Positions 1-61,680 are shown, numbered from the stretch's first letter. The stretch is DNA of 61,680 nt from a virus (IMGVR_UViG_3300036830_000246:1-61680), one strand, 5' to 3'. Translations and numbers: made by a program. Notes: a model not told the origin generated them from the sequence alone.

Positions 1-127
1 CGTGGTAGATCACGAGTGGCTTGTGCATGTGTTCGTTCCCTCAAAGCAGCTTCGATTGCACGACGCCTTCCAGCGTCGCGATAATGGCCGTCATGGCCGC
101 GATCTCGTGGTCCGCCGTCGCCTGCTT
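1..127. repeat. Terminal direct repeat, left copy (assembly circularity overlap)
   Basis: 1-127 is identical to 61554-61680. The 127-nt length equals a common assembler k-mer, and the repeat spans coding sequence. Confidence 0.95.
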
Positions 128-343
128 CATGCGGCCGGACGCAACCCATTTCGGGTAAACGTTCTTTCGCATTGCGAGCTCGCGCTTCGCGGCCTTGATC
201 TGGTCGGGAATCGAAATGCCGGTGTCGTCGCTCACAAGTGTTTCATGTGAAACATCACGCGCCCCTCGGTTTCCCAGCGCGGCAATCCTTCCAACTCGCG
301 CGTGATTTATGCAAGCGCTATTTCGCTGTTCCGACGCGATCAT
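41..343 (-). CDS. Conserved phage hypothetical protein
   Basis: QIKAAKRELAMRKNVYPKWV resembles a common small phage family. Start is either ATG 343 (ATGA overlap with the upstream stop) or GTG 235. Confidence 0.7.
   Translation of the reverse strand: MIASEQRNSACINHARVGRIAALGNRGARDVSHETLVSDDTGISIPDQIKAAKRELAMRKNVYPKWVASGRMKQATADHEIAAMTAIIATLEGVVQSKLL
239..254. promoter_or_regulatory. parS-like palindrome TGTTTCATGTGAAACA
   Basis: 15/16 match to the bacterial parS consensus TGTTTCACGTGAAACA. Confidence 0.6.
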
Positions 344-1320
344 CCATCCGCTCCCGGCTCGCGCGGGCGGAAGCGCTCGATCAGCTCGGGCTTGATCTTG
401 CAATCGGGATCGCCCGGTTTACCCCCGAGGTACGGTGCCCACGCGCCCGGCTCCCCGCCATCGAGTCCGTAGAACATCTTGAGGGCGTCGGTCTGCGCGC
501 GCTCATCCATGACGTGATGGCCGTTCATGTCGGTTTTCGTGCCGCCGCGCCCGCGCTCCTCGCGAGGTTTCGGCGTCAACGAAACGGCCTTCGTGTACCA
601 AGTCACCCAGGCGGCGGACCAATTCGCCATCTTCGAGCCGTTCGCTACGTGATGGGAATGGAATTTCTGAATCTCGTTTGCTCCCGTTGCCACTAGGTCC
701 GGCCGGCCGTTCGCTCGCCAGAACGCCGCTGCTCTGCGTTTGTCATCCGCGCTAGGTTTCCAATCTCCTATCGGCGCTCGCCTTGAAGCTGAGGATTTTT
801 TCCCTTCGCTCATCGGCTTCCCCCCTTGGGGGGATACAGGGGGGATGGTGAAGTCTGGTAGATGGTGAAGAACAACGGAATCTAGTGAAGCAGACTCAGT
901 GTTGAGAATCTCCTTCTCTCTCTCTCTCTTACTCTGTTTTCGTAAGCCATTGTTTTCGGCTATGTTGGCACCTGCCACCTCGGGCCGACCTCGGGCCGAC
1001 CCAGGGGGGGGTCGAGGCGAGGTCGTGCCGGGGTCTCGCCTACGCAAGACCTCGTCCGCCTTCTGATTTCGAAGCTCGTTCCGCTCGTCTACACGCAACT
1101 TCCCGTCTTCGATCAGCCTTTGTATGAGAAAAGAAACCTTTCTGCGATCGCACCCGATCCACCCCGCGATCCACAAAGGATCGTTCGGGCACCCTCCCTT
1201 TCGCTCGTACATGAGATCGAGGATTGTGTTGTAGACCGCGATGTAATCCGTCCCCTTGCCTCTACAGGCGTCGAGGATTTTTCTTGGTTCCCGTTTATAC
1301 CAGTCTTCCTTTTCCGCCAT
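340..1320 (-). CDS. Replication initiator, YdaU/DUF1376-like N-terminus
   Basis: WYKREP...YNTILDLMYERKGGCPNDPLWIAGWIGC...LIEDGKL. It is coupled to dnaB and contains iteron-like repeats. Confidence 0.75.
   Translation of the reverse strand: MAEKEDWYKREPRKILDACRGKGTDYIAVYNTILDLMYERKGGCPNDPLWIAGWIGCDRRKVSFLIQRLIEDGKLRVDERNELRNQKADEVLRRRDPGTTSPRPPPGSARGRPEVAGANIAENNGLRKQSKREREKEILNTESASLDSVVLHHLPDFTIPPVSPQGGKPMSEGKKSSASRRAPIGDWKPSADDKRRAAAFWRANGRPDLVATGANEIQKFHSHHVANGSKMANWSAAWVTWYTKAVSLTPKPREERGRGGTKTDMNGHHVMDERAQTDALKMFYGLDGGEPGAWAPYLGGKPGDPDCKIKPELIERFRPREPGADG
880..1035. other. Putative lambdoid-type replication origin inside the initiator gene
   Basis: ACCTCGGGCCG x2 in tandem (977-998), mirrored by 11-bp periodic GGTC units (1010-1035), next to a CT/AT-rich tract (880-960). 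Confidence 0.55.
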
Positions 1321-2819
1321 CACAGCCCCAGCTTGAGATCGGCTTGCGCCTGCGTCACGGCGGTCGTCTCGTTATCTCGCAAGGCGGATGCACCCATGTC
1401 GCACCAAATATCGACCTCGAATTCCGAACCGTGTCGGAATTTCAGGCCACAAAGGTCCATGCGGTTTTTCCACTGGCGATATTGCATTACCCAGGCCATG
1501 TATTCGGGGTCGTTTTCCCCGCCTTCCGGTCTTTCCTTTCCAATGTAATAAGCCTTCCGATAAGGCCCGATCACGATGTCGGCTTCGGCTTCGATCTGGC
1601 CGGATTCGCGCAAGTCCGAAAGGCGGGGCTTGCGGTCCTTCTCCTGGCGCTCTTCCGATTGCCTGTTCGTCTGCGAGCCCGCCATAACGGGCCAGCCGAG
1701 TTCTTTCGCCAGGTTCTTGAGCGAACTCGCAATGTGGCTGACGTGGCGTTCGCGCGATGTCCCGCGACCGAGATCGGATTCCCGGACCTTTTGCAGATAG
1801 TCGACCACGATGAGCCCCATTCCGCGGCCCTGATGGATCGAACGGAAGGCGCGCGCTTTGGCGCAAATCTCCTCCACCGTCAGGGTAGGCTCGTCGCAAA
1901 CCTCGTAATGCAGCATGGCGGAAAGCTCTTGCTGCATCAACACCATGCGTTCGAATTCCCGTGGCGTCAGGCGCGCACGGCGGAAGTTCTCGTAATACAG
2001 GGGCTTTTCCATCCCCATTTGCCGGCGGTCGAAGTCCAGGTCGCAGATGTTGCGGTCCGTCCACTGGGTTCCGAGCATTTCGAGGGAGAACGCTTGCACG
2101 GGGCGCCCCTCGGTCGCGGCCGATAGCGCGGAGGCGCACATGAGGGCGGATTTCCCCATGCCGGGGCGCCCGCAGACGATCACGAGATCACCTGGCCCGT
2201 AGCCGCCGATGAAGCCGTCGACGCGCTCGAAACCCGACGAAATGAGACCGTGGCCGCCGGTCGTCATGCGGTCTTCGATCGCCTTGATCGAGCGCTCGGC
2301 GAATTCCCCCGCGGGGCGCGGACGGTTGGAATTCAGGATCTTCGCGTGCTGGATGTGGATGCGCTGCATCGCGGCTTCCGCCCGCGCCATCACCTTCGCG
2401 GTGGGGAGTTCGAGCGGCTGCGCGTAGGCTTCGTTGACGAAGTCCTCCCCCGCGTGGATGAACTCGCGCCGGACGCGCAAGTCCGCGATAATCCTCGCGT
2501 ATTCGCGCACGGGCGGGCCGGCGGGCGCGGCCTCGGCCATTCCCGTGAGGTAAGCCAAGCCCCCGACTTGCATCATGCCGGGGTCGGCCTTCATGGCCGC
2601 ATGGAGGACGAGCGGCGTCACACGCACGCTGAATTCCCGCGTGAGCTCCAGCATGGCCTCGAACAGCCGTTCGTGCAGGGGGTCGTAGAAATCCTCGATC
2701 GCCAGCGTTTCCGCGGCTTTCTCAATCGCCAGATTGTCGATGAGGCAGTAGCCGAGGAGCGCTTGCTCGACGCGAACGTCAAAAGGGAGATGTCGATAGA
2801 CCGTCTCGGTCTTTGCCAT
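1320..2819 (-). CDS. dnaB: Replicative DNA helicase, DnaB family
   Basis: N-terminal EQALLG/DFYDPLH, Walker A GRPGMGKS, IVVDYLQ, SQTNR, PRLSDLRESGQIEAEAD. Confidence 0.95.
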   Translation of the reverse strand: MAKTETVYRHLPFDVRVEQALLGYCLIDNLAIEKAAETLAIEDFYDPLHERLFEAMLELTREFSVRVTPLVLHAAMKADPGMMQVGGLAYLTGMAEAAPAGPPVREYARIIADLRVRREFIHAGEDFVNEAYAQPLELPTAKVMARAEAAMQRIHIQHAKILNSNRPRPAGEFAERSIKAIEDRMTTGGHGLISSGFERVDGFIGGYGPGDLVIVCGRPGMGKSALMCASALSAATEGRPVQAFSLEMLGTQWTDRNICDLDFDRRQMGMEKPLYYENFRRARLTPREFERMVLMQQELSAMLHYEVCDEPTLTVEEICAKARAFRSIHQGRGMGLIVVDYLQKVRESDLGRGTSRERHVSHIASSLKNLAKELGWPVMAGSQTNRQSEERQEKDRKPRLSDLRESGQIEAEADIVIGPYRKAYYIGKERPEGGENDPEYMAWVMQYRQWKNRMDLCGLKFRHGSEFEVDIWCDMGASALRDNETTAVTQAQADLKLGL

Positions 2820-2833
2820 TGCAGCCCGCGCGA

Positions 2834-2926
2834 GAATCCCAGCCCGCCGAACCTACGGATTCAAGGTTACGATTCGCAAGGGAGAACGAATCGCTATTTT
2901 CATAGGGGTTAGTGATTCGTTCTCCC
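2834..2926. promoter_or_regulatory. Divergent promoter region with GANTC cluster and 17-bp inverted repeat
   Basis: GANTC at 2834, 2858, 2871, 2888 and 2914. Inverted repeat GGGAGAACGAATCGCTA (2880-2896) / TAGTGATTCGTTCTCCC (2910-2926), 16/17 match. Confidence 0.65.
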
Positions 2927-2929
2927 ACA

Positions 2930-3089
2930 ATGGATTGCGCCCGTTCCCGGAATTTGTGTTACACACGGATGCAGGTGGTGGCCGGTGGTTCGAATCCACC
3001 TCGCCTTTCGTCGCCCGCGCGCGGGCGCGGAAGCGCGATAACTCAGTGGTAGAGTGCCGCTCTCCCATTCTGGAGGCCCGTAATGCCAT
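2930..3089 (+). ncRNA. Circularly permuted tRNA-like RNA (YrlA-like topology)
   Basis: GGTGG (2974-78), variable loop TGGCC, T-arm GGTGG-TTCGAAT-CCACC (2984-3000), closed acceptor-like hairpin (3001-3038), TA, D-arm ACTC-AGTGGTA-GAGT (3041-3055), CCGCT (3057-61) pairing back to 2974-78. Outer stems 2947-53/3067-73 and 2930-39/3079-89. Confidence 0.75.
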
Positions 3090-3562
3090 CCACTTCCCGC
3101 AAGCAGCACCGTTTCATGGAAGCGATCGCGCACGACCGGGCTTTCGCGAAGAAGGTCGGTGTGGCACAAAGCGTTGGTAAGGATTTCACCGATGCGGACA
3201 AGACGTCCGGGCGCTACCAAGGGAAAGGGCACGACATGGCCAAGCACAAAATGGACGGCATGGACGGCATGGACGGCTCGAAGGGCATGAGCCCGCGCAA
3301 ATCCATGGCGGCGGGCATGACGCACGGCGGCGGGAATTTCGGCGTCGAAAGCTTCGCGGAAGGCAACGCCCACGGGGGCACGCATCCGGACGCGGCCAAT
3401 CACACGGGCCGCAAGGGCGCGATGGAAGACGGCGAACGCGGCATCGGCGAGCCCATCCATCACACGAAGCACCACCACCCTTCGCAGGCCGCGCCGCATC
3501 ACGGACCGCACCACGTCGACGGCTACATGAACCATCACGCCCGCGAACACGCGAAAGCGTAA
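3083..3562 (+). CDS. His/Gly-rich phage protein
   Basis: GGAGG RBS. N-terminal MPSTSRKQHRFMEAIAH...FAKKVGVAQSVGKDF is a recurrent phage motif. ATGGACGGC x3 at 3251-3277. Confidence 0.75.
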   Translation: MPSTSRKQHRFMEAIAHDRAFAKKVGVAQSVGKDFTDADKTSGRYQGKGHDMAKHKMDGMDGMDGSKGMSPRKSMAAGMTHGGGNFGVESFAEGNAHGGTHPDAANHTGRKGAMEDGERGIGEPIHHTKHHHPSQAAPHHGPHHVDGYMNHHAREHAKA

Positions 3563-3565
3563 CGA

Positions 3566-3638
3566 CGTTCACGTCGCCGCCGGTTCCGCGCCCTTCCTGG
3601 CAGATTGGTGTCTATTCGTAACCGGCGGCGGCGTGACG
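3566..3638 (+). other. Intergenic long stem-loop
   Basis: CACGTCGCCGCCGGTT (3570-85) pairs with AACCGGCGGCGGCGTG (3620-35), just before the RBS of the next gene. Confidence 0.6.
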
Positions 3639-3654
3639 ATCTCTGGAGGCCACC

Positions 3655-3888
3655 ATGGCAAAGCTCACGACCCGCCAGCGCAAAGCTCTCCCGAAGAAGG
3701 ACTTCGCCCTCTCGGGTGGTCGATACCCGATCAACGATCCCAGCCACGCTAGAAATGCCCTCGCGCGCGTTTCCCAGCACGGCACCCCGGAGGAAAAGGC
3801 GAAGGTCCGTGGCGCGGTCCATCGCAAATATCCCAGCATTGGCGCGCCCGAGCACCATTTCGCCCACGGGCGACCCCGAACGGATTGA
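3655..3888 (+). CDS. Small basic phage protein (DUF6582-like)
   Basis: LTTRQRKALPKKDFAL...RYPINDPSHARNALARVSQ; GGAGG RBS. Confidence 0.75.
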   Translation: MAKLTTRQRKALPKKDFALSGGRYPINDPSHARNALARVSQHGTPEEKAKVRGAVHRKYPSIGAPEHHFAHGRPRTD

Positions 3889-3946
3889 CGGATTCATCGC
3901 GGCCACTTTGGCCCCATGCGAAGCCGACGGCGGAATGCCCGAGGCA

Positions 3947-3986
3947 GAAAAGGCCCGGAGGACCATCCTGCCGGGCCTTTTCGTTT
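3947..3986 (+). terminator. Rho-independent terminator, possibly bidirectional
   Basis: GAAAAGGCCCGG...CCGGGCCTTTTCGTTT. Confidence 0.75.
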
Positions 3987-4012
3987 GCGAACGAACGAGG
4001 AACTGGCATTGG

Positions 4013-4080
4013 TTGACAAATTCACCCGCGCTTGACGTTCGGCGGAAAACGCCACCCTTGCATTCTTAACCAGAATACAT
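4013..4080 (+). promoter_or_regulatory. Putative promoter(s) for the terminase operon
   Basis: TTGACA 4013, TTGACG 4032, TTGCAT 4058 and TTAACC 4066 in an AT-richer gap after a terminator. Confidence 0.4.
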
Positions 4081-4122
4081 TCCTCTGCCGTCCCAGCGAG
4101 ATAGACAGACAGCCGAGGAAGC

Positions 4123-4665
4123 ATGGCCAAGCACAGGCCGCGCGATGCCGTTGATCCCAAGCGGCGCAAGCGCCGCACGCCGCCGAAGCGCAGGATCGCT
4201 TTCGACCCCCGCTGGGTCGCGCAGGCGACGCGGCTGGCGTCGGAAGACTGGACGGATGTAGAGATCGCGGCGTTCTTCAAGATCAGCCCCCGCCAGCTCT
4301 ATCGCTACAAGATCGACTATCCGGCTTTCGCGAAGGCCTTCGTCCGCGGGGAGGAACAGCGAACCCGCATGGTCGAAAACGCCCATTTCCAGCGCGCGGT
4401 CGGGATCGTCGTTCCCGCCACGAAGATCCTTCAACACCAGGGCAAGCCGATCATCATTCCCTACGAAGAACACTTGCCGCCAGACGTCAACGCGCAGATC
4501 AGCTATCTCAAGGCCTACAAACCCGGCCGGTATCGGGAACGTCTGGAGCTCGGCAGCGACCCCACGATGCCGATCCGCTTCATCATCGACGGGCGCGATG
4601 AAACCCCCGCTCCACCGAAGGCAAAGGAGTCCAAGCTAGATGGAAAACGACGAAAAGGACGCTGA
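4123..4665 (+). CDS. terS: Terminase small subunit
   Basis: HTH WTDVEIAAFFKISPRQLYRYK, HLPPDVNAQISYLK; lies upstream of terL. Confidence 0.85.
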   Translation: MAKHRPRDAVDPKRRKRRTPPKRRIAFDPRWVAQATRLASEDWTDVEIAAFFKISPRQLYRYKIDYPAFAKAFVRGEEQRTRMVENAHFQRAVGIVVPATKILQHQGKPIIIPYEEHLPPDVNAQISYLKAYKPGRYRERLELGSDPTMPIRFIIDGRDETPAPPKAKESKLDGKRRKGR

Positions 4666-4951
4666 CGCGATCGCGGGGTCCGCGGGCACGTGCGGGACAT
4701 GTGCGCACGGCGTGCGTCGCGATATTCAGGCCGTGGAGTGCTACGGCGCCCCACCTTCTGTCGCCGTCGTGGGGGCAAACCGGCTCGCGACGGGCCAGAC
4801 GCAATTCATGATCGAGAAATTCCGCCCCATGATGACGCCGGCGGAACGCGGCTGTGCGCTTTACAAGTTCAAATTCGGCCAGGACACGAACTTCGGAGGC
4901 GCGGCCCCCATCATGCTCAACAAGAAAAAGCCGGACGAACCGGCGAACTAA
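4640..4951 (+). CDS. Hypothetical protein (Cys-containing)
   Basis: CGTCAH...CYGAPP...GC; stop overlaps the terL start. Confidence 0.65.
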   Translation: MENDEKDADAIAGSAGTCGTCAHGVRRDIQAVECYGAPPSVAVVGANRLATGQTQFMIEKFRPMMTPAERGCALYKFKFGQDTNFGGAAPIMLNKKKPDEPAN

Positions 4952-6423
4952 TGGACGGCAACGACATCGTCTACAGCTACCGGGATGTGCCGACCCTCCG
5001 GCAATTCGCGCATTCCGATGCTTTCATGCGCGGTATTTCCGGACCTTTTGGCTCCGGAAAATCGTCCGCCTGCGTGGCGGAATTCCCCCAGCGGGGGCTA
5101 GCGCAAAGGCCTGGACCCGACGGAATCCGGCGCTCCCGCTGGGCGATCATCCGCAACACGATGCCCCAGCTGCGCGATACCTCGATCCGCACGCTGCACC
5201 AATGGTTGCCGCCCCAACATTTCGGGCGCTGGTATTCGAACGATCTGCGCTACGTCATCAAGGCATGGCCGGGCGCGGAGATCGAGATCATCTGTCTCGG
5301 CCTCGATCGGCCCGAGCATGTGCGCAAACTGCTTTCCCTCGATCTCACGGGCGCGTGGGTGAACGAGGCCCGCGAGGTGCCGTGGGCCGTGATCGAAGCC
5401 CTCCAGGGTCGCGTCGGGCGCTACCCGCCGATGAACGAAGGCGGCCCAACGTGGTTCGGCGTGTGGATGGACACGAACCCGCCGGACGTCGATTCCAAAT
5501 GGTACGAGTTTTTCGAGGAGGGGAAGTGGAAGGCTGACTTCCAGGAATTGCTCAAGGCCGGCGTATTGCCGGCGGGCTCGCCGCCGGAAAGCTTCGCCGC
5601 CGTTTTCCATCAACCAGATGGTCTGGGGCCGAACGCGGAGAACCTCGCGAACCTCATCCCCGGCTATTACCAGCGGCTCGCCGTCGGCAAGAAGTCCGAA
5701 TGGGTGAAAGTCTATTGCCGGGGCCAGTACGGGTTCGTGACGGAGGACAAGGCCGTCTTCCCAGAATATTCCGATGCCCTGCACTTGAAGGCGATCGACC
5801 CCGTGCCGGGGCGCCGCATCATGCGCGGATGGGATTTCGGCCTCACGCCCGCGTGCTCGCTTTCGCAAGTTCTTCCCGACGGCCGCTGGCTCGTGTTCGA
5901 CGAGATCATCGCGGAAGGCATGGGGGCGGACCGCTTTGGCGATCAGGTGCTCGAACATTGCGCGCGCGCCTTCAAGGGTAAGGCGGAATTCGAAGATTAC
6001 GGCGATCCCGCGGGAAACCAGCGGGCGCAGACGGACGAAAAGACCTGTTTTGAAATCCTGGGTGCAAAGGGAATCGAGATCGAAGAAGGGTTGCAAAGCG
6101 TGGCGATCCGCCTGGAATCCATGCGCAAGCCCCTGCGGACGATCGTGAACGGCCAGGTGCAATTCGTCCTCCACCCGCGCTGCAAGACGCTGCGGAAGGG
6201 CTTTCTCGGCGGCTATCACTTCCGACGTCTGTCCACGACGGCGGAGCGCTATTCCACGGAGCCGGAAAAGCACAACATCTACAGCCACATCATGGATGGG
6301 ACCGAATACGTCGCGACCATCCTCTTCGGGGGTGCCTTGACGACCCCGCGCGGCGGCGATCAAGGTCCGGGCTTCCGCACGGATCGCGATGAAACGGGGC
6401 GATCCTCCGTGACGGGGTATTGA
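4951..6423 (+). CDS. terL: Terminase large subunit
   Basis: Walker A GPFGSGKS, Walker B AWVNE, DTNPP, nuclease GWDFG, YGDPAG, HIMDG. ATG 4951 overlaps the upstream TAA. Confidence 0.95.
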   Translation: MDGNDIVYSYRDVPTLRQFAHSDAFMRGISGPFGSGKSSACVAEFPQRGLAQRPGPDGIRRSRWAIIRNTMPQLRDTSIRTLHQWLPPQHFGRWYSNDLRYVIKAWPGAEIEIICLGLDRPEHVRKLLSLDLTGAWVNEAREVPWAVIEALQGRVGRYPPMNEGGPTWFGVWMDTNPPDVDSKWYEFFEEGKWKADFQELLKAGVLPAGSPPESFAAVFHQPDGLGPNAENLANLIPGYYQRLAVGKKSEWVKVYCRGQYGFVTEDKAVFPEYSDALHLKAIDPVPGRRIMRGWDFGLTPACSLSQVLPDGRWLVFDEIIAEGMGADRFGDQVLEHCARAFKGKAEFEDYGDPAGNQRAQTDEKTCFEILGAKGIEIEEGLQSVAIRLESMRKPLRTIVNGQVQFVLHPRCKTLRKGFLGGYHFRRLSTTAERYSTEPEKHNIYSHIMDGTEYVATILFGGALTTPRGGDQGPGFRTDRDETGRSSVTGY

Positions 6424-6438
6424 AGCCAGGAGGGCAAA

Positions 6439-6675
6439 ATGACGGACGAAGCGAAATTCAATGCCGATATGGTGCCGGTGAAAGATTCGAGTGCCATCGC
6501 GGCCCACGGATACGACACGGAATCCCGCAAGCTGCGGCTCACCTTCAAAAGCGGCACGACCCATGAATATGACGATGTGCCGGCGGAGAAATACGCCGCC
6601 ATGACGGGCAGCGGCTCGCTCGGCTCATTCTTCCATCGCCGCATCAAGGACGTCCACGCCTCGCGCAAGGTCTAA
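6439..6675 (+). CDS. KTSC domain protein
   Basis: SSAIAAHGYD...LRLTFKSG..HEYDDVP...SLGSFFHRRIK. Confidence 0.9.
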   Translation: MTDEAKFNADMVPVKDSSAIAAHGYDTESRKLRLTFKSGTTHEYDDVPAEKYAAMTGSGSLGSFFHRRIKDVHASRKV

Positions 6676-6738
6676 GCGGGTAGGAATTTTCCCGCCATCG
6701 CCGCTATAGTGCGCGCCGTTAACCACACGGAGGTGGCG

Positions 6739-7083
6739 ATGAGCGCGGGGGTCTATGATTACGAGACCATCAATCGAGGATTGAAACGCCTGCGTGGCGA
6801 AGCGCCCACGGGCGTGCGCTTTGAAAGCAACCCGAGCGAGGACGGCTTGGTCCGCCGCGTCTTCGAGGACATCGCCGACCCTCCACTTCGCCATCCCCAC
6901 TCCGGCATTCCCGCGGCGCTGGGCGTTGGAGAGGGCGCGTGCGCGCCAGACGGCGTTGCGCTCCGATGCGCCCGCCACCCGCATCCGTTTGGGCGCCCAC
7001 CGCAGGGGTTGCCGGCGAAGTACGACACCAGCTGGGTGGCGTCCGCGCTCGCGAATTCTCAGGCTTTGAAAAAGGAAAACTGA
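6739..7083 (+). CDS. Hypothetical protein
   Basis: GGAGG RBS before ATG 6739; fills the gap before the portal. Confidence 0.55.
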   Translation: MSAGVYDYETINRGLKRLRGEAPTGVRFESNPSEDGLVRRVFEDIADPPLRHPHSGIPAALGVGEGACAPDGVALRCARHPHPFGRPPQGLPAKYDTSWVASALANSQALKKEN

Positions 7084-7086
7084 TCC

Positions 7087-10000
7087 ATGGCCGTCATTGA
7101 ATCCACGACCATGCCGGGGTCCGCCCTCCCGCCGCTGCCTCAGGTCCGCATGGCCCCGCAGACGGAAGAACAGACGATCGAGGACACGGACGACGAACGG
7201 GAAGAGGGGGAAGACGATCGCAAGATCGTGCCAGAGCCCGAGTACGATTCCTCCAAGGCGCGCCTCGTCGCCTGGATCGCGGATCACAATATCGCGCGCC
7301 ACCTCGATTTCGACACGCTGCAAAAGATCGGCCAGGAGGTTTATCGCGGCTACGAGATGGACGAGAACTCGCGCGCGGAATGGAAACAAGATACCGAGGC
7401 CGCGTTGCGGTTCGCTACCCAAGAGGCCCAGCCGAAGCAATATCCGTGGCCCAAAGCTTGCCTATCGTTGGATACCGACATCCTTACCGAAAATGGTTGG
7501 AAGCCGATCGCCGATGTAGTGCCGGGTGAGCGGGTTTATAGCCGAGCCCCCGATGGGGCGGCGGATTTCTTTCCGGTAAGCAGAACCTTCCGGCACGTCG
7601 CCGAGGAAGTTGTGCATTTCCATGGCAAAAGCATCGACCTGCTTGCCACTCCGAACCACAATATGCTGGTGGAGGACCGGGACACGGGCGCCACGTCCTT
7701 TATTCAGGCTGGCGAATTCGTGCGCCGCCATGCGAAAGGGCCAAATCAATTCTGCCTGTCCCGCAAATCCATTCCACTCACTTCGGCATGGCGCGGAGAC
7801 AATCCCACCAAGGTCTATGGCATTGATGGCGCCGCTTATGCACGCTTCCTCGGCTGGTACGTGTCAGAAGGGTTCTGCGATAGACCAACGGGCAGTTTCG
7901 GGATTGCCCAAAGCAGGCGCGCAAATCCCCGAAAATACGAGATTCTGCGCCATGACATAGAAGCCTGCGGGTTTACCTATCAGGCCCGCGAGGACGGTTT
8001 CACTGTCCACGCCCGTTCGATGCCGGACTTGTTTAAGGCCGAGCTGCGAGCGCTCGGAACCGCATATTCAAAGCACCTTCCCCGCCATGTTCTTTCTTAT
8101 GCGCCTGAATTGCTTGAGCAAGTTCTGGATACATTGGTCGCGGGAGACGGCCGTGTCCGCCAAAGGGCGCATCAACGGCAACGGAACCGCACGTATTTTA
8201 CCACGTCGTCCCTGCTCGCCGGACAGGTGCAGGAAATCTGCCAGAAACTCGGAATGCGTGGCTCGGTAACGACCGTCGAGGCCAGAGCGGGCGGCGTCAT
8301 CAACGGCAGGGCAATTATCGGAGCCGCTGAGGGCTATTCCATCAGCATCGCAACAAAAGCGACTATCCAAGTCCTCAAGTTGGCGCGCGAACTTCAGTCG
8401 TTCAATGACGAGGTAGCGTGCGTCGAGGTTTATCCACACAACACGATTTACGTCCGGCGCAAGGGTAAAGCCGTGTGGGTGGGGAATTCCAACATCATCT
8501 ATCCCCTCATTACAGCGGCATCGCTCCAGTTTGCCGCGAAGGCCTATCCCGCGATCGTGCCGAACCGCAACGTCGTGAAGGGCATCGTCTGGGGCACGGA
8601 CGATGGAATGCCCGCGACACAGACGGGCAAGATGGGCGGCGCGCCGTTGCTCGACCCGCAAAGCGGCCAGCCGCAATGGCTCATCCCGCCCGGCAGCAAG
8701 CGCAAGCACGCGGATCGCGTGGGCGCGCATATGTCGTGGCAGCTGCTTGTGGAGATGCCCGAATGGGAGCCGCAGACGGACCAGATGCTCCATCAGCTTC
8801 CGATCGTCGGCGGCGCCGTGCGCAAGACGTTTCGCGATTACGCAGAAAAGCGCAATTGCTCCGTCCTCGTGCCGCTGATGAACATCGTGTGGGACATGAA
8901 CGCGGAATCCTTCGAGGTCGCGCCCCGCCACACGGAGATCCTGACCCTCTACCCGCACGAGATCACGACGAACGAGCGGGCGGACGAAACTTTCCTCACC
9001 CTCAATTACGGCCCGTCGGACGATGACGGCGCGGACCCGAACGACGATCAGGCCCCGCATGTCTTTCTCGAACAGCACACACGTTACGACTTGGATGGCG
9101 ACGGTTACGCGGAGCCGCTCACGGTCACGATCCACAAGCGGTCCCAGCGGGTCGTGCGCATCACCGCGCGCTTTGAAGAGCCTGGCATCAAGGAGACGGA
9201 TTACCAGGACGACGAAGACGAGGAAATCCAGTCCATCCAGGCGCTTGGCCATTACACGCTCTATTCGTTCCTGCCCAACCCCAAGGGCGGCTCGTATCCG
9301 GTAGGTTTCGGCCACCTTCTCAAGCCCATGAACGAGGCGATCAACACCTCGATCAACCAGATGTTCGACGCCGGCCATCTCCAGATCGCGGGCGGCGGCT
9401 TCATCGGCACGAGTTTGTCGATCCCGTCTGGGCCCACGACGTTCCAGCTCGGCGAATACATCCCGGTCAACAACAAGGGCCAGTCGATCCGCGACGCCGT
9501 CTTCCCTATTCCGTTCCCCGGTCCCAGCGAAGTGCTCTTCCAGCTGCTGGGCTTCCTCGTTTCCGCGGCCGAGCGAACCGCTGCCGTACAGGATGTCTTG
9601 ACGGGGGATTCTTCCAGCCTCGCGAACACGGCCCCCACGACGATGCTCGCGCTGATCGAGCAGGGGATGAAGGTCTACACGGCGATTTACAAGCGCATTT
9701 ACCGGGCGCTGAAAGAAGAGCTTGCGAAGCTCTATCGCCTCAACCGCCTCAACATGGAGGACGACCAGCGCTTCCAAATGGGGGACGACTGGCAGGAAAT
9801 CAGCCCTGAGGATTACCGCCTCGGCGGCGGGGTCGAGCCCATGGCGGACCCCACGATGGTCACGGACATGCAGCGCCTCGGGCGCGCGGGTGTCCTGCTC
9901 CAGTTCAAGGACGATCCTCTTTTCCAGCCGCTCGAAATCCGCCGCCGCTATCTCGAAGCCTGCGGAATCGAGCAGATCGACAAACTTCTGCTGGAGAAAA

Positions 10001-10455
10001 TGCCGCCACCGGTGGCGATGCAAGCGGACCTCGCGCTCAAGCAGGCCGAGCTCGGCCGCGTCCGCGCGGCCGAGATCAAGGACCAAACGCAGGGCATCCT
10101 CAACATGGCGCTCGCCCGCGCGAAAGCGAATGGCCCGGAGATCGAATGGTTCGAGAAACAGATCGACATCATGCGTCTCCACATCGAGGCCCTGAACACC
10201 ACCGTGAAGGCTGCGGACGTCGACGCGAAATTCCACGGCCACAACGTCCACATGCAGGCCGCGCAGCAAAAAGCCAGAGAGGTAGCGAACAATGAACCAA
10301 CCCCAACTCCCCCACCGGAATCCGCTGGCCCAATCAATAACGGACAGGGAATTCCAGCTGTGGCGCCACCACCCGGTAACGGAAATGGTTCTGCTCTTCC
10401 TCCAGGACCAGGTGACGAATTGGCGGGCGGCAGCGGCGGAGCTTTGGGAGGCTGA
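7087..10455 (+). CDS. Portal protein containing an intein
   Basis: DENSRAEW, PWPKA|SNIIYPLITAASLQFAAKAY, GFGHLL...NEAINTSINQMFDAG, TTMLALIEQG..VYTAIYKRIYR; follows terL. Confidence 0.92.
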   Translation: MAVIESTTMPGSALPPLPQVRMAPQTEEQTIEDTDDEREEGEDDRKIVPEPEYDSSKARLVAWIADHNIARHLDFDTLQKIGQEVYRGYEMDENSRAEWKQDTEAALRFATQEAQPKQYPWPKACLSLDTDILTENGWKPIADVVPGERVYSRAPDGAADFFPVSRTFRHVAEEVVHFHGKSIDLLATPNHNMLVEDRDTGATSFIQAGEFVRRHAKGPNQFCLSRKSIPLTSAWRGDNPTKVYGIDGAAYARFLGWYVSEGFCDRPTGSFGIAQSRRANPRKYEILRHDIEACGFTYQAREDGFTVHARSMPDLFKAELRALGTAYSKHLPRHVLSYAPELLEQVLDTLVAGDGRVRQRAHQRQRNRTYFTTSSLLAGQVQEICQKLGMRGSVTTVEARAGGVINGRAIIGAAEGYSISIATKATIQVLKLARELQSFNDEVACVEVYPHNTIYVRRKGKAVWVGNSNIIYPLITAASLQFAAKAYPAIVPNRNVVKGIVWGTDDGMPATQTGKMGGAPLLDPQSGQPQWLIPPGSKRKHADRVGAHMSWQLLVEMPEWEPQTDQMLHQLPIVGGAVRKTFRDYAEKRNCSVLVPLMNIVWDMNAESFEVAPRHTEILTLYPHEITTNERADETFLTLNYGPSDDDGADPNDDQAPHVFLEQHTRYDLDGDGYAEPLTVTIHKRSQRVVRITARFEEPGIKETDYQDDEDEEIQSIQALGHYTLYSFLPNPKGGSYPVGFGHLLKPMNEAINTSINQMFDAGHLQIAGGGFIGTSLSIPSGPTTFQLGEYIPVNNKGQSIRDAVFPIPFPGPSEVLFQLLGFLVSAAERTAAVQDVLTGDSSSLANTAPTTMLALIEQGMKVYTAIYKRIYRALKEELAKLYRLNRLNMEDDQRFQMGDDWQEISPEDYRLGGGVEPMADPTMVTDMQRLGRAGVLLQFKDDPLFQPLEIRRRYLEACGIEQIDKLLLEKMPPPVAMQADLALKQAELGRVRAAEIKDQTQGILNMALARAKANGPEIEWFEKQIDIMRLHIEALNTTVKAADVDAKFHGHNVHMQAAQQKAREVANNEPTPTPPPESAGPINNGQGIPAVAPPPGNGNGSALPPGPGDELAGGSGGALGG
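7459..8487 (+). mobile_element. Intein (343 aa) with LAGLIDADG homing endonuclease
   Basis: Starts CLSLDTDILTENGW; block B ATPNHNM; endonuclease motifs FLGWYVSEG and LDTLVAGDG; ends VRRKGKAVWVGN|S. Visibly lower GC than the flanks. Confidence 0.92.
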
Positions 10456-10615
10456 CGGCCTCAACGAAAAGAAGAGCGCGGAGCTCCGCTATCGCATCCA
10501 AACGACGGAAGAGTTGCGGAACATTACGGTTAACGGTATACGTTCCTATTATCAGCAAGCCGAAGCCAGAAAGCCCCAGCTAGATGAACGAATCCCTACA
10601 GCCCAAACTCCTTAA
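10292..10615 (+). CDS. Conserved phage hypothetical protein
   Basis: EFQLWRHHPVT motif; GAGG RBS; overlaps the low-complexity portal C-terminus by 164 nt. Confidence 0.7.
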   Translation: MNQPQLPHRNPLAQSITDREFQLWRHHPVTEMVLLFLQDQVTNWRAAAAELWEADGLNEKKSAELRYRIQTTEELRNITVNGIRSYYQQAEARKPQLDERIPTAQTP

Positions 10616-10979
10616 GGGCGTGCATGCCGAATACATCCCCGCTCAGTGGGATGGCACGGACACTTCGGGCGTGCGCGTGGTGGGGAAGTGCGTCCTCATC
10701 CTGATGGACGAGAGCGCTTCGAAATCTTCCGGGGGCATCGAGCTTCCCCCGGAACTGGTCGAGCGCCAGACGCTCGCTTCGGAATCCGGCATTCTCGTGA
10801 AATGCGCCGAGGGCGCATTCCTTCTCAACGAAGACGGCACACCCTGGACGGGCTTTACGCCTTCGCCGGGCGATCGCGTCTATGTCGAGAAATTCGCCGG
10901 GCGCCTCGTACGGGGCCGCGACGGCAAGACCTACCGGCTCATGGATTACGGGGCCGTTGGCGCCGTGTACGAACTTTAG
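10584..10979 (+). CDS. groES: GroES-like co-chaperonin
   Basis: KSSGGIELP mobile loop, GILVKCAEGA, GDRVYVEKFAG, DGKTYRLM. Confidence 0.85.
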   Translation: MNESLQPKLLKGVHAEYIPAQWDGTDTSGVRVVGKCVLILMDESASKSSGGIELPPELVERQTLASESGILVKCAEGAFLLNEDGTPWTGFTPSPGDRVYVEKFAGRLVRGRDGKTYRLMDYGAVGAVYEL

Positions 10980-10990
10980 GAGATCGCGCG

Positions 10991-12019
10991 ATGGCACAGA
11001 ACACGCATTTGCAAAGCTCCCTTCCGCCGCAAGACGGCGAGTCCCTCGTCGAGGACGAGATGGACGAACTGGAACTCGAAGACGAGGACGAGCCTCTGGA
11101 ATCGAACGAAGACGTCCAGGCGGAAATCCAGGCGCGCCGCCAAGGCTGGCGACCGCTCGAAGAATACCGGGGCGCGCCTGGCGAATGGGTCGACGCCAAG
11201 ACGTTCCTCCAGCGCGGCCGCGATTTCCTGCCCTTCGTGCGGGCAGAGCTCCAGCGGGAAAAGACCCGCAACGCCAACCTGGAAACCGAAGTCCGCGAGA
11301 TGCGGACGAAGCTCGACGAAAACACCCAGGTGCTCAACGAAGTGCGCGAGATGGCGCGCACGGCCGGCGAGCGCGCGTATCAGCAAGCCCTCGGCCAGCT
11401 GAAACAGCAGCGCCGCGAAGCCGCCGCGACGGGCGACATGGCGCGCTACGACGAGCTCGACGAGCAGGTCGTGACGGCGGAAGAGACCCGCGGGGCGCGC
11501 GAACCGGCCAAACCGCCGGAGCAAAGCCCGAAACCGCAGCCGAAAGTGGAAGTTGCGCCGGAAGTCATGGCATTCATGGACGAAAATCCCTGGATGACGA
11601 ACTCAATGCTCTACAATGCCATGCAGGCCGAGCATCTTTTGCTCTTGAATGAAGCGCCGGGCCTACCCCTGGCGGAAAATCTCGAACGCGCCAAGGAGGC
11701 CGTGATGGCGAAATATCCGCGTCAATTCGGCCGCGATGAACCCACACCCGCGCCCGCGCCCGTCGCGCGGCCGCCCCGCCGCACCGTTCAACGCCCGACG
11801 GCGCCGAACGCGCAGCCCCGCGGACGCACGATCGATTCCATCGAAGATCCGGTGGAACGCGATCACGCACGCCGTTCGTTCGAGCGCTACAAGCGCCAGA
11901 TGCCCGGCTACACGGAACGGGAATTCATGACGATCTATGCCGATCCGCACGCGGACGTGCTGGAGCTCGGACGTCAACAGCGTGCAGCGCAAAGGAAGGC
12001 GAACAATGGCCAGAGCTAG
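10991..12019 (+). CDS. Capsid scaffolding protein (putative)
   Basis: Acidic and coiled-coil; ARRQGWRPLEEYRG..WVDAKTF and FMDENPW; lies between portal and capsid. Confidence 0.7.
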   Translation: MAQNTHLQSSLPPQDGESLVEDEMDELELEDEDEPLESNEDVQAEIQARRQGWRPLEEYRGAPGEWVDAKTFLQRGRDFLPFVRAELQREKTRNANLETEVREMRTKLDENTQVLNEVREMARTAGERAYQQALGQLKQQRREAAATGDMARYDELDEQVVTAEETRGAREPAKPPEQSPKPQPKVEVAPEVMAFMDENPWMTNSMLYNAMQAEHLLLLNEAPGLPLAENLERAKEAVMAKYPRQFGRDEPTPAPAPVARPPRRTVQRPTAPNAQPRGRTIDSIEDPVERDHARRSFERYKRQMPGYTEREFMTIYADPHADVLELGRQQRAAQRKANNGQS

Positions 12020-12554
12020 GAAAGACGTCGTGGGCGAATTCGTCCAAACGGGCGAAGGGACCGCGGACATGAGCCTCGCGGCGGAAACGCTTTCCCCCGA
12101 CGAGCGCGCGGCGGAACGCAAGGCCTATCTCGAAGAAGTCGCGCGCATCCGCAGGATACGCAAGCCTTTCGGGGCCTATTCGCAGAAGCTCGCCCTTCCG
12201 CGGCGTCCCGGCTACCATCGCCATTGGTTCAACGATGTCGGCGGCCGGCTCGAAGATGCGGTCGGCAACGGTTGGGCCCATGTGAAGGGCCAGGACGGCA
12301 AGCCGATAAAGCGCGTGGTCGGCACGGGACGCGATAATGGCGCGCTCGTCGGTTACGCTATGGAAATTCCGTTGGAGTTCTGGCAAGAAGACATGGACGC
12401 GCGGTTCGCCGCAGCGCAAGCCAGAGTAGACGACGTCAAGAAGACGCCCTTTCAGAGCCCGAACGGCAGCAAAGCCGATCGCGCCGATCAAGACAAATTC
12501 TACACGTCTCGCGAATCCGTCATCAGCATGAGCGAGTCGACGTCGAAAAGCTAA
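12006..12554 (+). CDS. Conserved head-module hypothetical protein
   Basis: RPGYHRHWFND.GGR...GW...YAMEIPLEFWQED. Confidence 0.7.
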   Translation: MARARKDVVGEFVQTGEGTADMSLAAETLSPDERAAERKAYLEEVARIRRIRKPFGAYSQKLALPRRPGYHRHWFNDVGGRLEDAVGNGWAHVKGQDGKPIKRVVGTGRDNGALVGYAMEIPLEFWQEDMDARFAAAQARVDDVKKTPFQSPNGSKADRADQDKFYTSRESVISMSESTSKS

Positions 12555-12641
12555 GACCAGCCAACCGAGCCATCACAGCAAGAGAAACAGGGCCGCCCGC
12601 GATTGTCGCGGCGGTCGGGTGTTTTCCTCTCGGAGATGGCT

Positions 12642-13241
12642 ATGTCCAACGCGAACACGCCTTTCGGGCTCCGCCCGATCAACGACAACGGCACGCCTTG
12701 GTCGGGCCAGGGCCGAATGGTCTATTTCCCCACCGGCCAGGCCGGTAACATTTTCCTCGGCGATCCCCTCGTTCCGCTTGGCGGCTCCGATGCCTTCGGC
12801 GTTCCAGCGGTCGGCATTGCGAGCGCGGGCGCGACCAACACGGTACTCGGCGGCTTTATCGGGATCTCGAACGGTCCCGCGGGCTCGAACTACACGGTCA
12901 CGCGCGACTTGCCCGTCTATCGTCTCGGCGGTGTCGCGAACTACGGCTGGGTCTGCGACGATCCCAATCAGGTTTACGCGATCCAGGAAGACAGCGTGGG
13001 CGGCGCGATCGCGGCCGGCACGGGTGGCATGGCGAACGGCAATCTCATCGCCGGCGCGGGCTCGACCGCCACGGGCTTCTCCGGCTGGCTGCTCGACAGC
13101 TCGACAGTCGCTTCCGGCAACGCAACCTATCAGCTGCGCCTCCTCGGCCTCCTGCGTGGCCCCGACAATGCGATCGGGGTCGACGCAAAATGGGCCGTTC
13201 GTCTCAACCTTCCCGCTCTGTGGGCGACCGGCGGCTACTAA
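12642..13241 (+). CDS. Capsid decoration / minor head protein (putative)
   Basis: MSNANTPFGLRPI..., DDPNQVYAIQ; directly upstream of the MCP; GGAG RBS. Confidence 0.7.
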   Translation: MSNANTPFGLRPINDNGTPWSGQGRMVYFPTGQAGNIFLGDPLVPLGGSDAFGVPAVGIASAGATNTVLGGFIGISNGPAGSNYTVTRDLPVYRLGGVANYGWVCDDPNQVYAIQEDSVGGAIAAGTGGMANGNLIAGAGSTATGFSGWLLDSSTVASGNATYQLRLLGLLRGPDNAIGVDAKWAVRLNLPALWATGGY

Positions 13242-13271
13242 GGCCGGGCGAAACTTCAAGGAGTCAAACAC

Positions 13272-14192
13272 ATGGCAACGGTTGGCGGCGTAATCTCTAC
13301 TGGCGCACATCCAAAAGCCCTTTGGCCTGGGATCAAGACTTGGTGGGGTCGTCAGTACGACGAGCACGCCCAGGAATATCCCGAGCTCTACGATGTCGAA
13401 ACGTCGGACAAGGCCTACGAAGAGGACGTGGAAATCTCGGGCTTCGGTGTTCTTCGCGAGAAGGATCAGGGCTCGCCCACGACCTACGACACGGAAGTCC
13501 AGGGCGCCGTGACCCGCTATACGCACATTGCGTATTCCGGCGGTTACATCGTGACCTACGAAGAGCTGCGGGACGACCTCTACGAGGTGGTATCGAAGCG
13601 CCGGGCCTCCATGCTGGCGTTCGCGGGGCGCCAGACGGAGGAAATCATTGGGGCGAACGTCTTCAATCAGGCGTTCAATCCCAACTATACAATCGGCGAC
13701 GGCACGTCCTTCATCGCCAACAACCACCCGACGATCTCGGGCAATCAGTCGAACCTTCTGGCGACATCCGCCGACCTGTCGGAAACCGCGATCGAAGATC
13801 TCGGCATCCAGATCATGCAGGCGACGGACTATCGCGGGAACAAGATCGCGCTCATCCCCCAGTGCCTCGTGATCTCGCCCGTGCAGTATTTCGACGCCAA
13901 CCGCATCGTTCACTCCATCCTTCAGAACGACACGGCGACGAATGCGATCAACGTCATCAAGGCCACGGGAATGTTCCCCAAGGGCATCGTGACGAACCAC
14001 TATTTCACCAGTTCGACCGCGTGGTTCATCCGCACGAACGCCCCTTGCGGTGCGCGCTTCATGTGGCGCGACAAGCCGATGTTCGACACCGACAACGAGT
14101 TCGATACGAAGAACGCCAAGGCGACGCAGTACATGCGCTTCTCCTGCGGCGTGACGGACTGGCGCTCGTATTACGGAACGCCGGGCGTTTAA
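13272..14192 (+). CDS. Major capsid protein (Mu gpT-like)
   Basis: KALWPGI, TSDKAYEE, NHYFTSSTAWFI, DWRSYYGTPG; strong AAGGAG RBS; position in the head module. Confidence 0.88.
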   Translation: MATVGGVISTGAHPKALWPGIKTWWGRQYDEHAQEYPELYDVETSDKAYEEDVEISGFGVLREKDQGSPTTYDTEVQGAVTRYTHIAYSGGYIVTYEELRDDLYEVVSKRRASMLAFAGRQTEEIIGANVFNQAFNPNYTIGDGTSFIANNHPTISGNQSNLLATSADLSETAIEDLGIQIMQATDYRGNKIALIPQCLVISPVQYFDANRIVHSILQNDTATNAINVIKATGMFPKGIVTNHYFTSSTAWFIRTNAPCGARFMWRDKPMFDTDNEFDTKNAKATQYMRFSCGVTDWRSYYGTPGV

Positions 14193-14202
14193 CCCCCCCC
14201 TT

Positions 14203-14228
14203 GGGGCGGCGGAGCGATCCGCCGCCTT
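14203..14228 (+). terminator. GNRA-capped hairpin after the MCP (terminator or mRNA stabiliser)
   Basis: GGGGCGGCGGA-GCGA-TCCGCCGCCTT; weak U-tract. Confidence 0.5.
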
Positions 14229-14289
14229 CGGGCCTGAATTGAACTTTTGACCGCCAGGCCTTGAAAGCCCGGCAAAAGGAGACGTCGCC

Positions 14290-15228
14290 ATGCCGCCCCG
14301 GACAGCGTTCTACGCACCCGCTCACCGCATCAACAACAAGTCGAACATCCAGGGGGTGAATCCTCCCGTGGCGCCCGATGCCGCGCCATCGCTGGACTTC
14401 GCTGGTTCCGGCATCCAGGACCACCGCCTGCCGTACAATATGTTCAACGGCGCGAACGCCGCGACGGCGATCGGCGTCCTCGGATGGTACGGCGCCGATA
14501 CACCGCGCACGCTCAACGTCATTCCGTCGACGCTGCATGCGGACACGATCGCGGCCGCCGCTCATGTCGTGCTCGGCACCGCCATGACCCTCGCGGGGGC
14601 CTCGACGGGCATCACGGTGGTTCCGGCCGGAGGTTTGCTCGTCGCGCCCGCGATGAATGTCATTCCCGCCGGCGCGCTCGTGCTCGACGGCAATCCCGCG
14701 ATCTTCCGCTACGGCACGGGCTTCATCAGCGCGTTCTACGATCCCACGAAGATGTTGTCCCGCGCGGTCTCGATCACGGGCGTGAGCGCAGGTGCGGGCG
14801 GGGATTTCCTAGTTTCCGGCTGGGACGTTTACGGCGAGCCCATGACGGACACGATCACGGTCGCGGCCGGGGTGAACACCGTCAATAGCCTCAAAGCCTT
14901 CAAGTTCGTTGGCTCGATCGTGCCCCAGTTCACGGATGCGCAGAACTATTCCGTTGGAACCGCCGATGTGTTCGGGCTACCGATCTTCGGCGCATCGTTC
15001 TTCGACCAGACGATCTCGTGGAACGCGACCGCGATCGTGGCTGCAACGGGCTTCGTGGCTGGCGATGTCACGGCGCCGACGGCCCTCACGGGCGACGTCC
15101 GCGGCACCTACGCGACCCAGTCGGCCTCCGACGGCACGAAGCGCCTCATCGTGAGCCAGCGCCCGTCGCTGTCGCAAATGGTGACGTCCGGGATCTCAAT
15201 CGGTCTCTTCGGCCAGGTTCAGGCCTAA
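14290..15228 (+). CDS. Virion structural protein (putative)
   Basis: Gly/Ala/Thr-rich and beta-strand-like; VSGWDVYGEPMTDTI, TGDVRGTY; AAGGAG RBS. Confidence 0.75.
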   Translation: MPPRTAFYAPAHRINNKSNIQGVNPPVAPDAAPSLDFAGSGIQDHRLPYNMFNGANAATAIGVLGWYGADTPRTLNVIPSTLHADTIAAAAHVVLGTAMTLAGASTGITVVPAGGLLVAPAMNVIPAGALVLDGNPAIFRYGTGFISAFYDPTKMLSRAVSITGVSAGAGGDFLVSGWDVYGEPMTDTITVAAGVNTVNSLKAFKFVGSIVPQFTDAQNYSVGTADVFGLPIFGASFFDQTISWNATAIVAATGFVAGDVTAPTALTGDVRGTYATQSASDGTKRLIVSQRPSLSQMVTSGISIGLFGQVQA

Positions 15229-15240
15229 GGGGAAACCGGC

Positions 15241-15714
15241 ATGGCGGCCCCTACCTGGACGAAACAGGTTTTGGAGAACGGCGCGCGAAACTATCTCGCG
15301 ACGTATACGATCTTTTGGGGCGCTCTCGACACGGGCTTGCCCGATGCCTACACGGCGGCCGACGCCACGGATGCCGGCGACATGGGCGTCGTGATCCTGG
15401 GCCAGACGCTTTATCCAGGTCCGCACTTGAAGATCATGCGGCTCGGTTACGACATGTCGGACGGCCTGGGTGTGCGGCTCACCTGGGATGCGACGACCCC
15501 GCAAGACGCCTACATCATCAACGGCACGGGGGCGGGCAAGCAGATGTTCGTGCCGCAAGGCGGTTTGTACGTTCCGCAAGACACCGGCGCGCCGATTGCG
15601 GGCGCGACAGGCAACATCATTTTCAACACCATCGGGACCGGCGACGCTCCGGGCGCGACGGGCGACTTCATCTCGATCAACATGTGGCTGAGGAAGGACA
15701 TATCGCAGCAATGA
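15241..15714 (+). CDS. Virion structural protein (putative)
   Basis: In the late operon; ENGARN, GATGNIIFNT. Confidence 0.7.
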   Translation: MAAPTWTKQVLENGARNYLATYTIFWGALDTGLPDAYTAADATDAGDMGVVILGQTLYPGPHLKIMRLGYDMSDGLGVRLTWDATTPQDAYIINGTGAGKQMFVPQGGLYVPQDTGAPIAGATGNIIFNTIGTGDAPGATGDFISINMWLRKDISQQ

Positions 15715-16118
15715 CGAGCCCGGCGAAATCACAGGCAGGCGCGGGCCGCGTCCTCACGCTCGTGACGAATGAGAGCGATCGTCATTCCGCCCACGATTGG
15801 GCGCGCGTGACGACCAAGCAGCTCGTCGATCTCGATTACGAGACCTCCGCGCCCCGTCTGGCTGCGGGCCAGCGCCTTCGCGCGCGGATGTTCGAAGAGC
15901 TCTATCAGGGCTTCCAGCATGTCGTGAGCGAGCGCGCGCTCCAGTCGGATTTCGCCGTCGATGCGATCGCGCGCCACACCGCCGAGCGTACACTCGACCA
16001 GGGGAGAGGCTCCCCGTGGGAAGAACAATTCGCCGATCCGCAGACGCGCACATCCTTGGCGCTCGTAATCTGGCGCAACATTCACGACGCGGCGGCACTG
16101 ACCGCCAGAACGGAGTAG
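15711..16118 (+). CDS. Hypothetical protein
   Basis: ATGA overlap with the upstream gene; fills the gap to 16122. Confidence 0.6.
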   Translation: MTSPAKSQAGAGRVLTLVTNESDRHSAHDWARVTTKQLVDLDYETSAPRLAAGQRLRARMFEELYQGFQHVVSERALQSDFAVDAIARHTAERTLDQGRGSPWEEQFADPQTRTSLALVIWRNIHDAAALTARTE

Positions 16119-16121
16119 GTC

Positions 16122-16583
16122 ATGGCTGGCGTCACAACGGCATTCCCGACGAGCTGCAAGGCCGAGCTCGGCCAGGCGTTGCACAATTTCACGACCACCT
16201 CGGGCAACCAGTTCTCAATGGCGCTCATCAAGGGCTCGCCTTCCGGCACGTACGGGGCGGCATCGACCGCCTATGCGAACATCACGGGAAACGGGGACGA
16301 GGCATCGGGCACGGGCTACACGGCGGGCGGCTTCGCCTGGACGACCGCGCAGAACATCACGCCCCAGACGGGCGGCACGACGGGCTATTGGTCCTGGAGC
16401 ACGAACCCCACGTGGACGACGGCGACGTTCTCGACGTCCGGGTGCATGGTTTACAACGTGACGAACGGCAACCGCGCCGTCTATGTCGGAAGCTTCGGCG
16501 GCAACCAGTCGGTATCCGCTGGCACATTCACCGTATTGTTGCCGACGAACGACCAGAACAATGCAATTTTGAGGCTGACGTAA
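16122..16583 (+). CDS. Virion structural protein (putative)
   Basis: TSCKAEL, EASGTGYTAGG, SFGGNQSVSAGTFTV. Confidence 0.75.
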   Translation: MAGVTTAFPTSCKAELGQALHNFTTTSGNQFSMALIKGSPSGTYGAASTAYANITGNGDEASGTGYTAGGFAWTTAQNITPQTGGTTGYWSWSTNPTWTTATFSTSGCMVYNVTNGNRAVYVGSFGGNQSVSAGTFTVLLPTNDQNNAILRLT

Positions 16584-16619
16584 GCGAAAGGGCGCCTCGC
16601 CGCGGCGTGAGGACGGCCG

Positions 16620-17318
16620 ATGGCTAATCAGCGCATTTCCAGCCCCGTAACGGTCGCGCGTGCCCGTCCTGGCACGCCCACGATCACAGTGGCGCTCACG
16701 GGCGTCGCCGCCGGCGCTACCGCCGGTGTCGTGACTTATCTGAAAACCCCTTCGTCTCCCGGCGTCGCGTCGGGCGCGAGCGCGGGCGCGATGGCGATCG
16801 AGATCGACGTCGCAGCCCCGGCCGTGACCTCCGGCGCCGTTGCCGGATGGGTGGGCTTCACGGACGGCGCAGGATCCGCTGGCCTCACACCCGAGGGATC
16901 GCGCGCGGTCGCGAACGATGTCGCGCTCCAGATTGATTCCACTGTCACGCTCACGGGTGTTTCGGCCGCCGGCGCCGCCGGTGCCGTGGGGCCTGAGATC
17001 ATCGCCCCGCTCGCGGGTGTGGCCGCGGGCGCGTTTCCCGGCGATGTCGTGGGCTTCGTGGCGCCGATCGGCTACCTGCCGACACAGCGCCTCATGCGCA
17101 ACGTGCCGGTGCCGAGCGATGGTCCCATGGGGGACGAACCCGTGGCATCACGCGGGACGCTGTTCCCCAATGGCGTCGAGCCCGTGAACATCGCGCAACC
17201 GGTCTTCGGCGTCTCGGCGCAATGCGTCGCCGTCACGGTCTCGTTCACGCGCAACGTCAAAGTGCCGATCCTCGGGGCCTCTTCCGCGGCCAAGGCGGCA
17301 GCCGTGACGCCGACGTGA
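16620..17318 (+). CDS. Ala/Gly/Val-rich structural protein (putative)
   Basis: Repeated LTGVxAxG units; in the late operon. Confidence 0.65.
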   Translation: MANQRISSPVTVARARPGTPTITVALTGVAAGATAGVVTYLKTPSSPGVASGASAGAMAIEIDVAAPAVTSGAVAGWVGFTDGAGSAGLTPEGSRAVANDVALQIDSTVTLTGVSAAGAAGAVGPEIIAPLAGVAAGAFPGDVVGFVAPIGYLPTQRLMRNVPVPSDGPMGDEPVASRGTLFPNGVEPVNIAQPVFGVSAQCVAVTVSFTRNVKVPILGASSAAKAAAVTPT

Positions 17319-17337
17319 TAGGATCAACTCCAGAGGA

Positions 17338-17655
17338 GTGCGTGCTTTGAATGTCAACGAATGGGGCGTTCGCTATGTGTTTTCGTGCGGCTTCGACCTG
17401 CGCGATTACACGAACTTGCAAATCGAGTTCACGAAGCCAAGCGGGGCGCAGCTCGTGGTTTCGAGCCCGGACGTCACGCCGCCGCCTGTCGATCTCGAAA
17501 CCTCGATCGGCTTCTTCCCCGCCAACACTTACGCGCAGTATACTTTCCAGCCCGGCGATGTGGACGAAATCGGCGAATGGACCGCCCGCGTGGTCTATGA
17601 TGATGGTTCCCAGCATTTGATTTCCGACATTGGCAACTTCGAAATCTTCGAATAG
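17338..17655 (+). CDS. Ig-fold (BppU-like) structural protein (putative)
   Basis: IEFTKPSG...YTFQPGDVDEIGEW; AGGAG near the start, exact start uncertain. Confidence 0.6.
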   Translation: MRALNVNEWGVRYVFSCGFDLRDYTNLQIEFTKPSGAQLVVSSPDVTPPPVDLETSIGFFPANTYAQYTFQPGDVDEIGEWTARVVYDDGSQHLISDIGNFEIFE

Positions 17656-17664
17656 GAGCGCGCG

Positions 17665-18126
17665 GTGGGCCGCAAGCGAGGCGTTCAATATCGGGATGGC
17701 TCGTTCTACCGCGTAGACGACCGCTCGGGCTTCACCGTACGCGCGGAGCACACGAAGGAAGAGTGGCAGGATCTCATCGTCGCGCGTGGGCTTTGGGAGC
17801 CGCGCCAGCCGCAGGATCTCGTGAAAGGGATCATTGACGACCAGACGGTCCCGCAGCCTCGCAGCGAAGCCACGAACCGGTTCGTCGGCCCGATTTACAT
17901 CCAGATCACAGCCGACATCGCCGTCGGCGCGACTTTCGTGCCCCTGCAAACCCTCCGGGGCGTCGGTGCAGGCGACAATGTGGGAATCATGATGGACAAT
18001 GGCGTGGTGTTCACCACCCAGGTGAATGGTGATCCCGTGCCGGCGGGCGTTAACATCACGGGCGCGATCCCGTTTCCCGTGTCATCCGGCAATCTGTTCA
18101 CCGATTACGAGGGGCCGGGACCATGA
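17665..18126 (+). CDS. Conserved phage protein
   Basis: DDRSGF...EEWQDLIV...WEPRQPQD. Confidence 0.7.
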   Translation: MGRKRGVQYRDGSFYRVDDRSGFTVRAEHTKEEWQDLIVARGLWEPRQPQDLVKGIIDDQTVPQPRSEATNRFVGPIYIQITADIAVGATFVPLQTLRGVGAGDNVGIMMDNGVVFTTQVNGDPVPAGVNITGAIPFPVSSGNLFTDYEGPGP

Positions 18127-18479
18127 GCGTACAGGGCCGACACTGGCCGCGAGACCTTCCGTTCAGGAGTGTGCAGCGCCACGGCGGCCAACCGCTCGTG
18201 CGCGACGGCGAAACGCTGGAGGTGCGCGCGGGGGATTTCCGCTTCCGCGACCGTGACCACAATCCGACGGCTGAATTCAGCGCTGTCGCGTTCTTTGAGT
18301 TCTACTGTCCCGTGGCGGCCCGGTATTGCGCTCTCTTGCGCTGCAATAGCGGTCGCGAGCCCCGGTGGTCCGTGCCGGAAGGAACGGACCTCGACCATCC
18401 AACCCTCACGCCCTCGATCAACTGCGCGGGCGGCTGCGGCTGGCATGGGCGTGTGGAAAAGGGAGAATTCAAGCCATGA
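18123..18479 (+). CDS. DUF6527-like Cys/His protein
   Basis: FYCP...C...PTLTPSINCAGGCGWHG.V..G; ATGA overlaps at both ends. Confidence 0.65.
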   Translation: MSVQGRHWPRDLPFRSVQRHGGQPLVRDGETLEVRAGDFRFRDRDHNPTAEFSAVAFFEFYCPVAARYCALLRCNSGREPRWSVPEGTDLDHPTLTPSINCAGGCGWHGRVEKGEFKP

Positions 18480-19459
18480 GCGGTCCGGGCAACTTCATCA
18501 CGTCGGGCGACACGATCTACAACCAGACGGCGACGGAGATCATCACGGCCGCGTATCAGATTTGCAGCGTCATCAACGACGAAGAGGTGCCGAACGCCGC
18601 GCAGTTCCGCACCGGCATGGGCGCGCTCAATGCGCTCGTGAAGCTGTGGCTCACGATCGGCATCCATGTGTGGACGGAGGAAGAAGCGCTTCTGTTCCTC
18701 CAGCAGGGCCAGATCCGCTACCTGCTCGGCGGCACGACGCTGGACCATTGCACGGACGCCGCGGGTGCTTTCGTGGGCGAAACCTCCGTCAGCGCGATCG
18801 CGGGCGCGACCTCAATTCAGCTCGTCACGCCCGCCGTTGTGCTGACGGGCCAGAAGTTCGGCGTCGTGCTCGACACCGGGACGGCTTTCTGGACGACCGC
18901 GACGGCGGATATTGCGACGAACGGGACCGTCACATTCGCCGATCCCCTCCCCGCGAGTGCCTCGATGGGCAACAATGCTTTCGCCTATACGACGGACATC
19001 GTGCGGCCTTTGCGCATCCCGGCCGTGCGGCGCCTGCAATACAACGGGCTCCTCGAAACTCCGTTGACGAAGATGATGTCCCGGCAGGAATACATGGACC
19101 TGCCGAACAAATATAATCCCGGTCTCGTCAACCAGGCCTTTTACAATCCCGCGCGCACGCAGGGCGAGCTCTACGTCTGGCAACAGCCCCAGGACGCAAC
19201 CTTCGGCCTGCGCTTCACATGGTATCGGCCGATCGAGAATTTTGATTCGCCTGCCGACCTCCCGGACTTCCCCCAGGAGTGGACGAACGTACTCCAGTGG
19301 AACCTCGCGAAAGAGCTCGGGCCGCGTTTCTCCCTGCCGGCGGACCGTTGGGACCGCATCGTCATGCAGGCGGACCAAAAGAAGGAAATGGCGGAAGGCT
19401 GGGACCGCGAATTCCAAAGCGTGCTATTTGGCCTTTCACACGATCAGACCCTGAGGTGA
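18476..19459 (+). CDS. Head-tail adaptor (P22 gp4 / tail tubular A-like)
   Basis: EIITAAY, ALNALVKLW, SRQEYMDLPNK, DFPQEW..VLQWNLAKEL. Confidence 0.75.
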   Translation: MSGPGNFITSGDTIYNQTATEIITAAYQICSVINDEEVPNAAQFRTGMGALNALVKLWLTIGIHVWTEEEALLFLQQGQIRYLLGGTTLDHCTDAAGAFVGETSVSAIAGATSIQLVTPAVVLTGQKFGVVLDTGTAFWTTATADIATNGTVTFADPLPASASMGNNAFAYTTDIVRPLRIPAVRRLQYNGLLETPLTKMMSRQEYMDLPNKYNPGLVNQAFYNPARTQGELYVWQQPQDATFGLRFTWYRPIENFDSPADLPDFPQEWTNVLQWNLAKELGPRFSLPADRWDRIVMQADQKKEMAEGWDREFQSVLFGLSHDQTLR

Positions 19460-19463
19460 GGCG

Positions 19464-20873
19464 ATGGAAGTCACATTCGCCTATCAGTCGTACCAAAGCC
19501 TTTCCCTCCCGCTCGACAACCAGCGGGTCGTCAACGCCTTCCTGGAAGCGCAAGTGCCGGGAGCGAAGTCGCAAACGCCTGTGTTTGGTGCGCCCGGACT
19601 CACGCGCTGGACGACGCTCCCGAAGGGGCCCGTCCGTGGCATGTGGAATTTCCGTGGCGTCCTCTACGCCGTGGGAGGGGATTCCCTCTACCGTCTCAAC
19701 AGCGCGGGCGGGGCGAAGCTGCTCGGTTCCGGCATCTCGGGCACGCAAGTGGTCTCGATGTCGGACAATGGCCAGCAGCTCATGGTCGTGAACGGCGTCG
19801 GGGGCTATCTCGTCGATGTGGACGGGAATTTCCAGCAGATCCAGAACCCGAATTTCTACAGCGCATCGACGGTGCTGTTTTTCGACAATTACTTCGTGTT
19901 CGACCGCAAGGGCACGAACGAATTCTTCCTGTCCGGCCTCCTCGACGGGACGTCTTACAGCGGACTGGATTTCGCATCCGCCGAGGCCCAGCCGGGCTTC
20001 CTCACGACGGTGGCGCAGAATCTCCAGCTGCTCTTCCTGTTCTGCCAGAATCACATCGAAATGTGGTACGACGCCGGCGCGGAGGATTTCCCTTTCGCGC
20101 GCTACGCCGGCGGCGTGATCGAGCGCGGTTGCATCTCTCCCCACACGGTCATTCAGCAGGACGACGCGCTGTTCTTTCTCGGCATCGACCGGGTGTTTTA
20201 CCGCCTCCAGGGCAATGTCCCGATCCGCATCTCGACCCACGCGATCGAAAACGCCTTCCAGCAATACGGCGACATCTCGGACGCCTTCTGCTTCACCTAT
20301 ACGATTGCGGGTCACAAGATGATCGCGCTCACTTTTCCGAGCGTGCCGCACACTTGGGAATTCGACATCTCGACGAAGCTTTGGCACGAGCGGGAATCGT
20401 GGGACGAGGACAACAAGACTCTCGGGCGCTGGCGCGCGAATTGCGCCTGCGAAATCTACAACAAGATCCTGATCGGCGACGCCGTGGACGGGACGATCGG
20501 CTATCTCGATTGGGAGAATCCGACGGAATACGGCAACATCCTGCAATGCCTGCTTTATTCCAACCAGCTGCACAGCGACAAGCTGCCGATCTTCTTCGAC
20601 CGGCTGGAGCTCGACATGGAAACGGGCGTCGGGCTCACGACCGGCCGGGGTTCCGCCCCCATCGTGATGCTGCGTTACAGCAAGGACGGCGGCCGCACGT
20701 GGTCGCGCCAGCAGCCCGCCCGCTCGCTCGGCAAGATCGGGGAATTCCTCAAGCGCCTGCGGTGGATTCAAATGGGCCGGGGCTATCAGTGGATGTTCGA
20801 GATTACGATCACGGACCCCGTGAAGCGCGTACTCATTGGAACGCACGCGGATTTCGCCGTCGGCATGAGGTGA
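19464..20873 (+). CDS. Tail hub / packaged DNA stabilisation protein (P22 gp10-like)
   Basis: DFASAEAQP, RISTHAIE, WHER, MLRYSKDGGRTWS, LGKIGEF. Confidence 0.88.
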   Translation: MEVTFAYQSYQSLSLPLDNQRVVNAFLEAQVPGAKSQTPVFGAPGLTRWTTLPKGPVRGMWNFRGVLYAVGGDSLYRLNSAGGAKLLGSGISGTQVVSMSDNGQQLMVVNGVGGYLVDVDGNFQQIQNPNFYSASTVLFFDNYFVFDRKGTNEFFLSGLLDGTSYSGLDFASAEAQPGFLTTVAQNLQLLFLFCQNHIEMWYDAGAEDFPFARYAGGVIERGCISPHTVIQQDDALFFLGIDRVFYRLQGNVPIRISTHAIENAFQQYGDISDAFCFTYTIAGHKMIALTFPSVPHTWEFDISTKLWHERESWDEDNKTLGRWRANCACEIYNKILIGDAVDGTIGYLDWENPTEYGNILQCLLYSNQLHSDKLPIFFDRLELDMETGVGLTTGRGSAPIVMLRYSKDGGRTWSRQQPARSLGKIGEFLKRLRWIQMGRGYQWMFEITITDPVKRVLIGTHADFAVGMR

Positions 20874-20877
20874 GCCA

Positions 20878-22353
20878 ATGGCAACGCCGGTTGTTCCCGC
20901 TGCCTCGTTCCCCATCCCACCCCCGCTCGCGAAGTTGCAATTCACCAACCCGCGCGACGGCATTCTCACGATCCAGGCGATCTCGTTCCTGACGCAATTG
21001 TGGGCGGGCATTCAGGGCGGCGGCGGCATTTATCCGTCGCTCCAGGAGCTGGAAAAGGAAGTCGCGATCCTCTTCGGAATGCACGGCGACGGCACATTGT
21101 CGAGCACTGGCGTTCTGACCGTCACGGGCACGCAGGGCGTTCCTTTTGGGTATTTTGCCACGGGAACCGATGCTTCGAACCTGACCGGCGTAGCGCATCC
21201 ATCAGTTATCCCCATCGCGACGACGCTGAGTCTCGGTGGCGTCATCCCCGATGGCACGACCATTACGGTATTGCCCGATGGCACCATCAGTTCGACCGGC
21301 GGCTCCGGCGGCTTGCCGCCAGGCGGTGCCACGGGAACGCTGCTCTACAAAGTATCCGGTGCTGACGATGATGCAGCATGGAGCACGGGTTTCTATTGGG
21401 ACGCAGTAAATGGCCGACTCGGTCTCGGCACGTCTGCGCCCGGCGTCCAGGTCGAACTCAATGCCACGGGACAAACCCCACCGACGCCCACCTCGACGGT
21501 TGGCCTTCGCTTTGTGTCGAGTGCGGCCAGTTTCAGCGGCCCGATTATCGAAAATATCGGCACCAACGGCTCTATGTTGAGCCGCCGCACCAACGGCACG
21601 TTTGCCGCCCCGACAGCGCTTCTCAATGCCGACATCGTCTTCCGCTTTCTCGCGCGCGGGTATGATGGCGCGAGCTACCCTGGCAATTCCGGCACGTTCG
21701 GATTCCGAGCTTCGGAAAACTGGACCAATACCGCGCACGGAATGCAGTTCGAAATTCAGGCCACGCCGGTTGGTTCGACATCCATCCAAAATGTCGTGAC
21801 CGTCATGGGCAATAGTCATATGGCTCTCGGCCCCAGCGTTCCCGCCGCCTCAGCTGCTTTCGACCTCCAGGCGACAGACGGTGCATTCCTCCCCAATCGT
21901 CTGACGACGACGCAAAAGCTCGCCCTTACGCCAACGGCCGGCATGATCGTGCAGGACACGACGCTCGGGGCTCTCCAGACCTATGAGAACGGCGCATGGG
22001 GCGGTGTTAGCCGCGACTGGCAACCGCAGGGTTCGCTGGCGGGCACGACGACGGCCGACCAGCAGATATTTGCCCTTCCCATGCGAGCAGGAAACGTCGT
22101 TCCCACCAATATGACGGGCTCGATTTTCAAATGCGCGGTTGCGCCGACGGCCAACACGACGTTCGTGTTCCAATTGAATGGTGCCAACCAAGGCACCGTG
22201 GAATTTCTCGCCGGCCATACGACCTCGCAGGCACCCGTTTTCACCACCTTCACCTCCGCTGGCGGCGACATCTTTTCGATGCTCGCACCCCACGTTCCAG
22301 ATGTGACGTTCGCCGGGCTATCTTTTCTGATTATCGGCACGAGGACGCAGTAA
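20878..22353 (+). CDS. Tail fibre / needle protein
   Basis: Gly/Thr-rich; GLPPGGATG, WDAVNGRLGLGTSAP, FLPNRLTTTQK. Confidence 0.75.
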   Translation: MATPVVPAASFPIPPPLAKLQFTNPRDGILTIQAISFLTQLWAGIQGGGGIYPSLQELEKEVAILFGMHGDGTLSSTGVLTVTGTQGVPFGYFATGTDASNLTGVAHPSVIPIATTLSLGGVIPDGTTITVLPDGTISSTGGSGGLPPGGATGTLLYKVSGADDDAAWSTGFYWDAVNGRLGLGTSAPGVQVELNATGQTPPTPTSTVGLRFVSSAASFSGPIIENIGTNGSMLSRRTNGTFAAPTALLNADIVFRFLARGYDGASYPGNSGTFGFRASENWTNTAHGMQFEIQATPVGSTSIQNVVTVMGNSHMALGPSVPAASAAFDLQATDGAFLPNRLTTTQKLALTPTAGMIVQDTTLGALQTYENGAWGGVSRDWQPQGSLAGTTTADQQIFALPMRAGNVVPTNMTGSIFKCAVAPTANTTFVFQLNGANQGTVEFLAGHTTSQAPVFTTFTSAGGDIFSMLAPHVPDVTFAGLSFLIIGTRTQ

Positions 22354-23885
22354 TGAGCCATATCGTTCGAGACAGCTTCGCGCCCTACCTCACATTAGCT
22401 GATGCCAATGGTCTGTGGACTTCTGCCAACGCCGCAAACATCGCGATGAGCAGCACGACCCGCTTTGGCGTCGGCCAGAGCATGGTGGTAACGGCTGCTA
22501 CGGGATCGGGCGTCGCGCTGACCATCATTGCTCCGCGTAATCAGGCAACGCAATTCGTCGGATTTGCTTTCCTCGACAGCGGTTCTATCGCTGGCACGGC
22601 TTTTCTTTATGAGTTCGTGTGGAGCGATGGATCGACAGTGCAGGTCACGGCCGCTTTGCGGTCCGATGGCGCGATCTTGTTTTATCGCGGCACCACGAGC
22701 GGCACCCTTCTAGCGACCTACTCTGGCGCGTTCACGAGCGCGATATGGGCAGCGTTCACCATCGAGGTCATAATCGACCCCACGGTGGGAGAAATTCACG
22801 TCCGCAAGGATGGCAACTCGTCGGATGATTTCAGTGCCACGGGGCTCAACACGCGTGCTTCTGCGAACTCGTACGCGAATGCGATGCAAATCACGTGGGT
22901 GGGCAACACGTCCAGCCGGAACTCGGTTTTCCTGCAAGATGTGTGGTTTTGGGATGGCGATGGAAGTGGAACGCCAAACACTTGGCAGGGGGATTTCCGC
23001 GCCACCCAGCAGATTCCGATCACGGACACGGCGCAAATCCAGTTTACGCCGAATGCAGCATCGTTGGCGCTCGGCACCGCGACGACGGGCACGACGGGCA
23101 CGATCACGGCCAACGTCATCACTTACAATCAAATGCCGCCCGTTCCCGTTGGCGGCGTGATCGCGACCGCGCTTTCGCTCCAGCTCAACGCGAACCTGAC
23201 GGGGCACATGATCCTCGGCATCTACGACAGCGATGGTGCGAGCGGCGCGCCCGGCACGCTGATCGCGCAATCGTCGCCCCTCACGAATCCCACGACGGGG
23301 GCGAATGTCTTCACGCTCATGACGTCGCCTACCCTGCTCAACGGCCATACCTATTATTGGGCGATTCTCGACGATGCGAATGCCACGCTGCGCTACAGCA
23401 CGACCCTGGCGAATACCTTCTCGCAATACACGGAAGCGCAATCGTATGGCTCGGGCTTTCCCGCGACCGCAACGAGTCTCACGGGGCCGTCGACGGGACG
23501 CACGGCCTCGATCGCTGGCACGATGGCGAGCATCACGAATTCCGGTTGCGTGCAGGAATTGATCGAGGACGGCACGAACACCTATGTCGCGGACGCGAAT
23601 GTTGGCGACTATGACCTCTACGAAATCATGCCCATGGCTGCGTCCCCCTCTAGCATCCTTGGAGTTTCGTTCCGCTTGCTGGGCAACAAGACAGATGCGG
23701 GTGCGCGGTCGGGAGCGATCGCGGGCCTTTCCGGCGCCACGGCATTCGCCAGCGCGGCCATTAACCTTTCCTCGACTCTGAATAGTCAGGTGAACCTCGT
23801 TCAAGATACGGACCCCGACACGGGTGTCGCGTGGACCCCGACCGGCGTAAACAACGTGCAATTCGGCCCCAAGGTGGCCGCATAG
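22353..23885 (+). CDS. Tail fibre / receptor-binding protein (putative)
   Basis: TAATG overlap; beta-rich; C-terminal TDPDTGVAWT..GVN. Confidence 0.72.
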   Translation: MSHIVRDSFAPYLTLADANGLWTSANAANIAMSSTTRFGVGQSMVVTAATGSGVALTIIAPRNQATQFVGFAFLDSGSIAGTAFLYEFVWSDGSTVQVTAALRSDGAILFYRGTTSGTLLATYSGAFTSAIWAAFTIEVIIDPTVGEIHVRKDGNSSDDFSATGLNTRASANSYANAMQITWVGNTSSRNSVFLQDVWFWDGDGSGTPNTWQGDFRATQQIPITDTAQIQFTPNAASLALGTATTGTTGTITANVITYNQMPPVPVGGVIATALSLQLNANLTGHMILGIYDSDGASGAPGTLIAQSSPLTNPTTGANVFTLMTSPTLLNGHTYYWAILDDANATLRYSTTLANTFSQYTEAQSYGSGFPATATSLTGPSTGRTASIAGTMASITNSGCVQELIEDGTNTYVADANVGDYDLYEIMPMAASPSSILGVSFRLLGNKTDAGARSGAIAGLSGATAFASAAINLSSTLNSQVNLVQDTDPDTGVAWTPTGVNNVQFGPKVAA

Positions 23886-23894
23886 GAGACCGCC

Positions 23895-24461
23895 ATGAGC
23901 ATCCAAACGTGGGAAGAACTCGTCAATTACGTCATCGGCGACGCGACCCAGATTTCGAACAGCACCGCCGAGACTCTCTTGGTGCCGAGCTATGCCATCC
24001 CGGCGGGGTTCTGGTATCCGGGCCGGATCATGCGCACCCGCCTGCAAGGCGTGATCTCGAACGTCGTCACGACCCCCGGCACCCTGACGCTACGCGCCTA
24101 CCTGAATGGCATCGCGGGCTCGAAGCTCTCCGGCACGGACAATGCGCTTGCGCTCTCCGTTACCGCGCACACGAACGCGACCTTCGATGTCGAATGGCTC
24201 ACGACCTGCCGGGCGAATGGGCCGCTTGCGACCTCGGGCTCGCTCATCACGGTGGGAAAGGCCAATCTCGGGCTCGCCCGCGTTACGTCGTCGCCCGCCT
24301 TCCCTGGCGAAAGCGATTTCCTGCCGTCGACAGGGCTCGCAGCCGTCACGGGCTTGAACCTGCTCGCGGCTTCCTCGCTGGATTTCAGCGCGCAATTTTC
24401 CGTCGCGACGAGCCCGACGAACCTCACCATCAACCAAATGACGATGGAATCTCTCAGCTAG
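23895..24461 (+). CDS. Tail-associated protein (putative)
   Basis: AGGAG RBS; in the tail module. Confidence 0.7.
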   Translation: MSIQTWEELVNYVIGDATQISNSTAETLLVPSYAIPAGFWYPGRIMRTRLQGVISNVVTTPGTLTLRAYLNGIAGSKLSGTDNALALSVTAHTNATFDVEWLTTCRANGPLATSGSLITVGKANLGLARVTSSPAFPGESDFLPSTGLAAVTGLNLLAASSLDFSAQFSVATSPTNLTINQMTMESLS

Positions 24462-24472
24462 GGGATTGATCC

Positions 24473-24769
24473 ATGGCTCGATATGGGCCGCCGAGGAAAC
24501 GTGGCCCGCGGCGGCCACCGTGGCGGGATCGCTCGGCACGGAATTTCGCGCTTTTCCCCGGCACGAAGTTTCAAACCACGCTGGCTTTCACGGAAGCGTG
24601 GGTAATCGACCCATCGGATTTCCTCGTCACGCAGGCGCTCGTGGAAGTGTGGCAATCCACCACGACGGGCAGCACGCAATATTCCGTCACGCAAGCTTTC
24701 GTCGAAGCATGGTTGCCCGTTCCGCCCAAAGCGTCCGGCGCGCAGCCGTTCCTCTTCGTCCAGACGTAA
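24473..24769 (+). CDS. Tail-associated hypothetical protein
   Basis: Internal VTQA.VE.W repeat. Confidence 0.6.
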   Translation: MARYGPPRKRGPRRPPWRDRSARNFALFPGTKFQTTLAFTEAWVIDPSDFLVTQALVEVWQSTTTGSTQYSVTQAFVEAWLPVPPKASGAQPFLFVQT

Positions 24770-24936
24770 CCGAGAATTTACAGTCCGCGCGGTGGCGTGT
24801 TACAGGATCAGCGGGGCCCCCGACCGCCCCGTGCCGGCCAAGGGGACCATCCCTGGAAGCCACTAGGGCGTCGCGGGGGCCTAGCGCAGCCAGACGAGCT
24901 AGAGCAACCCGACCCCACAAGGCGCTCGTTCTGCAC

Positions 24937-25497
24937 ATGCGGAATTTCCATCAGATTGCGGGCGGCGTTGACGTCATGCCCCTCACGCACGCGCTGCGGC
25001 GCAACGAGCAGCTGTGGAACGCTCATGCGTTCCGCACGACCTTCACGAACACCCCGCATTCCGAAGTCGACGACATCTGGCTCCGCTATGCGGAAGTGCG
25101 CGAAGGCGACACGAACGACGAGATTGCGAACACGGAAAGCTGCGTTTGGCACAGCGCGATCCATGCGCTTCCGCAAGCCAAGCCCATCATTCTCAGCCTC
25201 ATGCACAGGCTGGAGGCCTACGAGCTTTGCCGCGCGCTCATCACGCGGCTCGCGCCCGGCGGCCACATTTATCCCCATGCGGACGTTGGCGGCGCCTACG
25301 TCCACATGAAGGACATCGGCCGCTATCACGTTGTCCTCCAGGGTTTGCCGGGCTGCAATTTCCGCTGTGGGGAAGAGATCGTGCAGATGCAGACGGGCGA
25401 AATTTGGTGGTTCAACGCCCACCTGGAGCATGAGGTCGTGAACAATTCCGAAGACGACCGTATCCATCTCCTCGTCGACGTCAGGACGATGCCATGA
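24937..25497 (+). CDS. Asp/Asn beta-hydroxylase family 2OG-Fe(II) oxygenase
   Basis: ITRLAPGGHIYPHAD (HxD), RYHVVL, GEIWWFN...HEVVNNS..DRIHL. Confidence 0.88.
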   Translation: MRNFHQIAGGVDVMPLTHALRRNEQLWNAHAFRTTFTNTPHSEVDDIWLRYAEVREGDTNDEIANTESCVWHSAIHALPQAKPIILSLMHRLEAYELCRALITRLAPGGHIYPHADVGGAYVHMKDIGRYHVVLQGLPGCNFRCGEEIVQMQTGEIWWFNAHLEHEVVNNSEDDRIHLLVDVRTMP

Positions 25498-25952
25498 TCA
25501 CGGCAGGGATCGAGAAATTTTCCGACGTCATTGAGGCGATCCGCCCGCTCTTCCCGGCCCATTGGGAGGAAGTCGGGATCTTCAAGGACAGAATGCCCTT
25601 GGCGCCGCGTTATGAAGTCTATCGGGCAGAAGAAGCGGCCGGCGGTCTCGTGATGCCGATCTTGCGCGTCGACGGCAAGGTCGCGGGCTATTGGCCGCAT
25701 TTCGTCGGGTTGGGTCTCCACTACGGCCAGACCCTGACCGCAACGATGGATATCCTCTATGTCGATCCCGCGCATCGCGGGAACGGCGGGGCGATGATGC
25801 TGGGAAAGTGTACCGCTGCGGAGCTCAAGCGGCGCGGCGTCCAGGCATGGTTCGCTGGATCGAAGAACCACAAACAGATCGAAGGCTTCCTGATGATGCT
25901 CGGTTTCGAGCCGGTCGAGACGCGCTTCGCGCGATGGATAGGAGACTCCTAA
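25494..25952 (+). CDS. GNAT-family acetyltransferase
   Basis: DILYVDPAHRGNG acetyl-CoA motif, LGF; coupled to the hydroxylase. Confidence 0.85.
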   Translation: MITAGIEKFSDVIEAIRPLFPAHWEEVGIFKDRMPLAPRYEVYRAEEAAGGLVMPILRVDGKVAGYWPHFVGLGLHYGQTLTATMDILYVDPAHRGNGGAMMLGKCTAAELKRRGVQAWFAGSKNHKQIEGFLMMLGFEPVETRFARWIGDS

Positions 25953-26830
25953 TGGTAGCGATGATTGCCGCCGGCGTGGGTGCTGCCGCTTCCATCGGGG
26001 GCTCGATGATTAGTTCGGGCGCGTCCAAGAGCGCCGCGAACGATGCCACGGCCGCGCAGATGAACATGTACAACCAGACGCGCTCGGACCTCCAGCCGTT
26101 CATGCAAGGCGGCCAGAACGCCTTCTCGGCCCTTGGCAACCTGATGGGAATGGGCGGCCCGCAGGCCTCGCAGAACATGCTTGCGGGCTTGCAGAACTAT
26201 CCGGGTTATCAGTTCGCCCTCCAGCAGGGCCAACAGGGCCTTGATCGAAGCGCTGCATCGCGCGGGCTTTTGCTCTCCGGCGGCCAGCTCAAGGATTCGA
26301 TGAACTACAACCAAGGCATGGCGGATCAGCTGTTCGGCACCTATTTCAACCAGCTGAATTCGCTCGCGAGCACGGGCGAGAACGCCGCCGCGCAGACGGG
26401 CAATGCCGGCACGTCGGCCGCGAACGGCATGGCGGCTTCGATGCAGAACGCGGGCAATGCCCAGGCGGGCGGCATCATGGGGGCGACGAACGCAATCGCG
26501 GGCCAGAACGGCCTCATTTCGAGCGCCCTTTCCGCCTATCAGATGAACAACAGTGCGGATCCCCTTGCCCCCGTGACGGTAACGCCGGACGTGTACGGGC
26601 AATATTCGGACCGTCGCCTCAAGAAGAACGTGCGGCGCGTCGGCAAACTCGATTCCGGGTTGCCCGTCTACAGCTTCGAATATCGCGGCTCGCGCATTCC
26701 GCAGATCGGCGTGATGGCGGACGAGGTCGAGCGTGTCGCACCACATCTCGTCACCCGCGACAGCAAGGGTTATCGGAAGGTCAATTACGCGGGCGTCTCC
26801 CGGCTCCCGCCTTTCAAGGAGGCCGCGTAA
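25952..26830 (+). CDS. DNA ejection (pilot) protein, P22 gp7-like, with C-terminal peptidase S74-type chaperone domain
   Basis: Gly/Ala N-terminus, PGYQFALQQG...SAASRGLLLSG; SDRRLKKNV...GVMADEV...VNY. Confidence 0.8.
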   Translation: MVAMIAAGVGAAASIGGSMISSGASKSAANDATAAQMNMYNQTRSDLQPFMQGGQNAFSALGNLMGMGGPQASQNMLAGLQNYPGYQFALQQGQQGLDRSAASRGLLLSGGQLKDSMNYNQGMADQLFGTYFNQLNSLASTGENAAAQTGNAGTSAANGMAASMQNAGNAQAGGIMGATNAIAGQNGLISSALSAYQMNNSADPLAPVTVTPDVYGQYSDRRLKKNVRRVGKLDSGLPVYSFEYRGSRIPQIGVMADEVERVAPHLVTRDSKGYRKVNYAGVSRLPPFKEAA

Positions 26831-27052
26831 ATGTCAGGCAAGAGAATGAAAAAGGCGCCGTTGTCGAAGCCGCGTCTTCACGCACGCAAGATGTCCGTGA
26901 TCGGCAAATCCGCCTATCCGGCCCAGCCCGGTGGTGCGGCGTTCTCGCCCGGCGCGGATGCGGGCACGCCCGCGTTCCCCCCTGCTCCTCCCATGGTGGG
27001 GGACGACACGGGCGCGGCCGGTCCCCCCCCGCCTCCGATGCCAGGGGGGTAA
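26831..27052 (+). CDS. Small Pro-rich hypothetical protein
   Basis: Fills the gap exactly between two ejection genes. Confidence 0.5.
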   Translation: MSGKRMKKAPLSKPRLHARKMSVIGKSAYPAQPGGAAFSPGADAGTPAFPPAPPMVGDDTGAAGPPPPPMPGG

Positions 27053-27055
27053 GCA

Positions 27056-28327
27056 ATGGCCGGAGCAATCCCGGACTTCACGATTCAGCAGCCGAATTAC
27101 CTGAACGTCTCGCGCGATGCGATGAACTATCAGGATCAAATGGCGCTGCGCCCCGATGCGCTGGCTGCCAGACAGGCAGAACTCCAGAAGGAAAGCGCGC
27201 TTGCGCCGCTCGACGTCCAGGCGGCACAGCAGAAAAGCGCACTCGGCAACATCGACTATGCAAATCAGCTCGTCGCGCAGGCCGCGCGTGCGGCGCAAAT
27301 GGCCGATCCCGCGGACGCCCCGCAAATCTGGGACGACGCGATGCAGAAGGCCGCGGCTGCGGGCTCGCCGAACGCGCGCCAATACATCGGTCATTACCGC
27401 CCGGACCTTGCTGAAAAGGTCGTCGGCACCTTCGGCACCCAGACGCAGGGCAGCCAGCGCGGCGCCGGCGCTGCGGCCGGGGGCTCTCCCGCGACCGATC
27501 CCATGGCGGTCGATCGCGCGGTCGCGCAGATGTCGCCGGATGTGATGCAGAAAGGGATCGTGAACATGAACCGCGCGATCTCGGGCTTTAACAACATCAA
27601 GGACGAGCAATCGTGGAACGACGAGCTCGACCAGCTGCGCCAGGCCGGCATCCCGGTGGAAACCCTCCTGCCGAGCACGGAATGGAATCCCATGAACTAC
27701 GCGGCTGCGTACAAGGCCGTGCAATCCATCGCGCCTTACAGGGATGCGATCGCGCGCCGGCTCGCGATTTCGTCCACTGGTATGAACCCCGCGGCGCCGC
27801 CGCCCATGTACGAGCCGAACCAGCAATACATTGGCATCGACCCGAACACGAAGCAGCCCGTCTATCACGACGTCCACGGTGGTCCCGACACGCTGGGACA
27901 ATTCCCCGTGGGCCCGAAGCCGAGCGCTTCAACGTCGAACTTCCTCGCCAAGCAGCAAGCATGGCTGGCCGTGCATCCGAACGATGATTCCGGCGCGCTC
28001 GAATTTGCCAACGGCAAGCGCAACATGGATCCCGCGCAGATGCGTCTCGGCGCGCAGAACGCCGCTTCGCGCGAGCTCGCGAATCTCGCTTTGACGCCCG
28101 AGGGGATGAACATCGCGGACCCGCAAACGTGGGTGAAGAACCGCACGGAGGAAATCTACAACTCCATGCAATCCGCACAGGCACCCGCGCCTGCGGCCAG
28201 CCCCGCGCCTTCCCAGCTTCCCGCCCGTGCCATGCAGGCCGTGAAGGCCGCGAACGGCAAGCCCGTGCGCTTCAATAACGGCCACTCTTATGTTTGGAAG
28301 AACGGTAAAGCCGTCGCGGTGCAGTAA
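27056..28327 (+). CDS. DNA ejection / internal virion protein
   Basis: Gln/Ala-rich helical protein between the pilot and the giant protein. Confidence 0.7.
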   Translation: MAGAIPDFTIQQPNYLNVSRDAMNYQDQMALRPDALAARQAELQKESALAPLDVQAAQQKSALGNIDYANQLVAQAARAAQMADPADAPQIWDDAMQKAAAAGSPNARQYIGHYRPDLAEKVVGTFGTQTQGSQRGAGAAAGGSPATDPMAVDRAVAQMSPDVMQKGIVNMNRAISGFNNIKDEQSWNDELDQLRQAGIPVETLLPSTEWNPMNYAAAYKAVQSIAPYRDAIARRLAISSTGMNPAAPPPMYEPNQQYIGIDPNTKQPVYHDVHGGPDTLGQFPVGPKPSASTSNFLAKQQAWLAVHPNDDSGALEFANGKRNMDPAQMRLGAQNAASRELANLALTPEGMNIADPQTWVKNRTEEIYNSMQSAQAPAPAASPAPSQLPARAMQAVKAANGKPVRFNNGHSYVWKNGKAVAVQ

Positions 28328-31300
28328 TGTCCGGGGCGGGAACTGATCCGTGGGGCGTCGCGAGCGATACCGCACCCTCTGCGCCAGTTGACGGCTGGCT
28401 GCCGAGCGAGCAGCAAGCAAACGAAGCTATCCAGGGCATTGCGCCAGGCTCCGTCGTAACCTCGGAAGCCCGGACGGCGGAACACAATGCCGCCGTGGGT
28501 GGCGTCCCGGATTCCATGCACGTCGGCGGCCAGGCGATGGATTTCGTGCTTCCGAAGGGAATGACGGCCGATCAAGTGAAGGCGCAGCTCACCGCGCAAG
28601 GCTATCCCGTCAGTGAATTCCTCAACGAAGGCGACCACATCCATTGGGGCTGGCGCCCGAAGGGCAATGTCGGCCCCGCGCCAGCCGATCCGTGGGGCGT
28701 GCAAGGTTCGGAATCGGACCCGTGGGCGCCGGCGCAACAGGCCGCCGCGCCGGTGCAACAGAAACCCGCTCCCGTACAACCAGCCGAATCCAGCTGGGCG
28801 GACGTCCTCTCGAAACAGGTAGAGAACACGCCCGCGCGCATGAAGCAGATGATCGCGGGTCTCTTTCAGGGAATGGCGGAGACGAACCCCAGCTTGATGC
28901 CGCGTGGTGCCGCGATGATGGACACCTTCACGCCGCCCGCGCCCGAGACGAAGCAGGATGCGGCCGACCGCGCGAAAGTTTCCCAATGGGCTGCGGGCGT
29001 CTACGCGACGGCTGCCCAACAGATCAAGGAGAACTCCCCGCAGCTGAACGACGGCTCCGTGAAGGACGTGGCATCGAAGGTTCTGGCGGGCACGATCGAC
29101 ATGGTGCCGCTTCTCGCCGCCACGGCCGTGACGCGCAATCCGCTCGTTGGCGCAGCCATGATGGGTGGCCAAGCCGCTGGCGAATCGTATGGCGCCGCGC
29201 GCGCTTCTGGACGCACGCCCGATCAAGCGCGTCTCGATTCTCTCTTCACCGGCACGGTCAATGGCGCGCTCGGCTCCCTGCCGCTCGGCGTCCTGATGAA
29301 GCCCGGCCAGACTTTCCTCGGAAAGACCCTCCAGAGTGCGGGCACATTCGGCGCCGTGTCGGTGATGACCGAGGCTCTCCAGCTCGGCTACGACCGCGGC
29401 CTCGTCAATCCGAACATGACCTTGAGCGAGGCGTGGCAGCGCCTCAAGGATGCGGGCATTACGGGCACGCTCCAAGGCGCGCTCCTCGGCGGTGGCCACG
29501 CGGGACTGGAAAAGGCCATATCGGGATTGCGCGCTCAAACGGCACCGGTGGAAGCCCGTCAGGAGCCCAGCGCGGCCTCTACAGAGGCGCCAGCCGCCGC
29601 CGCGCCTCAACCCACGCCCCACCCGGACCTCGCGGCCTCGATTGGGCTCACGAGCCCCGGTGTGGCGCCGAAGGTCGATCCGTGGGCCGTTGCGCCCGAG
29701 GCACTTGTTCCCACGCCGAACCCCGAGGTCCCACCTTCCTTCCGCACGACGCCCGCCGCGATTGCGGGCGAGCACGAGCTCGAAGTCGCCCGGCTGGAGA
29801 GCGAGGGCGCGCAAGCCGCCGCCGCGAAGGCTCCGGCCCCCACGACAGAGCTCCCCCCCATCGCCTCGCGGCCGGTGGCAAAAGATGTCGCGCTCACGGC
29901 CACGGGCCGAGAAGTGCCCGTCGAGTATGCGGTCGTGGACGCGCGCCAGCTCGTTCCGAGCCAGACGCAAGAAGGTGCGCCAAACCCCGCTTATCCGCAG
30001 GAGCTCCAGCCGCGCGATCGCACGCGGGCGGCATCGCAGGCCCAGATTTCCTCGATCGCGCAGAACCTCAACCCCCGTCTCCTCGACCGTTCCCCCGTGG
30101 CAAGCGATGGCGCGCCGATCATTGCGCCCGACGGCACGGTGGAATCCGGCAATGGCCGCACGCTGGCGATCCAACGTGCCTATTCCGAAGGATTGCCGGG
30201 GGCGCAAGCGTATCGCGCGCATCTCGCCCAGCAGGGCTATCCCGTGGAAAACATGGACGCCCCCATGCTCGTGCGCGTGCGTGAAGGCACGATGACGCCG
30301 GAGGACCGGCAGGCCTTCGTCCGCGAGGCGAACAACTCCGGCCAGCTCGGCTATAGCGCGACCGAGCGCGCGACCACGGACGCGGCTGCGATTCCGGCTT
30401 CCGCCCTCGATCTCTATCGCGGCGGCGATGTCGATGCGGCGGCGAACCGGCCCTTCGTCCAGGCTTTCTTCCGCAATGCCGTGAGCCCTGGCGAACAAGC
30501 GACGATGATCGACCGCGAAGGGCGTTTGTCACAGGAAGCCGTCCGGCGGCTGAACGGCGCCCTCCTTGCCAAGGCTTACGATGCGCCGGATCTCGTCTCC
30601 GCCGTAGTGGAAAGCCCCGACACGAACATCAAGGCAATCGGGGGCGCGCTGACAGATGTCGCGGGCGACTGGTCGCAAATGCGCGCGCTGGCCCGAAACG
30701 GCGACATTCCGCCCAATCTCGACCAGACGGACAAACTCCTCGCCGCCGTCCGGCTCGTCGACCAGGCCCGCGCGGAAGGCCGCAATGTCGCGGAATACGT
30801 CGGGCAGAAGGATATGTTTACAGGCGAGGCGCTCGACCCCGACACGGAGGCGTGGTTGCGCCTCATGTTCCGCAACACGCGGGACTGGACGAATCCCGTC
30901 GGACGCGAGAAGCTCGCGACGGCCCTGCGGTTTTACGCCCAGGAGGCCCGCAAGGCGCGGGCGAGTGGCAACCTCCTGGGGCTCGAACCAACCGGGCCGA
31001 CGGATATTCTCGGCATCGCGAAGGAGCGCCAGGGTGGCGGTCAAAGGGACAATGGCGCAGCGGGCCCATCGCTTTTTGCTGGCGCGGACATTCGAGAAGG
31101 CGGCGGAGCAGGAGCCGGACCCGGCCTTGAAGCGCCAGCGCCTGGAAGAAGCACAGGCGATGAGACAGGTCGCGCTCAATCCGCCGAAGGCGCCAATCCG
31201 CCACTAAACCAAACGCTGCTCCAGCGTGAAGAGGAAAAGCCAGCGTTTTTCTCCGCCCTCACGCGCGGGGTCGAAGGCCTGAACCTCAAGCGCGCGCCGG

Positions 31301-34300
31301 CGAAAGATTGGCTGGGCGCGATCGAGAACCTGAAAAACAAAGGTGTGAAGGGCGAAGAGATCGACTGGTCCGGCGTGCGCGACTGGCTGCGCGAGCAGCC
31401 GGGAACAGTGACGAAAGAGCGAGTGGCGGATTTCCTGCGCGATCACGAAGTCCAAGTCCAGGAAGTCGAACAGGGTGCACCGCACGAGCCGCCTGCGATT
31501 GCGGAGAAACGCGACCGCTTTCAGGAACTCAGCGATAAGGATCAAGGCCAAGAAGGTCTATCGAAGGCCGAGCATGACGAAATGGACAAGCTGCAAGACG
31601 AGCTCTTCCAGCAACCCAACCCATGGCTGAAAGCCAAAGACGCCAAATACGGCGAATACACGCTGCCGGGAGGCAGGAATTACCGTGAACTCCTCCTCAC
31701 GCTACCCGAGCGCGCGCGGGAATTGCCCGAGGGCTACACCGTCAAGCCCTTCCAGAATGGCTGGGGCGTCTTTGGACCGATGGGGGAGGAAGCGTGGGCA
31801 CCGACTCGCGGCGGCGCGCTCGCAAATGCACAGCCGCGTTTGCGCATGCTCCACGGGGAGTCGCCCACCTATCGTTCCGGCCATTGGGACGAGCCCAACA
31901 TTCTCGCCCATGTGCGTTTCGACGACCGCACGGGACCGAACGGCGAGAAGATCCTCCACATGGCGGAGGTGCAGAGTGATTGGCACCAACAGGGACGGCG
32001 CCGTGGCTACCAGGAGGGCAGGCCGGTCCAAATGCCCCGCGTCTCGCCCAAGGATCTAACGATTGAGGAGGGAAGCCACGACTGGAAGGGCACCGCACCG
32101 GACGGAAAGTTCACCGCAAAGGTGGGGAAAGGCATCGTTGCCGACGAGGCCGAGGCGCGCCGCTACCTCGCGCGGTACATCAATGAGGCCAAAATCGACC
32201 CCTACAACGAAGACGTGGTGCGCAGACACCGGTACCAAGTCCCGAACGCCCCCTTAAAAACCTCGTGGCACGAGCTCGCGATGAAGCGGATGCTGCGTTA
32301 CGCGGCCGAGCACGGCTACGACAAGCTCACTTGGGACACGGGCGAAACCCAGGCCGCGCGCTACGATCTCTCGAAGCACATCGACCACATCGAGCTGCGC
32401 GACAACGAAACGGGGGGCGTGGGCAAACCGTCGATGGAAGGTGAATTCACGTCCGGCCGCGTGATCGCCTATGACCATCAGGGCCAGCAGGTGATCGACC
32501 GTCACGTCAACAGCCCGGAAGAGCTCGTAAATCTCATCGGCAAGGATGCGGCGGACAAAATTCTCAAGGTGACGCCCAAGGCGGGACGGGAAAGTGGCTT
32601 GGGCCACCGCGTTCGCGATCTTCCAAAGGCCGACCTCAAGGTCGGCGGCGAGGGGATGAAGGGCTTTTACGACAAGATCCTCCCGCAATTCCTGTCGAAA
32701 TACGCGAAGAAATGGGGCGGGAAAGCAGGGCGTGGGGAGATCGTCCCAAAATTCACCGTTCAACGCTCGCGTCCACACATCAATGGAAAGTATGAGGTTC
32801 TCCAGCCGCACGGTCTGCCGATTCTCACTAGCGAGATGCGGACTCATCTCTTCGATACCAAAGAGGCCGCAGAGGCATTTGCGCGCGAAGAGGCAAAGAA
32901 ATCAGCCACCCCGACTCATTCGGTCGACATCACGCCGGAAATGAAAAAATCCGTGATGGAGGGGCAGCCGCTTTTCCGCAAGGAAGCGAAGCCGTTCGGG
33001 CGTGCGACGAAGCCCAACGCCGCCGGCATGTCGAAGGTCGCGGACGACATCATTGGCCGCTTGCCCGCGAAACCAAGTGCGGCGGAACAGAAGGTGCTCG
33101 ATCGCGTGGCCGAGATCGCGCGCGAGATCGTCCCGCGCGCGACGACGGTCGCGGCCCACGAGCTCCGGCAGGTCGAGCCCGGCACCCAGCGGTCCATTTT
33201 GGACAAAGGCACGCGGGTCGCGGGCGCGACGGCGATGAACGGCTCACGGCGCCTCATCGCGTGGTCGCTCTCCTCCCGCGATCCCGTCGGCACGATGCGC
33301 CACGAGGCTATTCATTGGCTCAAAGCCGAGGGCTTCCTCACTCCCGGCGAATGGTCGACGCTCGAACGCGCAGCCCAGACGGGGAACTGGCTCGGCCGCC
33401 ACGGCATCACGAGGCGCTACGCGGACCTTCACCCAGAAGGCCAAATCGAGGAAGCGATCGCGGAGCAATTCGGGCAATGGCGCCGGGCATCGAGCGCGGT
33501 CCCGCACATCGTCCGGCCGATCTTCGACAAGATTTCCCGCCTGCTCGGGCGCGTGGGGGATTTCCTGCGGAAATCTTTCGGGTCGAGCGCAACGGCGGAA
33601 GACATCTTCCATCGCATCGAGGCCGGGGAAGTCGGGCGGCGCGCCGTGGCGCTTCCCAACGGCCGCTCGACCAAGCTCGAACGCGCGCAGGACGAGACCG
33701 ACATCCGGGATTTCGGAAGCCGGGTGAAAGAGGGTGCGGCAAAAGTCATGGACCTCGTGCACGACGTCCAGATGCTCGTCGCGCCGATGGCGGAAGGCGG
33801 CATGGAATCCCGTGCGGCCGCGAAGGATTTCGCCAACCTCATGCGGCTCGCGCGCTACCACGGCAATCGCATGATGGAAGGGCTGAAAAAGGACTTCGCA
33901 CCCTTCGAGCTCAAGCGCATGTGGGAAGCGGCGGACGAGGAGTCCGTCGCGCGCCAGCAGGGCAAACCAACGGAAAATGTCGGCCTATCGCGCCTTACAC
34001 CACGCGAGCGCAATGCCGTGATGGAACAGCAAGCAGATGCGCAAGCCGTATGGGAGGCCGCGAAGGCGCAAGGCATGGTGCAGGGAGAGGGCTTGCCGTC
34101 CTACGTCCCCCGCATGATGGTCGACATGGCGGAAGGCTCGGCAAAGCGGCTCGGCTCCTCGACGGACGGCGCGCGCTCGATCCCCGGCATGGGGCGGAAT
34201 GTGCGCACCTCAACGCCCCAGATGTTGCACAGGAAATACCTCACGACGGGCGAGACCGAAGGCGCGGCGTCGAAGAAGTTCGAGACCAACGCCGAAGTCG

Positions 34301-36237
34301 TGAGGGATTTGCGCACGCTCCCGCTCGCGACCATGCGGTTGCGCGAGGCCGTGGCGGGCCGCGCCCTCATCAACCAGATCAAGGAGATCGGGCGCCGCAC
34401 GGGTGAGGACACTGTTGTGGAGGGCCACCATCCCGATACGCCCGGCTGGTTCACGCTCGATAATCCGGCCTTCAAGACATGGCGCCCGAAGTTCATCAAG
34501 GACGAACTGACGGGCAAATACGTCGCTGCGACAGACCAAAACGGCGAGCCTGTGTTCGAAAAGGTTCCGATTTACGTCCGCTCGGATTTCGAAGGTCCGC
34601 TGCGGTCGGTCCTGACGGAGCCGAATTCCAAGGTCTACAACGCCCTCATGGCCCTCAAGGGCAAAGCGATGACGACGATCATGTATTCGCCGCTCATCCA
34701 CAATGCCGTCGAATGGGGCCGCGCGTTCCCCGCCATGCCTGGCAAGGTCGCGACGCTGAGGGTGTATTTCGAAGGCAACCGGGCGAAAAACGATCCCGCG
34801 ACCATGACGGAGGCGATCCGCCACGGGCTCGTGCCGATCGGCAGCCGCGCGGGCGGGATGCAAGACATCACGGGCATCGCGGATGCGGACTCGGTCAAGG
34901 CCGGCCGCTCGTGGACGGCGAAGATCCTCGGCGCCGTCCCGGGTTTGTTCAATCCGAAAGCCAAGGAAGCCGTCTATCGCGCGATCGACGCGATGGGGGA
35001 CGTTTGGCACAACACCCTCCTCTGGGACCGCGTCGGCGACCTCCAAATGGGGCTCTACACGGGGCTGCGGGACCAAATGATCCGCAAGGGCTTCGCGCCG
35101 TCCTCCGCCCAATACGAAGCCGCCCATCTCGCAAACCGCTACGCTGGCGCGCTCCCGGTCGAAGCAATGTCGGGTTTTTCCCGCAAGATCGCCAATCTCA
35201 TGCTGTTTTCCCGCAGCTACACGCTGGGCAATTTGGGCGCAATGAAGGACGTCTTCACCGGGCTGCCGCGCGATGTCCAGGCGCAGATCGAGCGCGATGC
35301 CGGCACGGCAGAGCTCAACAAGGTGAAAAGCTATGCCAGGCGAAAATCCACCGTGATCTTGCTGACCGACATCGCGATGTTTTATGCGACGAATTCCCTC
35401 CTGGCCTCTGCCGTCGCGTATCTCGCGGGGCGCCAGGATCTCAGCACCGTCCAGAAGGGCTATGTCGACCGCATGAATGCCCTCATGCAGAAGACGAACG
35501 ACAGCCCGCTTGAACTCCTCAACCCGTTCGCGGACCTCCAGGCGTTGTCGGCTACGAACGAAAACGAACCCGGCCGGGAAAACCGCGTGCTCGTCGGGTA
35601 CGACAAGGACGGCACGGCCATTTATGCCCGCGTGCCGACGGGCAAGATCGGCGAGGAATTCACGAACTGGATTACGTCGCCGCTGCAAACCTTCAAAAGC
35701 AAACTCGGCACGCTCGCGCGCCCGACCTATGAGACGATCGCGAACGATGCAGGCTTCGGCCACAAGGTCTACGACCCCAAGGGCTCGACCCTCCAGGCAC
35801 TGGGCAATATCGCGCAGCTTTATCTCGGCTCCCAAGTGCCGCTCGATTCCCTCAAATCCGCCGCGCAGCTGATGGAGGGAAAGGGCAAGGTGATCGACAT
35901 GTACAAGACCGCGGGTCCGCTTGCGGGCGTGACGTTCTCCAAAGGTGCGCCCGGCGGTCCGGCGGTCGGCGCGTATTACAATCTCAAGGAGCGCCAGCAG
36001 GCACGCCTCCAGGAAGCGCTCCCGGACATCCACACGAAATTCGACGGCGGTGACCGCGCGGGCGCAATGCGCGATCTCGTGGCGGCGGGCGCGGCACCGG
36101 GCCTCGCACGCTGGTATCTCAAGGTGTGGAGCGATCCCAGGCTGCGCGCGAACCCGCGGGCGGTAAACAAGCTCCTCCTTCGTGCTACACCGGAAGAGCG
36201 CGAAGAATATCAACGCACGACAGGAGCTCCTCCATGA
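28327..36237 (+). CDS. Giant polyvalent internal virion protein (peptidase M15, ddrB-like ParB, zincin and other domains)
   Basis: 2636 aa. SMHVGGQAMD...HIH (M15); NPAYPQELQPRDR...GAPII...VESGNGR (ddrB-ParB); EVQSDWHQ; HEAIH...EEAIAE (zincin). Confidence 0.85.
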   Translation: MSGAGTDPWGVASDTAPSAPVDGWLPSEQQANEAIQGIAPGSVVTSEARTAEHNAAVGGVPDSMHVGGQAMDFVLPKGMTADQVKAQLTAQGYPVSEFLNEGDHIHWGWRPKGNVGPAPADPWGVQGSESDPWAPAQQAAAPVQQKPAPVQPAESSWADVLSKQVENTPARMKQMIAGLFQGMAETNPSLMPRGAAMMDTFTPPAPETKQDAADRAKVSQWAAGVYATAAQQIKENSPQLNDGSVKDVASKVLAGTIDMVPLLAATAVTRNPLVGAAMMGGQAAGESYGAARASGRTPDQARLDSLFTGTVNGALGSLPLGVLMKPGQTFLGKTLQSAGTFGAVSVMTEALQLGYDRGLVNPNMTLSEAWQRLKDAGITGTLQGALLGGGHAGLEKAISGLRAQTAPVEARQEPSAASTEAPAAAAPQPTPHPDLAASIGLTSPGVAPKVDPWAVAPEALVPTPNPEVPPSFRTTPAAIAGEHELEVARLESEGAQAAAAKAPAPTTELPPIASRPVAKDVALTATGREVPVEYAVVDARQLVPSQTQEGAPNPAYPQELQPRDRTRAASQAQISSIAQNLNPRLLDRSPVASDGAPIIAPDGTVESGNGRTLAIQRAYSEGLPGAQAYRAHLAQQGYPVENMDAPMLVRVREGTMTPEDRQAFVREANNSGQLGYSATERATTDAAAIPASALDLYRGGDVDAAANRPFVQAFFRNAVSPGEQATMIDREGRLSQEAVRRLNGALLAKAYDAPDLVSAVVESPDTNIKAIGGALTDVAGDWSQMRALARNGDIPPNLDQTDKLLAAVRLVDQARAEGRNVAEYVGQKDMFTGEALDPDTEAWLRLMFRNTRDWTNPVGREKLATALRFYAQEARKARASGNLLGLEPTGPTDILGIAKERQGGGQRDNGAAGPSLFAGADIREGGGAGAGPGLEAPAPGRSTGDETGRAQSAEGANPPLNQTLLQREEEKPAFFSALTRGVEGLNLKRAPAKDWLGAIENLKNKGVKGEEIDWSGVRDWLREQPGTVTKERVADFLRDHEVQVQEVEQGAPHEPPAIAEKRDRFQELSDKDQGQEGLSKAEHDEMDKLQDELFQQPNPWLKAKDAKYGEYTLPGGRNYRELLLTLPERARELPEGYTVKPFQNGWGVFGPMGEEAWAPTRGGALANAQPRLRMLHGESPTYRSGHWDEPNILAHVRFDDRTGPNGEKILHMAEVQSDWHQQGRRRGYQEGRPVQMPRVSPKDLTIEEGSHDWKGTAPDGKFTAKVGKGIVADEAEARRYLARYINEAKIDPYNEDVVRRHRYQVPNAPLKTSWHELAMKRMLRYAAEHGYDKLTWDTGETQAARYDLSKHIDHIELRDNETGGVGKPSMEGEFTSGRVIAYDHQGQQVIDRHVNSPEELVNLIGKDAADKILKVTPKAGRESGLGHRVRDLPKADLKVGGEGMKGFYDKILPQFLSKYAKKWGGKAGRGEIVPKFTVQRSRPHINGKYEVLQPHGLPILTSEMRTHLFDTKEAAEAFAREEAKKSATPTHSVDITPEMKKSVMEGQPLFRKEAKPFGRATKPNAAGMSKVADDIIGRLPAKPSAAEQKVLDRVAEIAREIVPRATTVAAHELRQVEPGTQRSILDKGTRVAGATAMNGSRRLIAWSLSSRDPVGTMRHEAIHWLKAEGFLTPGEWSTLERAAQTGNWLGRHGITRRYADLHPEGQIEEAIAEQFGQWRRASSAVPHIVRPIFDKISRLLGRVGDFLRKSFGSSATAEDIFHRIEAGEVGRRAVALPNGRSTKLERAQDETDIRDFGSRVKEGAAKVMDLVHDVQMLVAPMAEGGMESRAAAKDFANLMRLARYHGNRMMEGLKKDFAPFELKRMWEAADEESVARQQGKPTENVGLSRLTPRERNAVMEQQADAQAVWEAAKAQGMVQGEGLPSYVPRMMVDMAEGSAKRLGSSTDGARSIPGMGRNVRTSTPQMLHRKYLTTGETEGAASKKFETNAEVVRDLRTLPLATMRLREAVAGRALINQIKEIGRRTGEDTVVEGHHPDTPGWFTLDNPAFKTWRPKFIKDELTGKYVAATDQNGEPVFEKVPIYVRSDFEGPLRSVLTEPNSKVYNALMALKGKAMTTIMYSPLIHNAVEWGRAFPAMPGKVATLRVYFEGNRAKNDPATMTEAIRHGLVPIGSRAGGMQDITGIADADSVKAGRSWTAKILGAVPGLFNPKAKEAVYRAIDAMGDVWHNTLLWDRVGDLQMGLYTGLRDQMIRKGFAPSSAQYEAAHLANRYAGALPVEAMSGFSRKIANLMLFSRSYTLGNLGAMKDVFTGLPRDVQAQIERDAGTAELNKVKSYARRKSTVILLTDIAMFYATNSLLASAVAYLAGRQDLSTVQKGYVDRMNALMQKTNDSPLELLNPFADLQALSATNENEPGRENRVLVGYDKDGTAIYARVPTGKIGEEFTNWITSPLQTFKSKLGTLARPTYETIANDAGFGHKVYDPKGSTLQALGNIAQLYLGSQVPLDSLKSAAQLMEGKGKVIDMYKTAGPLAGVTFSKGAPGGPAVGAYYNLKERQQARLQEALPDIHTKFDGGDRAGAMRDLVAAGAAPGLARWYLKVWSDPRLRANPRAVNKLLLRATPEEREEYQRTTGAPP

Positions 36238-36929
36238 CCGCCACCCCTTGGTCGCGTTTCACGATGCCGCTTGCCTACGCGCCATCCGTCACGGGTGCGC
36301 CGCTGCCGAATGCCAAGCTTTATTTCTATGTCGGAAGCTCGACGAGCGAGGGCACATCTACCCCGCTCGACACCTTCGCCGATGCCGCGCTTTCCATCCC
36401 GAACACCAATCCCGTCGTGGCCGATGCCGGCGGCGTCTTCCCGCCGATCTTCCTGCTTTCCACCGAATACATGGTGATGTTGACGGATCAGTACGACACG
36501 GAAATCTGGACGCAGAATCCCGTTTCACCCTTCATCTTGGCGGAAGCCGAGCAGGCCACGACGGTTATTTTGGAATTGACCGTCGACGGGAATGGCGGCG
36601 TGCCCGCGGTGGGGATTTGCGGCGATCTCTATGTGCCGTTCGATTGCACGATCACGCAGGCCGTCATCCAGTCGACCCAGGCGGGCTCAATCGTAATCGA
36701 CGTGTGGGCTGCGCCCTTCGTCGTCAACACGCCGCCGAGCCCGACGGATTCAATCGTCGCGGGCGCGCCGCCGACATTGTCCAATGCGCAGAGCTCGATC
36801 GACACCACCTTGACGGGCTGGGCGACGGACATCCCCGCAGGCACGGCCATGCGCTTCAACATCGATTCCATCGACAGCGTGACGCGCTTCACCCTCAGTC
36901 TCGTCGCTACCAGGAATTTCGCCTCGTGA
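36234..36929 (+). CDS. Tailspike head-binding / adaptor protein
   Basis: GAPLPNAKLYFY...TP..TF.D...NTNPVVADAGG, typical of tailspike N-termini. Confidence 0.7.
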   Translation: MTATPWSRFTMPLAYAPSVTGAPLPNAKLYFYVGSSTSEGTSTPLDTFADAALSIPNTNPVVADAGGVFPPIFLLSTEYMVMLTDQYDTEIWTQNPVSPFILAEAEQATTVILELTVDGNGGVPAVGICGDLYVPFDCTITQAVIQSTQAGSIVIDVWAAPFVVNTPPSPTDSIVAGAPPTLSNAQSSIDTTLTGWATDIPAGTAMRFNIDSIDSVTRFTLSLVATRNFAS

Positions 36930-38179
36930 CCTTCGTTCCCGCCATCCAGGCTTTCATCCCGGTGGAAAGCGGGATCAATACCTTTGAGGCACCGGTGGAT
37001 TTCAGCCGCGGGTGGATATTCCCCGGCGGTGCCACGTCGGACGTCCTCACGCGCTTCGGCATCACGAGCGGCGTCGAGGAGCTTTCCGAGCCTCTGTCGA
37101 GCTATGACGCAAATGCGGGTTACCCCCCGTTCCAGTCCGACATTACGGGCGCGATCGCGATCGCAAAGGCGCTTCCGTTCAACTCCAACGGCGTCGTCAC
37201 GATCGACGCCTCGACCCTGGCCTTCATCGCCGATTGGGGCACGCAGACGGGGCTCGGGCCCGACTATCCGAACTGCGTGGGCGTCATCAGCGATCCCGTG
37301 CCGCTGTGGACCGGGGAAGGCATCGGCCTACAAAGCTTCATGCTCGCCGGCGTGTATCGGTCGGCCTTCTCCCAGAACGTCGCCGTCGTGTCGATCAATC
37401 CCGTGTTGCAATTCGCCGGCTTCCTCATGACTCTGGACGAAGCCGAAGTGACGTGCGTGGCCGGCCCATCCTCCGTCGCGGAAGCAACCGGCTATGTCAT
37501 TGGCTCGCCGGGCCTCATCGGGGGCCCGTACCAGCTCGGGATCTATCAGGTCACGATCGGCATCGACGCGCAGAGCTGGAATCCGACGGACTGGCCGACA
37601 CCCAACGGCTCAATCGCGGGCGCGCCCATCGGCAGCAAGATCATGCCGACGGACATCGACCCCACGGCGACGACCTTGGGCTGCACGGGCGCCGTGCTGG
37701 ATCAGACGGATGGAAACATCCTCGCGAACATCACGACGGACGGCACGAATTCCAATTACGTCGTCAAGATCAGCGCCGTGACGGGACAGCTTTTGTGGAA
37801 ACTCGTCATTCCGAGCGGGTCGGGCTCGATGATGAAATACAGCAGCATCCGCCACGGGGTGTTTTGCCATTTGCTCGGCTCGGCCTTCACCCACACGCTC
37901 TACACGATCGACACGATCGCGGGCACGCTCACGAGTTCGACGAACAACAATCTCGCTGGCATCGTGAGCGGCGACCAGTGCTACAACGATTCAACCGGCG
38001 CCCTCATCCTCCACGCCCAGGTGACGAATGCGGGAACGGCCGGCCATCCCTTGCGCCTCAACGACACGCCCGCGACGTTCACCGCATGGGCCGCGCTCTA
38101 CGTCAACGCGGCGTTCAGCCAGCCCGTCATCCCGTATTCGCGCACGAGCCAAACGCGCATCTGGGGCAACTATCCTTGA
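36926..38179 (+). CDS. Tail / receptor-binding protein (putative)
   Basis: GTGA overlap; beta-rich Gly/Thr composition. Confidence 0.65.
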   Translation: MTFVPAIQAFIPVESGINTFEAPVDFSRGWIFPGGATSDVLTRFGITSGVEELSEPLSSYDANAGYPPFQSDITGAIAIAKALPFNSNGVVTIDASTLAFIADWGTQTGLGPDYPNCVGVISDPVPLWTGEGIGLQSFMLAGVYRSAFSQNVAVVSINPVLQFAGFLMTLDEAEVTCVAGPSSVAEATGYVIGSPGLIGGPYQLGIYQVTIGIDAQSWNPTDWPTPNGSIAGAPIGSKIMPTDIDPTATTLGCTGAVLDQTDGNILANITTDGTNSNYVVKISAVTGQLLWKLVIPSGSGSMMKYSSIRHGVFCHLLGSAFTHTLYTIDTIAGTLTSSTNNNLAGIVSGDQCYNDSTGALILHAQVTNAGTAGHPLRLNDTPATFTAWAALYVNAAFSQPVIPYSRTSQTRIWGNYP

Positions 38180-38211
38180 CGGTGCGGGCTGCCGGCCTCA
38201 TCTTGCGCGAC

Positions 38212-38571
38212 ATGATCGGCTACCGGCAGAGCGACGGCGACATCACGTTGGACGGCCAATCTATCGGGGCCGGTTACAGCGGTCACGGAATCGGCTTCAA
38301 CAATCCGGCAGAAGAAGCCGTCCACGGTGTGGGTCCGATCCCGCGCGGGCAATGGCAGATCGCGGCGTGGTACGACAATTACGGCCCCAAGGGTCCGACC
38401 GTCGCGCGCCTCTCACCCGTCGGACACGATGCCCATGGACGTTCGGGCTTTCTCATTCATGGGGACAATTCCGCGATGGACCACACGGCATCCGACGGGT
38501 GTATCATCGCTTCCCGCGACATCCGCTCACGTCTTCGCGCGAGCGGCGAAACCCTCCTGGAGGTAGTGTGA
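38212..38571 (+). CDS. Tlde1/DUF2778 (YkuD-fold) peptidoglycan enzyme, candidate endolysin
   Basis: GYSG, GPIPRG.W, GRSGFLIHGD...ASDGCI; first gene of the lysis cassette. Confidence 0.85.
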   Translation: MIGYRQSDGDITLDGQSIGAGYSGHGIGFNNPAEEAVHGVGPIPRGQWQIAAWYDNYGPKGPTVARLSPVGHDAHGRSGFLIHGDNSAMDHTASDGCIIASRDIRSRLRASGETLLEVV

Positions 38572-38729
38572 TGAACGGCAGCGATTTGAAGGCAAAATTC
38601 GACAGCGAGTGGGGTGCGTTCCGCAAATTCATCGCCGCCCATCCCCTAACGGGTTTCTGGGTTGGCGTGGGCGTGGGCGTCGCGGCTTCGTTCGCAACGA
38701 AGCTTCTGGGCTTCACCTTCGGGCTGTAG
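38571..38729 (+). CDS. Small single-TM lysis-cassette protein
   Basis: 52 aa with a hydrophobic C-terminal half; TGATG overlap. Confidence 0.6.
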   Translation: MNGSDLKAKFDSEWGAFRKFIAAHPLTGFWVGVGVGVAASFATKLLGFTFGL

Positions 38730-38732
38730 GCC

Positions 38733-39161
38733 ATGGCGGCCATCTGGCTCTTTCTCAAATCCCCTCTCGGGGCCGGGCTCTTGCTCGCGGCTCTCTTCGT
38801 GACGCTGATCGGCGGCACGGTCGACGGCCTCGTGCTGCGATGGGAAAAGTCCGCATTGCAAAGCCAGGTCGACGGGTTGCAAGACCAGATCAACAACCCC
38901 AAGACGGGATGGCGCGCGCAGCTCACGACCTGCCAGGGAAACGAGGCGAGCCTCAACGGCGCGCTCGGCAAGGTTAGCGATAGCTTCACGGCGTGGCGGC
39001 AGGCGGACGCGGTCCGGCAGGCACAGATCGACGCCGCGCTCGCGGGGCTTGGGAAAGACGCCGCGACAGCCCGGACGGCGGCGGACAAGATTCTCGCCCT
39101 CCAGCCGAAGGGCGATATTTGCCAGGCGGCCCTTGGCCTTCTCCGAGCGAGCGACCCATGA
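38733..39161 (+). CDS. Rz-like inner-membrane spanin
   Basis: N-terminal TM, coiled coil, C-terminal Cys. Confidence 0.75.
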   Translation: MAAIWLFLKSPLGAGLLLAALFVTLIGGTVDGLVLRWEKSALQSQVDGLQDQINNPKTGWRAQLTTCQGNEASLNGALGKVSDSFTAWRQADAVRQAQIDAALAGLGKDAATARTAADKILALQPKGDICQAALGLLRASDP

Positions 39162-39472
39162 AGAGGATTGCTCTCCTTTGCATCGCCGCGATCGCGCTTT
39201 GCGGCTGCGCGAGTGGCCCGAGCGTGCCGCAGGAACCCGCGGTCCAGATCAAGACCGTGGACGTTCCCGTGCCGGTGAATTGCGACCCCTCGGCGAAGCT
39301 TGGCCCCGCGCCGACCTACCCGGACACGGATTCCGCGTTGGCATCGGTCCCGGATGTCTTTACAGGAGTGAAATTGCTCAAGGCCGGACGCAGATTGCGC
39401 ATCGCCCGGCTCGCGGCAGATCAGCAAGCCCTAGATAGCTGCCGGCACGCACCACCGCCTGCCGGCCAGTGA
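39158..39472 (+). CDS. Rz1-like outer-membrane spanin lipoprotein
   Basis: MKRIALLCIAAIALCGC lipobox, Pro-rich, ATGA overlap. Confidence 0.8.
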   Translation: MKRIALLCIAAIALCGCASGPSVPQEPAVQIKTVDVPVPVNCDPSAKLGPAPTYPDTDSALASVPDVFTGVKLLKAGRRLRIARLAADQQALDSCRHAPPPAGQ

Positions 39473-39499
39473 TTTAAACCCGCACGAGGGGGACGGCTG

Positions 39500-39859
39500 A
39501 TGGACTCGCCTTGGATTGATCCCAACAGGATTTTCGACCTCACGGCTGCGGCCTGCGGCGCCTTTCTCACGATCTTGTTCCGTCGTGGCGCCGGGCTTTT
39601 CACCGTGCTCACGACCATCATTACCTCGGAAATGATCGCGTATTTCTTCGCAGAGCCCCTGTGGGGCCTCGCGCACGGGAAGGTCTCGTGGATGACGGAC
39701 GACTGGCGCGGGCCTGTCGATTTGACGCTGGGCCTCGTCTCTATCTTCGTCGTGGGGGGAACTATTAAGCTGGGGGAACAATTCATGGCCTCTCCGACGG
39801 AAACCGTCGCGGCCATTTTTCGTTGGATCATCGACAGGTTCGCGCCCCGGCGCCCCTGA
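39500..39859 (+). CDS. Holin (putative)
   Basis: About 3 TM segments and a basic C-terminus; in the lysis cassette. Confidence 0.65.
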   Translation: MDSPWIDPNRIFDLTAAACGAFLTILFRRGAGLFTVLTTIITSEMIAYFFAEPLWGLAHGKVSWMTDDWRGPVDLTLGLVSIFVVGGTIKLGEQFMASPTETVAAIFRWIIDRFAPRRP

Positions 39860-39866
39860 TGGAAGG

Positions 39867-40202
39867 ATGCCCGCGATGTCCCTCGTGCTTCACCTCGATG
39901 GAATGATGCTGCTCCTCATGGCGCTGTGCCTCACGGCGCTCGGCCACCTCTTCCAGCGTTGGGTGTATCGCATCCCCGTGCTTTTGATTGCGCTGTGCGA
40001 CACCCTCTTGGGGCTCAACCTCCTGGGCGTCTCCGCTCTCCACGGGCTGCCGTCGTGGTTCTGGCTGCGCCTCGTGGCCGATGCCGCGTCTGGCGGCCTC
40101 GTTATCGTATGGGTTCTCGCGCGTCTCGGCTTCGAGCATCGGCTGCATATCGCGACGCCTTCCGGTTACGCGCGGGCCGCGGATCAGCGCCTTTACCGAT
40201 AG
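39867..40202 (+). CDS. Membrane protein (lysis accessory?)
   Basis: Three hydrophobic segments; last late gene. Confidence 0.6.
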   Translation: MPAMSLVLHLDGMMLLLMALCLTALGHLFQRWVYRIPVLLIALCDTLLGLNLLGVSALHGLPSWFWLRLVADAASGGLVIVWVLARLGFEHRLHIATPSGYARAADQRLYR

Positions 40203-40566
40203 ACGGGACTTCCCCCTCCTTGCGCGCCCTCCCGGCATAGCAGGCGGCTTTCGTTGCCCGGTAGAGCTTTCCCCACATGGCATCGGCGGCAACACGCTCC
40301 CGCGCACGCTCCGCGCCGTAGAGGACGGTCGTGTGGTCGAGGGCAAGTGCCCGCCCGATGGCCGTCAAGGGAAGCGCATTGAGCTCCACGGCTAGGAGAC
40401 AAATGAGCTGGCGCGCCCACGCGATCTCGCGCTTGCGCGCCGGTCCCATGATGGAACCCGTCGGCAGACCCATGACGGCTTCGACTGCGCGGCGAATATC
40501 CCCAACGGGAACCATCTCGCCCACCCACGCACCGCACCCATCGGGCGACCGCCGGCGTCCCTTCAT
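40102..40566 (-). CDS. Stand-alone DnaA C-terminal (domain IV) HTH protein
   Basis: IMGPARKREIAWARQLICLL...LPLTAIGRALALDHTTVLYG; start inferred from an ATGA overlap. Confidence 0.85.
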   Translation of the reverse strand: MKGRRRSPDGCGAWVGEMVPVGDIRRAVEAVMGLPTGSIMGPARKREIAWARQLICLLAVELNALPLTAIGRALALDHTTVLYGAERARERVAADAMWGKLYRATKAACYAGRARKEGEVPSIGKGADPRPARNRKASRYAADARSRDAREPIR

Positions 40567-40787
40567 GGCTTGGAACATGCGGGGCATTGGGTATTTCCCG
40601 TAAAGAGGCGTTTCCACCCAAGCGCGTGCGCCCTGTCGAACAGCGGTTGGATTTCATCGCCGCGCTGGACGAGGCACGGCGCATGATCGTCGATCGAACC
40701 CGCACGGGGACCGTCGCAGATGATTACCAGCTCCGTCTCGAAGGGCGGACCGGGGGAATCCGGCACAACGGAAACGATCAGGCTCAA
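40563..40787 (-). CDS. Small Zn-finger-like protein
   Basis: ICD...C...GW...CPAC; overlaps both neighbours. Confidence 0.65.
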   Translation of the reverse strand: MSLIVSVVPDSPGPPFETELVIICDGPRAGSIDDHAPCLVQRGDEIQPLFDRAHALGWKRLFTGNTQCPACSKP

Positions 40788-42235
40788 AGCTTATATTCCT
40801 TGTCGATGAAACCGAGGTCGGGGTTTCCCCGAAGGTGCCATTTGATCCAGGTTTTGAAGTCGCCTTCGTATCGGCGCCAATGGCCTCGCACCCAATGGAG
40901 GCGCTTGTGGAACCTCGGCTCGTGCGCCTCTCCGTCGGGCAAGCGTGGGGCAACGCGCGTGCGGTGCGTGAGGTTTACGACGTGATAATCGAGCAGCGCT
41001 GGCTTGCCTCTCTTCGCGCGTTCGTGATTGAGCTTGTGGGGCGCGCGGACGACCTCCATGACGGCAACTTCGGCATCCAGCATGATGCAGATTGCGCGCG
41101 TCTGGCGTTCGAGAAGGAGGGCGAAGTTCGGCATAGCGGTATCGCCGAAGAAGAATTCCCGGTCGGGAACGAGCTTTCCATTCTCGAATCGGCCCGCGAA
41201 GGCCTGCACCCAGACGCGGCCTGCCCGGATGTAAATCGAACAATCAAGCGGCAGTCCGTTTTCCGCACACCAAATCGCGATCGCGCGGGTCGTGCCGACG
41301 CCACGGTCCTGCGCCATTACTTGGAATTCGAATGCGCTCAGGTCGCCCGGCAGGCGCCACTCAGCGCCGATCTCGTCGGCTTTGTCGAATACTCGGGCCC
41401 AATCGTGGCCCACCACCATCGTAATGGGGGCACCGTGGAGCGTCGGGGCTGCTCCCGCCACATTGAGGAAGAGTCCGTCATCGCAAAACGGATTAATGAT
41501 CCCCCCTTCGGCTTCCGCCTCCTGGAGCTTGTGGTAGAGCGACCCCTCCGCCGCCATGAGGCGCGGGTGCTTCTCCAGCGCCTCGATCATTATCAAAGCG
41601 GCCCCCTGCATCGCGAGCTCGGCGGCGCTGCGTTTGTCTTTCACCCACTCTCTTTTCGCCTTCGCCACCATAAGCTTCGAGCCGGATTTGACGTTTTGTT
41701 CCGACAGTGTCTTGTCGGGATCGAGACGGCGCATGACGCGCGCCTTTCGCCCCGTTGCGGCCTCGTATTCTTCAACGCTCGTCCAGAACTTTGTGTTGTG
41801 CTGCTCCTTGAGATCGAGCATTTCTTCGTCGACTCTTTCTAGAATTCCAGTGTCGAGCTCGCGGAGGAGCGCCTTTCGACGACGGTGGGGAAACTGTTCC
41901 ATCTGGCCTGTTATGAGCGTCACGGTGCGGCGGATTCTGGAATCTCGGAGACTTTCCGGCAGGTCGATTTGCCCGGCTGCCGCGCGCGCCTGCGGGGAAG
42001 CGGGATTAGAGAGGATGTTCAAGATTTGTGTAGCGGTATCGTCATTGACCGCCGCGTCGATTACCCCTGGAATGCCGACACGTTTTTTCGGAAAGCCGGG
42101 CCCAACATCGAAGAGGCCATCCATCGCTTCGAAGGGTTTCATCGAAAAGCGCTCGTCCGGCCCGGCGAAGTGCCGGGCCACTTCCGGCCGCAGCTTTGGC
42201 GGCAGTCCGAGCTGGAATTCTTTCGGTGGTTTCAC
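40784..42235 (-). CDS. Conserved phage hypothetical protein
   Basis: C-terminal RLHWVRGHWR...WIKWHLRG; GTGA overlap start. Confidence 0.75.
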   Translation of the reverse strand: MKPPKEFQLGLPPKLRPEVARHFAGPDERFSMKPFEAMDGLFDVGPGFPKKRVGIPGVIDAAVNDDTATQILNILSNPASPQARAAAGQIDLPESLRDSRIRRTVTLITGQMEQFPHRRRKALLRELDTGILERVDEEMLDLKEQHNTKFWTSVEEYEAATGRKARVMRRLDPDKTLSEQNVKSGSKLMVAKAKREWVKDKRSAAELAMQGAALIMIEALEKHPRLMAAEGSLYHKLQEAEAEGGIINPFCDDGLFLNVAGAAPTLHGAPITMVVGHDWARVFDKADEIGAEWRLPGDLSAFEFQVMAQDRGVGTTRAIAIWCAENGLPLDCSIYIRAGRVWVQAFAGRFENGKLVPDREFFFGDTAMPNFALLLERQTRAICIMLDAEVAVMEVVRAPHKLNHERAKRGKPALLDYHVVNLTHRTRVAPRLPDGEAHEPRFHKRLHWVRGHWRRYEGDFKTWIKWHLRGNPDLGFIDKEYKL

Positions 42236-42453
42236 AGAAGGGACTCCTTCTCGGCAAACCATCGGCGGACTTTAAGTTCGAGCGCCTCGCCCACCGACTC
42301 TTCAATGCGCCGCTCCTGGCCACCATGCAGGCATGAACGCGGAATCCAGTGGGTGGTTTTCGTCACTGTGAGTTCCACCTTCACGGCCTTAGGGGATGTG
42401 CCCCTGATCTCGCAGGCGATTTCCACATATGGATCGTCGAAATCGAACGGCAT
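42232..42453 (-). CDS. Small beta-barrel hypothetical protein
   Basis: TSPKAV...WIPRS...V..WFAEKE. Confidence 0.65.
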   Translation of the reverse strand: MPFDFDDPYVEIACEIRGTSPKAVKVELTVTKTTHWIPRSCLHGGQERRIEESVGEALELKVRRWFAEKESLL

Positions 42454-42457
42454 TGTC

Positions 42458-43093
42458 TTATCCGCCGAGTTCTTCTCGCGCCCTCTGGTAGGCGAGATTG
42501 AGCTCCACAGCGCGTTCGTGGTCGCCCCCATTGTCCGGGTGGTTTGCCTGCATGAGAGAATAATAAGCTCGCCGGGCTTTTCCCAACGAACATGCTTCAT
42601 TTAACCCTAGGATTTCCCTCCACGATTTCGGCGGCGGTAAGGCATTGAAGCCCGTGAATGCGCGTTCGAGGATCTGCGCGCCGCCATGCCGCTCGATCGC
42701 CCGCATGGCGTCCATCGTGGCTGCAACGGCTGCGAGGTTGTCCGCCACGCGGTCATAGATGTCGATCGCCATGACCTTCATCTCGCCATTGCGCGTGCGC
42801 CAGTACACGGCCACGCCGGGATCTTGCGGTTCGCCCTGGCCGGACCGCGGAAAGCCATCGCGGCGCAGCACGACGTTCGTGGAGATCACGACGTCGTCTG
42901 CCCGGACGTTCATCCGGCGCAGCTCCGCTATCGTGCGTTCCGTCGCGTCCGCCATTGACACCGATTTGGCCGAACGAAAGCCGCCCTGTTCCCAATTGGG
43001 CGTCGAGTTCCGTTTGGTGGAAAACAGCGCCCGCTTGCGCGACCGCGAGCGGGGCCAGCCCTCGGGCCATTGGAGGGGAAAGCGGGGAATCAT
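42458..43093 (-). CDS. J-domain (DnaJ-like) protein
   Basis: FPLQWPEGWPR, DPGVAVYW, C-terminal WREILG...HPDNGG...LNLAY. Confidence 0.88.
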   Translation of the reverse strand: MIPRFPLQWPEGWPRSRSRKRALFSTKRNSTPNWEQGGFRSAKSVSMADATERTIAELRRMNVRADDVVISTNVVLRRDGFPRSGQGEPQDPGVAVYWRTRNGEMKVMAIDIYDRVADNLAAVAATMDAMRAIERHGGAQILERAFTGFNALPPPKSWREILGLNEACSLGKARRAYYSLMQANHPDNGGDHERAVELNLAYQRAREELGG

Positions 43094-43395
43094 GCGGCGC
43101 CCCTCCTCAGTGATCGCGCGACCGCGATATAGTCTCGAAGCACGCTGATTATCGCCTCTTCGCCGCCTGGTGGGCCATTCACGCAAATCGACCCAACGGC
43201 GGACAAGATACCCATCAAAGACGCGGCCGCCTCAACGGGGTTGTCATTCTGATGCCCGCGGACAAAACAATTGAAGGTATCGCGCATCGCCACGCGATAA
43301 GCTCTCTCAGCTTCATCGAGGCCCGGTTCAGCCGCCCGTTCAATTAGGTCTGCTGATGCGTTCTCAAGCCCCGTGGCTTCAAAGACGTGCATCAC
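43090..43395 (-). CDS. Hypothetical protein
   Basis: Overlap-coupled within the operon. Confidence 0.6.
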   Translation of the reverse strand: MMHVFEATGLENASADLIERAAEPGLDEAERAYRVAMRDTFNCFVRGHQNDNPVEAAASLMGILSAVGSICVNGPPGGEEAIISVLRDYIAVARSLRRGAA

Positions 43396-44672
43396 CGCCC
43401 CTTTTTCTTGTTGGCGTTACGCTCTACCTGCCGGCGGGCGCCGAGGATCAGCGCCGCGAGCTGGCCCCGGTAGACATCAACTTCGTCGGGGCCAAGACCG
43501 AGATCGCCCAGCTGTTCGAGTGTCACGGCCTTGGCTTCGTTGAGCTCGTCCAGGCCGTTGTAAGCCCCGTCGGTAATCGCGGCATCGAGCCGCTCGATGA
43601 TCGCCTGGGCCTCCTCCGCGGGCGTGAGCGCGGGTCCGTTGGACTCCCGCGTGGCGGCATCCCTCCCGTCTTCCGCCTGCGTGGGCTCGGCCGTAGCCTT
43701 CGACGCCACGGTTTCCCGCGGCGGCGCTTCGCTCGCGTCCTTCGCGAGGTTCACGGCCTCGCCCGTGTCTTTCGCTGCCGGGCCCGTGTGCCCAAGCGAG
43801 GATTCCGTCGACTTCAAACCCTCTTCTTGGGAATCCAGTTGACCATGAGCTGGCTCGCGTTCCCCGCGCTCCTCCGGCACCGCGATGGGTTCGCCCGGCC
43901 ATAGATCGTCGATGTCCGCCATCCCGTCGTTGATCGTCTGGATTTCCGCCACGACCTTCGCCATGTCGGGGACGAGCCATTTCTCAATCGGACGCCCCAC
44001 GTGGGCCTCGACCCGCGAGACCTCGACCTTGAGCTCGCTCAACCGCTCGCGAATACGCGCGCGGTAGATTTCCGGCTTGTCCGTGATGCGCTTCGCAATC
44101 CCGTCTTTCGCCTCCAGAAAGGCATAGTTTACGAAGTCCGACAGGGCATTCGCGACCACGTTGCGGGTCGCCTTCGAAACTCCGATCTGGAAGACGAGAT
44201 CCGTCGCGCGGTCCGCGTCCATCTTCTTGCCGACATTCTGGGCTTTGCGCTGCTGGAACGGCCGCTCCATCGTGTAGCCGGTCTCGAAATCCGTGAACTG
44301 GACGTAGATCATCCAGTGCTTGCCTTCGTCGATCACGCGGGTCTTGATCCCGCAATTCCCGTACATGCGCGCGACGGCATTCGTGAGCTTCACGCTCGGG
44401 CCCTCGACCCAGTCGATCTCCTCACGGTTCGTCTTCTTGTCGAATTTCTTCACCGGCCAGCGGTAAAAGAAATCATCGCCCGCCGCACTCGCGACCGCCC
44501 GAATGCGGGCGAACACCATGGCTTCCTTGCGCGGCACGTCCACGATGATGGCGCCGCGCGGGCGTTCATCGGAGATAATCATTTGGCGCGCGGCGTCGGT
44601 CGGCACGAGCGGCGGGGCATCGTCCACGTCATAAGCCTGTTCGAGGCGGCTTCTATAGTCATCGTCAGTCAT
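43392..44672 (-). CDS. Conserved phage protein, possibly recombination / ssDNA annealing
   Basis: YRWP...EGPSVKL..AVARMYGN, SKATRN; acidic linker. Function inferred from context. Confidence 0.6.
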   Translation of the reverse strand: MTDDDYRSRLEQAYDVDDAPPLVPTDAARQMIISDERPRGAIIVDVPRKEAMVFARIRAVASAAGDDFFYRWPVKKFDKKTNREEIDWVEGPSVKLTNAVARMYGNCGIKTRVIDEGKHWMIYVQFTDFETGYTMERPFQQRKAQNVGKKMDADRATDLVFQIGVSKATRNVVANALSDFVNYAFLEAKDGIAKRITDKPEIYRARIRERLSELKVEVSRVEAHVGRPIEKWLVPDMAKVVAEIQTINDGMADIDDLWPGEPIAVPEERGEREPAHGQLDSQEEGLKSTESSLGHTGPAAKDTGEAVNLAKDASEAPPRETVASKATAEPTQAEDGRDAATRESNGPALTPAEEAQAIIERLDAAITDGAYNGLDELNEAKAVTLEQLGDLGLGPDEVDVYRGQLAALILGARRQVERNANKKKGR

Positions 44673-44949
44673 GGGTTTTTCCTTCTCGATGCTGCGTCGT
44701 ATTTTCGGGCTCCAATACGGAGGCCTCGAACGAAGGACTAGGATATAAGACCGGCTCTTCGCTCGTCTCGATCCAGTCGATGTCCTGGCCAGCGGCTATC
44801 TGCGCCTGGACCAAATCTTTCGCGACTTTCTCAAGCAAATACGGCGTTCGCTCGCGATTCGTCGTGACGTGAACATCGACATACTGGACGATTTCCGCCT
44901 GATAGCTGCGCGTAACACGCACGACCGCATCGGTGATTTCCTTTGTCAT
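44665..44949 (-). CDS. Hypothetical protein
   Basis: Overlap-coupled ORF. Confidence 0.6.
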   Translation of the reverse strand: MTKEITDAVVRVTRSYQAEIVQYVDVHVTTNRERTPYLLEKVAKDLVQAQIAAGQDIDWIETSEEPVLYPSPSFEASVLEPENTTQHREGKTHD

Positions 44950-45971
44950 CGCACCGTTGTCCCTTCGTTGATGAAGAATGTCACGCCGCGCAGCGGCTGG
45001 CGCTTGTTGTTGATTTCATCCTTAACGAGGTCCGCGTTGGCCCTCTGGAAGCCGCGGATCGCCTGCTCGATCGCGTCGGACGGCAAATGCTGGCGCAGGC
45101 GTTCGAGGTCGACGGTTTCGCGGTTCACATCCTTGAAATCCACGAACTGCCGCAGGCTCGAAACCGCGCTTTGCGACCGCGAGCGCGTGAGATTGGCCGC
45201 GGAAGTCATCGTCCGGCGGTCTGCGGTCTCGCGGTCCTTCGTCACGGCCTCCGCCTGCTTCGCCTGCTCGGCCGCCGCCGTCTGCGCGGCCTTGTTCGCG
45301 GCCTCGGCGGCATCGGCTTTCGCCTGCGCGTCCTCTTTCGCCTTTTTCGTCCGGGCCTTCGCGAGCGCGTTCTCGGCCTCCAAGTGGGTCTCGTAGGCCT
45401 GCACGAAGGCCGGCAGGGAAATGCAGAAATGCCCCAGGAGTACGATCTGTTCGATTGCGCGTGCGCGTTTGGCCTGCCGCTCGGCTTCGAGGCGTTGCAA
45501 GACCTCCTTGTGGGATTTGTACGAGGTCAAGGCGCGTTCCAGCCGCTCCTTGAGCCTGTTACCGGGCCGCTGGCGGGTGGAGTTCGGGTCCACGAGCTTG
45601 TCCATGACTTCGCGGAACATGCCGTGGATCGTGTCCGCGATCATGTCGTAAGGCTGTTTTTCCGCCATGCGCGTGCTGTCGAGCGCCTTATGGGCGGATT
45701 GGATCTGCCGCACCATTTCGGTCATTTTCCCCTCCGTCTCGTCGTCGTTGCACAGGAGGGTGTTGTTCGCGTCCTTTGAAATCCTCGCCTCGGCATCAAT
45801 GAGGTCGAGCGCGCGGCGGAAGATCGGCGCATGCTTGCCGATTATGAAGTCCTTGAGCTTCTCGCCCTGGAGGAGCTCCGGTGGATTGTTGTGGTCGCGC
45901 GGGGGCAAATCCTCCGGCGGATGTGCCGAGGCCTCATCGAGGCCGCCGCCAAGCAAATCAGGCATGTTCAT
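44946..45971 (-). CDS. Coiled-coil phage protein
   Basis: HNNPP motif, R.AEKQPY, C-terminal LRGV.F; AGGAG RBS. Confidence 0.7.
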   Translation of the reverse strand: MNMPDLLGGGLDEASAHPPEDLPPRDHNNPPELLQGEKLKDFIIGKHAPIFRRALDLIDAEARISKDANNTLLCNDDETEGKMTEMVRQIQSAHKALDSTRMAEKQPYDMIADTIHGMFREVMDKLVDPNSTRQRPGNRLKERLERALTSYKSHKEVLQRLEAERQAKRARAIEQIVLLGHFCISLPAFVQAYETHLEAENALAKARTKKAKEDAQAKADAAEAANKAAQTAAAEQAKQAEAVTKDRETADRRTMTSAANLTRSRSQSAVSSLRQFVDFKDVNRETVDLERLRQHLPSDAIEQAIRGFQRANADLVKDEINNKRQPLRGVTFFINEGTTVR

Positions 45972-45974
45972 CTC

Positions 45975-46376
45975 CTAAAAGGGTAAGGGGGTTTTTAGGT
46001 GGTCGATCGGCGCGTTGGGGTCGTAGCGGTCCGCCAGCCGCTTGCGCTCGTCGCGAATCGCCCGGTAGCGCCCCGGGGTAATGGGGTTGCCCGCGAGGTA
46101 GGTCCATTGATCGACCGCATTGCGGAGTTCGCCCGCCACCATGCAGGCGAGCCATTCGTCACCCGTGAGCTCGTGAGTTTCCGGGTCCGTGGGGGCGACA
46201 CACCAAATCGCGGCCTCGACCCACGGCCCCAGGCGCACGAGGCGCCGCTGATACCAGCCACAATGAGGCTCGTTCTCGTGGATTTCCGGCCGATCGCCCC
46301 GCATCGCGCGGTCGTACCAGTCATAGAGAACCTCACGAGGTGTCCGTGCCCGCATCTCACTCTCGATCCCCTCCAT
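45975..46376 (-). CDS. Conserved phage hypothetical protein
   Basis: [22 protein letters not shown]; start uncertain. Confidence 0.65.
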
Positions 46377-46635
46377 GGCGTGGCAGCTTAAGCAGGGATT
46401 CGATCACGCCGAGCGCATCTTCCGCGGCTCGCATGGTCTTGAAGACTTCCGCCATGGCGCTGCGGAGCTGCGCGAGGGGCAACTGGCCATAGGTCATTTG
46501 CGGCGCGATGATTTCGTAGGTCGTGAAGCGGAAATGGCACTTCGTGTCCCGGCAACGCCGGCGCCGGCGGATCGTTTGCTTGATCGGACGACTGTCCATC
46601 ACGAAAGTATCGCCATGGCACGCGGGACACGTCAT
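46357..46635 (-). CDS. NrdR-like N-terminal Zn-ribbon protein (no ATP cone)
   Basis: MTCPAC...VMDSR...IRRRRRC...C.FRFTTYE. Confidence 0.85.
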
Positions 46636-46661
46636 TCCATGCCCGTATTGCGATTCGTCAA

Positions 46662-46784
46662 TCACGGATCCAACCCCCAGAAGTCCGAAGAAACCCACGC
46701 GATCGCGAGGGCGCTAACGACCAGAAGAAAGAGATAGAGCCAGCCCATCGGGCTGATGCTTGCGCGCTTCGTCTTCCTGGCCAT
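46662..46784 (-). CDS. 40-aa single-TM peptide (not in the ORF track)
   Basis: [40 protein letters not shown]; first ORF of the leftward operon. Confidence 0.45.
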
Positions 46785-46820
46785 CTAGTGACGGTACGGG
46801 AGCGCTGCGATTCCCACAAG

Positions 46821-46877
46821 ATGAAATAGCGAAAAATCGCATTGACGCTTCCCATACGGTTAACCACACTCCATCGC
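46821..46877 (+). promoter_or_regulatory. Sigma70-type promoter with upstream operator; probably a leaderless transcript
   Basis: TTGACG (46842), 17-nt spacer, CACACT (46865). ATG lies 7 nt later with no RBS. Operator-like motif at 46823-46840. Confidence 0.55.
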
Positions 46878-47111
46878 ATGGCTGAAATTGAGATTTCCCC
46901 CGTTGAGGAATTCCGCCGGAAGCTTGGCCTCACGCAGCGCGAGCTCGCGGCCAGGCTCCATTGCGCCGACACCTTGGTGGGGCGGGCGGAACGCGGCGGC
47001 CCGATCCGGCGCAAATATGTCGAACGCTATATTCAGCTGAGTGACGGACTCCTCAGCGAAGCCGATTTCAACGTAGCGGGTCCGAAAAGGAAGAGCAGCA
47101 ATGGCAACTAA
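46878..47111 (+). CDS. XRE/Cro-like HTH regulator
   Basis: FRRKLGLTQRELAARL..ADTLVGRAERG. Confidence 0.85.
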   Translation: MAEIEISPVEEFRRKLGLTQRELAARLHCADTLVGRAERGGPIRRKYVERYIQLSDGLLSEADFNVAGPKRKSSNGN

Positions 47112-47502
47112 AGCGAAGGCCTCGGCAAAGAAAAAGCCCAAGGTCATCAATGGCGTCAACGGGATAACCCTCGAAGACGTCAGGGAATATTTCGATCAAG
47201 TGCATGGTCTCCACGACGAACTCGATGAAGAAAAGGGCCGCATCATGGGCCAGATCAACGAGGTCTATGAGAAGGCGACGACCGCCTTCGACGTCACGAA
47301 GGAGGCCCTCGTGATGATGTTCAAGAACGAGCGCAAGCTCATCAAGGACGAGAAGAAGGCGCGGAAGATGGACAGTAGGTCGCGCGACTCGATGATGAAG
47401 TTTTCCCAGGCGTTCGGCGAAGGCTCCCCGATGGGCGAATGGGCGGCGCGCATGGCGCGGACCTCCGAGTCCGAGGCGGCCCGGCAGGGCCAGCAGGAGT
47501 AA
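47101..47502 (+). CDS. GapR-like (DUF2312-related) nucleoid-associated protein
   Basis: Helical; INEVYEKA...VTKEAL and C-terminal SPMGEWA resemble phage GapR homologues. Confidence 0.55.
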   Translation: MATKAKASAKKKPKVINGVNGITLEDVREYFDQVHGLHDELDEEKGRIMGQINEVYEKATTAFDVTKEALVMMFKNERKLIKDEKKARKMDSRSRDSMMKFSQAFGEGSPMGEWAARMARTSESEAARQGQQE

Positions 47503-47505
47503 CGG

Positions 47506-48030
47506 TTGCGCACCCTCTATTTCGACACGGCCACGAGCACGGGTTGGGCCTGTGGCGACGTAGGGGGTGAGCCCGTCTGGGGCTCGTTCGAACTTTTGCG
47601 GACGGGCGACGAAATTTACCCTTTCCTCCGATCTTTCAAGCTCCACATCGAGAAGCTGGTAGACGTCCATCGTCCTGAAAGACTTGCATTCGAGGAACCC
47701 TTGTTAGCTGCGAGCCGCGACAACGCAACTAAATTGCGCAAGCTTTATGGCCTGACGATCAAGGTCGAAGAGGTCGCGGGAGAAAGGAAATTACCATGCG
47801 TCGAATGTCCGGCCAGCGAGGTAAAGGCTCACTGGCTAGGGAAAAAGTATCCGCGCCAAAGCGACATATCGAAAATGATGATCCGGGTGGAAGCCCGGAA
47901 GCGCGGCTGGCAGATCAAGAACTCGGACGAGGCGGACGCGCTCGCGGGTCTCGACTATCTCCTGACGCTGGACGACCCGAATCACGCAATCAGAAAGATC
48001 CAGCAGATCGGCCCGTTGTTGCGCCGATAG
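47506..48030 (+). CDS. RuvC-like Holliday junction resolvase
   Basis: YFDTATSTGWA, LAFEEP, VKAHWLG, SDEADAL. Confidence 0.8.
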   Translation: MRTLYFDTATSTGWACGDVGGEPVWGSFELLRTGDEIYPFLRSFKLHIEKLVDVHRPERLAFEEPLLAASRDNATKLRKLYGLTIKVEEVAGERKLPCVECPASEVKAHWLGKKYPRQSDISKMMIRVEARKRGWQIKNSDEADALAGLDYLLTLDDPNHAIRKIQQIGPLLRR

Positions 48031-48244
48031 TCGGCAAGGGCTTTCGGCTGCGCAACGGGATCGACATCGTCGTAACGGGGCGCCAGCGCATGGTCGGGAC
48101 ATCCATCGCAACCCGCAAGCCCGTCGATCTCTTCTGGTTTTTCGGCAATGTCGTGGACACGGCGGAGCGCTTGACGTGGCACTATGACGGCACGTTCCAG
48201 GGCGGTGGCGATCCCCACCCTTTCGACATCGTGGCCGCACGCAG

Positions 48245-48877
48245 ATGAAAATCTCGTCCGATTATCGGGCTCTTCGCAAGATTTACGAGGGGTCCGATGG
48301 TGCGCTCACGCAGGCACTTTACGCCCATCTCTCGTCTCTCGGGGCGCCGGGCATCATCGCGGCGAACCTCTTCCGCGCCAGCAAGAACAGCCACAAGGCA
48401 AAGCTGTATCGCGGGAGCCCGTACCGCGGGATGGCATATGAACGCAAAGCTTGGGCGCTGCAAAACCTGACGAAAGAGCTCATGTCCTATGCCGCCCCGC
48501 TCGGGCTCCAATGGGGCTGGGGCGTGGACGAGGATTCACCATATTTCCAAGCCGTGCTGTACCTGGACTTGCCCACTGGGCAAGTTTCCCTGCACACGAA
48601 GACGCGCCTTTCGGGGCCCGAATACCTCCATCGTTGGGATGGGGAGAAAGGGCTCGGCGGCGTGCGTGTGTGTCGTTTCGTCGAAATGGTCATGGAGGGC
48701 CAAGATGTCAGAAGCAAACCCCGCAAACCCAACGAAGTCGCAAGTAGCTCGGGATCTCGCCACCTTGGCGCAGGACACGCGGGGCCTGGCCAAGACGGTG
48801 CTCAACTGTCTGACGCTCGACCCCGATGTGACCTCTTTGGCGACGTTACTCAAAACGACGTGCGCGGCCCTCGATAG
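48245..48877 (+). CDS. Conserved phage hypothetical protein
   Basis: VLYLDLPTGQVSLH...WDG. Confidence 0.7.
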   Translation: MKISSDYRALRKIYEGSDGALTQALYAHLSSLGAPGIIAANLFRASKNSHKAKLYRGSPYRGMAYERKAWALQNLTKELMSYAAPLGLQWGWGVDEDSPYFQAVLYLDLPTGQVSLHTKTRLSGPEYLHRWDGEKGLGGVRVCRFVEMVMEGQDVRSKPRKPNEVASSSGSRHLGAGHAGPGQDGAQLSDARPRCDLFGDVTQNDVRGPR

Positions 48878-48974
48878 TGCCGCTCGGGCGATCGAGGCCG
48901 CGTCGCGGCTTGTGGATGTCCAATACCGCGAATCCGCCGCCGTGAAAGAGGGGGCGGAATGCGCGCACCACTGA
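48705..48974 (+). CDS. Hypothetical protein
   Basis: GGAGG RBS before ATG 48705; overlaps the 3' end of the previous ORF. Confidence 0.5.
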   Translation: MSEANPANPTKSQVARDLATLAQDTRGLAKTVLNCLTLDPDVTSLATLLKTTCAALDSAARAIEAASRLVDVQYRESAAVKEGAECAHH

Positions 48975-49153
48975 GACGGAAGGCTTTCGACGAGATCGTG
49001 CAAGGCTGGGGCGGGGACGCGCTGCCCGATTTGCAAGCCCGGCTGGAGCTCGTGATGGAGTGGGCCGCTGGCCAAAGGCAGTCGTTCACCGCAGCGGAGT
49101 TCAAGATCGCGGAAGCGATGAAGGCCCGCGTGCGCGTGCTGGAAGGTGCGTAA
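48959..49153 (+). CDS. Hypothetical protein
   Basis: GAGGGG RBS; coupled ORF. Confidence 0.55.
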   Translation: MRAPLRRKAFDEIVQGWGGDALPDLQARLELVMEWAAGQRQSFTAAEFKIAEAMKARVRVLEGA

Positions 49154-49826
49154 TGTCCGCAAGCCACCGCTCGATGCCGTCATGGCTCTCCACTTGCCGC
49201 AGAAGCGCGGGAAGTGCCGGTGGTGCGGGAAGCCGACGGTTGAACGCACGGGCCACACGAAGGCGCTGCGGTGGTGGCACGCGGATTGTGAAGCGATCGT
49301 CCATGCGATCAGCCGGGCAGAGATCATGCGCGACCTCGTATTCGCACGCGATAAGGGGATTTGCGCCGTCTGCGGCGAAGATTGGAGCGAGCATTTCCGC
49401 CTCGTCCCGGAATATGTTCCGAAGTGGCGGAGCGGCGCGGAACAAGACGAACACGCAACGCGAGGCCCGGACGGGAAGCGCTTCGTCGTCCAACACTGGA
49501 CCGCTGAATACCAGGGCACGCCCCCGACGCTCGCGGGCCTTGTCGGGCGCTATCCTTGGGTGTCGCTCATCGCGATCAGCCTGTGGCACGTCGAGCATGT
49601 CGTTCCGCTGTGGAAGGTCGAGCACCTGCCGGCGGTCGACCGCATTCGCTACTTCATGCTTTCCAACCTGCAAACCGTCTGCGAGCCGTGCCACAAGCAC
49701 AAAAGCCGGAAAGAAACCGCGGAGCGCCATCACTATGTCCGCATGGGCGAAAAGCCCGTCGTCATGACATCCCGCTGGCCCAAGGGGCGCAAGCTGCGCT
49801 CGGGCCCTATGAGGAGGAAGAAATGA
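49146..49826 (+). CDS. HNH endonuclease
   Basis: CRWCG, RDKGICAVCG, EHVVPL, NLQTVCEPCHKHKS. Confidence 0.85.
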   Translation: MRNVRKPPLDAVMALHLPQKRGKCRWCGKPTVERTGHTKALRWWHADCEAIVHAISRAEIMRDLVFARDKGICAVCGEDWSEHFRLVPEYVPKWRSGAEQDEHATRGPDGKRFVVQHWTAEYQGTPPTLAGLVGRYPWVSLIAISLWHVEHVVPLWKVEHLPAVDRIRYFMLSNLQTVCEPCHKHKSRKETAERHHYVRMGEKPVVMTSRWPKGRKLRSGPMRRKK

Positions 49827-50098
49827 ATCTCAGCCCGGATCTGCCCCTCCAAGCGCAGGAGCTCGCGGACGTAATGCGTAACGCCGCGGTGGTATACCTC
49901 ACGGCGAAGAAGATCGAGACGCCCGAAGAGGGGGCATTGTTTTACGCCGCCTTCGCCATCCTCTTCCGCCACTATCTCGGCACCCTCGACGTCACGGGGC
50001 ATACCCGGCGGAGCCTGATCGACGCATGGGCGGAAACGACCAAGAAACACCTGGAGGACGAGGCGATCCCCGTCCCGCCGAAAGACGCGCTCAATTAA
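49823..50098 (+). CDS. Hypothetical protein
   Basis: ATGA overlap; GAGGA RBS. Confidence 0.6.
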   Translation: MNLSPDLPLQAQELADVMRNAAVVYLTAKKIETPEEGALFYAAFAILFRHYLGTLDVTGHTRRSLIDAWAETTKKHLEDEAIPVPPKDALN

Positions 50099-50109
50099 GG
50101 GGACGTGGC

Positions 50110-50340
50110 ATGAAGCGCGAATCGAAGTCGCAGCTGAAAATGTTCCAGGAAGGCGGCCGGGGCGCGCGCTTCCCCGAGGAGGAGTCCCTCCACGCGGCCG
50201 TTGTCTTCCTGCGCAAGGCCGGCGTGGCGATCGTGCGGCATTCCGGCAGCCAGTCGCGCGTCGGCCACGCGATCATGTCGAACCGCCAGCTCGTGCAATA
50301 CGCCCGGCGGGAAGGCTTCGCGTGGCCACGGAAATCCTGA
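50110..50340 (+). CDS. Hypothetical protein
   Basis: AAGGGG RBS. Confidence 0.55.
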   Translation: MKRESKSQLKMFQEGGRGARFPEEESLHAAVVFLRKAGVAIVRHSGSQSRVGHAIMSNRQLVQYARREGFAWPRKS

Positions 50341-50618
50341 AATCCTTCCAGCACAACGGCCGCCACACGTTCTACCGCGGGCCATTGCCGAGTGCGGTCT
50401 ATCCCGACATCTCCGCCGCTGCGCACTGGCCGCTCATCGAGCACGACAATTATTGGCGCTGGCTGCTTGGCGACCCCTGCTCGATCCATCTCCACAACGG
50501 TCTTGGTGCTCAGCGCGAGGGGGAGAGCCGCAGCGACGCAGAAGACAGGCGCCGGCGGGCAAAGGCCAAAGCGCAATTGAATGCCGAATATTACGCCGCA
50601 AAGAACATACGGCGTTAA
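50322..50618 (+). CDS. Hypothetical protein
   Basis: Coupled ORF ending just before an operator/promoter gap. Confidence 0.5.
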   Translation: MATEILKSFQHNGRHTFYRGPLPSAVYPDISAAAHWPLIEHDNYWRWLLGDPCSIHLHNGLGAQREGESRSDAEDRRRRAKAKAQLNAEYYAAKNIRR

Positions 50619-50622
50619 CCAA

Positions 50623-50641
50623 AATCGCTTTTTCGCTTTTC
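50623..50641. promoter_or_regulatory. Operator-like direct repeat AATCGCTTTTTCGCTTTTC
   Basis: The same motif recurs at 46823, 54663, 56751 and 59763, each in or at the edge of an intergenic gap. Confidence 0.6.
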
Positions 50642-50726
50642 AAAGTATTCGCGCCGTGCTTGTCTGCGCGCGCCCTCGGGAGGCCCGTGATGGTCACGGG
50701 CAGCGAGCGGACAAGGAGTCAATGCA

Positions 50727-51815
50727 ATGAAAACTGGTAAATCCATCATCGAACTCGCCCTCGAAATCCAGCGCCAGTCGGAGGTGAAGAAGGATTTCAT
50801 CGCCGATACCTCGCATATTCGGATGTTCGGCGGCGGGGACGTCGCGTTGGACCGCGGGGAAGAGGAGCCGATTCTTCTGGCTTGCAATTCCATCGCGCAC
50901 CGGCAAATCGGCGAATTCACTGGCATTCCCGTGCCTTATTACGATCGGATGCTGGCGGAACGCCCGGAATTGCTGGCGCAGAACGTCAACAGCTGGATGG
51001 GCTCGAAAGCGACGCGCCGTATGGTGCGCACGCTCGATGGCACGACCCGCGCGTTTCTGTCGGACAAATACCGTCCGCTGGAGAACACCGACCTCGCCGA
51101 GGCCGTGTTGCCGATCCTGGCCGAAGCGAAGATCGAAGTCCTGTCGTGCGAGATCACGGAGCGGCGCCTTTACATCAAGGGCGTGGACGCGCGGATCAAC
51201 GCCGATATACCGACGGGGAAAAACCGCATGGGCGACGGCTCTCATGTGATTTTCGACACCGTCTCGCCGGCGATCATTATCTCGAATTCCGAAGTCGGAA
51301 TGGGGTCGCTGTCGGTGGAAACCGCCATCTGGACGCGGGCTTGCACGAACATGGCGATTTTCGCGCAGAAGTCCCTGCGCAAGACCCACGTTGGCGCGCG
51401 CCTCGATCTGGGTGACGGCCTCCAGGAACTCTTGAGCGATCGCACGAAACGCATCACGGACGCGGCCGTGTGGTCTCAAGTGCAGGACGTGGTGCGGAGC
51501 GCCTTCGACGAAGCGCGCTTCAAGGCCATGGTGGCGCCCGTGGGCGAAATGGCGGCAAAGAAGATCACGGGCAATCCCGTGAAGGCCATCGAGCTCATGG
51601 GCAAGCGGCTGAACTTGACGGAGGGCGAGCGCGGGTCCGTGCTTCGCCACCTGATCGAAGGCGGCGATCTCTCGCAATATGGCGTGTTCAACGCCGTCAC
51701 GCGGACGGCCGAGGATTTGGCAGATTACGACCGCGCGACGGATTTCGAGCGCCTGGGCGGCCAGCTGATCGAGCTGCCCGCGAATGACTGGAAGCATATC
51801 GCGGAAGCTGCCTAG
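50727..51815 (+). CDS. DUF932/DUF945-family protein
   Basis: RAFLSDKYRPLEN, ISNSEVGMGS, RACTN, HVG, NAVTRTA. Confidence 0.85.
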   Translation: MKTGKSIIELALEIQRQSEVKKDFIADTSHIRMFGGGDVALDRGEEEPILLACNSIAHRQIGEFTGIPVPYYDRMLAERPELLAQNVNSWMGSKATRRMVRTLDGTTRAFLSDKYRPLENTDLAEAVLPILAEAKIEVLSCEITERRLYIKGVDARINADIPTGKNRMGDGSHVIFDTVSPAIIISNSEVGMGSLSVETAIWTRACTNMAIFAQKSLRKTHVGARLDLGDGLQELLSDRTKRITDAAVWSQVQDVVRSAFDEARFKAMVAPVGEMAAKKITGNPVKAIELMGKRLNLTEGERGSVLRHLIEGGDLSQYGVFNAVTRTAEDLADYDRATDFERLGGQLIELPANDWKHIAEAA

Positions 51816-51838
51816 CAGCCCTGGGGAGCTTTCGTGAG

Positions 51839-51882
51839 GAGGGGCGCGGTGATTTCAAAACCCCCCGCGCCCCTCTACTTTT
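51839..51882 (+). terminator. Rho-independent terminator
   Basis: GAGGGGCGCGG...CCGCGCCCCTC followed by TACTTTT. Confidence 0.6.
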
Positions 51883-51896
51883 AGCAGGAGGACGAC

Positions 51897-52229
51897 ATGA
51901 ACTCGCGCCACATCGGCAATCTCAAGCTTGCGGCCCTGTGCCTGTGCGTGCCGGGCGGTATCGTCCTCGGTGCCCATCTCGCCCACCGCGTCGCGCACCA
52001 TCTCGCCGCGCCCGTGCACCGCCCTGCACAAGTTTCCTGCCTCCCGCTCGCGCCGCTCGGCACCGCGCCCGTGGATGTTCTCCACGGAGCAGAGTTCACG
52101 CCTCCCACGGGCTCGTGGGTGACGGGCGGGGCTGCGGCTGGACCCACGGAGCCCGCGCCCGAACCGCCGCCGTGGGCGCTCTTCGTGGCCGCTCTGGCGG
52201 CTTTCGCCGTGTTCCGGGTGCGCCCATGA
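51897..52229 (+). CDS. Small exported protein with a PEP-CTERM sorting signal
   Basis: AGGAGG RBS; N-terminal hydrophobic segment; C-terminal APEPPPWALFVAALAAFAVFRVRP (PEP, TM, Arg). Confidence 0.7.
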   Translation: MNSRHIGNLKLAALCLCVPGGIVLGAHLAHRVAHHLAAPVHRPAQVSCLPLAPLGTAPVDVLHGAEFTPPTGSWVTGGAAAGPTEPAPEPPPWALFVAALAAFAVFRVRP

Positions 52230-52263
52230 CCAACACACCCATTACATCCGCAGGAGAGACGCC

Positions 52264-52896
52264 ATGAGCATAGAAATGGACGCGCGGGAAGCGCTGCTCG
52301 TGCTGCATCAGGCGATATTGCAGCTTTCTACGATCAAGAATGGTAAAACCCTATTCGAAGGCAGTCCGTCCGGCGATCAGGACTGTTACGAAGCGTGGGT
52401 GGCACTAGATAGCGCTCAGAAGCTTGCGAGTAAGGTGCTGGGAGATCGAAAGCCACTGAAGCTTTTGTTCACGGCAGAATGGCTTCGCAAGAAAATCGAG
52501 AACAGCCCGGACGAGGAAAACTGCGAGGCTGGCGTCCTTCACCCGGAAGCGCCAACCACAATCACCGAACCACCCCACATCAAACTTCTGCAAGCAGCGA
52601 AGGATTTAATAAAGTGTATTGACGGCGATCCCGTAAATGGACGTATCGACCTTGCACGAATCTCGGAAAAGCTTGTGCCAGACCTCCGCGCCGCCATCGA
52701 CGCCTATCTCACCGCCACCAGAAGCCAAGATGCGAGGGTGGAGGAGATACTGGCAACTCACGAGGCTTACGAAGCGTGGCGGCAAGAGTGCCACCCGGCA
52801 TCGCTAGGGCTGTATCGCTACCAACTTGAAATCCACAGACAGCGCGGCGTCCTCCTCGAAATCATTTCCACCCTCACGCATGGAGGAGGGAAGTGA
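52264..52896 (+). CDS. Hypothetical protein (lower-GC island)
   Basis: AGGAG RBS; 210 aa. Confidence 0.65.
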   Translation: MSIEMDAREALLVLHQAILQLSTIKNGKTLFEGSPSGDQDCYEAWVALDSAQKLASKVLGDRKPLKLLFTAEWLRKKIENSPDEENCEAGVLHPEAPTTITEPPHIKLLQAAKDLIKCIDGDPVNGRIDLARISEKLVPDLRAAIDAYLTATRSQDARVEEILATHEAYEAWRQECHPASLGLYRYQLEIHRQRGVLLEIISTLTHGGGK

Positions 52897-53603
52897 TGGC
52901 ACGGGATGGGAAGGTGCTCGATCTCTTTTCCTGCGTCGGGTGCCACGCGCTCGGGCTGTTCTCTGCCGGTGGCTTTGAAACCGTGGCTTTCTGCGAAAGC
53001 AATGCTTGGCGGCGACAGAAACTTGCTCGCAATTTCCCCGGAGTGCCCATCTTTGAAGACGTTCGCACAATCGATCCGCCCGCCGCTGACATCTGCTTTG
53101 GAGGGCCGCCCTGCCAGCGCACAAGCGTTGCTGCCGCTATCCACGGTTACCGCGACGGCGAAAGCCTCTGGCCCTTCATGCTCAAGGCAGGGCTCGCGGC
53201 GGGCGTCAATTTCTTTGTCGTGGAGCAGCCGCCCGGAAATGCGGCGTGGGAAGCCGAAGTCTCTAACGACCTTTCCAATGCTGGTTTCCACGTCGGACGA
53301 CTTAGCTTCTGCGCTGCGGACGTTGGTGCGCCTTATATTCGCCGGAGAGATTACATTCTTGCCTGCACCAGCTTGCCGAGACTGGAGGTCGCCTAGTCTG
53401 CGATCCCACAAGCGATTGAGCGAGCCAAGAGGGCAGCAGTTGCCCGAGGTGATTGGAACCCGGATTCCATCCCCGCTTTCGGAATGGCTACTTGGCGTTC
53501 CGAGCGGGTGGATAACAGGCGAGAATTGATTGAAGCGCTTGGTGACAGCAATCCGCCCGCGATGGCGGAAGTTATCGGGCATTGTTTAAGGGCCGCAGCA
53601 TGA
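52893..53603 (+). pseudogene. C5 cytosine DNA methyltransferase alpha chain with in-frame TAG at 53394-53396
   Basis: LDLFSCVG (I), GGPPCQ (IV), VEQ (VI), GAPYIRRR (VIII). The same frame resumes after the TAG and gives motif X IEALGDSNPPAMAEVIG, ending at TGA 53603. Confidence 0.75.
52906..53529 (+). CDS. C5 methyltransferase beta chain in the alternative (+1) frame
   Basis: Nested ORF ending LPAPACRDWRS...PSPLSEWLLGVPSGW (motif IX-like); true start uncertain. Confidence 0.6.
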   Translation: MGRCSISFPASGATRSGCSLPVALKPWLSAKAMLGGDRNLLAISPECPSLKTFAQSIRPPLTSALEGRPASAQALLPLSTVTATAKASGPSCSRQGSRRASISLSWSSRPEMRRGKPKSLTTFPMLVSTSDDLASALRTLVRLIFAGEITFLPAPACRDWRSPSLRSHKRLSEPRGQQLPEVIGTRIPSPLSEWLLGVPSGWITGEN

Positions 53604-53673
53604 CCAACACCCCATCACATACATCTCTGCGTTGGAGGGAGATGGACAGCGCGGAACTGCCCAAGCGTGAACT

Positions 53674-53895
53674 ATGAAAGCGAAGAAGCGCCCTTCCCGC
53701 ACGGCTACGGAACGGCGCTTGCGGCGCATCATTCGCCGCCTCTATGGCGCTCTCGACCGGCTGAGCGCTGAAATCGGCAAACCCGAGGAGGAATTCGACG
53801 AGCACGCGGCCATTCTCGCGGTCAATTCCGCGCGCGGGGTCGTGCACGCTTATCGCCGGTATCGGTTGAAACCAGAAAAGGAAACGCAACCATGA
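53674..53895 (+). CDS. Hypothetical protein
   Basis: Coupled to mucR by an ATGA overlap. Confidence 0.55.
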   Translation: MKAKKRPSRTATERRLRRIIRRLYGALDRLSAEIGKPEEEFDEHAAILAVNSARGVVHAYRRYRLKPEKETQP

Positions 53896-54344
53896 CGGAA
53901 AAAATCGACCCCACGCGCCTCGCGCTCATTGCCCAAGTGGCCGCGGCCTTCCTGGCGAACAATCCCCCGCCGGGCGGCATGGAAGGCATCCCAGCCCTCC
54001 TCGCCACCGTGCGCAACGGCCTCGATGCGCTCGAAGCCGGCCCGCTGGTAGAGGGCGCGCCCCTCACGATCCAGAAACCCGCCGTGCCAGTGAAGAAGTC
54101 CATCACCCCGGATTTCCTCATCTGCTTGGAGGATGGGAAGAAGCTGAAAATGCTCAAGCGCTACCTCTGGGCACGGTACGACATGAGGCCGGACGATTAC
54201 CGCGCCCGCTGGGGCCTCGCGCGCGATTACCCCATGGTCGCGCCCAACTACGCGATGAAGCGCTCGGAAGTCGCGAAGGCGATCGGCCTCGGCACCCACG
54301 CGAACACGAACAGAACCTTTGCGAAGGCGCGGGCGAAGAAGTAG
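53892..54344 (+). CDS. mucR: MucR/Ros family Zn-finger regulator
   Basis: PAVPVKKSITPDFLICLEDGKKLKMLKRYL...YRARWGL..DYPMVAPNY...RSEVAKAIGLG. Confidence 0.95.
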   Translation: MTEKIDPTRLALIAQVAAAFLANNPPPGGMEGIPALLATVRNGLDALEAGPLVEGAPLTIQKPAVPVKKSITPDFLICLEDGKKLKMLKRYLWARYDMRPDDYRARWGLARDYPMVAPNYAMKRSEVAKAIGLGTHANTNRTFAKARAKK

Positions 54345-54422
54345 CGTTCCCCCACCTCTCGACCCCGATGGGGAATATCCCTCACTGGGCATCGCGAGGC
54401 ATCCCGACTAACCCGAAACTCA

Positions 54423-54470
54423 GGCACGCGACCCGATCCCCACTCTGGCTCCGCGTGCCCCTCTTTCTTT
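54423..54470 (+). terminator. Possible terminator after mucR
   Basis: GGCACGCG...CGCGTGCC followed by CCTCTTTCTTT; the loop is large. Confidence 0.4.
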
Positions 54471-54833
54471 GCTCCAAATGGCAGAGGGGGGAACACACGA
54501 TTCCCCCGCGCGCGCATGCGTTCCCCCGCCTCCCTTCTCCCGCCTCGCGCGCAAATATCCACCCGCTCACACCCTCCTCCTCCCCATAGTCGCGGGAAAA
54601 TACAAATCTCTCGCTCCACGCGAGCGCGCGCGCGCGCATCCAGTAATCACAAACGACAGGCGAAATAGCGAAATAGCGATCACTACCGGCACGAGAAGCA
54701 ATGGGGGGCCGCGGCAAAGGGCAGATTTTCGTGTGCGCGGAAGGACTTGGCTCGAACGGGCACGCGGGCGCGCACGGAATATGCGGGGATTTATGCCACT
54801 GTAATTGCGGAAATAGGGCCGTAATTGTGGAGA

Positions 54834-55418
54834 CTACGCGGGGATGCGCAGCCGGGTCGTGTTCGCGTGGTCGACCGTTTGCTCGCGGTGGCGATCGCAG
54901 AAGGACGCGCGCCGACTGCCCGTCGCGCCGCCGCACACGATCATGACTTCGGTCTCGTGCGGCCCGCAATCGAACCGGCATTGGCCAGCCGTAGCGGAGA
55001 GAAGCGTCACGCCCGCCACCGTGGGCTCACGGAGGGGAAGATCGAAGTCCTTCGTCCGCACGATGGGTTTCGGGCCCTTGCGCGCATGGCTGCGCGGCCG
55101 GCCGGCCGTGGGCATGAGATTGGTGGAGCGCACCCAGCCGAGGCGCCGGATCTTGCCCAGAATGGCGTTGCGCGTGCGGCCGAGCTCGGCGGCGATCTGG
55201 CTGTACGTGTGGCCGGCGTCGAAGAGCTCTTTCATCCGCGGGAGCTCGCCGTCCTGGATGGGCTCGAAATTAGGGATCACGAGGCCGAACTTCCGCGCGC
55301 GGCCCTTGATGGAATTCAGCGGGCGCTGCATCGCGCGGGCGATCTGCGCGGCGGACATTCGATTTTGAATGTAGCCCTTGAGGGCCTCGTCATCGTTTTT
55401 CGTGAATGGCACGCGCAT
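54834..55418 (-). CDS. gcrA: GcrA-family cell-cycle regulator with tandem N-terminal HTH
   Basis: GHTYSQIAAELGRTRNAILGKIRRLG; C-terminal VTLL...QCRF...CG...FCDRH; an extra HTH SAAQIARAMQRPLNSIKGRARKFGL. Confidence 0.88.
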   Translation of the reverse strand: MRVPFTKNDDEALKGYIQNRMSAAQIARAMQRPLNSIKGRARKFGLVIPNFEPIQDGELPRMKELFDAGHTYSQIAAELGRTRNAILGKIRRLGWVRSTNLMPTAGRPRSHARKGPKPIVRTKDFDLPLREPTVAGVTLLSATAGQCRFDCGPHETEVMIVCGGATGSRRASFCDRHREQTVDHANTTRLRIPA

Positions 55419-55427
55419 TCTTCCCCC

Positions 55428-55703
55428 TCAACGATAAGCGCTCATGATCGTGTCCTTGTGGAGTTCGATCTCCATTAAGGCTTCCGCCGCCGTCAATTCG
55501 CTGTCGAGGGACCGCCGGTCGCAGAGGCCGGGATGATTCTCTTCGTCCGTCACGGCGTAAAGAAAAATCCACTTCGTGATGCCTTTGATCTCGCCCGCTT
55601 CCAGCTTCGTCACGAGCGCCTTGAGGGCCAAGGCGGCGTCGGGGCTGTAAAGCGTCGACGTGTCATTCAACGGCTTGCCCTGGAGGTCGACGATTTTCGT
55701 CAT
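55428..55703 (-). CDS. Hypothetical protein
   Basis: ATGA overlap start MTKIVDL. Confidence 0.6.
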   Translation of the reverse strand: MTKIVDLQGKPLNDTSTLYSPDAALALKALVTKLEAGEIKGITKWIFLYAVTDEENHPGLCDRRSLDSELTAAEALMEIELHKDTIMSAYR

Positions 55704-56080
55704 TCTTCCGCCGCGCAGCGCCAATAAGTTACCCACCGCTCCTGCCGCCGTTTGATTTCGCCTCGCATCGTCGCGTTGTTGAACTCCATGCGCGCGCAAC
55801 CCCAGTTCTCCAACAAAGGTCTCGTGCGCCACCAAAGCACCCTGCGCTGCGAAGACGGCCTCCCGTCCATCCACTTCGCCAGCGTGGCAATTGCATCCGC
55901 GGGGTCACGATGGAACGCGAGCGGATCGGTCATTTCGCCTTCCGGCTTGTGAAAGCCCGAAGCGAAGGTCTGGTAAATGAGACCCGTGGGGGTTTGGTCG
56001 TAGCGGGGCTGGTCCTGGTCAAACTGCACGACGCGCTTGAACCGGCTTTCCACAAGCGCCGTGGCCTCTTCGAGATTCAT
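55700..56080 (-). CDS. Hypothetical protein
   Basis: ATGA overlap; LWWRTRP. Confidence 0.6.
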   Translation of the reverse strand: MNLEEATALVESRFKRVVQFDQDQPRYDQTPTGLIYQTFASGFHKPEGEMTDPLAFHRDPADAIATLAKWMDGRPSSQRRVLWWRTRPLLENWGCARMEFNNATMRGEIKRRQERWVTYWRCAAEE

Positions 56081-56697
56081 TCCCGCAATCCCTTGAGGAG
56101 CTCGTCCAGCTGCGCGGCTTCCGCTGCCCGATACATGGCCCATCGCATCTGGATTTCCTTCCCCAAATCGGGCCAGAGCTTATTGATCGCCCGCGCGAGG
56201 TCGCGGACGCCCGCGAGGGGATTCGACGCGTCCGCAATCTCGACGATTGCCTTCGTGACGACACCGAGACTGAACTCGTTCTGGGTAAGCTCATGGCTTC
56301 GTGCCGCCGCGAGCACCTTGCACGACATTTCCGAGAGACCCGGCGGAGACACGCTGTTCGCGTCAGGGGAAGGCGAAGGCCTGAGCTGGAAAGCTTGGCC
56401 TGCCGGCACGGCAACGCTCCTGAGCATCTCGATCGTGATCGCCGCCGCCACCATGGCGTCGTCCATCTCCCGGATTGCGTCGGCCCAGCCGTGAACGGGC
56501 TCTTTCATAGCCCTGAGATTTTCAATGACCTTAACTGTTTCCTTCGAAAGCTTTTCATGCAGATGGGCAGATGCGGCGTCGCGCTCCTGCACGAGAGCCA
56601 TGAGCGCGCATTCGAGGTCGACCCGCGACGCCGTCATTATGCCGACGCCGGTACGGCACGCCTCCATGAGACCGAGAGTTCTTTCGCTGTGAATCAT
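56077..56697 (-). CDS. Hypothetical protein
   Basis: AAGGAGG RBS. Confidence 0.65.
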   Translation of the reverse strand: MIHSERTLGLMEACRTGVGIMTASRVDLECALMALVQERDAASAHLHEKLSKETVKVIENLRAMKEPVHGWADAIREMDDAMVAAAITIEMLRSVAVPAGQAFQLRPSPSPDANSVSPPGLSEMSCKVLAAARSHELTQNEFSLGVVTKAIVEIADASNPLAGVRDLARAINKLWPDLGKEIQMRWAMYRAAEAAQLDELLKGLRE

Positions 56698-56824
56698 TTC
56701 GCCCCTCCTTGGCAGGACGACAGGGAAGCATCATGGCGATGCGCGTTACAAGCGAAAAAGCGATTGCGCCCGTCACGATCCCCCGGCATGGTGGCGGCGC
56801 TCACGCGTCAAGGAGCTCCATCGC

Positions 56825-57316
56825 ATGATCAGTCTGCAACTCGTCACCATCGCACTCGTTCTCATCACGTTGGTGGTGCTCTGCATGATCATAGGCGCCC
56901 TGACGGCGCTCCAGGCACAAACCTTTTTCACAGGAGAGATTGAAATGGCAGCACTTGACGACCTTGAAGCCGAGGTAGCGGCGGAAACCACAGTGGAGGG
57001 CTCGGCCGTCCTCTTGTTGCAGCGGCTTGGAACCGAGCTCCAGGGCGCGATCAACGCCAACGATCCCGCAAGGATCCAGGCGATCACGACCGCGCTCAAG
57101 CAGAATGCCGACACCCTCGCGGCAGCCGTGACGGCCGGCACCACGATCGCGGATGCGGCCGCGCCCCCGCCCGCGACGCAACCACCCGCGCCCACGGGAG
57201 ACACGGGAAACGCCGGCACGAGCGCGTCGAGCGACGCTTCGCAAACTGGGACCGACGCTCGGGCCACGAGCGTCCCCACGTCGTCGACTCCTGGATCTGA
57301 CACGCCGGCCGCATAA
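56825..57316 (+). CDS. Membrane-anchored coiled-coil protein (lone plus-strand gene)
   Basis: AAGGAG before 56825; N-terminal TM; a second RBS/ATG at 56945; L.AEVAAETTVEGSA..LL...LAAAV.A.T. Confidence 0.7.
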   Translation: MISLQLVTIALVLITLVVLCMIIGALTALQAQTFFTGEIEMAALDDLEAEVAAETTVEGSAVLLLQRLGTELQGAINANDPARIQAITTALKQNADTLAAAVTAGTTIADAAAPPPATQPPAPTGDTGNAGTSASSDASQTGTDARATSVPTSSTPGSDTPAA

Positions 57317-57339
57317 CGCCCTCATTCGAGGTCGAGAAA

Positions 57340-57383
57340 ATGAACAAGGGCCCGGAGGAACGACCTCTGGGCCTTTCGTTCAT
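57340..57383. terminator. Bidirectional terminator
   Basis: ATGAAC-AAGGGCCCGGAGG / CCTCTGGGCCTTT-C-GTTCAT between convergent genes. Confidence 0.7.
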
Positions 57384-57403
57384 CCGAGGGATGGATCAGC
57401 CCG

Positions 57404-57754
57404 CTATTCTGGATCGCACGCGAACGGCGGCAGGGCGGGCAACGCCACCGTCTGGCCCCTGAGCGCGTGGGTGCAATCGGGCTGGAAATGTAACTTCCCC
57501 GCCGTGAGGACGTAATGGCAGCAATAGGGCAGCGCCTTGCCGTCCGGTCCACGCACCCATTCCCCCGTCCGTTTGTCCTTGTCGTCGACCACGGTTTGAA
57601 CGCCCGTGATGGAAACGCTCGGCTGGAAAGTGGGAAGGTCCACGTTGCCGTCGAACGTCCAGTCGTCCGGGATGAGGTGCATTGAGCGGCAACCCGGGCA
57701 CCAATGGCCGTAGCCCGTGGTCCCGCGCCGCAGGTACGCGCTCACTTGGTTCAC
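57404..57754 (-). CDS. DUF6527-like protein
   Basis: HWCPGC..MH...WTFDGNVDLPTFQPSV...CHYVLTAGKLHFQPDCTHALRGQTV.LP. Confidence 0.8.
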   Translation of the reverse strand: MNQVSAYLRRGTTGYGHWCPGCRSMHLIPDDWTFDGNVDLPTFQPSVSITGVQTVVDDKDKRTGEWVRGPDGKALPYCCHYVLTAGKLHFQPDCTHALRGQTVALPALPPFACDPE

Positions 57755-57948
57755 CTTCGTCCCCCCCGTTGGTGGTCCTTCGCCTTGGGCTTTTTCAGCT
57801 GCGAGACATAACGAGGCCGCAACTGGGTCTTGATCTTCCGGCCGGACTTGCGCTCCGCCTCTGCATCGAGGAGGTCGATCTGCCGACATGCAATATGCGC
57901 GGGATGAACCCTGTTACAGGCCCGGCAAAGGATTTGAGCCGTCTTCAT
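57751..57948 (-). CDS. Small Cys/His protein
   Basis: CRAC...H....C; basic tail. Confidence 0.5.
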   Translation of the reverse strand: MKTAQILCRACNRVHPAHIACRQIDLLDAEAERKSGRKIKTQLRPRYVSQLKKPKAKDHQRGGRR

Positions 57949-57972
57949 GCCGATCGCCTTTCTGCCCCGCAA

Positions 57973-58269
57973 TCATACCCGATCCTCGTCCGCGCGCTTG
58001 CGCAACGGCGTGGGGAAGGGGCCGTGGGGATATTTCACTTCCCACGAGCGGTCGCGTTTCTCCTCGCGTTCCCTCGCCACCGGTGGTTCCGGTCGTTTGA
58101 GCTCGCCCGCCCGGTAGAGCGCGACGGCTTGCGCGACCGTCACGCCCGTGGGCACGGGCACGCGCTCGATCTCGTCCCAGCGGTCGTCCTTCGAGCGTGG
58201 CTGGGAGCCAACGTGGTCGAGGGTGAAATGCGTCTGACCGGCGAAGCGAGTGAGAACGAGGTCCGTCAT
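57973..58269 (-). CDS. Hypothetical protein
   Basis: GGAGG RBS; ATGA overlap. Confidence 0.55.
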   Translation of the reverse strand: MTDLVLTRFAGQTHFTLDHVGSQPRSKDDRWDEIERVPVPTGVTVAQAVALYRAGELKRPEPPVAREREEKRDRSWEVKYPHGPFPTPLRKRADEDRV

Positions 58270-58571
58270 GGCGTAATTCCTCCAGCTGCGCCCGCGAGGC
58301 CGCAAAAGCCTTCCTCGCGATCGGGCTCGTAGTGCCCCTCCGGGATCGCGGCCGCCCCTCCGGGATGGTTCACCCATTTCCACTTCGTCCGCCACATCAT
58401 GCAGCCGGAGCCGATGCAGCGAGTTTCGTCATAGACGCTGTACGGCGCATCGCGCCTGGATGGTTCGTCAACCGGCTCGAGGGAGCGATTGACCGCCACC
58501 CCGCCCGCCCCCGCATTCAAGCCCATGCGTGTGAACGGGCACCATTTGGTTTTCGCATCGTCTTCCGTCAT
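58266..58571 (-). CDS. Conserved Cys-rich phage protein
   Basis: AKTKWCPF...CIGSGCMMWR...GFCGLAG. Confidence 0.75.
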   Translation of the reverse strand: MTEDDAKTKWCPFTRMGLNAGAGGVAVNRSLEPVDEPSRRDAPYSVYDETRCIGSGCMMWRTKWKWVNHPGGAAAIPEGHYEPDREEGFCGLAGAAGGITP

Positions 58572-58581
58572 CACCTTCTCC

Positions 58582-58815
58582 TCAACCGATCCGGCATTTC
58601 GCCACGGGTCCGAACCATTCGAAATCGTCCAGCCGGAAGCCGCGTGCGGCTCCAGATAAAATCGCAATCCCCTCAGCACGGTCGACGAATGTCACCGCCA
58701 CGGGGACCGGCTGACCACCCATCGCAAAGAGCGGACGTCCGTAATACCAACCTGTCATCGTGGGCTCGGACCGCATGCGGCGGTATTCGATCAGGTCCAC
58801 GTCCTTGATCGTCAT
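58582..58815 (-). CDS. Hypothetical protein
   Basis: PT..GWYY...FEWFGPV. Confidence 0.6.
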   Translation of the reverse strand: MTIKDVDLIEYRRMRSEPTMTGWYYGRPLFAMGGQPVPVAVTFVDRAEGIAILSGAARGFRLDDFEWFGPVAKCRIG

Positions 58816-59108
58816 GCGTCGCTCCCGATGGTCGTGCGCCCTTCCGGCCACCACGATGGGCACGAAAAGCGGCTCGTGAACACGATCTTTTCCCTCTCTT
58901 CCACGTCAATGTCCCCAGCATCGGGCCAGAATTCCAGCAACTGCGCGAGGTCTCGCGCGTAGGCGATCATGATTTGCGAGGCGGCCGTGAACTCGCCGGT
59001 CTCGGGATGGTGGGTGAGGGTCTCGCCCGAGCACCAAAAAGGTCCAGGGGCAGGCCACTTGAGCGGCCGGCCGTCTTCGCCTGGAACGGAAAAACGAGCG
59101 CGGATCAT
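58812..59108 (-). CDS. Conserved phage hypothetical protein
   Basis: RP.KWP.PGPFWCSG...FWPDA...FTSRF..P.WW. Confidence 0.7.
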   Translation of the reverse strand: MIRARFSVPGEDGRPLKWPAPGPFWCSGETLTHHPETGEFTAASQIMIAYARDLAQLLEFWPDAGDIDVEEREKIVFTSRFSCPSWWPEGRTTIGSDA

Positions 59109-59287
59109 AACTTGCCCATCCGTTCCCGGATCTCGCGCGACAAGTGCCACCGCGCCTTTTCGAGGATTTCCACATCCCCGCCGTGCGCACCCTCGTACAG
59201 CAACATGATCGCGTTCCCGAGGTGGAAGCCGAGGCGCCAGGTCTCCACCACATCGACGGGTTCGATCGTGCGCGCTTCACCCGGCAT
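59105..59287 (-). CDS. DUF3310-like protein
   Basis: IEPVDVV...GFHLGNAI...LEKARWHL. Confidence 0.65.
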   Translation of the reverse strand: MPGEARTIEPVDVVETWRLGFHLGNAIMLLYEGAHGGDVEILEKARWHLSREIRERMGKL

Positions 59288-59708
59288 CTATCCGTACTCC
59301 CGTGGACGCAAGTGTGATCTTTCCCCACCTGATCAGCACGCCCGTCCAGTTGCCGCCCGCGACTGCCTCAGGATGATCGTGGCGCCAAAAGTCTTCGAGA
59401 TCCGTCCAATCGCGGAAGCCGTCCCGGACCGCGAAGCCGTTGAGGTCTTTCTCCCCCGTGATCAGCGCGTAGTGACTGATGCCGACGGCTGCAGCGCGGG
59501 ATTCGCGCTCGAAATACACGGTAACGGGCTCGACCCCGATGCACGTCGCGGTCCCGATCAGGCGGCAAGCCCGTGATCGCATGGCAAAATAATGCTGGAT
59601 CGTCTCGCCTTCGAAGGCGTGCCGCTTGCGCTCGTTCCTCATCGTCTGCCGCTTGACGCCGGATTCAATCAGCGGGACGAACCGCTCACGATAGCTATAC
59701 GCGACCAT
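59277..59708 (-). CDS. ASCH-like domain protein
   Basis: F...IESGVKRQTMR, FAVRDGF, LIRW. Confidence 0.75.
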   Translation of the reverse strand: MVAYSYRERFVPLIESGVKRQTMRNERKRHAFEGETIQHYFAMRSRACRLIGTATCIGVEPVTVYFERESRAAAVGISHYALITGEKDLNGFAVRDGFRDWTDLEDFWRHDHPEAVAGGNWTGVLIRWGKITLASTGVRIDAG

Positions 59709-59779
59709 CACGAATCCCTCCTGGCGAAGGCACGGAGGAAACCACGCGCTTCGCCACCGCGCAATCGCTTTTTCGCTAT

Positions 59780-59941
59780 TTACGGAAAGAGCTGGATCAG
59801 AACCACGACGGCGGCGGCTCCCGCCATCATGAAGCACGCGACGCGACGCTGCGAGGCCGTGCCCCTCAGGCCTGCGGCGATGCCCATCGCGCCGCCGCTG
59901 AACGCCAGCGCTGTCGCGAAAGCGTCCGCTGCCGTGTGCAT
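59780..59941 (-). CDS. 53-aa membrane peptide (not in the ORF track)
   Basis: MHTAADAFATALAFSGGAMGIAAG...FMMAGAAAVVVLIQLFP; overlap with the upstream stop. Confidence 0.5.
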   Translation of the reverse strand: MHTAADAFATALAFSGGAMGIAAGLRGTASQRRVACFMMAGAAAVVVLIQLFP

Positions 59942-60372
59942 CACGAGCTCCGGCTTTCAAAGCGTGCGATCGCGCTCGCGGCAATGGCATGGACCTTCGC
60001 GACGTCGTGGTCCTTGAGCGCGCGAATGAGCTCTTCGCCGCCGATTTCCTTGGCCGCGTCCCACCGCCCGCTGTTGAACGTGTCGGCGTTGTGGATCAAG
60101 AGCAGCTCGATCTCCTCCAGGGTGTCGCGCACGTCCTGGACGTCGCGCCGCGTGAGGACGTGGCCGGCCGCGAGCTCGTAGAGGCGCACGGGAGCGGCTC
60201 CGTCGCCGTTGTAGTCCGGCAGGTCTACGGGCGCGTAGGCCCAGCGGGACGCCTTCGCGAGGCGCGCGAAGTCCGTTTCCCGGCGTTTCACCCCGTAGAG
60301 GAAGCCGCCGAGCCAGAAGAAACCCGAAGCCGCGATCGTCCCGGACAGAAGCGCGATCGTGTCCCAGTTCAT
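59941..60372 (-). CDS. Membrane-anchored hypothetical protein
   Basis: N-terminal TM; ATGA overlap. Confidence 0.65.
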   Translation of the reverse strand: MNWDTIALLSGTIAASGFFWLGGFLYGVKRRETDFARLAKASRWAYAPVDLPDYNGDGAAPVRLYELAAGHVLTRRDVQDVRDTLEEIELLLIHNADTFNSGRWDAAKEIGGEELIRALKDHDVAKVHAIAASAIARFESRSS

Positions 60373-60662
60373 TGCAGGATGTCCTCCAGCTCTTTGTAAA
60401 ACCCTTCGGCGGCGCGGAAATCCCCCGCGCGCAGGCGCGCGACGCGGTCGATGTCACCCCGCCGCGTGCGGATTTCCAGCACGGTGCCGTCTGGCATTCC
60501 ACGCAAACTCTGCAACGTGGCAAATGGCCGAAGCGCGGCCTTGGATTTCCCCGCCAGCCGGCGGTAGACGCCAATGGGCGTTCCCGTTCCGAGGTTCGCG
60601 CCCAGGAACAGTCCCACGACGAAGACCCCGATCAGCGCGCCGACGATCCGCACGGCATCCAT
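60369..60662 (-). CDS. Membrane-anchored hypothetical protein
   Basis: MDAVRIVGALIGVFVVGLFLG TM. Confidence 0.6.
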   Translation of the reverse strand: MDAVRIVGALIGVFVVGLFLGANLGTGTPIGVYRRLAGKSKAALRPFATLQSLRGMPDGTVLEIRTRRGDIDRVARLRAGDFRAAEGFYKELEDILQ

Positions 60663-60663
60663 T

Positions 60664-61581
60664 TCAAACTCGCGCACGCAGGTGGGCGATGCGGTCGCTG
60701 GCAAAGCCTGCGGAATTCTTGTGGCCCCCGCCCCCGTATGCGAGCGCGATCTCCGACACGTCGAAATCTCCCCGAGACCTCAGGCTGTATTGAAATTTTC
60801 CGTCCGCGCGCTCGAAATAGCAGGCGCCGAACGCATAGCCAGGCCCCACCGCGAGCTCGCCCGCGACTTCGGAGGCGAACGCGTAAGGAGCGTTGGCGAT
60901 AAGGAATGTCGTCGTCCCAGGGCAAAAGGTCGCCTCATAGGCCTCGCGCTTCGAAGCTTCGACCTGCTGGCGGTAATAGCGCTGGATCCCACGGCCTTCC
61001 GCGAACACGGCTTCGGGATTGGTCTCGAAATGCGCCACGGCGGAATCCCACACGGGGAACGTCATGGGAAAAGACCGCACCCAGATGGTGAATTCGTCGC
61101 CGTTCGGGAGCGCCTTGCGCCAGAGGTCGCGGTCCTGAACGTAGTAAACGAACGCCGGCGGCTCGTCCGCCGAGTGCGATAGGCTCCACGCGAGCATCGC
61201 GCCCGAGCGCTTCATGTCGAAGAATGCCGCGATGCGCGGGAAGGAATCCGGGGGATGTTTGCGGTGCACCGCCTGGCGGGCGAGCCAGCCCTGCACGGTT
61301 AGCGTGGGCATGGAGGGAAAGGCCTGGAGGTCTTCTTCCGCCGTCTTGTGATGGTCGATGACGAGGATCGAGTGCGCGGTCCGCGCCATCTCCTCGATCA
61401 CGGGCCTTTTGTAGGAGAAATCCACCATGATGACGTCGCGCCCAAGCACGTCCGGCGGGGCTTCCTGGTAAATGCCGAGATGGAAATCACAGGCGTCGTC
61501 CCCAAGTGCGTGACGCAGCGCCCACGCGGCGGTGAACCCGTCGTCACAGTGGCCGTGGTAGATCACGAGTGGCTTGTGCAT
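60664..61581 (-). CDS. DHH/DHHA1 family phosphoesterase
   Basis: YHGHCDDG, VDFS, IDHH, QDRDLW, SLRS, GGGGHKNSAGF. Confidence 0.92.
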   Translation of the reverse strand: MHKPLVIYHGHCDDGFTAAWALRHALGDDACDFHLGIYQEAPPDVLGRDVIMVDFSYKRPVIEEMARTAHSILVIDHHKTAEEDLQAFPSMPTLTVQGWLARQAVHRKHPPDSFPRIAAFFDMKRSGAMLAWSLSHSADEPPAFVYYVQDRDLWRKALPNGDEFTIWVRSFPMTFPVWDSAVAHFETNPEAVFAEGRGIQRYYRQQVEASKREAYEATFCPGTTTFLIANAPYAFASEVAGELAVGPGYAFGACYFERADGKFQYSLRSRGDFDVSEIALAYGGGGHKNSAGFASDRIAHLRARV

Positions 61582-61680
61582 GTGTTCGTTCCCTCAAAGC
61601 AGCTTCGATTGCACGACGCCTTCCAGCGTCGCGATAATGGCCGTCATGGCCGCGATCTCGTGGTCCGCCGTCGCCTGCTT
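61554..61680. repeat. Terminal direct repeat, right copy
   Basis: Exact copy of 1-127, giving a unit genome length of 61553 bp. Confidence 0.95.

Follow-up and report, generated by a model that had tools for sequence, protein, structure and literature searches.

The locus between the replication and structural genes

The virus studied here, IMG/VR record IMGVR_UViG_3300036830_000246, is represented by a complete genome with direct terminal repeats. The whole stretch of 61,680 bp was analysed and is referred to below as the window; its G+C content is 62.7%. A minus-strand block at 340-2819 encodes a primosomal or replication-initiation-like protein and a DnaB-like replicative helicase (1320..2819, minus strand; Pfam DnaB_C 8.6e-55 and DnaB 2.1e-20; phrog_19 6.3e-81). 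The structural (late) block lies on the plus strand. Its first gene, at 3083..3562, encodes a protein of 159 residues (phrog_16759 1.5e-20), and the block also contains genes for the small and large terminase, portal, capsid and tail. The two blocks are divergent and 263 nt apart, and this gap holds a tRNA-like element, between dnaB and the late genes as the initial annotation had placed it. The dnaB gene is transcribed away from the element, whose end (3068) is separated from the ATG at 3083 by 14 nt.

The start codon at 3083 is secure. The N-terminal domain of the 159-residue protein is widespread in phages, since viral contigs contain 226 relatives whose matches cover the N-terminal residues, and a TAG stop codon at 3050-52, in frame with the ATG, excludes an upstream start. 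The gap also contains an inverted repeat (2880..2926) with 17-nt arms that are 94% complementary and are separated by a 13-nt spacer. Its arm motif has no other exact occurrence in the window, and the repeat is a possible operator for two divergent promoters. A scan of 2600-3400 for promoters and terminators identified no sites, and a search for sequencing runs that might show expression listed none, of either RNA or DNA. The genome has no integrase or resolvase gene, and the idea that the element is an integration scar was dropped for this reason.

Terminase and portal matches, considered as clues to the host, reach at most 42% identity and are scattered over many hosts, and the gene context in the isolated phages Rhizobium phage RHph_TM3_14A and Pseudomonas phage Rollin is not syntenic with the window. 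There is a gene for a GcrA-like cell-cycle regulator (54834-55418, minus strand; Pfam GcrA 3.8e-17), a protein with no counterpart among isolated phages. GcrA is not known outside Alphaproteobacteria, and the gene suggests an alphaproteobacterial host. Two further genes are worth mentioning. The portal protein (7087-10455, plus strand; 1,122 residues) aligns with the portals of other phages only from about residue 460-466, and so carries a long N-terminal extension. A protein of 2,636 residues (28327-36237, plus strand) has a Peptidase_M15 domain at its N terminus as well as a ddrB-like ParB domain; this giant is probably part of the virion or ejected from it.

A circularly permuted derivative of tRNA-Gly(CCC)

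The stretch 2974-3068 (plus strand) holds all the parts of a tRNA-Gly(CCC) in rotated order: positions 39-76, the 3' third, come before positions 1-38, the 5' part. It begins with the 3' strand of the anticodon stem, GGTGG (2974-78; tRNA positions 39-43), followed by the variable loop TGGCC (2979-83; positions 44-48) and the T-arm GGTGG-TTCGAAT-CCACC (2984..3000). Next comes a closed, extended acceptor-like hairpin of 38 nt (3001..3038), with a CGCG loop and no CCA. Within this hairpin TCGCCTT (3001-07) corresponds to tRNA positions 66-72 and AGCGCGA (3032-38) to positions 1-7, and the two acceptor strands are joined through a GC-rich palindromic extension of 24 nt (3008-31) into a single closed helix. 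The helical segments are TCGC/GCGA, CTTTCG/CGGAAG and CGCCCG/CGGGCG, interrupted by two bulges (T3011 and C3034), and all 16 pairs are standard. The hairpin is followed by U8 and A9 (TA, 3039-40), the D-arm ACTC-AGTGGTA-GAGT (3041-55), G26 (3056) and the 5' strand of the anticodon stem, CCGCT (3057-61; positions 27-31), which forms five pairs, two of them G-U, with 2974-78. The last segment is a seven-nucleotide anticodon-loop sequence, CTCCCAT (3062-68; positions 32-38, including U33, CCC and A37), beyond which lies the Shine-Dalgarno sequence GGAGG (3072-76). The sequence elements described in the initial annotation are all where it had put them. The nucleotides that make tertiary contacts in tRNA are all present, namely U8, A14, G15-C48, G18G19, T54-A58, C13-G22-G46 and A9-A23-U12.

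The initial annotation had read the loop as that of a glycine tRNA with anticodon CCC. When the halves were rejoined in silico, ARAGORN called tRNA-Gly(ccc) in three of nine joins, those that keep the 7-nt loop (3032-3068 attached to 2974-3007, -3008 or -3011), which bears out this reading. The other six joins have a shorter loop and gave a tcc or ambiguous glycine call. In the drawing of the rejoined tRNA, acceptor pairs 1-72, 2-71 and 3-70 are A-U, G-U and C-C. A tRNA-Gly of a Caulobacter phage aligns collinearly with 3032-3078, beginning at the 5' strand of the acceptor and reaching the variable loop. CCGCT pairs better with the upstream GGTGG (5/5) than with the local downstream TCTGG (3/5). 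The latter belongs to a possible second, diverged copy of positions 39-48, TCTGGAGGCC (TCTGG AGGCC; 3069..3078, plus strand), which is identical to 2974-83 at 7 of 10 positions and contains the Shine-Dalgarno sequence. An internal duplication, in which another tRNA copy would extend into the gene in decayed form, was also considered. Its local alignment score of 14 compares with 13.95 +/- 2.3 for shuffled sequences, 273 of 500 of which scored as well; the similarity is inseparable from chance and an internal duplication is thus unproven.

The element lacks the contiguous cloverleaf and open acceptor end of a canonical tRNA. ARAGORN finds no tRNA or tmRNA gene in the whole window, and the Rfam tRNA model gives no match at E <= 10 locally or at E <= 1 over the window. 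We conclude that 2974-3068 is a circularly permuted derivative of tRNA-Gly(CCC), broken between positions 38 and 39 and sealed at the acceptor end.

Folded on its own, the 88-nt core adopts the T-arm, hairpin, D-arm and a closing stem, with a minimum free energy of -44.3 kcal/mol; compared with 300 shuffled sequences, z is -2.4. The initial annotation gave the closing stem a register that is 3.3 kcal/mol less favourable than this fold. Partition-function calculations in four sequence contexts predict that the Shine-Dalgarno bases GGAG (3072-75) are mostly paired, with an unpaired probability of about 0.05-0.3. Their predicted partners are CUCC at 3062-65 (probability about 0.5), in the anticodon-like loop, or the coding bases 3086-91 (0.56-0.92). 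A3083 and U3084 of the start codon are predicted to be unpaired.

Relatives, YrlA and viral closed-acceptor modules

A blastn search with 2600-3600 against 50,697 phage records gave no match, and the element alone gave only short matches to tRNA arms, the best being 81.4% over 42 nt with an E of 6. A DnaB query found no relatives in viral contigs, and a terminase query found seven loci. Rfam searches found nothing on six of these, and a covariance model custom-built from the element found nothing on any of the seven, nor on the 80 loci with relatives of the downstream gene that were covered alongside them (0 of 87 in all). A motif pair combining the T-loop and D-loop likewise occurs in none of these 80, out of the 226 loci with downstream-gene relatives. 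The closest homologue of the downstream gene (locus L023; 71% over residues 1-144) does not have the element in the 3 kb upstream of the gene. Judged by terminase, the nearest phage is L200 (64% identity), which has a homologous downstream gene at 381 and no tRNA-like sequence in the 380 nt upstream; the gene there follows a 173-nt gap and has a different neighbour. The initial annotation had named conservation in relatives as one test of its own proposal, and none was found at L200 and L023, which hold the two nearest homologues of the downstream gene, or at the 87 related loci.

Pattern scans were equally unproductive. A scan of metagenomes matched at least 120 loci, and among the matches listed none resembled the element, 105 being tandem tRNAs, 10 overlapping one tRNA and five overlapping none. 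The 5' half of a parental tRNA-Gly(CCC) had no match in two pattern scans of genome contigs. In viral contigs, a 21-nt string from the T side was found at four loci (two ordinary tRNAs and two unrelated T-arms) and a 20-nt string from the D side at none.

At gathering thresholds, Rfam reports no family in the window. When thresholds are relaxed, YrlA (RF02553; 28.1 bits, E 0.066) alone reaches E <= 1 over the window; its topology had been noted in the initial annotation. The match spans 2965-3084 and the full model, 1-114, with the tRNA-like module aligned, and has an E of 5.4e-4 in a search of 501 nt. YrlA has been found in 22 bacteriophages as well as in bacteria such as Rhizobium etli, in a survey confined to genomes that carry TROVE (Chen et al., 2014; PMC4201824), and its structure has been described (Wang et al., 2018; bioRxiv 10.1101/312249). 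Chen et al. (2014) characterise YrlA by a tRNA-like domain with nearly invariant D and T stems, by a GNCGAAN0-1G motif near the 5' end that is the likely Ro60 contact, and by a Ro60/TROVE gene no more than 4 kb away and in the same orientation.

The element shares with YrlA the order of T stem-loop, acceptor-like (AS) stem-loop and D stem-loop, together with the tRNA tertiary-contact nucleotides. It differs in four respects. First, the score of 28.1 bits is below the YrlA gathering cut-off of 69 bits, although this cut-off is strict for phage copies, since among the matches listed the viral modules described below score only 31-45.1 bits, and even the TROVE-linked L132 reaches only 45.1. Second, the Ro60 motif is deleted: the covariance-model alignment has ACGG---AUGC in the element against acggCgaAUGC in the model, and 2801-3100 contains no full GNCGAAN0-1G, only GCCGAA at 2846 with the closing G missing. 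The initial annotation had likewise seen no clear Ro-binding helix. Third, it had seen no Ro60/TROVE gene, and indeed TROVE (PF05731) has no match in the complete 61,680-bp record, in a search whose control matched 2 of 14 genomes. Fourth, the T stem is GGUGG/CCACC where YrlA has GCGGG/CCCGC, and the D stem ACUC/GAGU where YrlA has GCUC/GAGC, a sequence present in 24 of 25 aligned viral modules among the matches listed. Both stems fit tRNA-Gly instead, and a D-arm with A10-U25 is the form found in bacterial tRNA-Gly genes among the metagenome matches listed. The element thus shares its topology with the tRNA-like module of YrlA and yet is probably no Y RNA of the Ro60 type. The passages covered on YrlA and phage describe no phage YrlA without Ro60.

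A strict pattern combining a T-arm and a D-arm matched at least 119 viral loci. The matches listed comprise 82 tandem tRNAs, six that overlap one tRNA, and 31 that overlap none and have a closed hairpin between the arms; two of these 31 (L086 and L113) overlap Rfam tRNA matches with long inserts and are ambiguous. Eleven of the 31 module-bearing records listed encode TROVE, and the 20 that do not include 10 with DUF2828 and four with DUF7873. In the four cases inspected (L329-L332), the DUF2828 or DUF7873 gene adjoins the module. Among the matches listed, 11 records are at least 90% complete, with TROVE in four, DUF2828 in four, DUF7873 in two and none of the three in one. In the genome studied here, DUF2828, DUF7788 and DUF7873 have no match either, and a tblastn search with 68 proteins of the window against all element-bearing loci found no neighbour gene in common with the module-bearing loci. 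Being complete, without any of these four domains and without a shared neighbour gene, it is an outlier even among phage copies.

It is worth adding some observations on the viral modules themselves. In three viral contigs without TROVE, a DUF7873 (PF25283) gene is directly upstream of a closed-acceptor module with a long hairpin: in L329 the gene is at 3244-3990 (plus strand) and the module at 4149-4216, in L332 at 1520-2275 (plus strand) and 2894-2954, and in G007 at 7558-8295 (minus strand) and 7235-7302. DUF7873 may be an unrecognised protein partner of closed-acceptor RNAs. DUF2828/DUF7788 proteins adjoin the modules of L330 (4513-5895, minus strand) and L331 (2202-3923, plus strand), and one of the two has a weak match to vWA_Ro60, below the cut-off (E 0.0022); DUF2828 could be a Ro60-like substitute. 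Sequence searches of the PDB with DUF7873 and DUF2828 proteins gave nothing significant, and a literature search for DUF2828 returned only unrelated papers.

Ten TROVE-less modules (L095, L102, L121, L124, L156, L157, L165, L166, L167 and L169) have in common a CAGCA(A/T) 5' flank and a C(T/C)(T/G)GT 3' flank around the outer helix, and they look like a distinct subclass. There are tRNA genes or T-arm motifs near the modules of L121, L124, L156, L165, L166 and L169. In L085, the 3' part of a GOLLD RNA (1-177; 91.5 bits) ends at the contig edge and adjoins tRNA genes and a closed-acceptor module. Rfam tRNA matches of 99-141 nt occur in L113 (429-569), L086 (309-423) and L169 (419-517), all on the minus strand, and the long inserts in these genes are possibly introns.

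Origin, possible functions and comparison with known RNAs

A tRNA-Gly gene is the most likely source of the element, which would have originated independently of YrlA and solely within this phage lineage. Its D-arm with A10-U25 and its retained anticodon loop argue for such an origin and against descent from YrlA. The diverged copy of positions 39-48, whose similarity is at chance level, hints at the route and suggests a tandem duplication that was trimmed on both sides.

On the basis of these observations, our best reading, put forward tentatively, is that the late-operon leader contains a mimic derived from tRNA, young and specific to this lineage, and that it acts in cis. Its position between the divergent blocks, ending 14 nt before the ATG, makes it most likely that late-operon transcripts include it as their 5' leader; given that no promoter or terminator was recognised in 2600-3400, transcription as a leader is an assumption. 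The full set of tertiary-contact nucleotides implies that the leader would fold into an L-shaped mimic of tRNA, which host factors that recognise tRNA might then read in cis.

One such factor may be RNase P. In Mycobacterium smegmatis, YrlA is bound by Rsr and encoded upstream of rsr, and its 7-pair acceptor stem is the determinant for RNase P, cleavage being followed by CCA addition (Chen et al., 2014; PMC4201824). The acceptor-like helix of the element similarly has at least seven pairs, but unlike that of M. smegmatis YrlA its third or fourth pair is disturbed by a C-C mismatch or a bulge, and this could hinder RNase P. Cleavage is proposed here by analogy. By this analogy RNase P would cut 5' of A3032, 51 nt upstream of the ATG, and the late mRNA would then begin with a structured end that resembles a tRNA. 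The Shine-Dalgarno sequence is itself built from tRNA-like sequence and can form weak pairs with CUCC in the anticodon-like loop. Against a role as a cis-acting leader, no homologue was found, and there is therefore no covariation and no sign of purifying selection; the intact arms may mean simply that the element is young.

The strongest competitor, which we consider somewhat less probable, is that a phage tRNA-Gly was duplicated or rearranged at a module junction and left a non-functional scar, too young to have lost its likeness to a tRNA, of which only the 3' edge was co-opted as a ribosome-binding site. This would account for a singleton that is missing from the nearest relatives and from the 87 related loci, that sits precisely where two gene modules meet (L200 has another neighbour there), and whose local anticodon arm is degraded, with three of five pairs, in a genome with no other tRNA and none of the partner proteins TROVE, DUF2828, DUF7788 and DUF7873. 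It explains other features less well. Two independent trims that give exactly one full set of tRNA parts are unlikely without selection, and decay does not explain how a near-perfect palindrome lengthened the acceptor helix from 7 to 16 pairs. Both arms are perfect and the tertiary-contact nucleotides are all kept; tight intergenic space is moreover usual in phages.

An unlikely alternative is a trans-acting orphan, in which the element would be made as a separate small RNA, or processed into one, that binds host Ro60 (Rsr) or competes for tRNA-directed enzymes such as anticodon nucleases. The YrlA topology fits this proposal, as does the suggestion that competitive inhibition of anticodon nucleases is one possible role of the YrlA tRNA-like domain (Hughes et al., 2020; PMC7790460). 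Viral contigs often carry closed-acceptor modules (31 of 119 among the pattern matches listed), and the GcrA-like gene points to an alphaproteobacterial host, a group in which R. etli has YrlA (PMC4201824). On the other hand, GNCGAAN0-1G is missing, the 3' end has no terminator and leads straight into the ribosome-binding site and ATG, and 10 of the 11 module-bearing records that are at least 90% complete, among the matches listed, encode TROVE, DUF2828 or DUF7873, where this genome encodes none.

The initial annotation had also proposed that outer stems close the tRNA-like module over the ribosome-binding site and ATG as a switch that gates late translation. The complementarity that it described is present, the 5' strands (2930..2953) comprising 2930-39, which can form 10 pairs with 3079-89 (one G-U, one bulge), and 2947-53, which can form seven with 3067-73 (one G-U). 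When 2925-3095 is folded to minimum energy, the outermost helix does form, and the Shine-Dalgarno sequence is indeed predicted to be mostly paired. The sequestering itself is not supported, and such a switch is improbable: the flank duplex is not above chance (best -19.9 kcal/mol against -16.6 +/- 3.4, with 85 of 500 shuffled 5' flanks as good), the whole 171-nt stretch has a z of only -1.83 (11 of 200 shuffles fold as well), 2947-53 is never the main Shine-Dalgarno partner in the four contexts, where CUCC or the coding bases take this place and leave A3083 and U3084 unpaired, and there are no homologues in which covariation could be sought.

A more far-reaching version of the cis-acting leader is equally doubtful, namely that the late mRNA carries a Ro60-independent permuted tRNA-Gly mimic with which it senses, or lures away, enzymes of the host that act on tRNA. 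The Shine-Dalgarno sequence would then be released from CUCC once RNase P, or an anticodon nuclease acting on the exposed CUCCCAU loop, recognises or cleaves the mimic. In this way the structural genes would be translated according to the state of host tRNA processing or tRNA-targeting defence.

The value of the element hinges on its transcription and its handling by the host tRNA machinery. Should it prove functional, inside-out tRNAs must have evolved on more than one occasion and can work without Ro60, perhaps as an mRNA leader, and the element would offer a simple, testable substrate for finding the host factor by which the tRNA elbow is read. Should it be no more than a scar, it captures the birth of such RNAs.

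Comparison with known systems helps to place it. YrlA-type tRNA mimics have been defined through their link to Ro60, and here is a copy with no partner, apparently derived independently from tRNA-Gly and joined to a ribosome-binding site. Like YrlA, it has a T-arm, closed acceptor-like stem-loop and D-arm in this order within a closing helix that resembles an anticodon stem, with the tertiary-contact nucleotides present and no free CCA end. Unlike YrlA, it keeps a complete 7-nt anticodon-loop sequence, it has no Ro60/TROVE gene within 4 kb or elsewhere in its genome, and it is fused to a ribosome-binding site and start codon, whereas YrlA ends as a small RNA.

The second system is the two-piece (permuted) tmRNA of Alphaproteobacteria, in whose precursor the acceptor strands are joined by an intervening loop. 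In both, the T-arm and acceptor 3' strand are encoded ahead of the acceptor 5' strand, but tmRNA lacks the full D-arm and anticodon stem that the element has. The only match among tmRNA families is to cyano_tmRNA, with 8.8 bits over 17 nt of the T-arm, and ARAGORN calls no tmRNA; this identity was rejected.

Among the titles and abstracts listed for permuted tRNA and phage, none concerns a bacteriophage element of this kind. In permuted tRNA genes the 3' half is upstream of the 5' half, an order that the element reproduces. In the red alga Cyanidioschyzon merolae such genes mature through a circular RNA into functional tRNAs, a pathway that is not known in bacteria. The acceptor pairs A-U, G-U and C-C of the element do not fit the known bacterial glycine identity. 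The break in the element at 38/39 falls in the anticodon loop, adjoining the canonical intron site.
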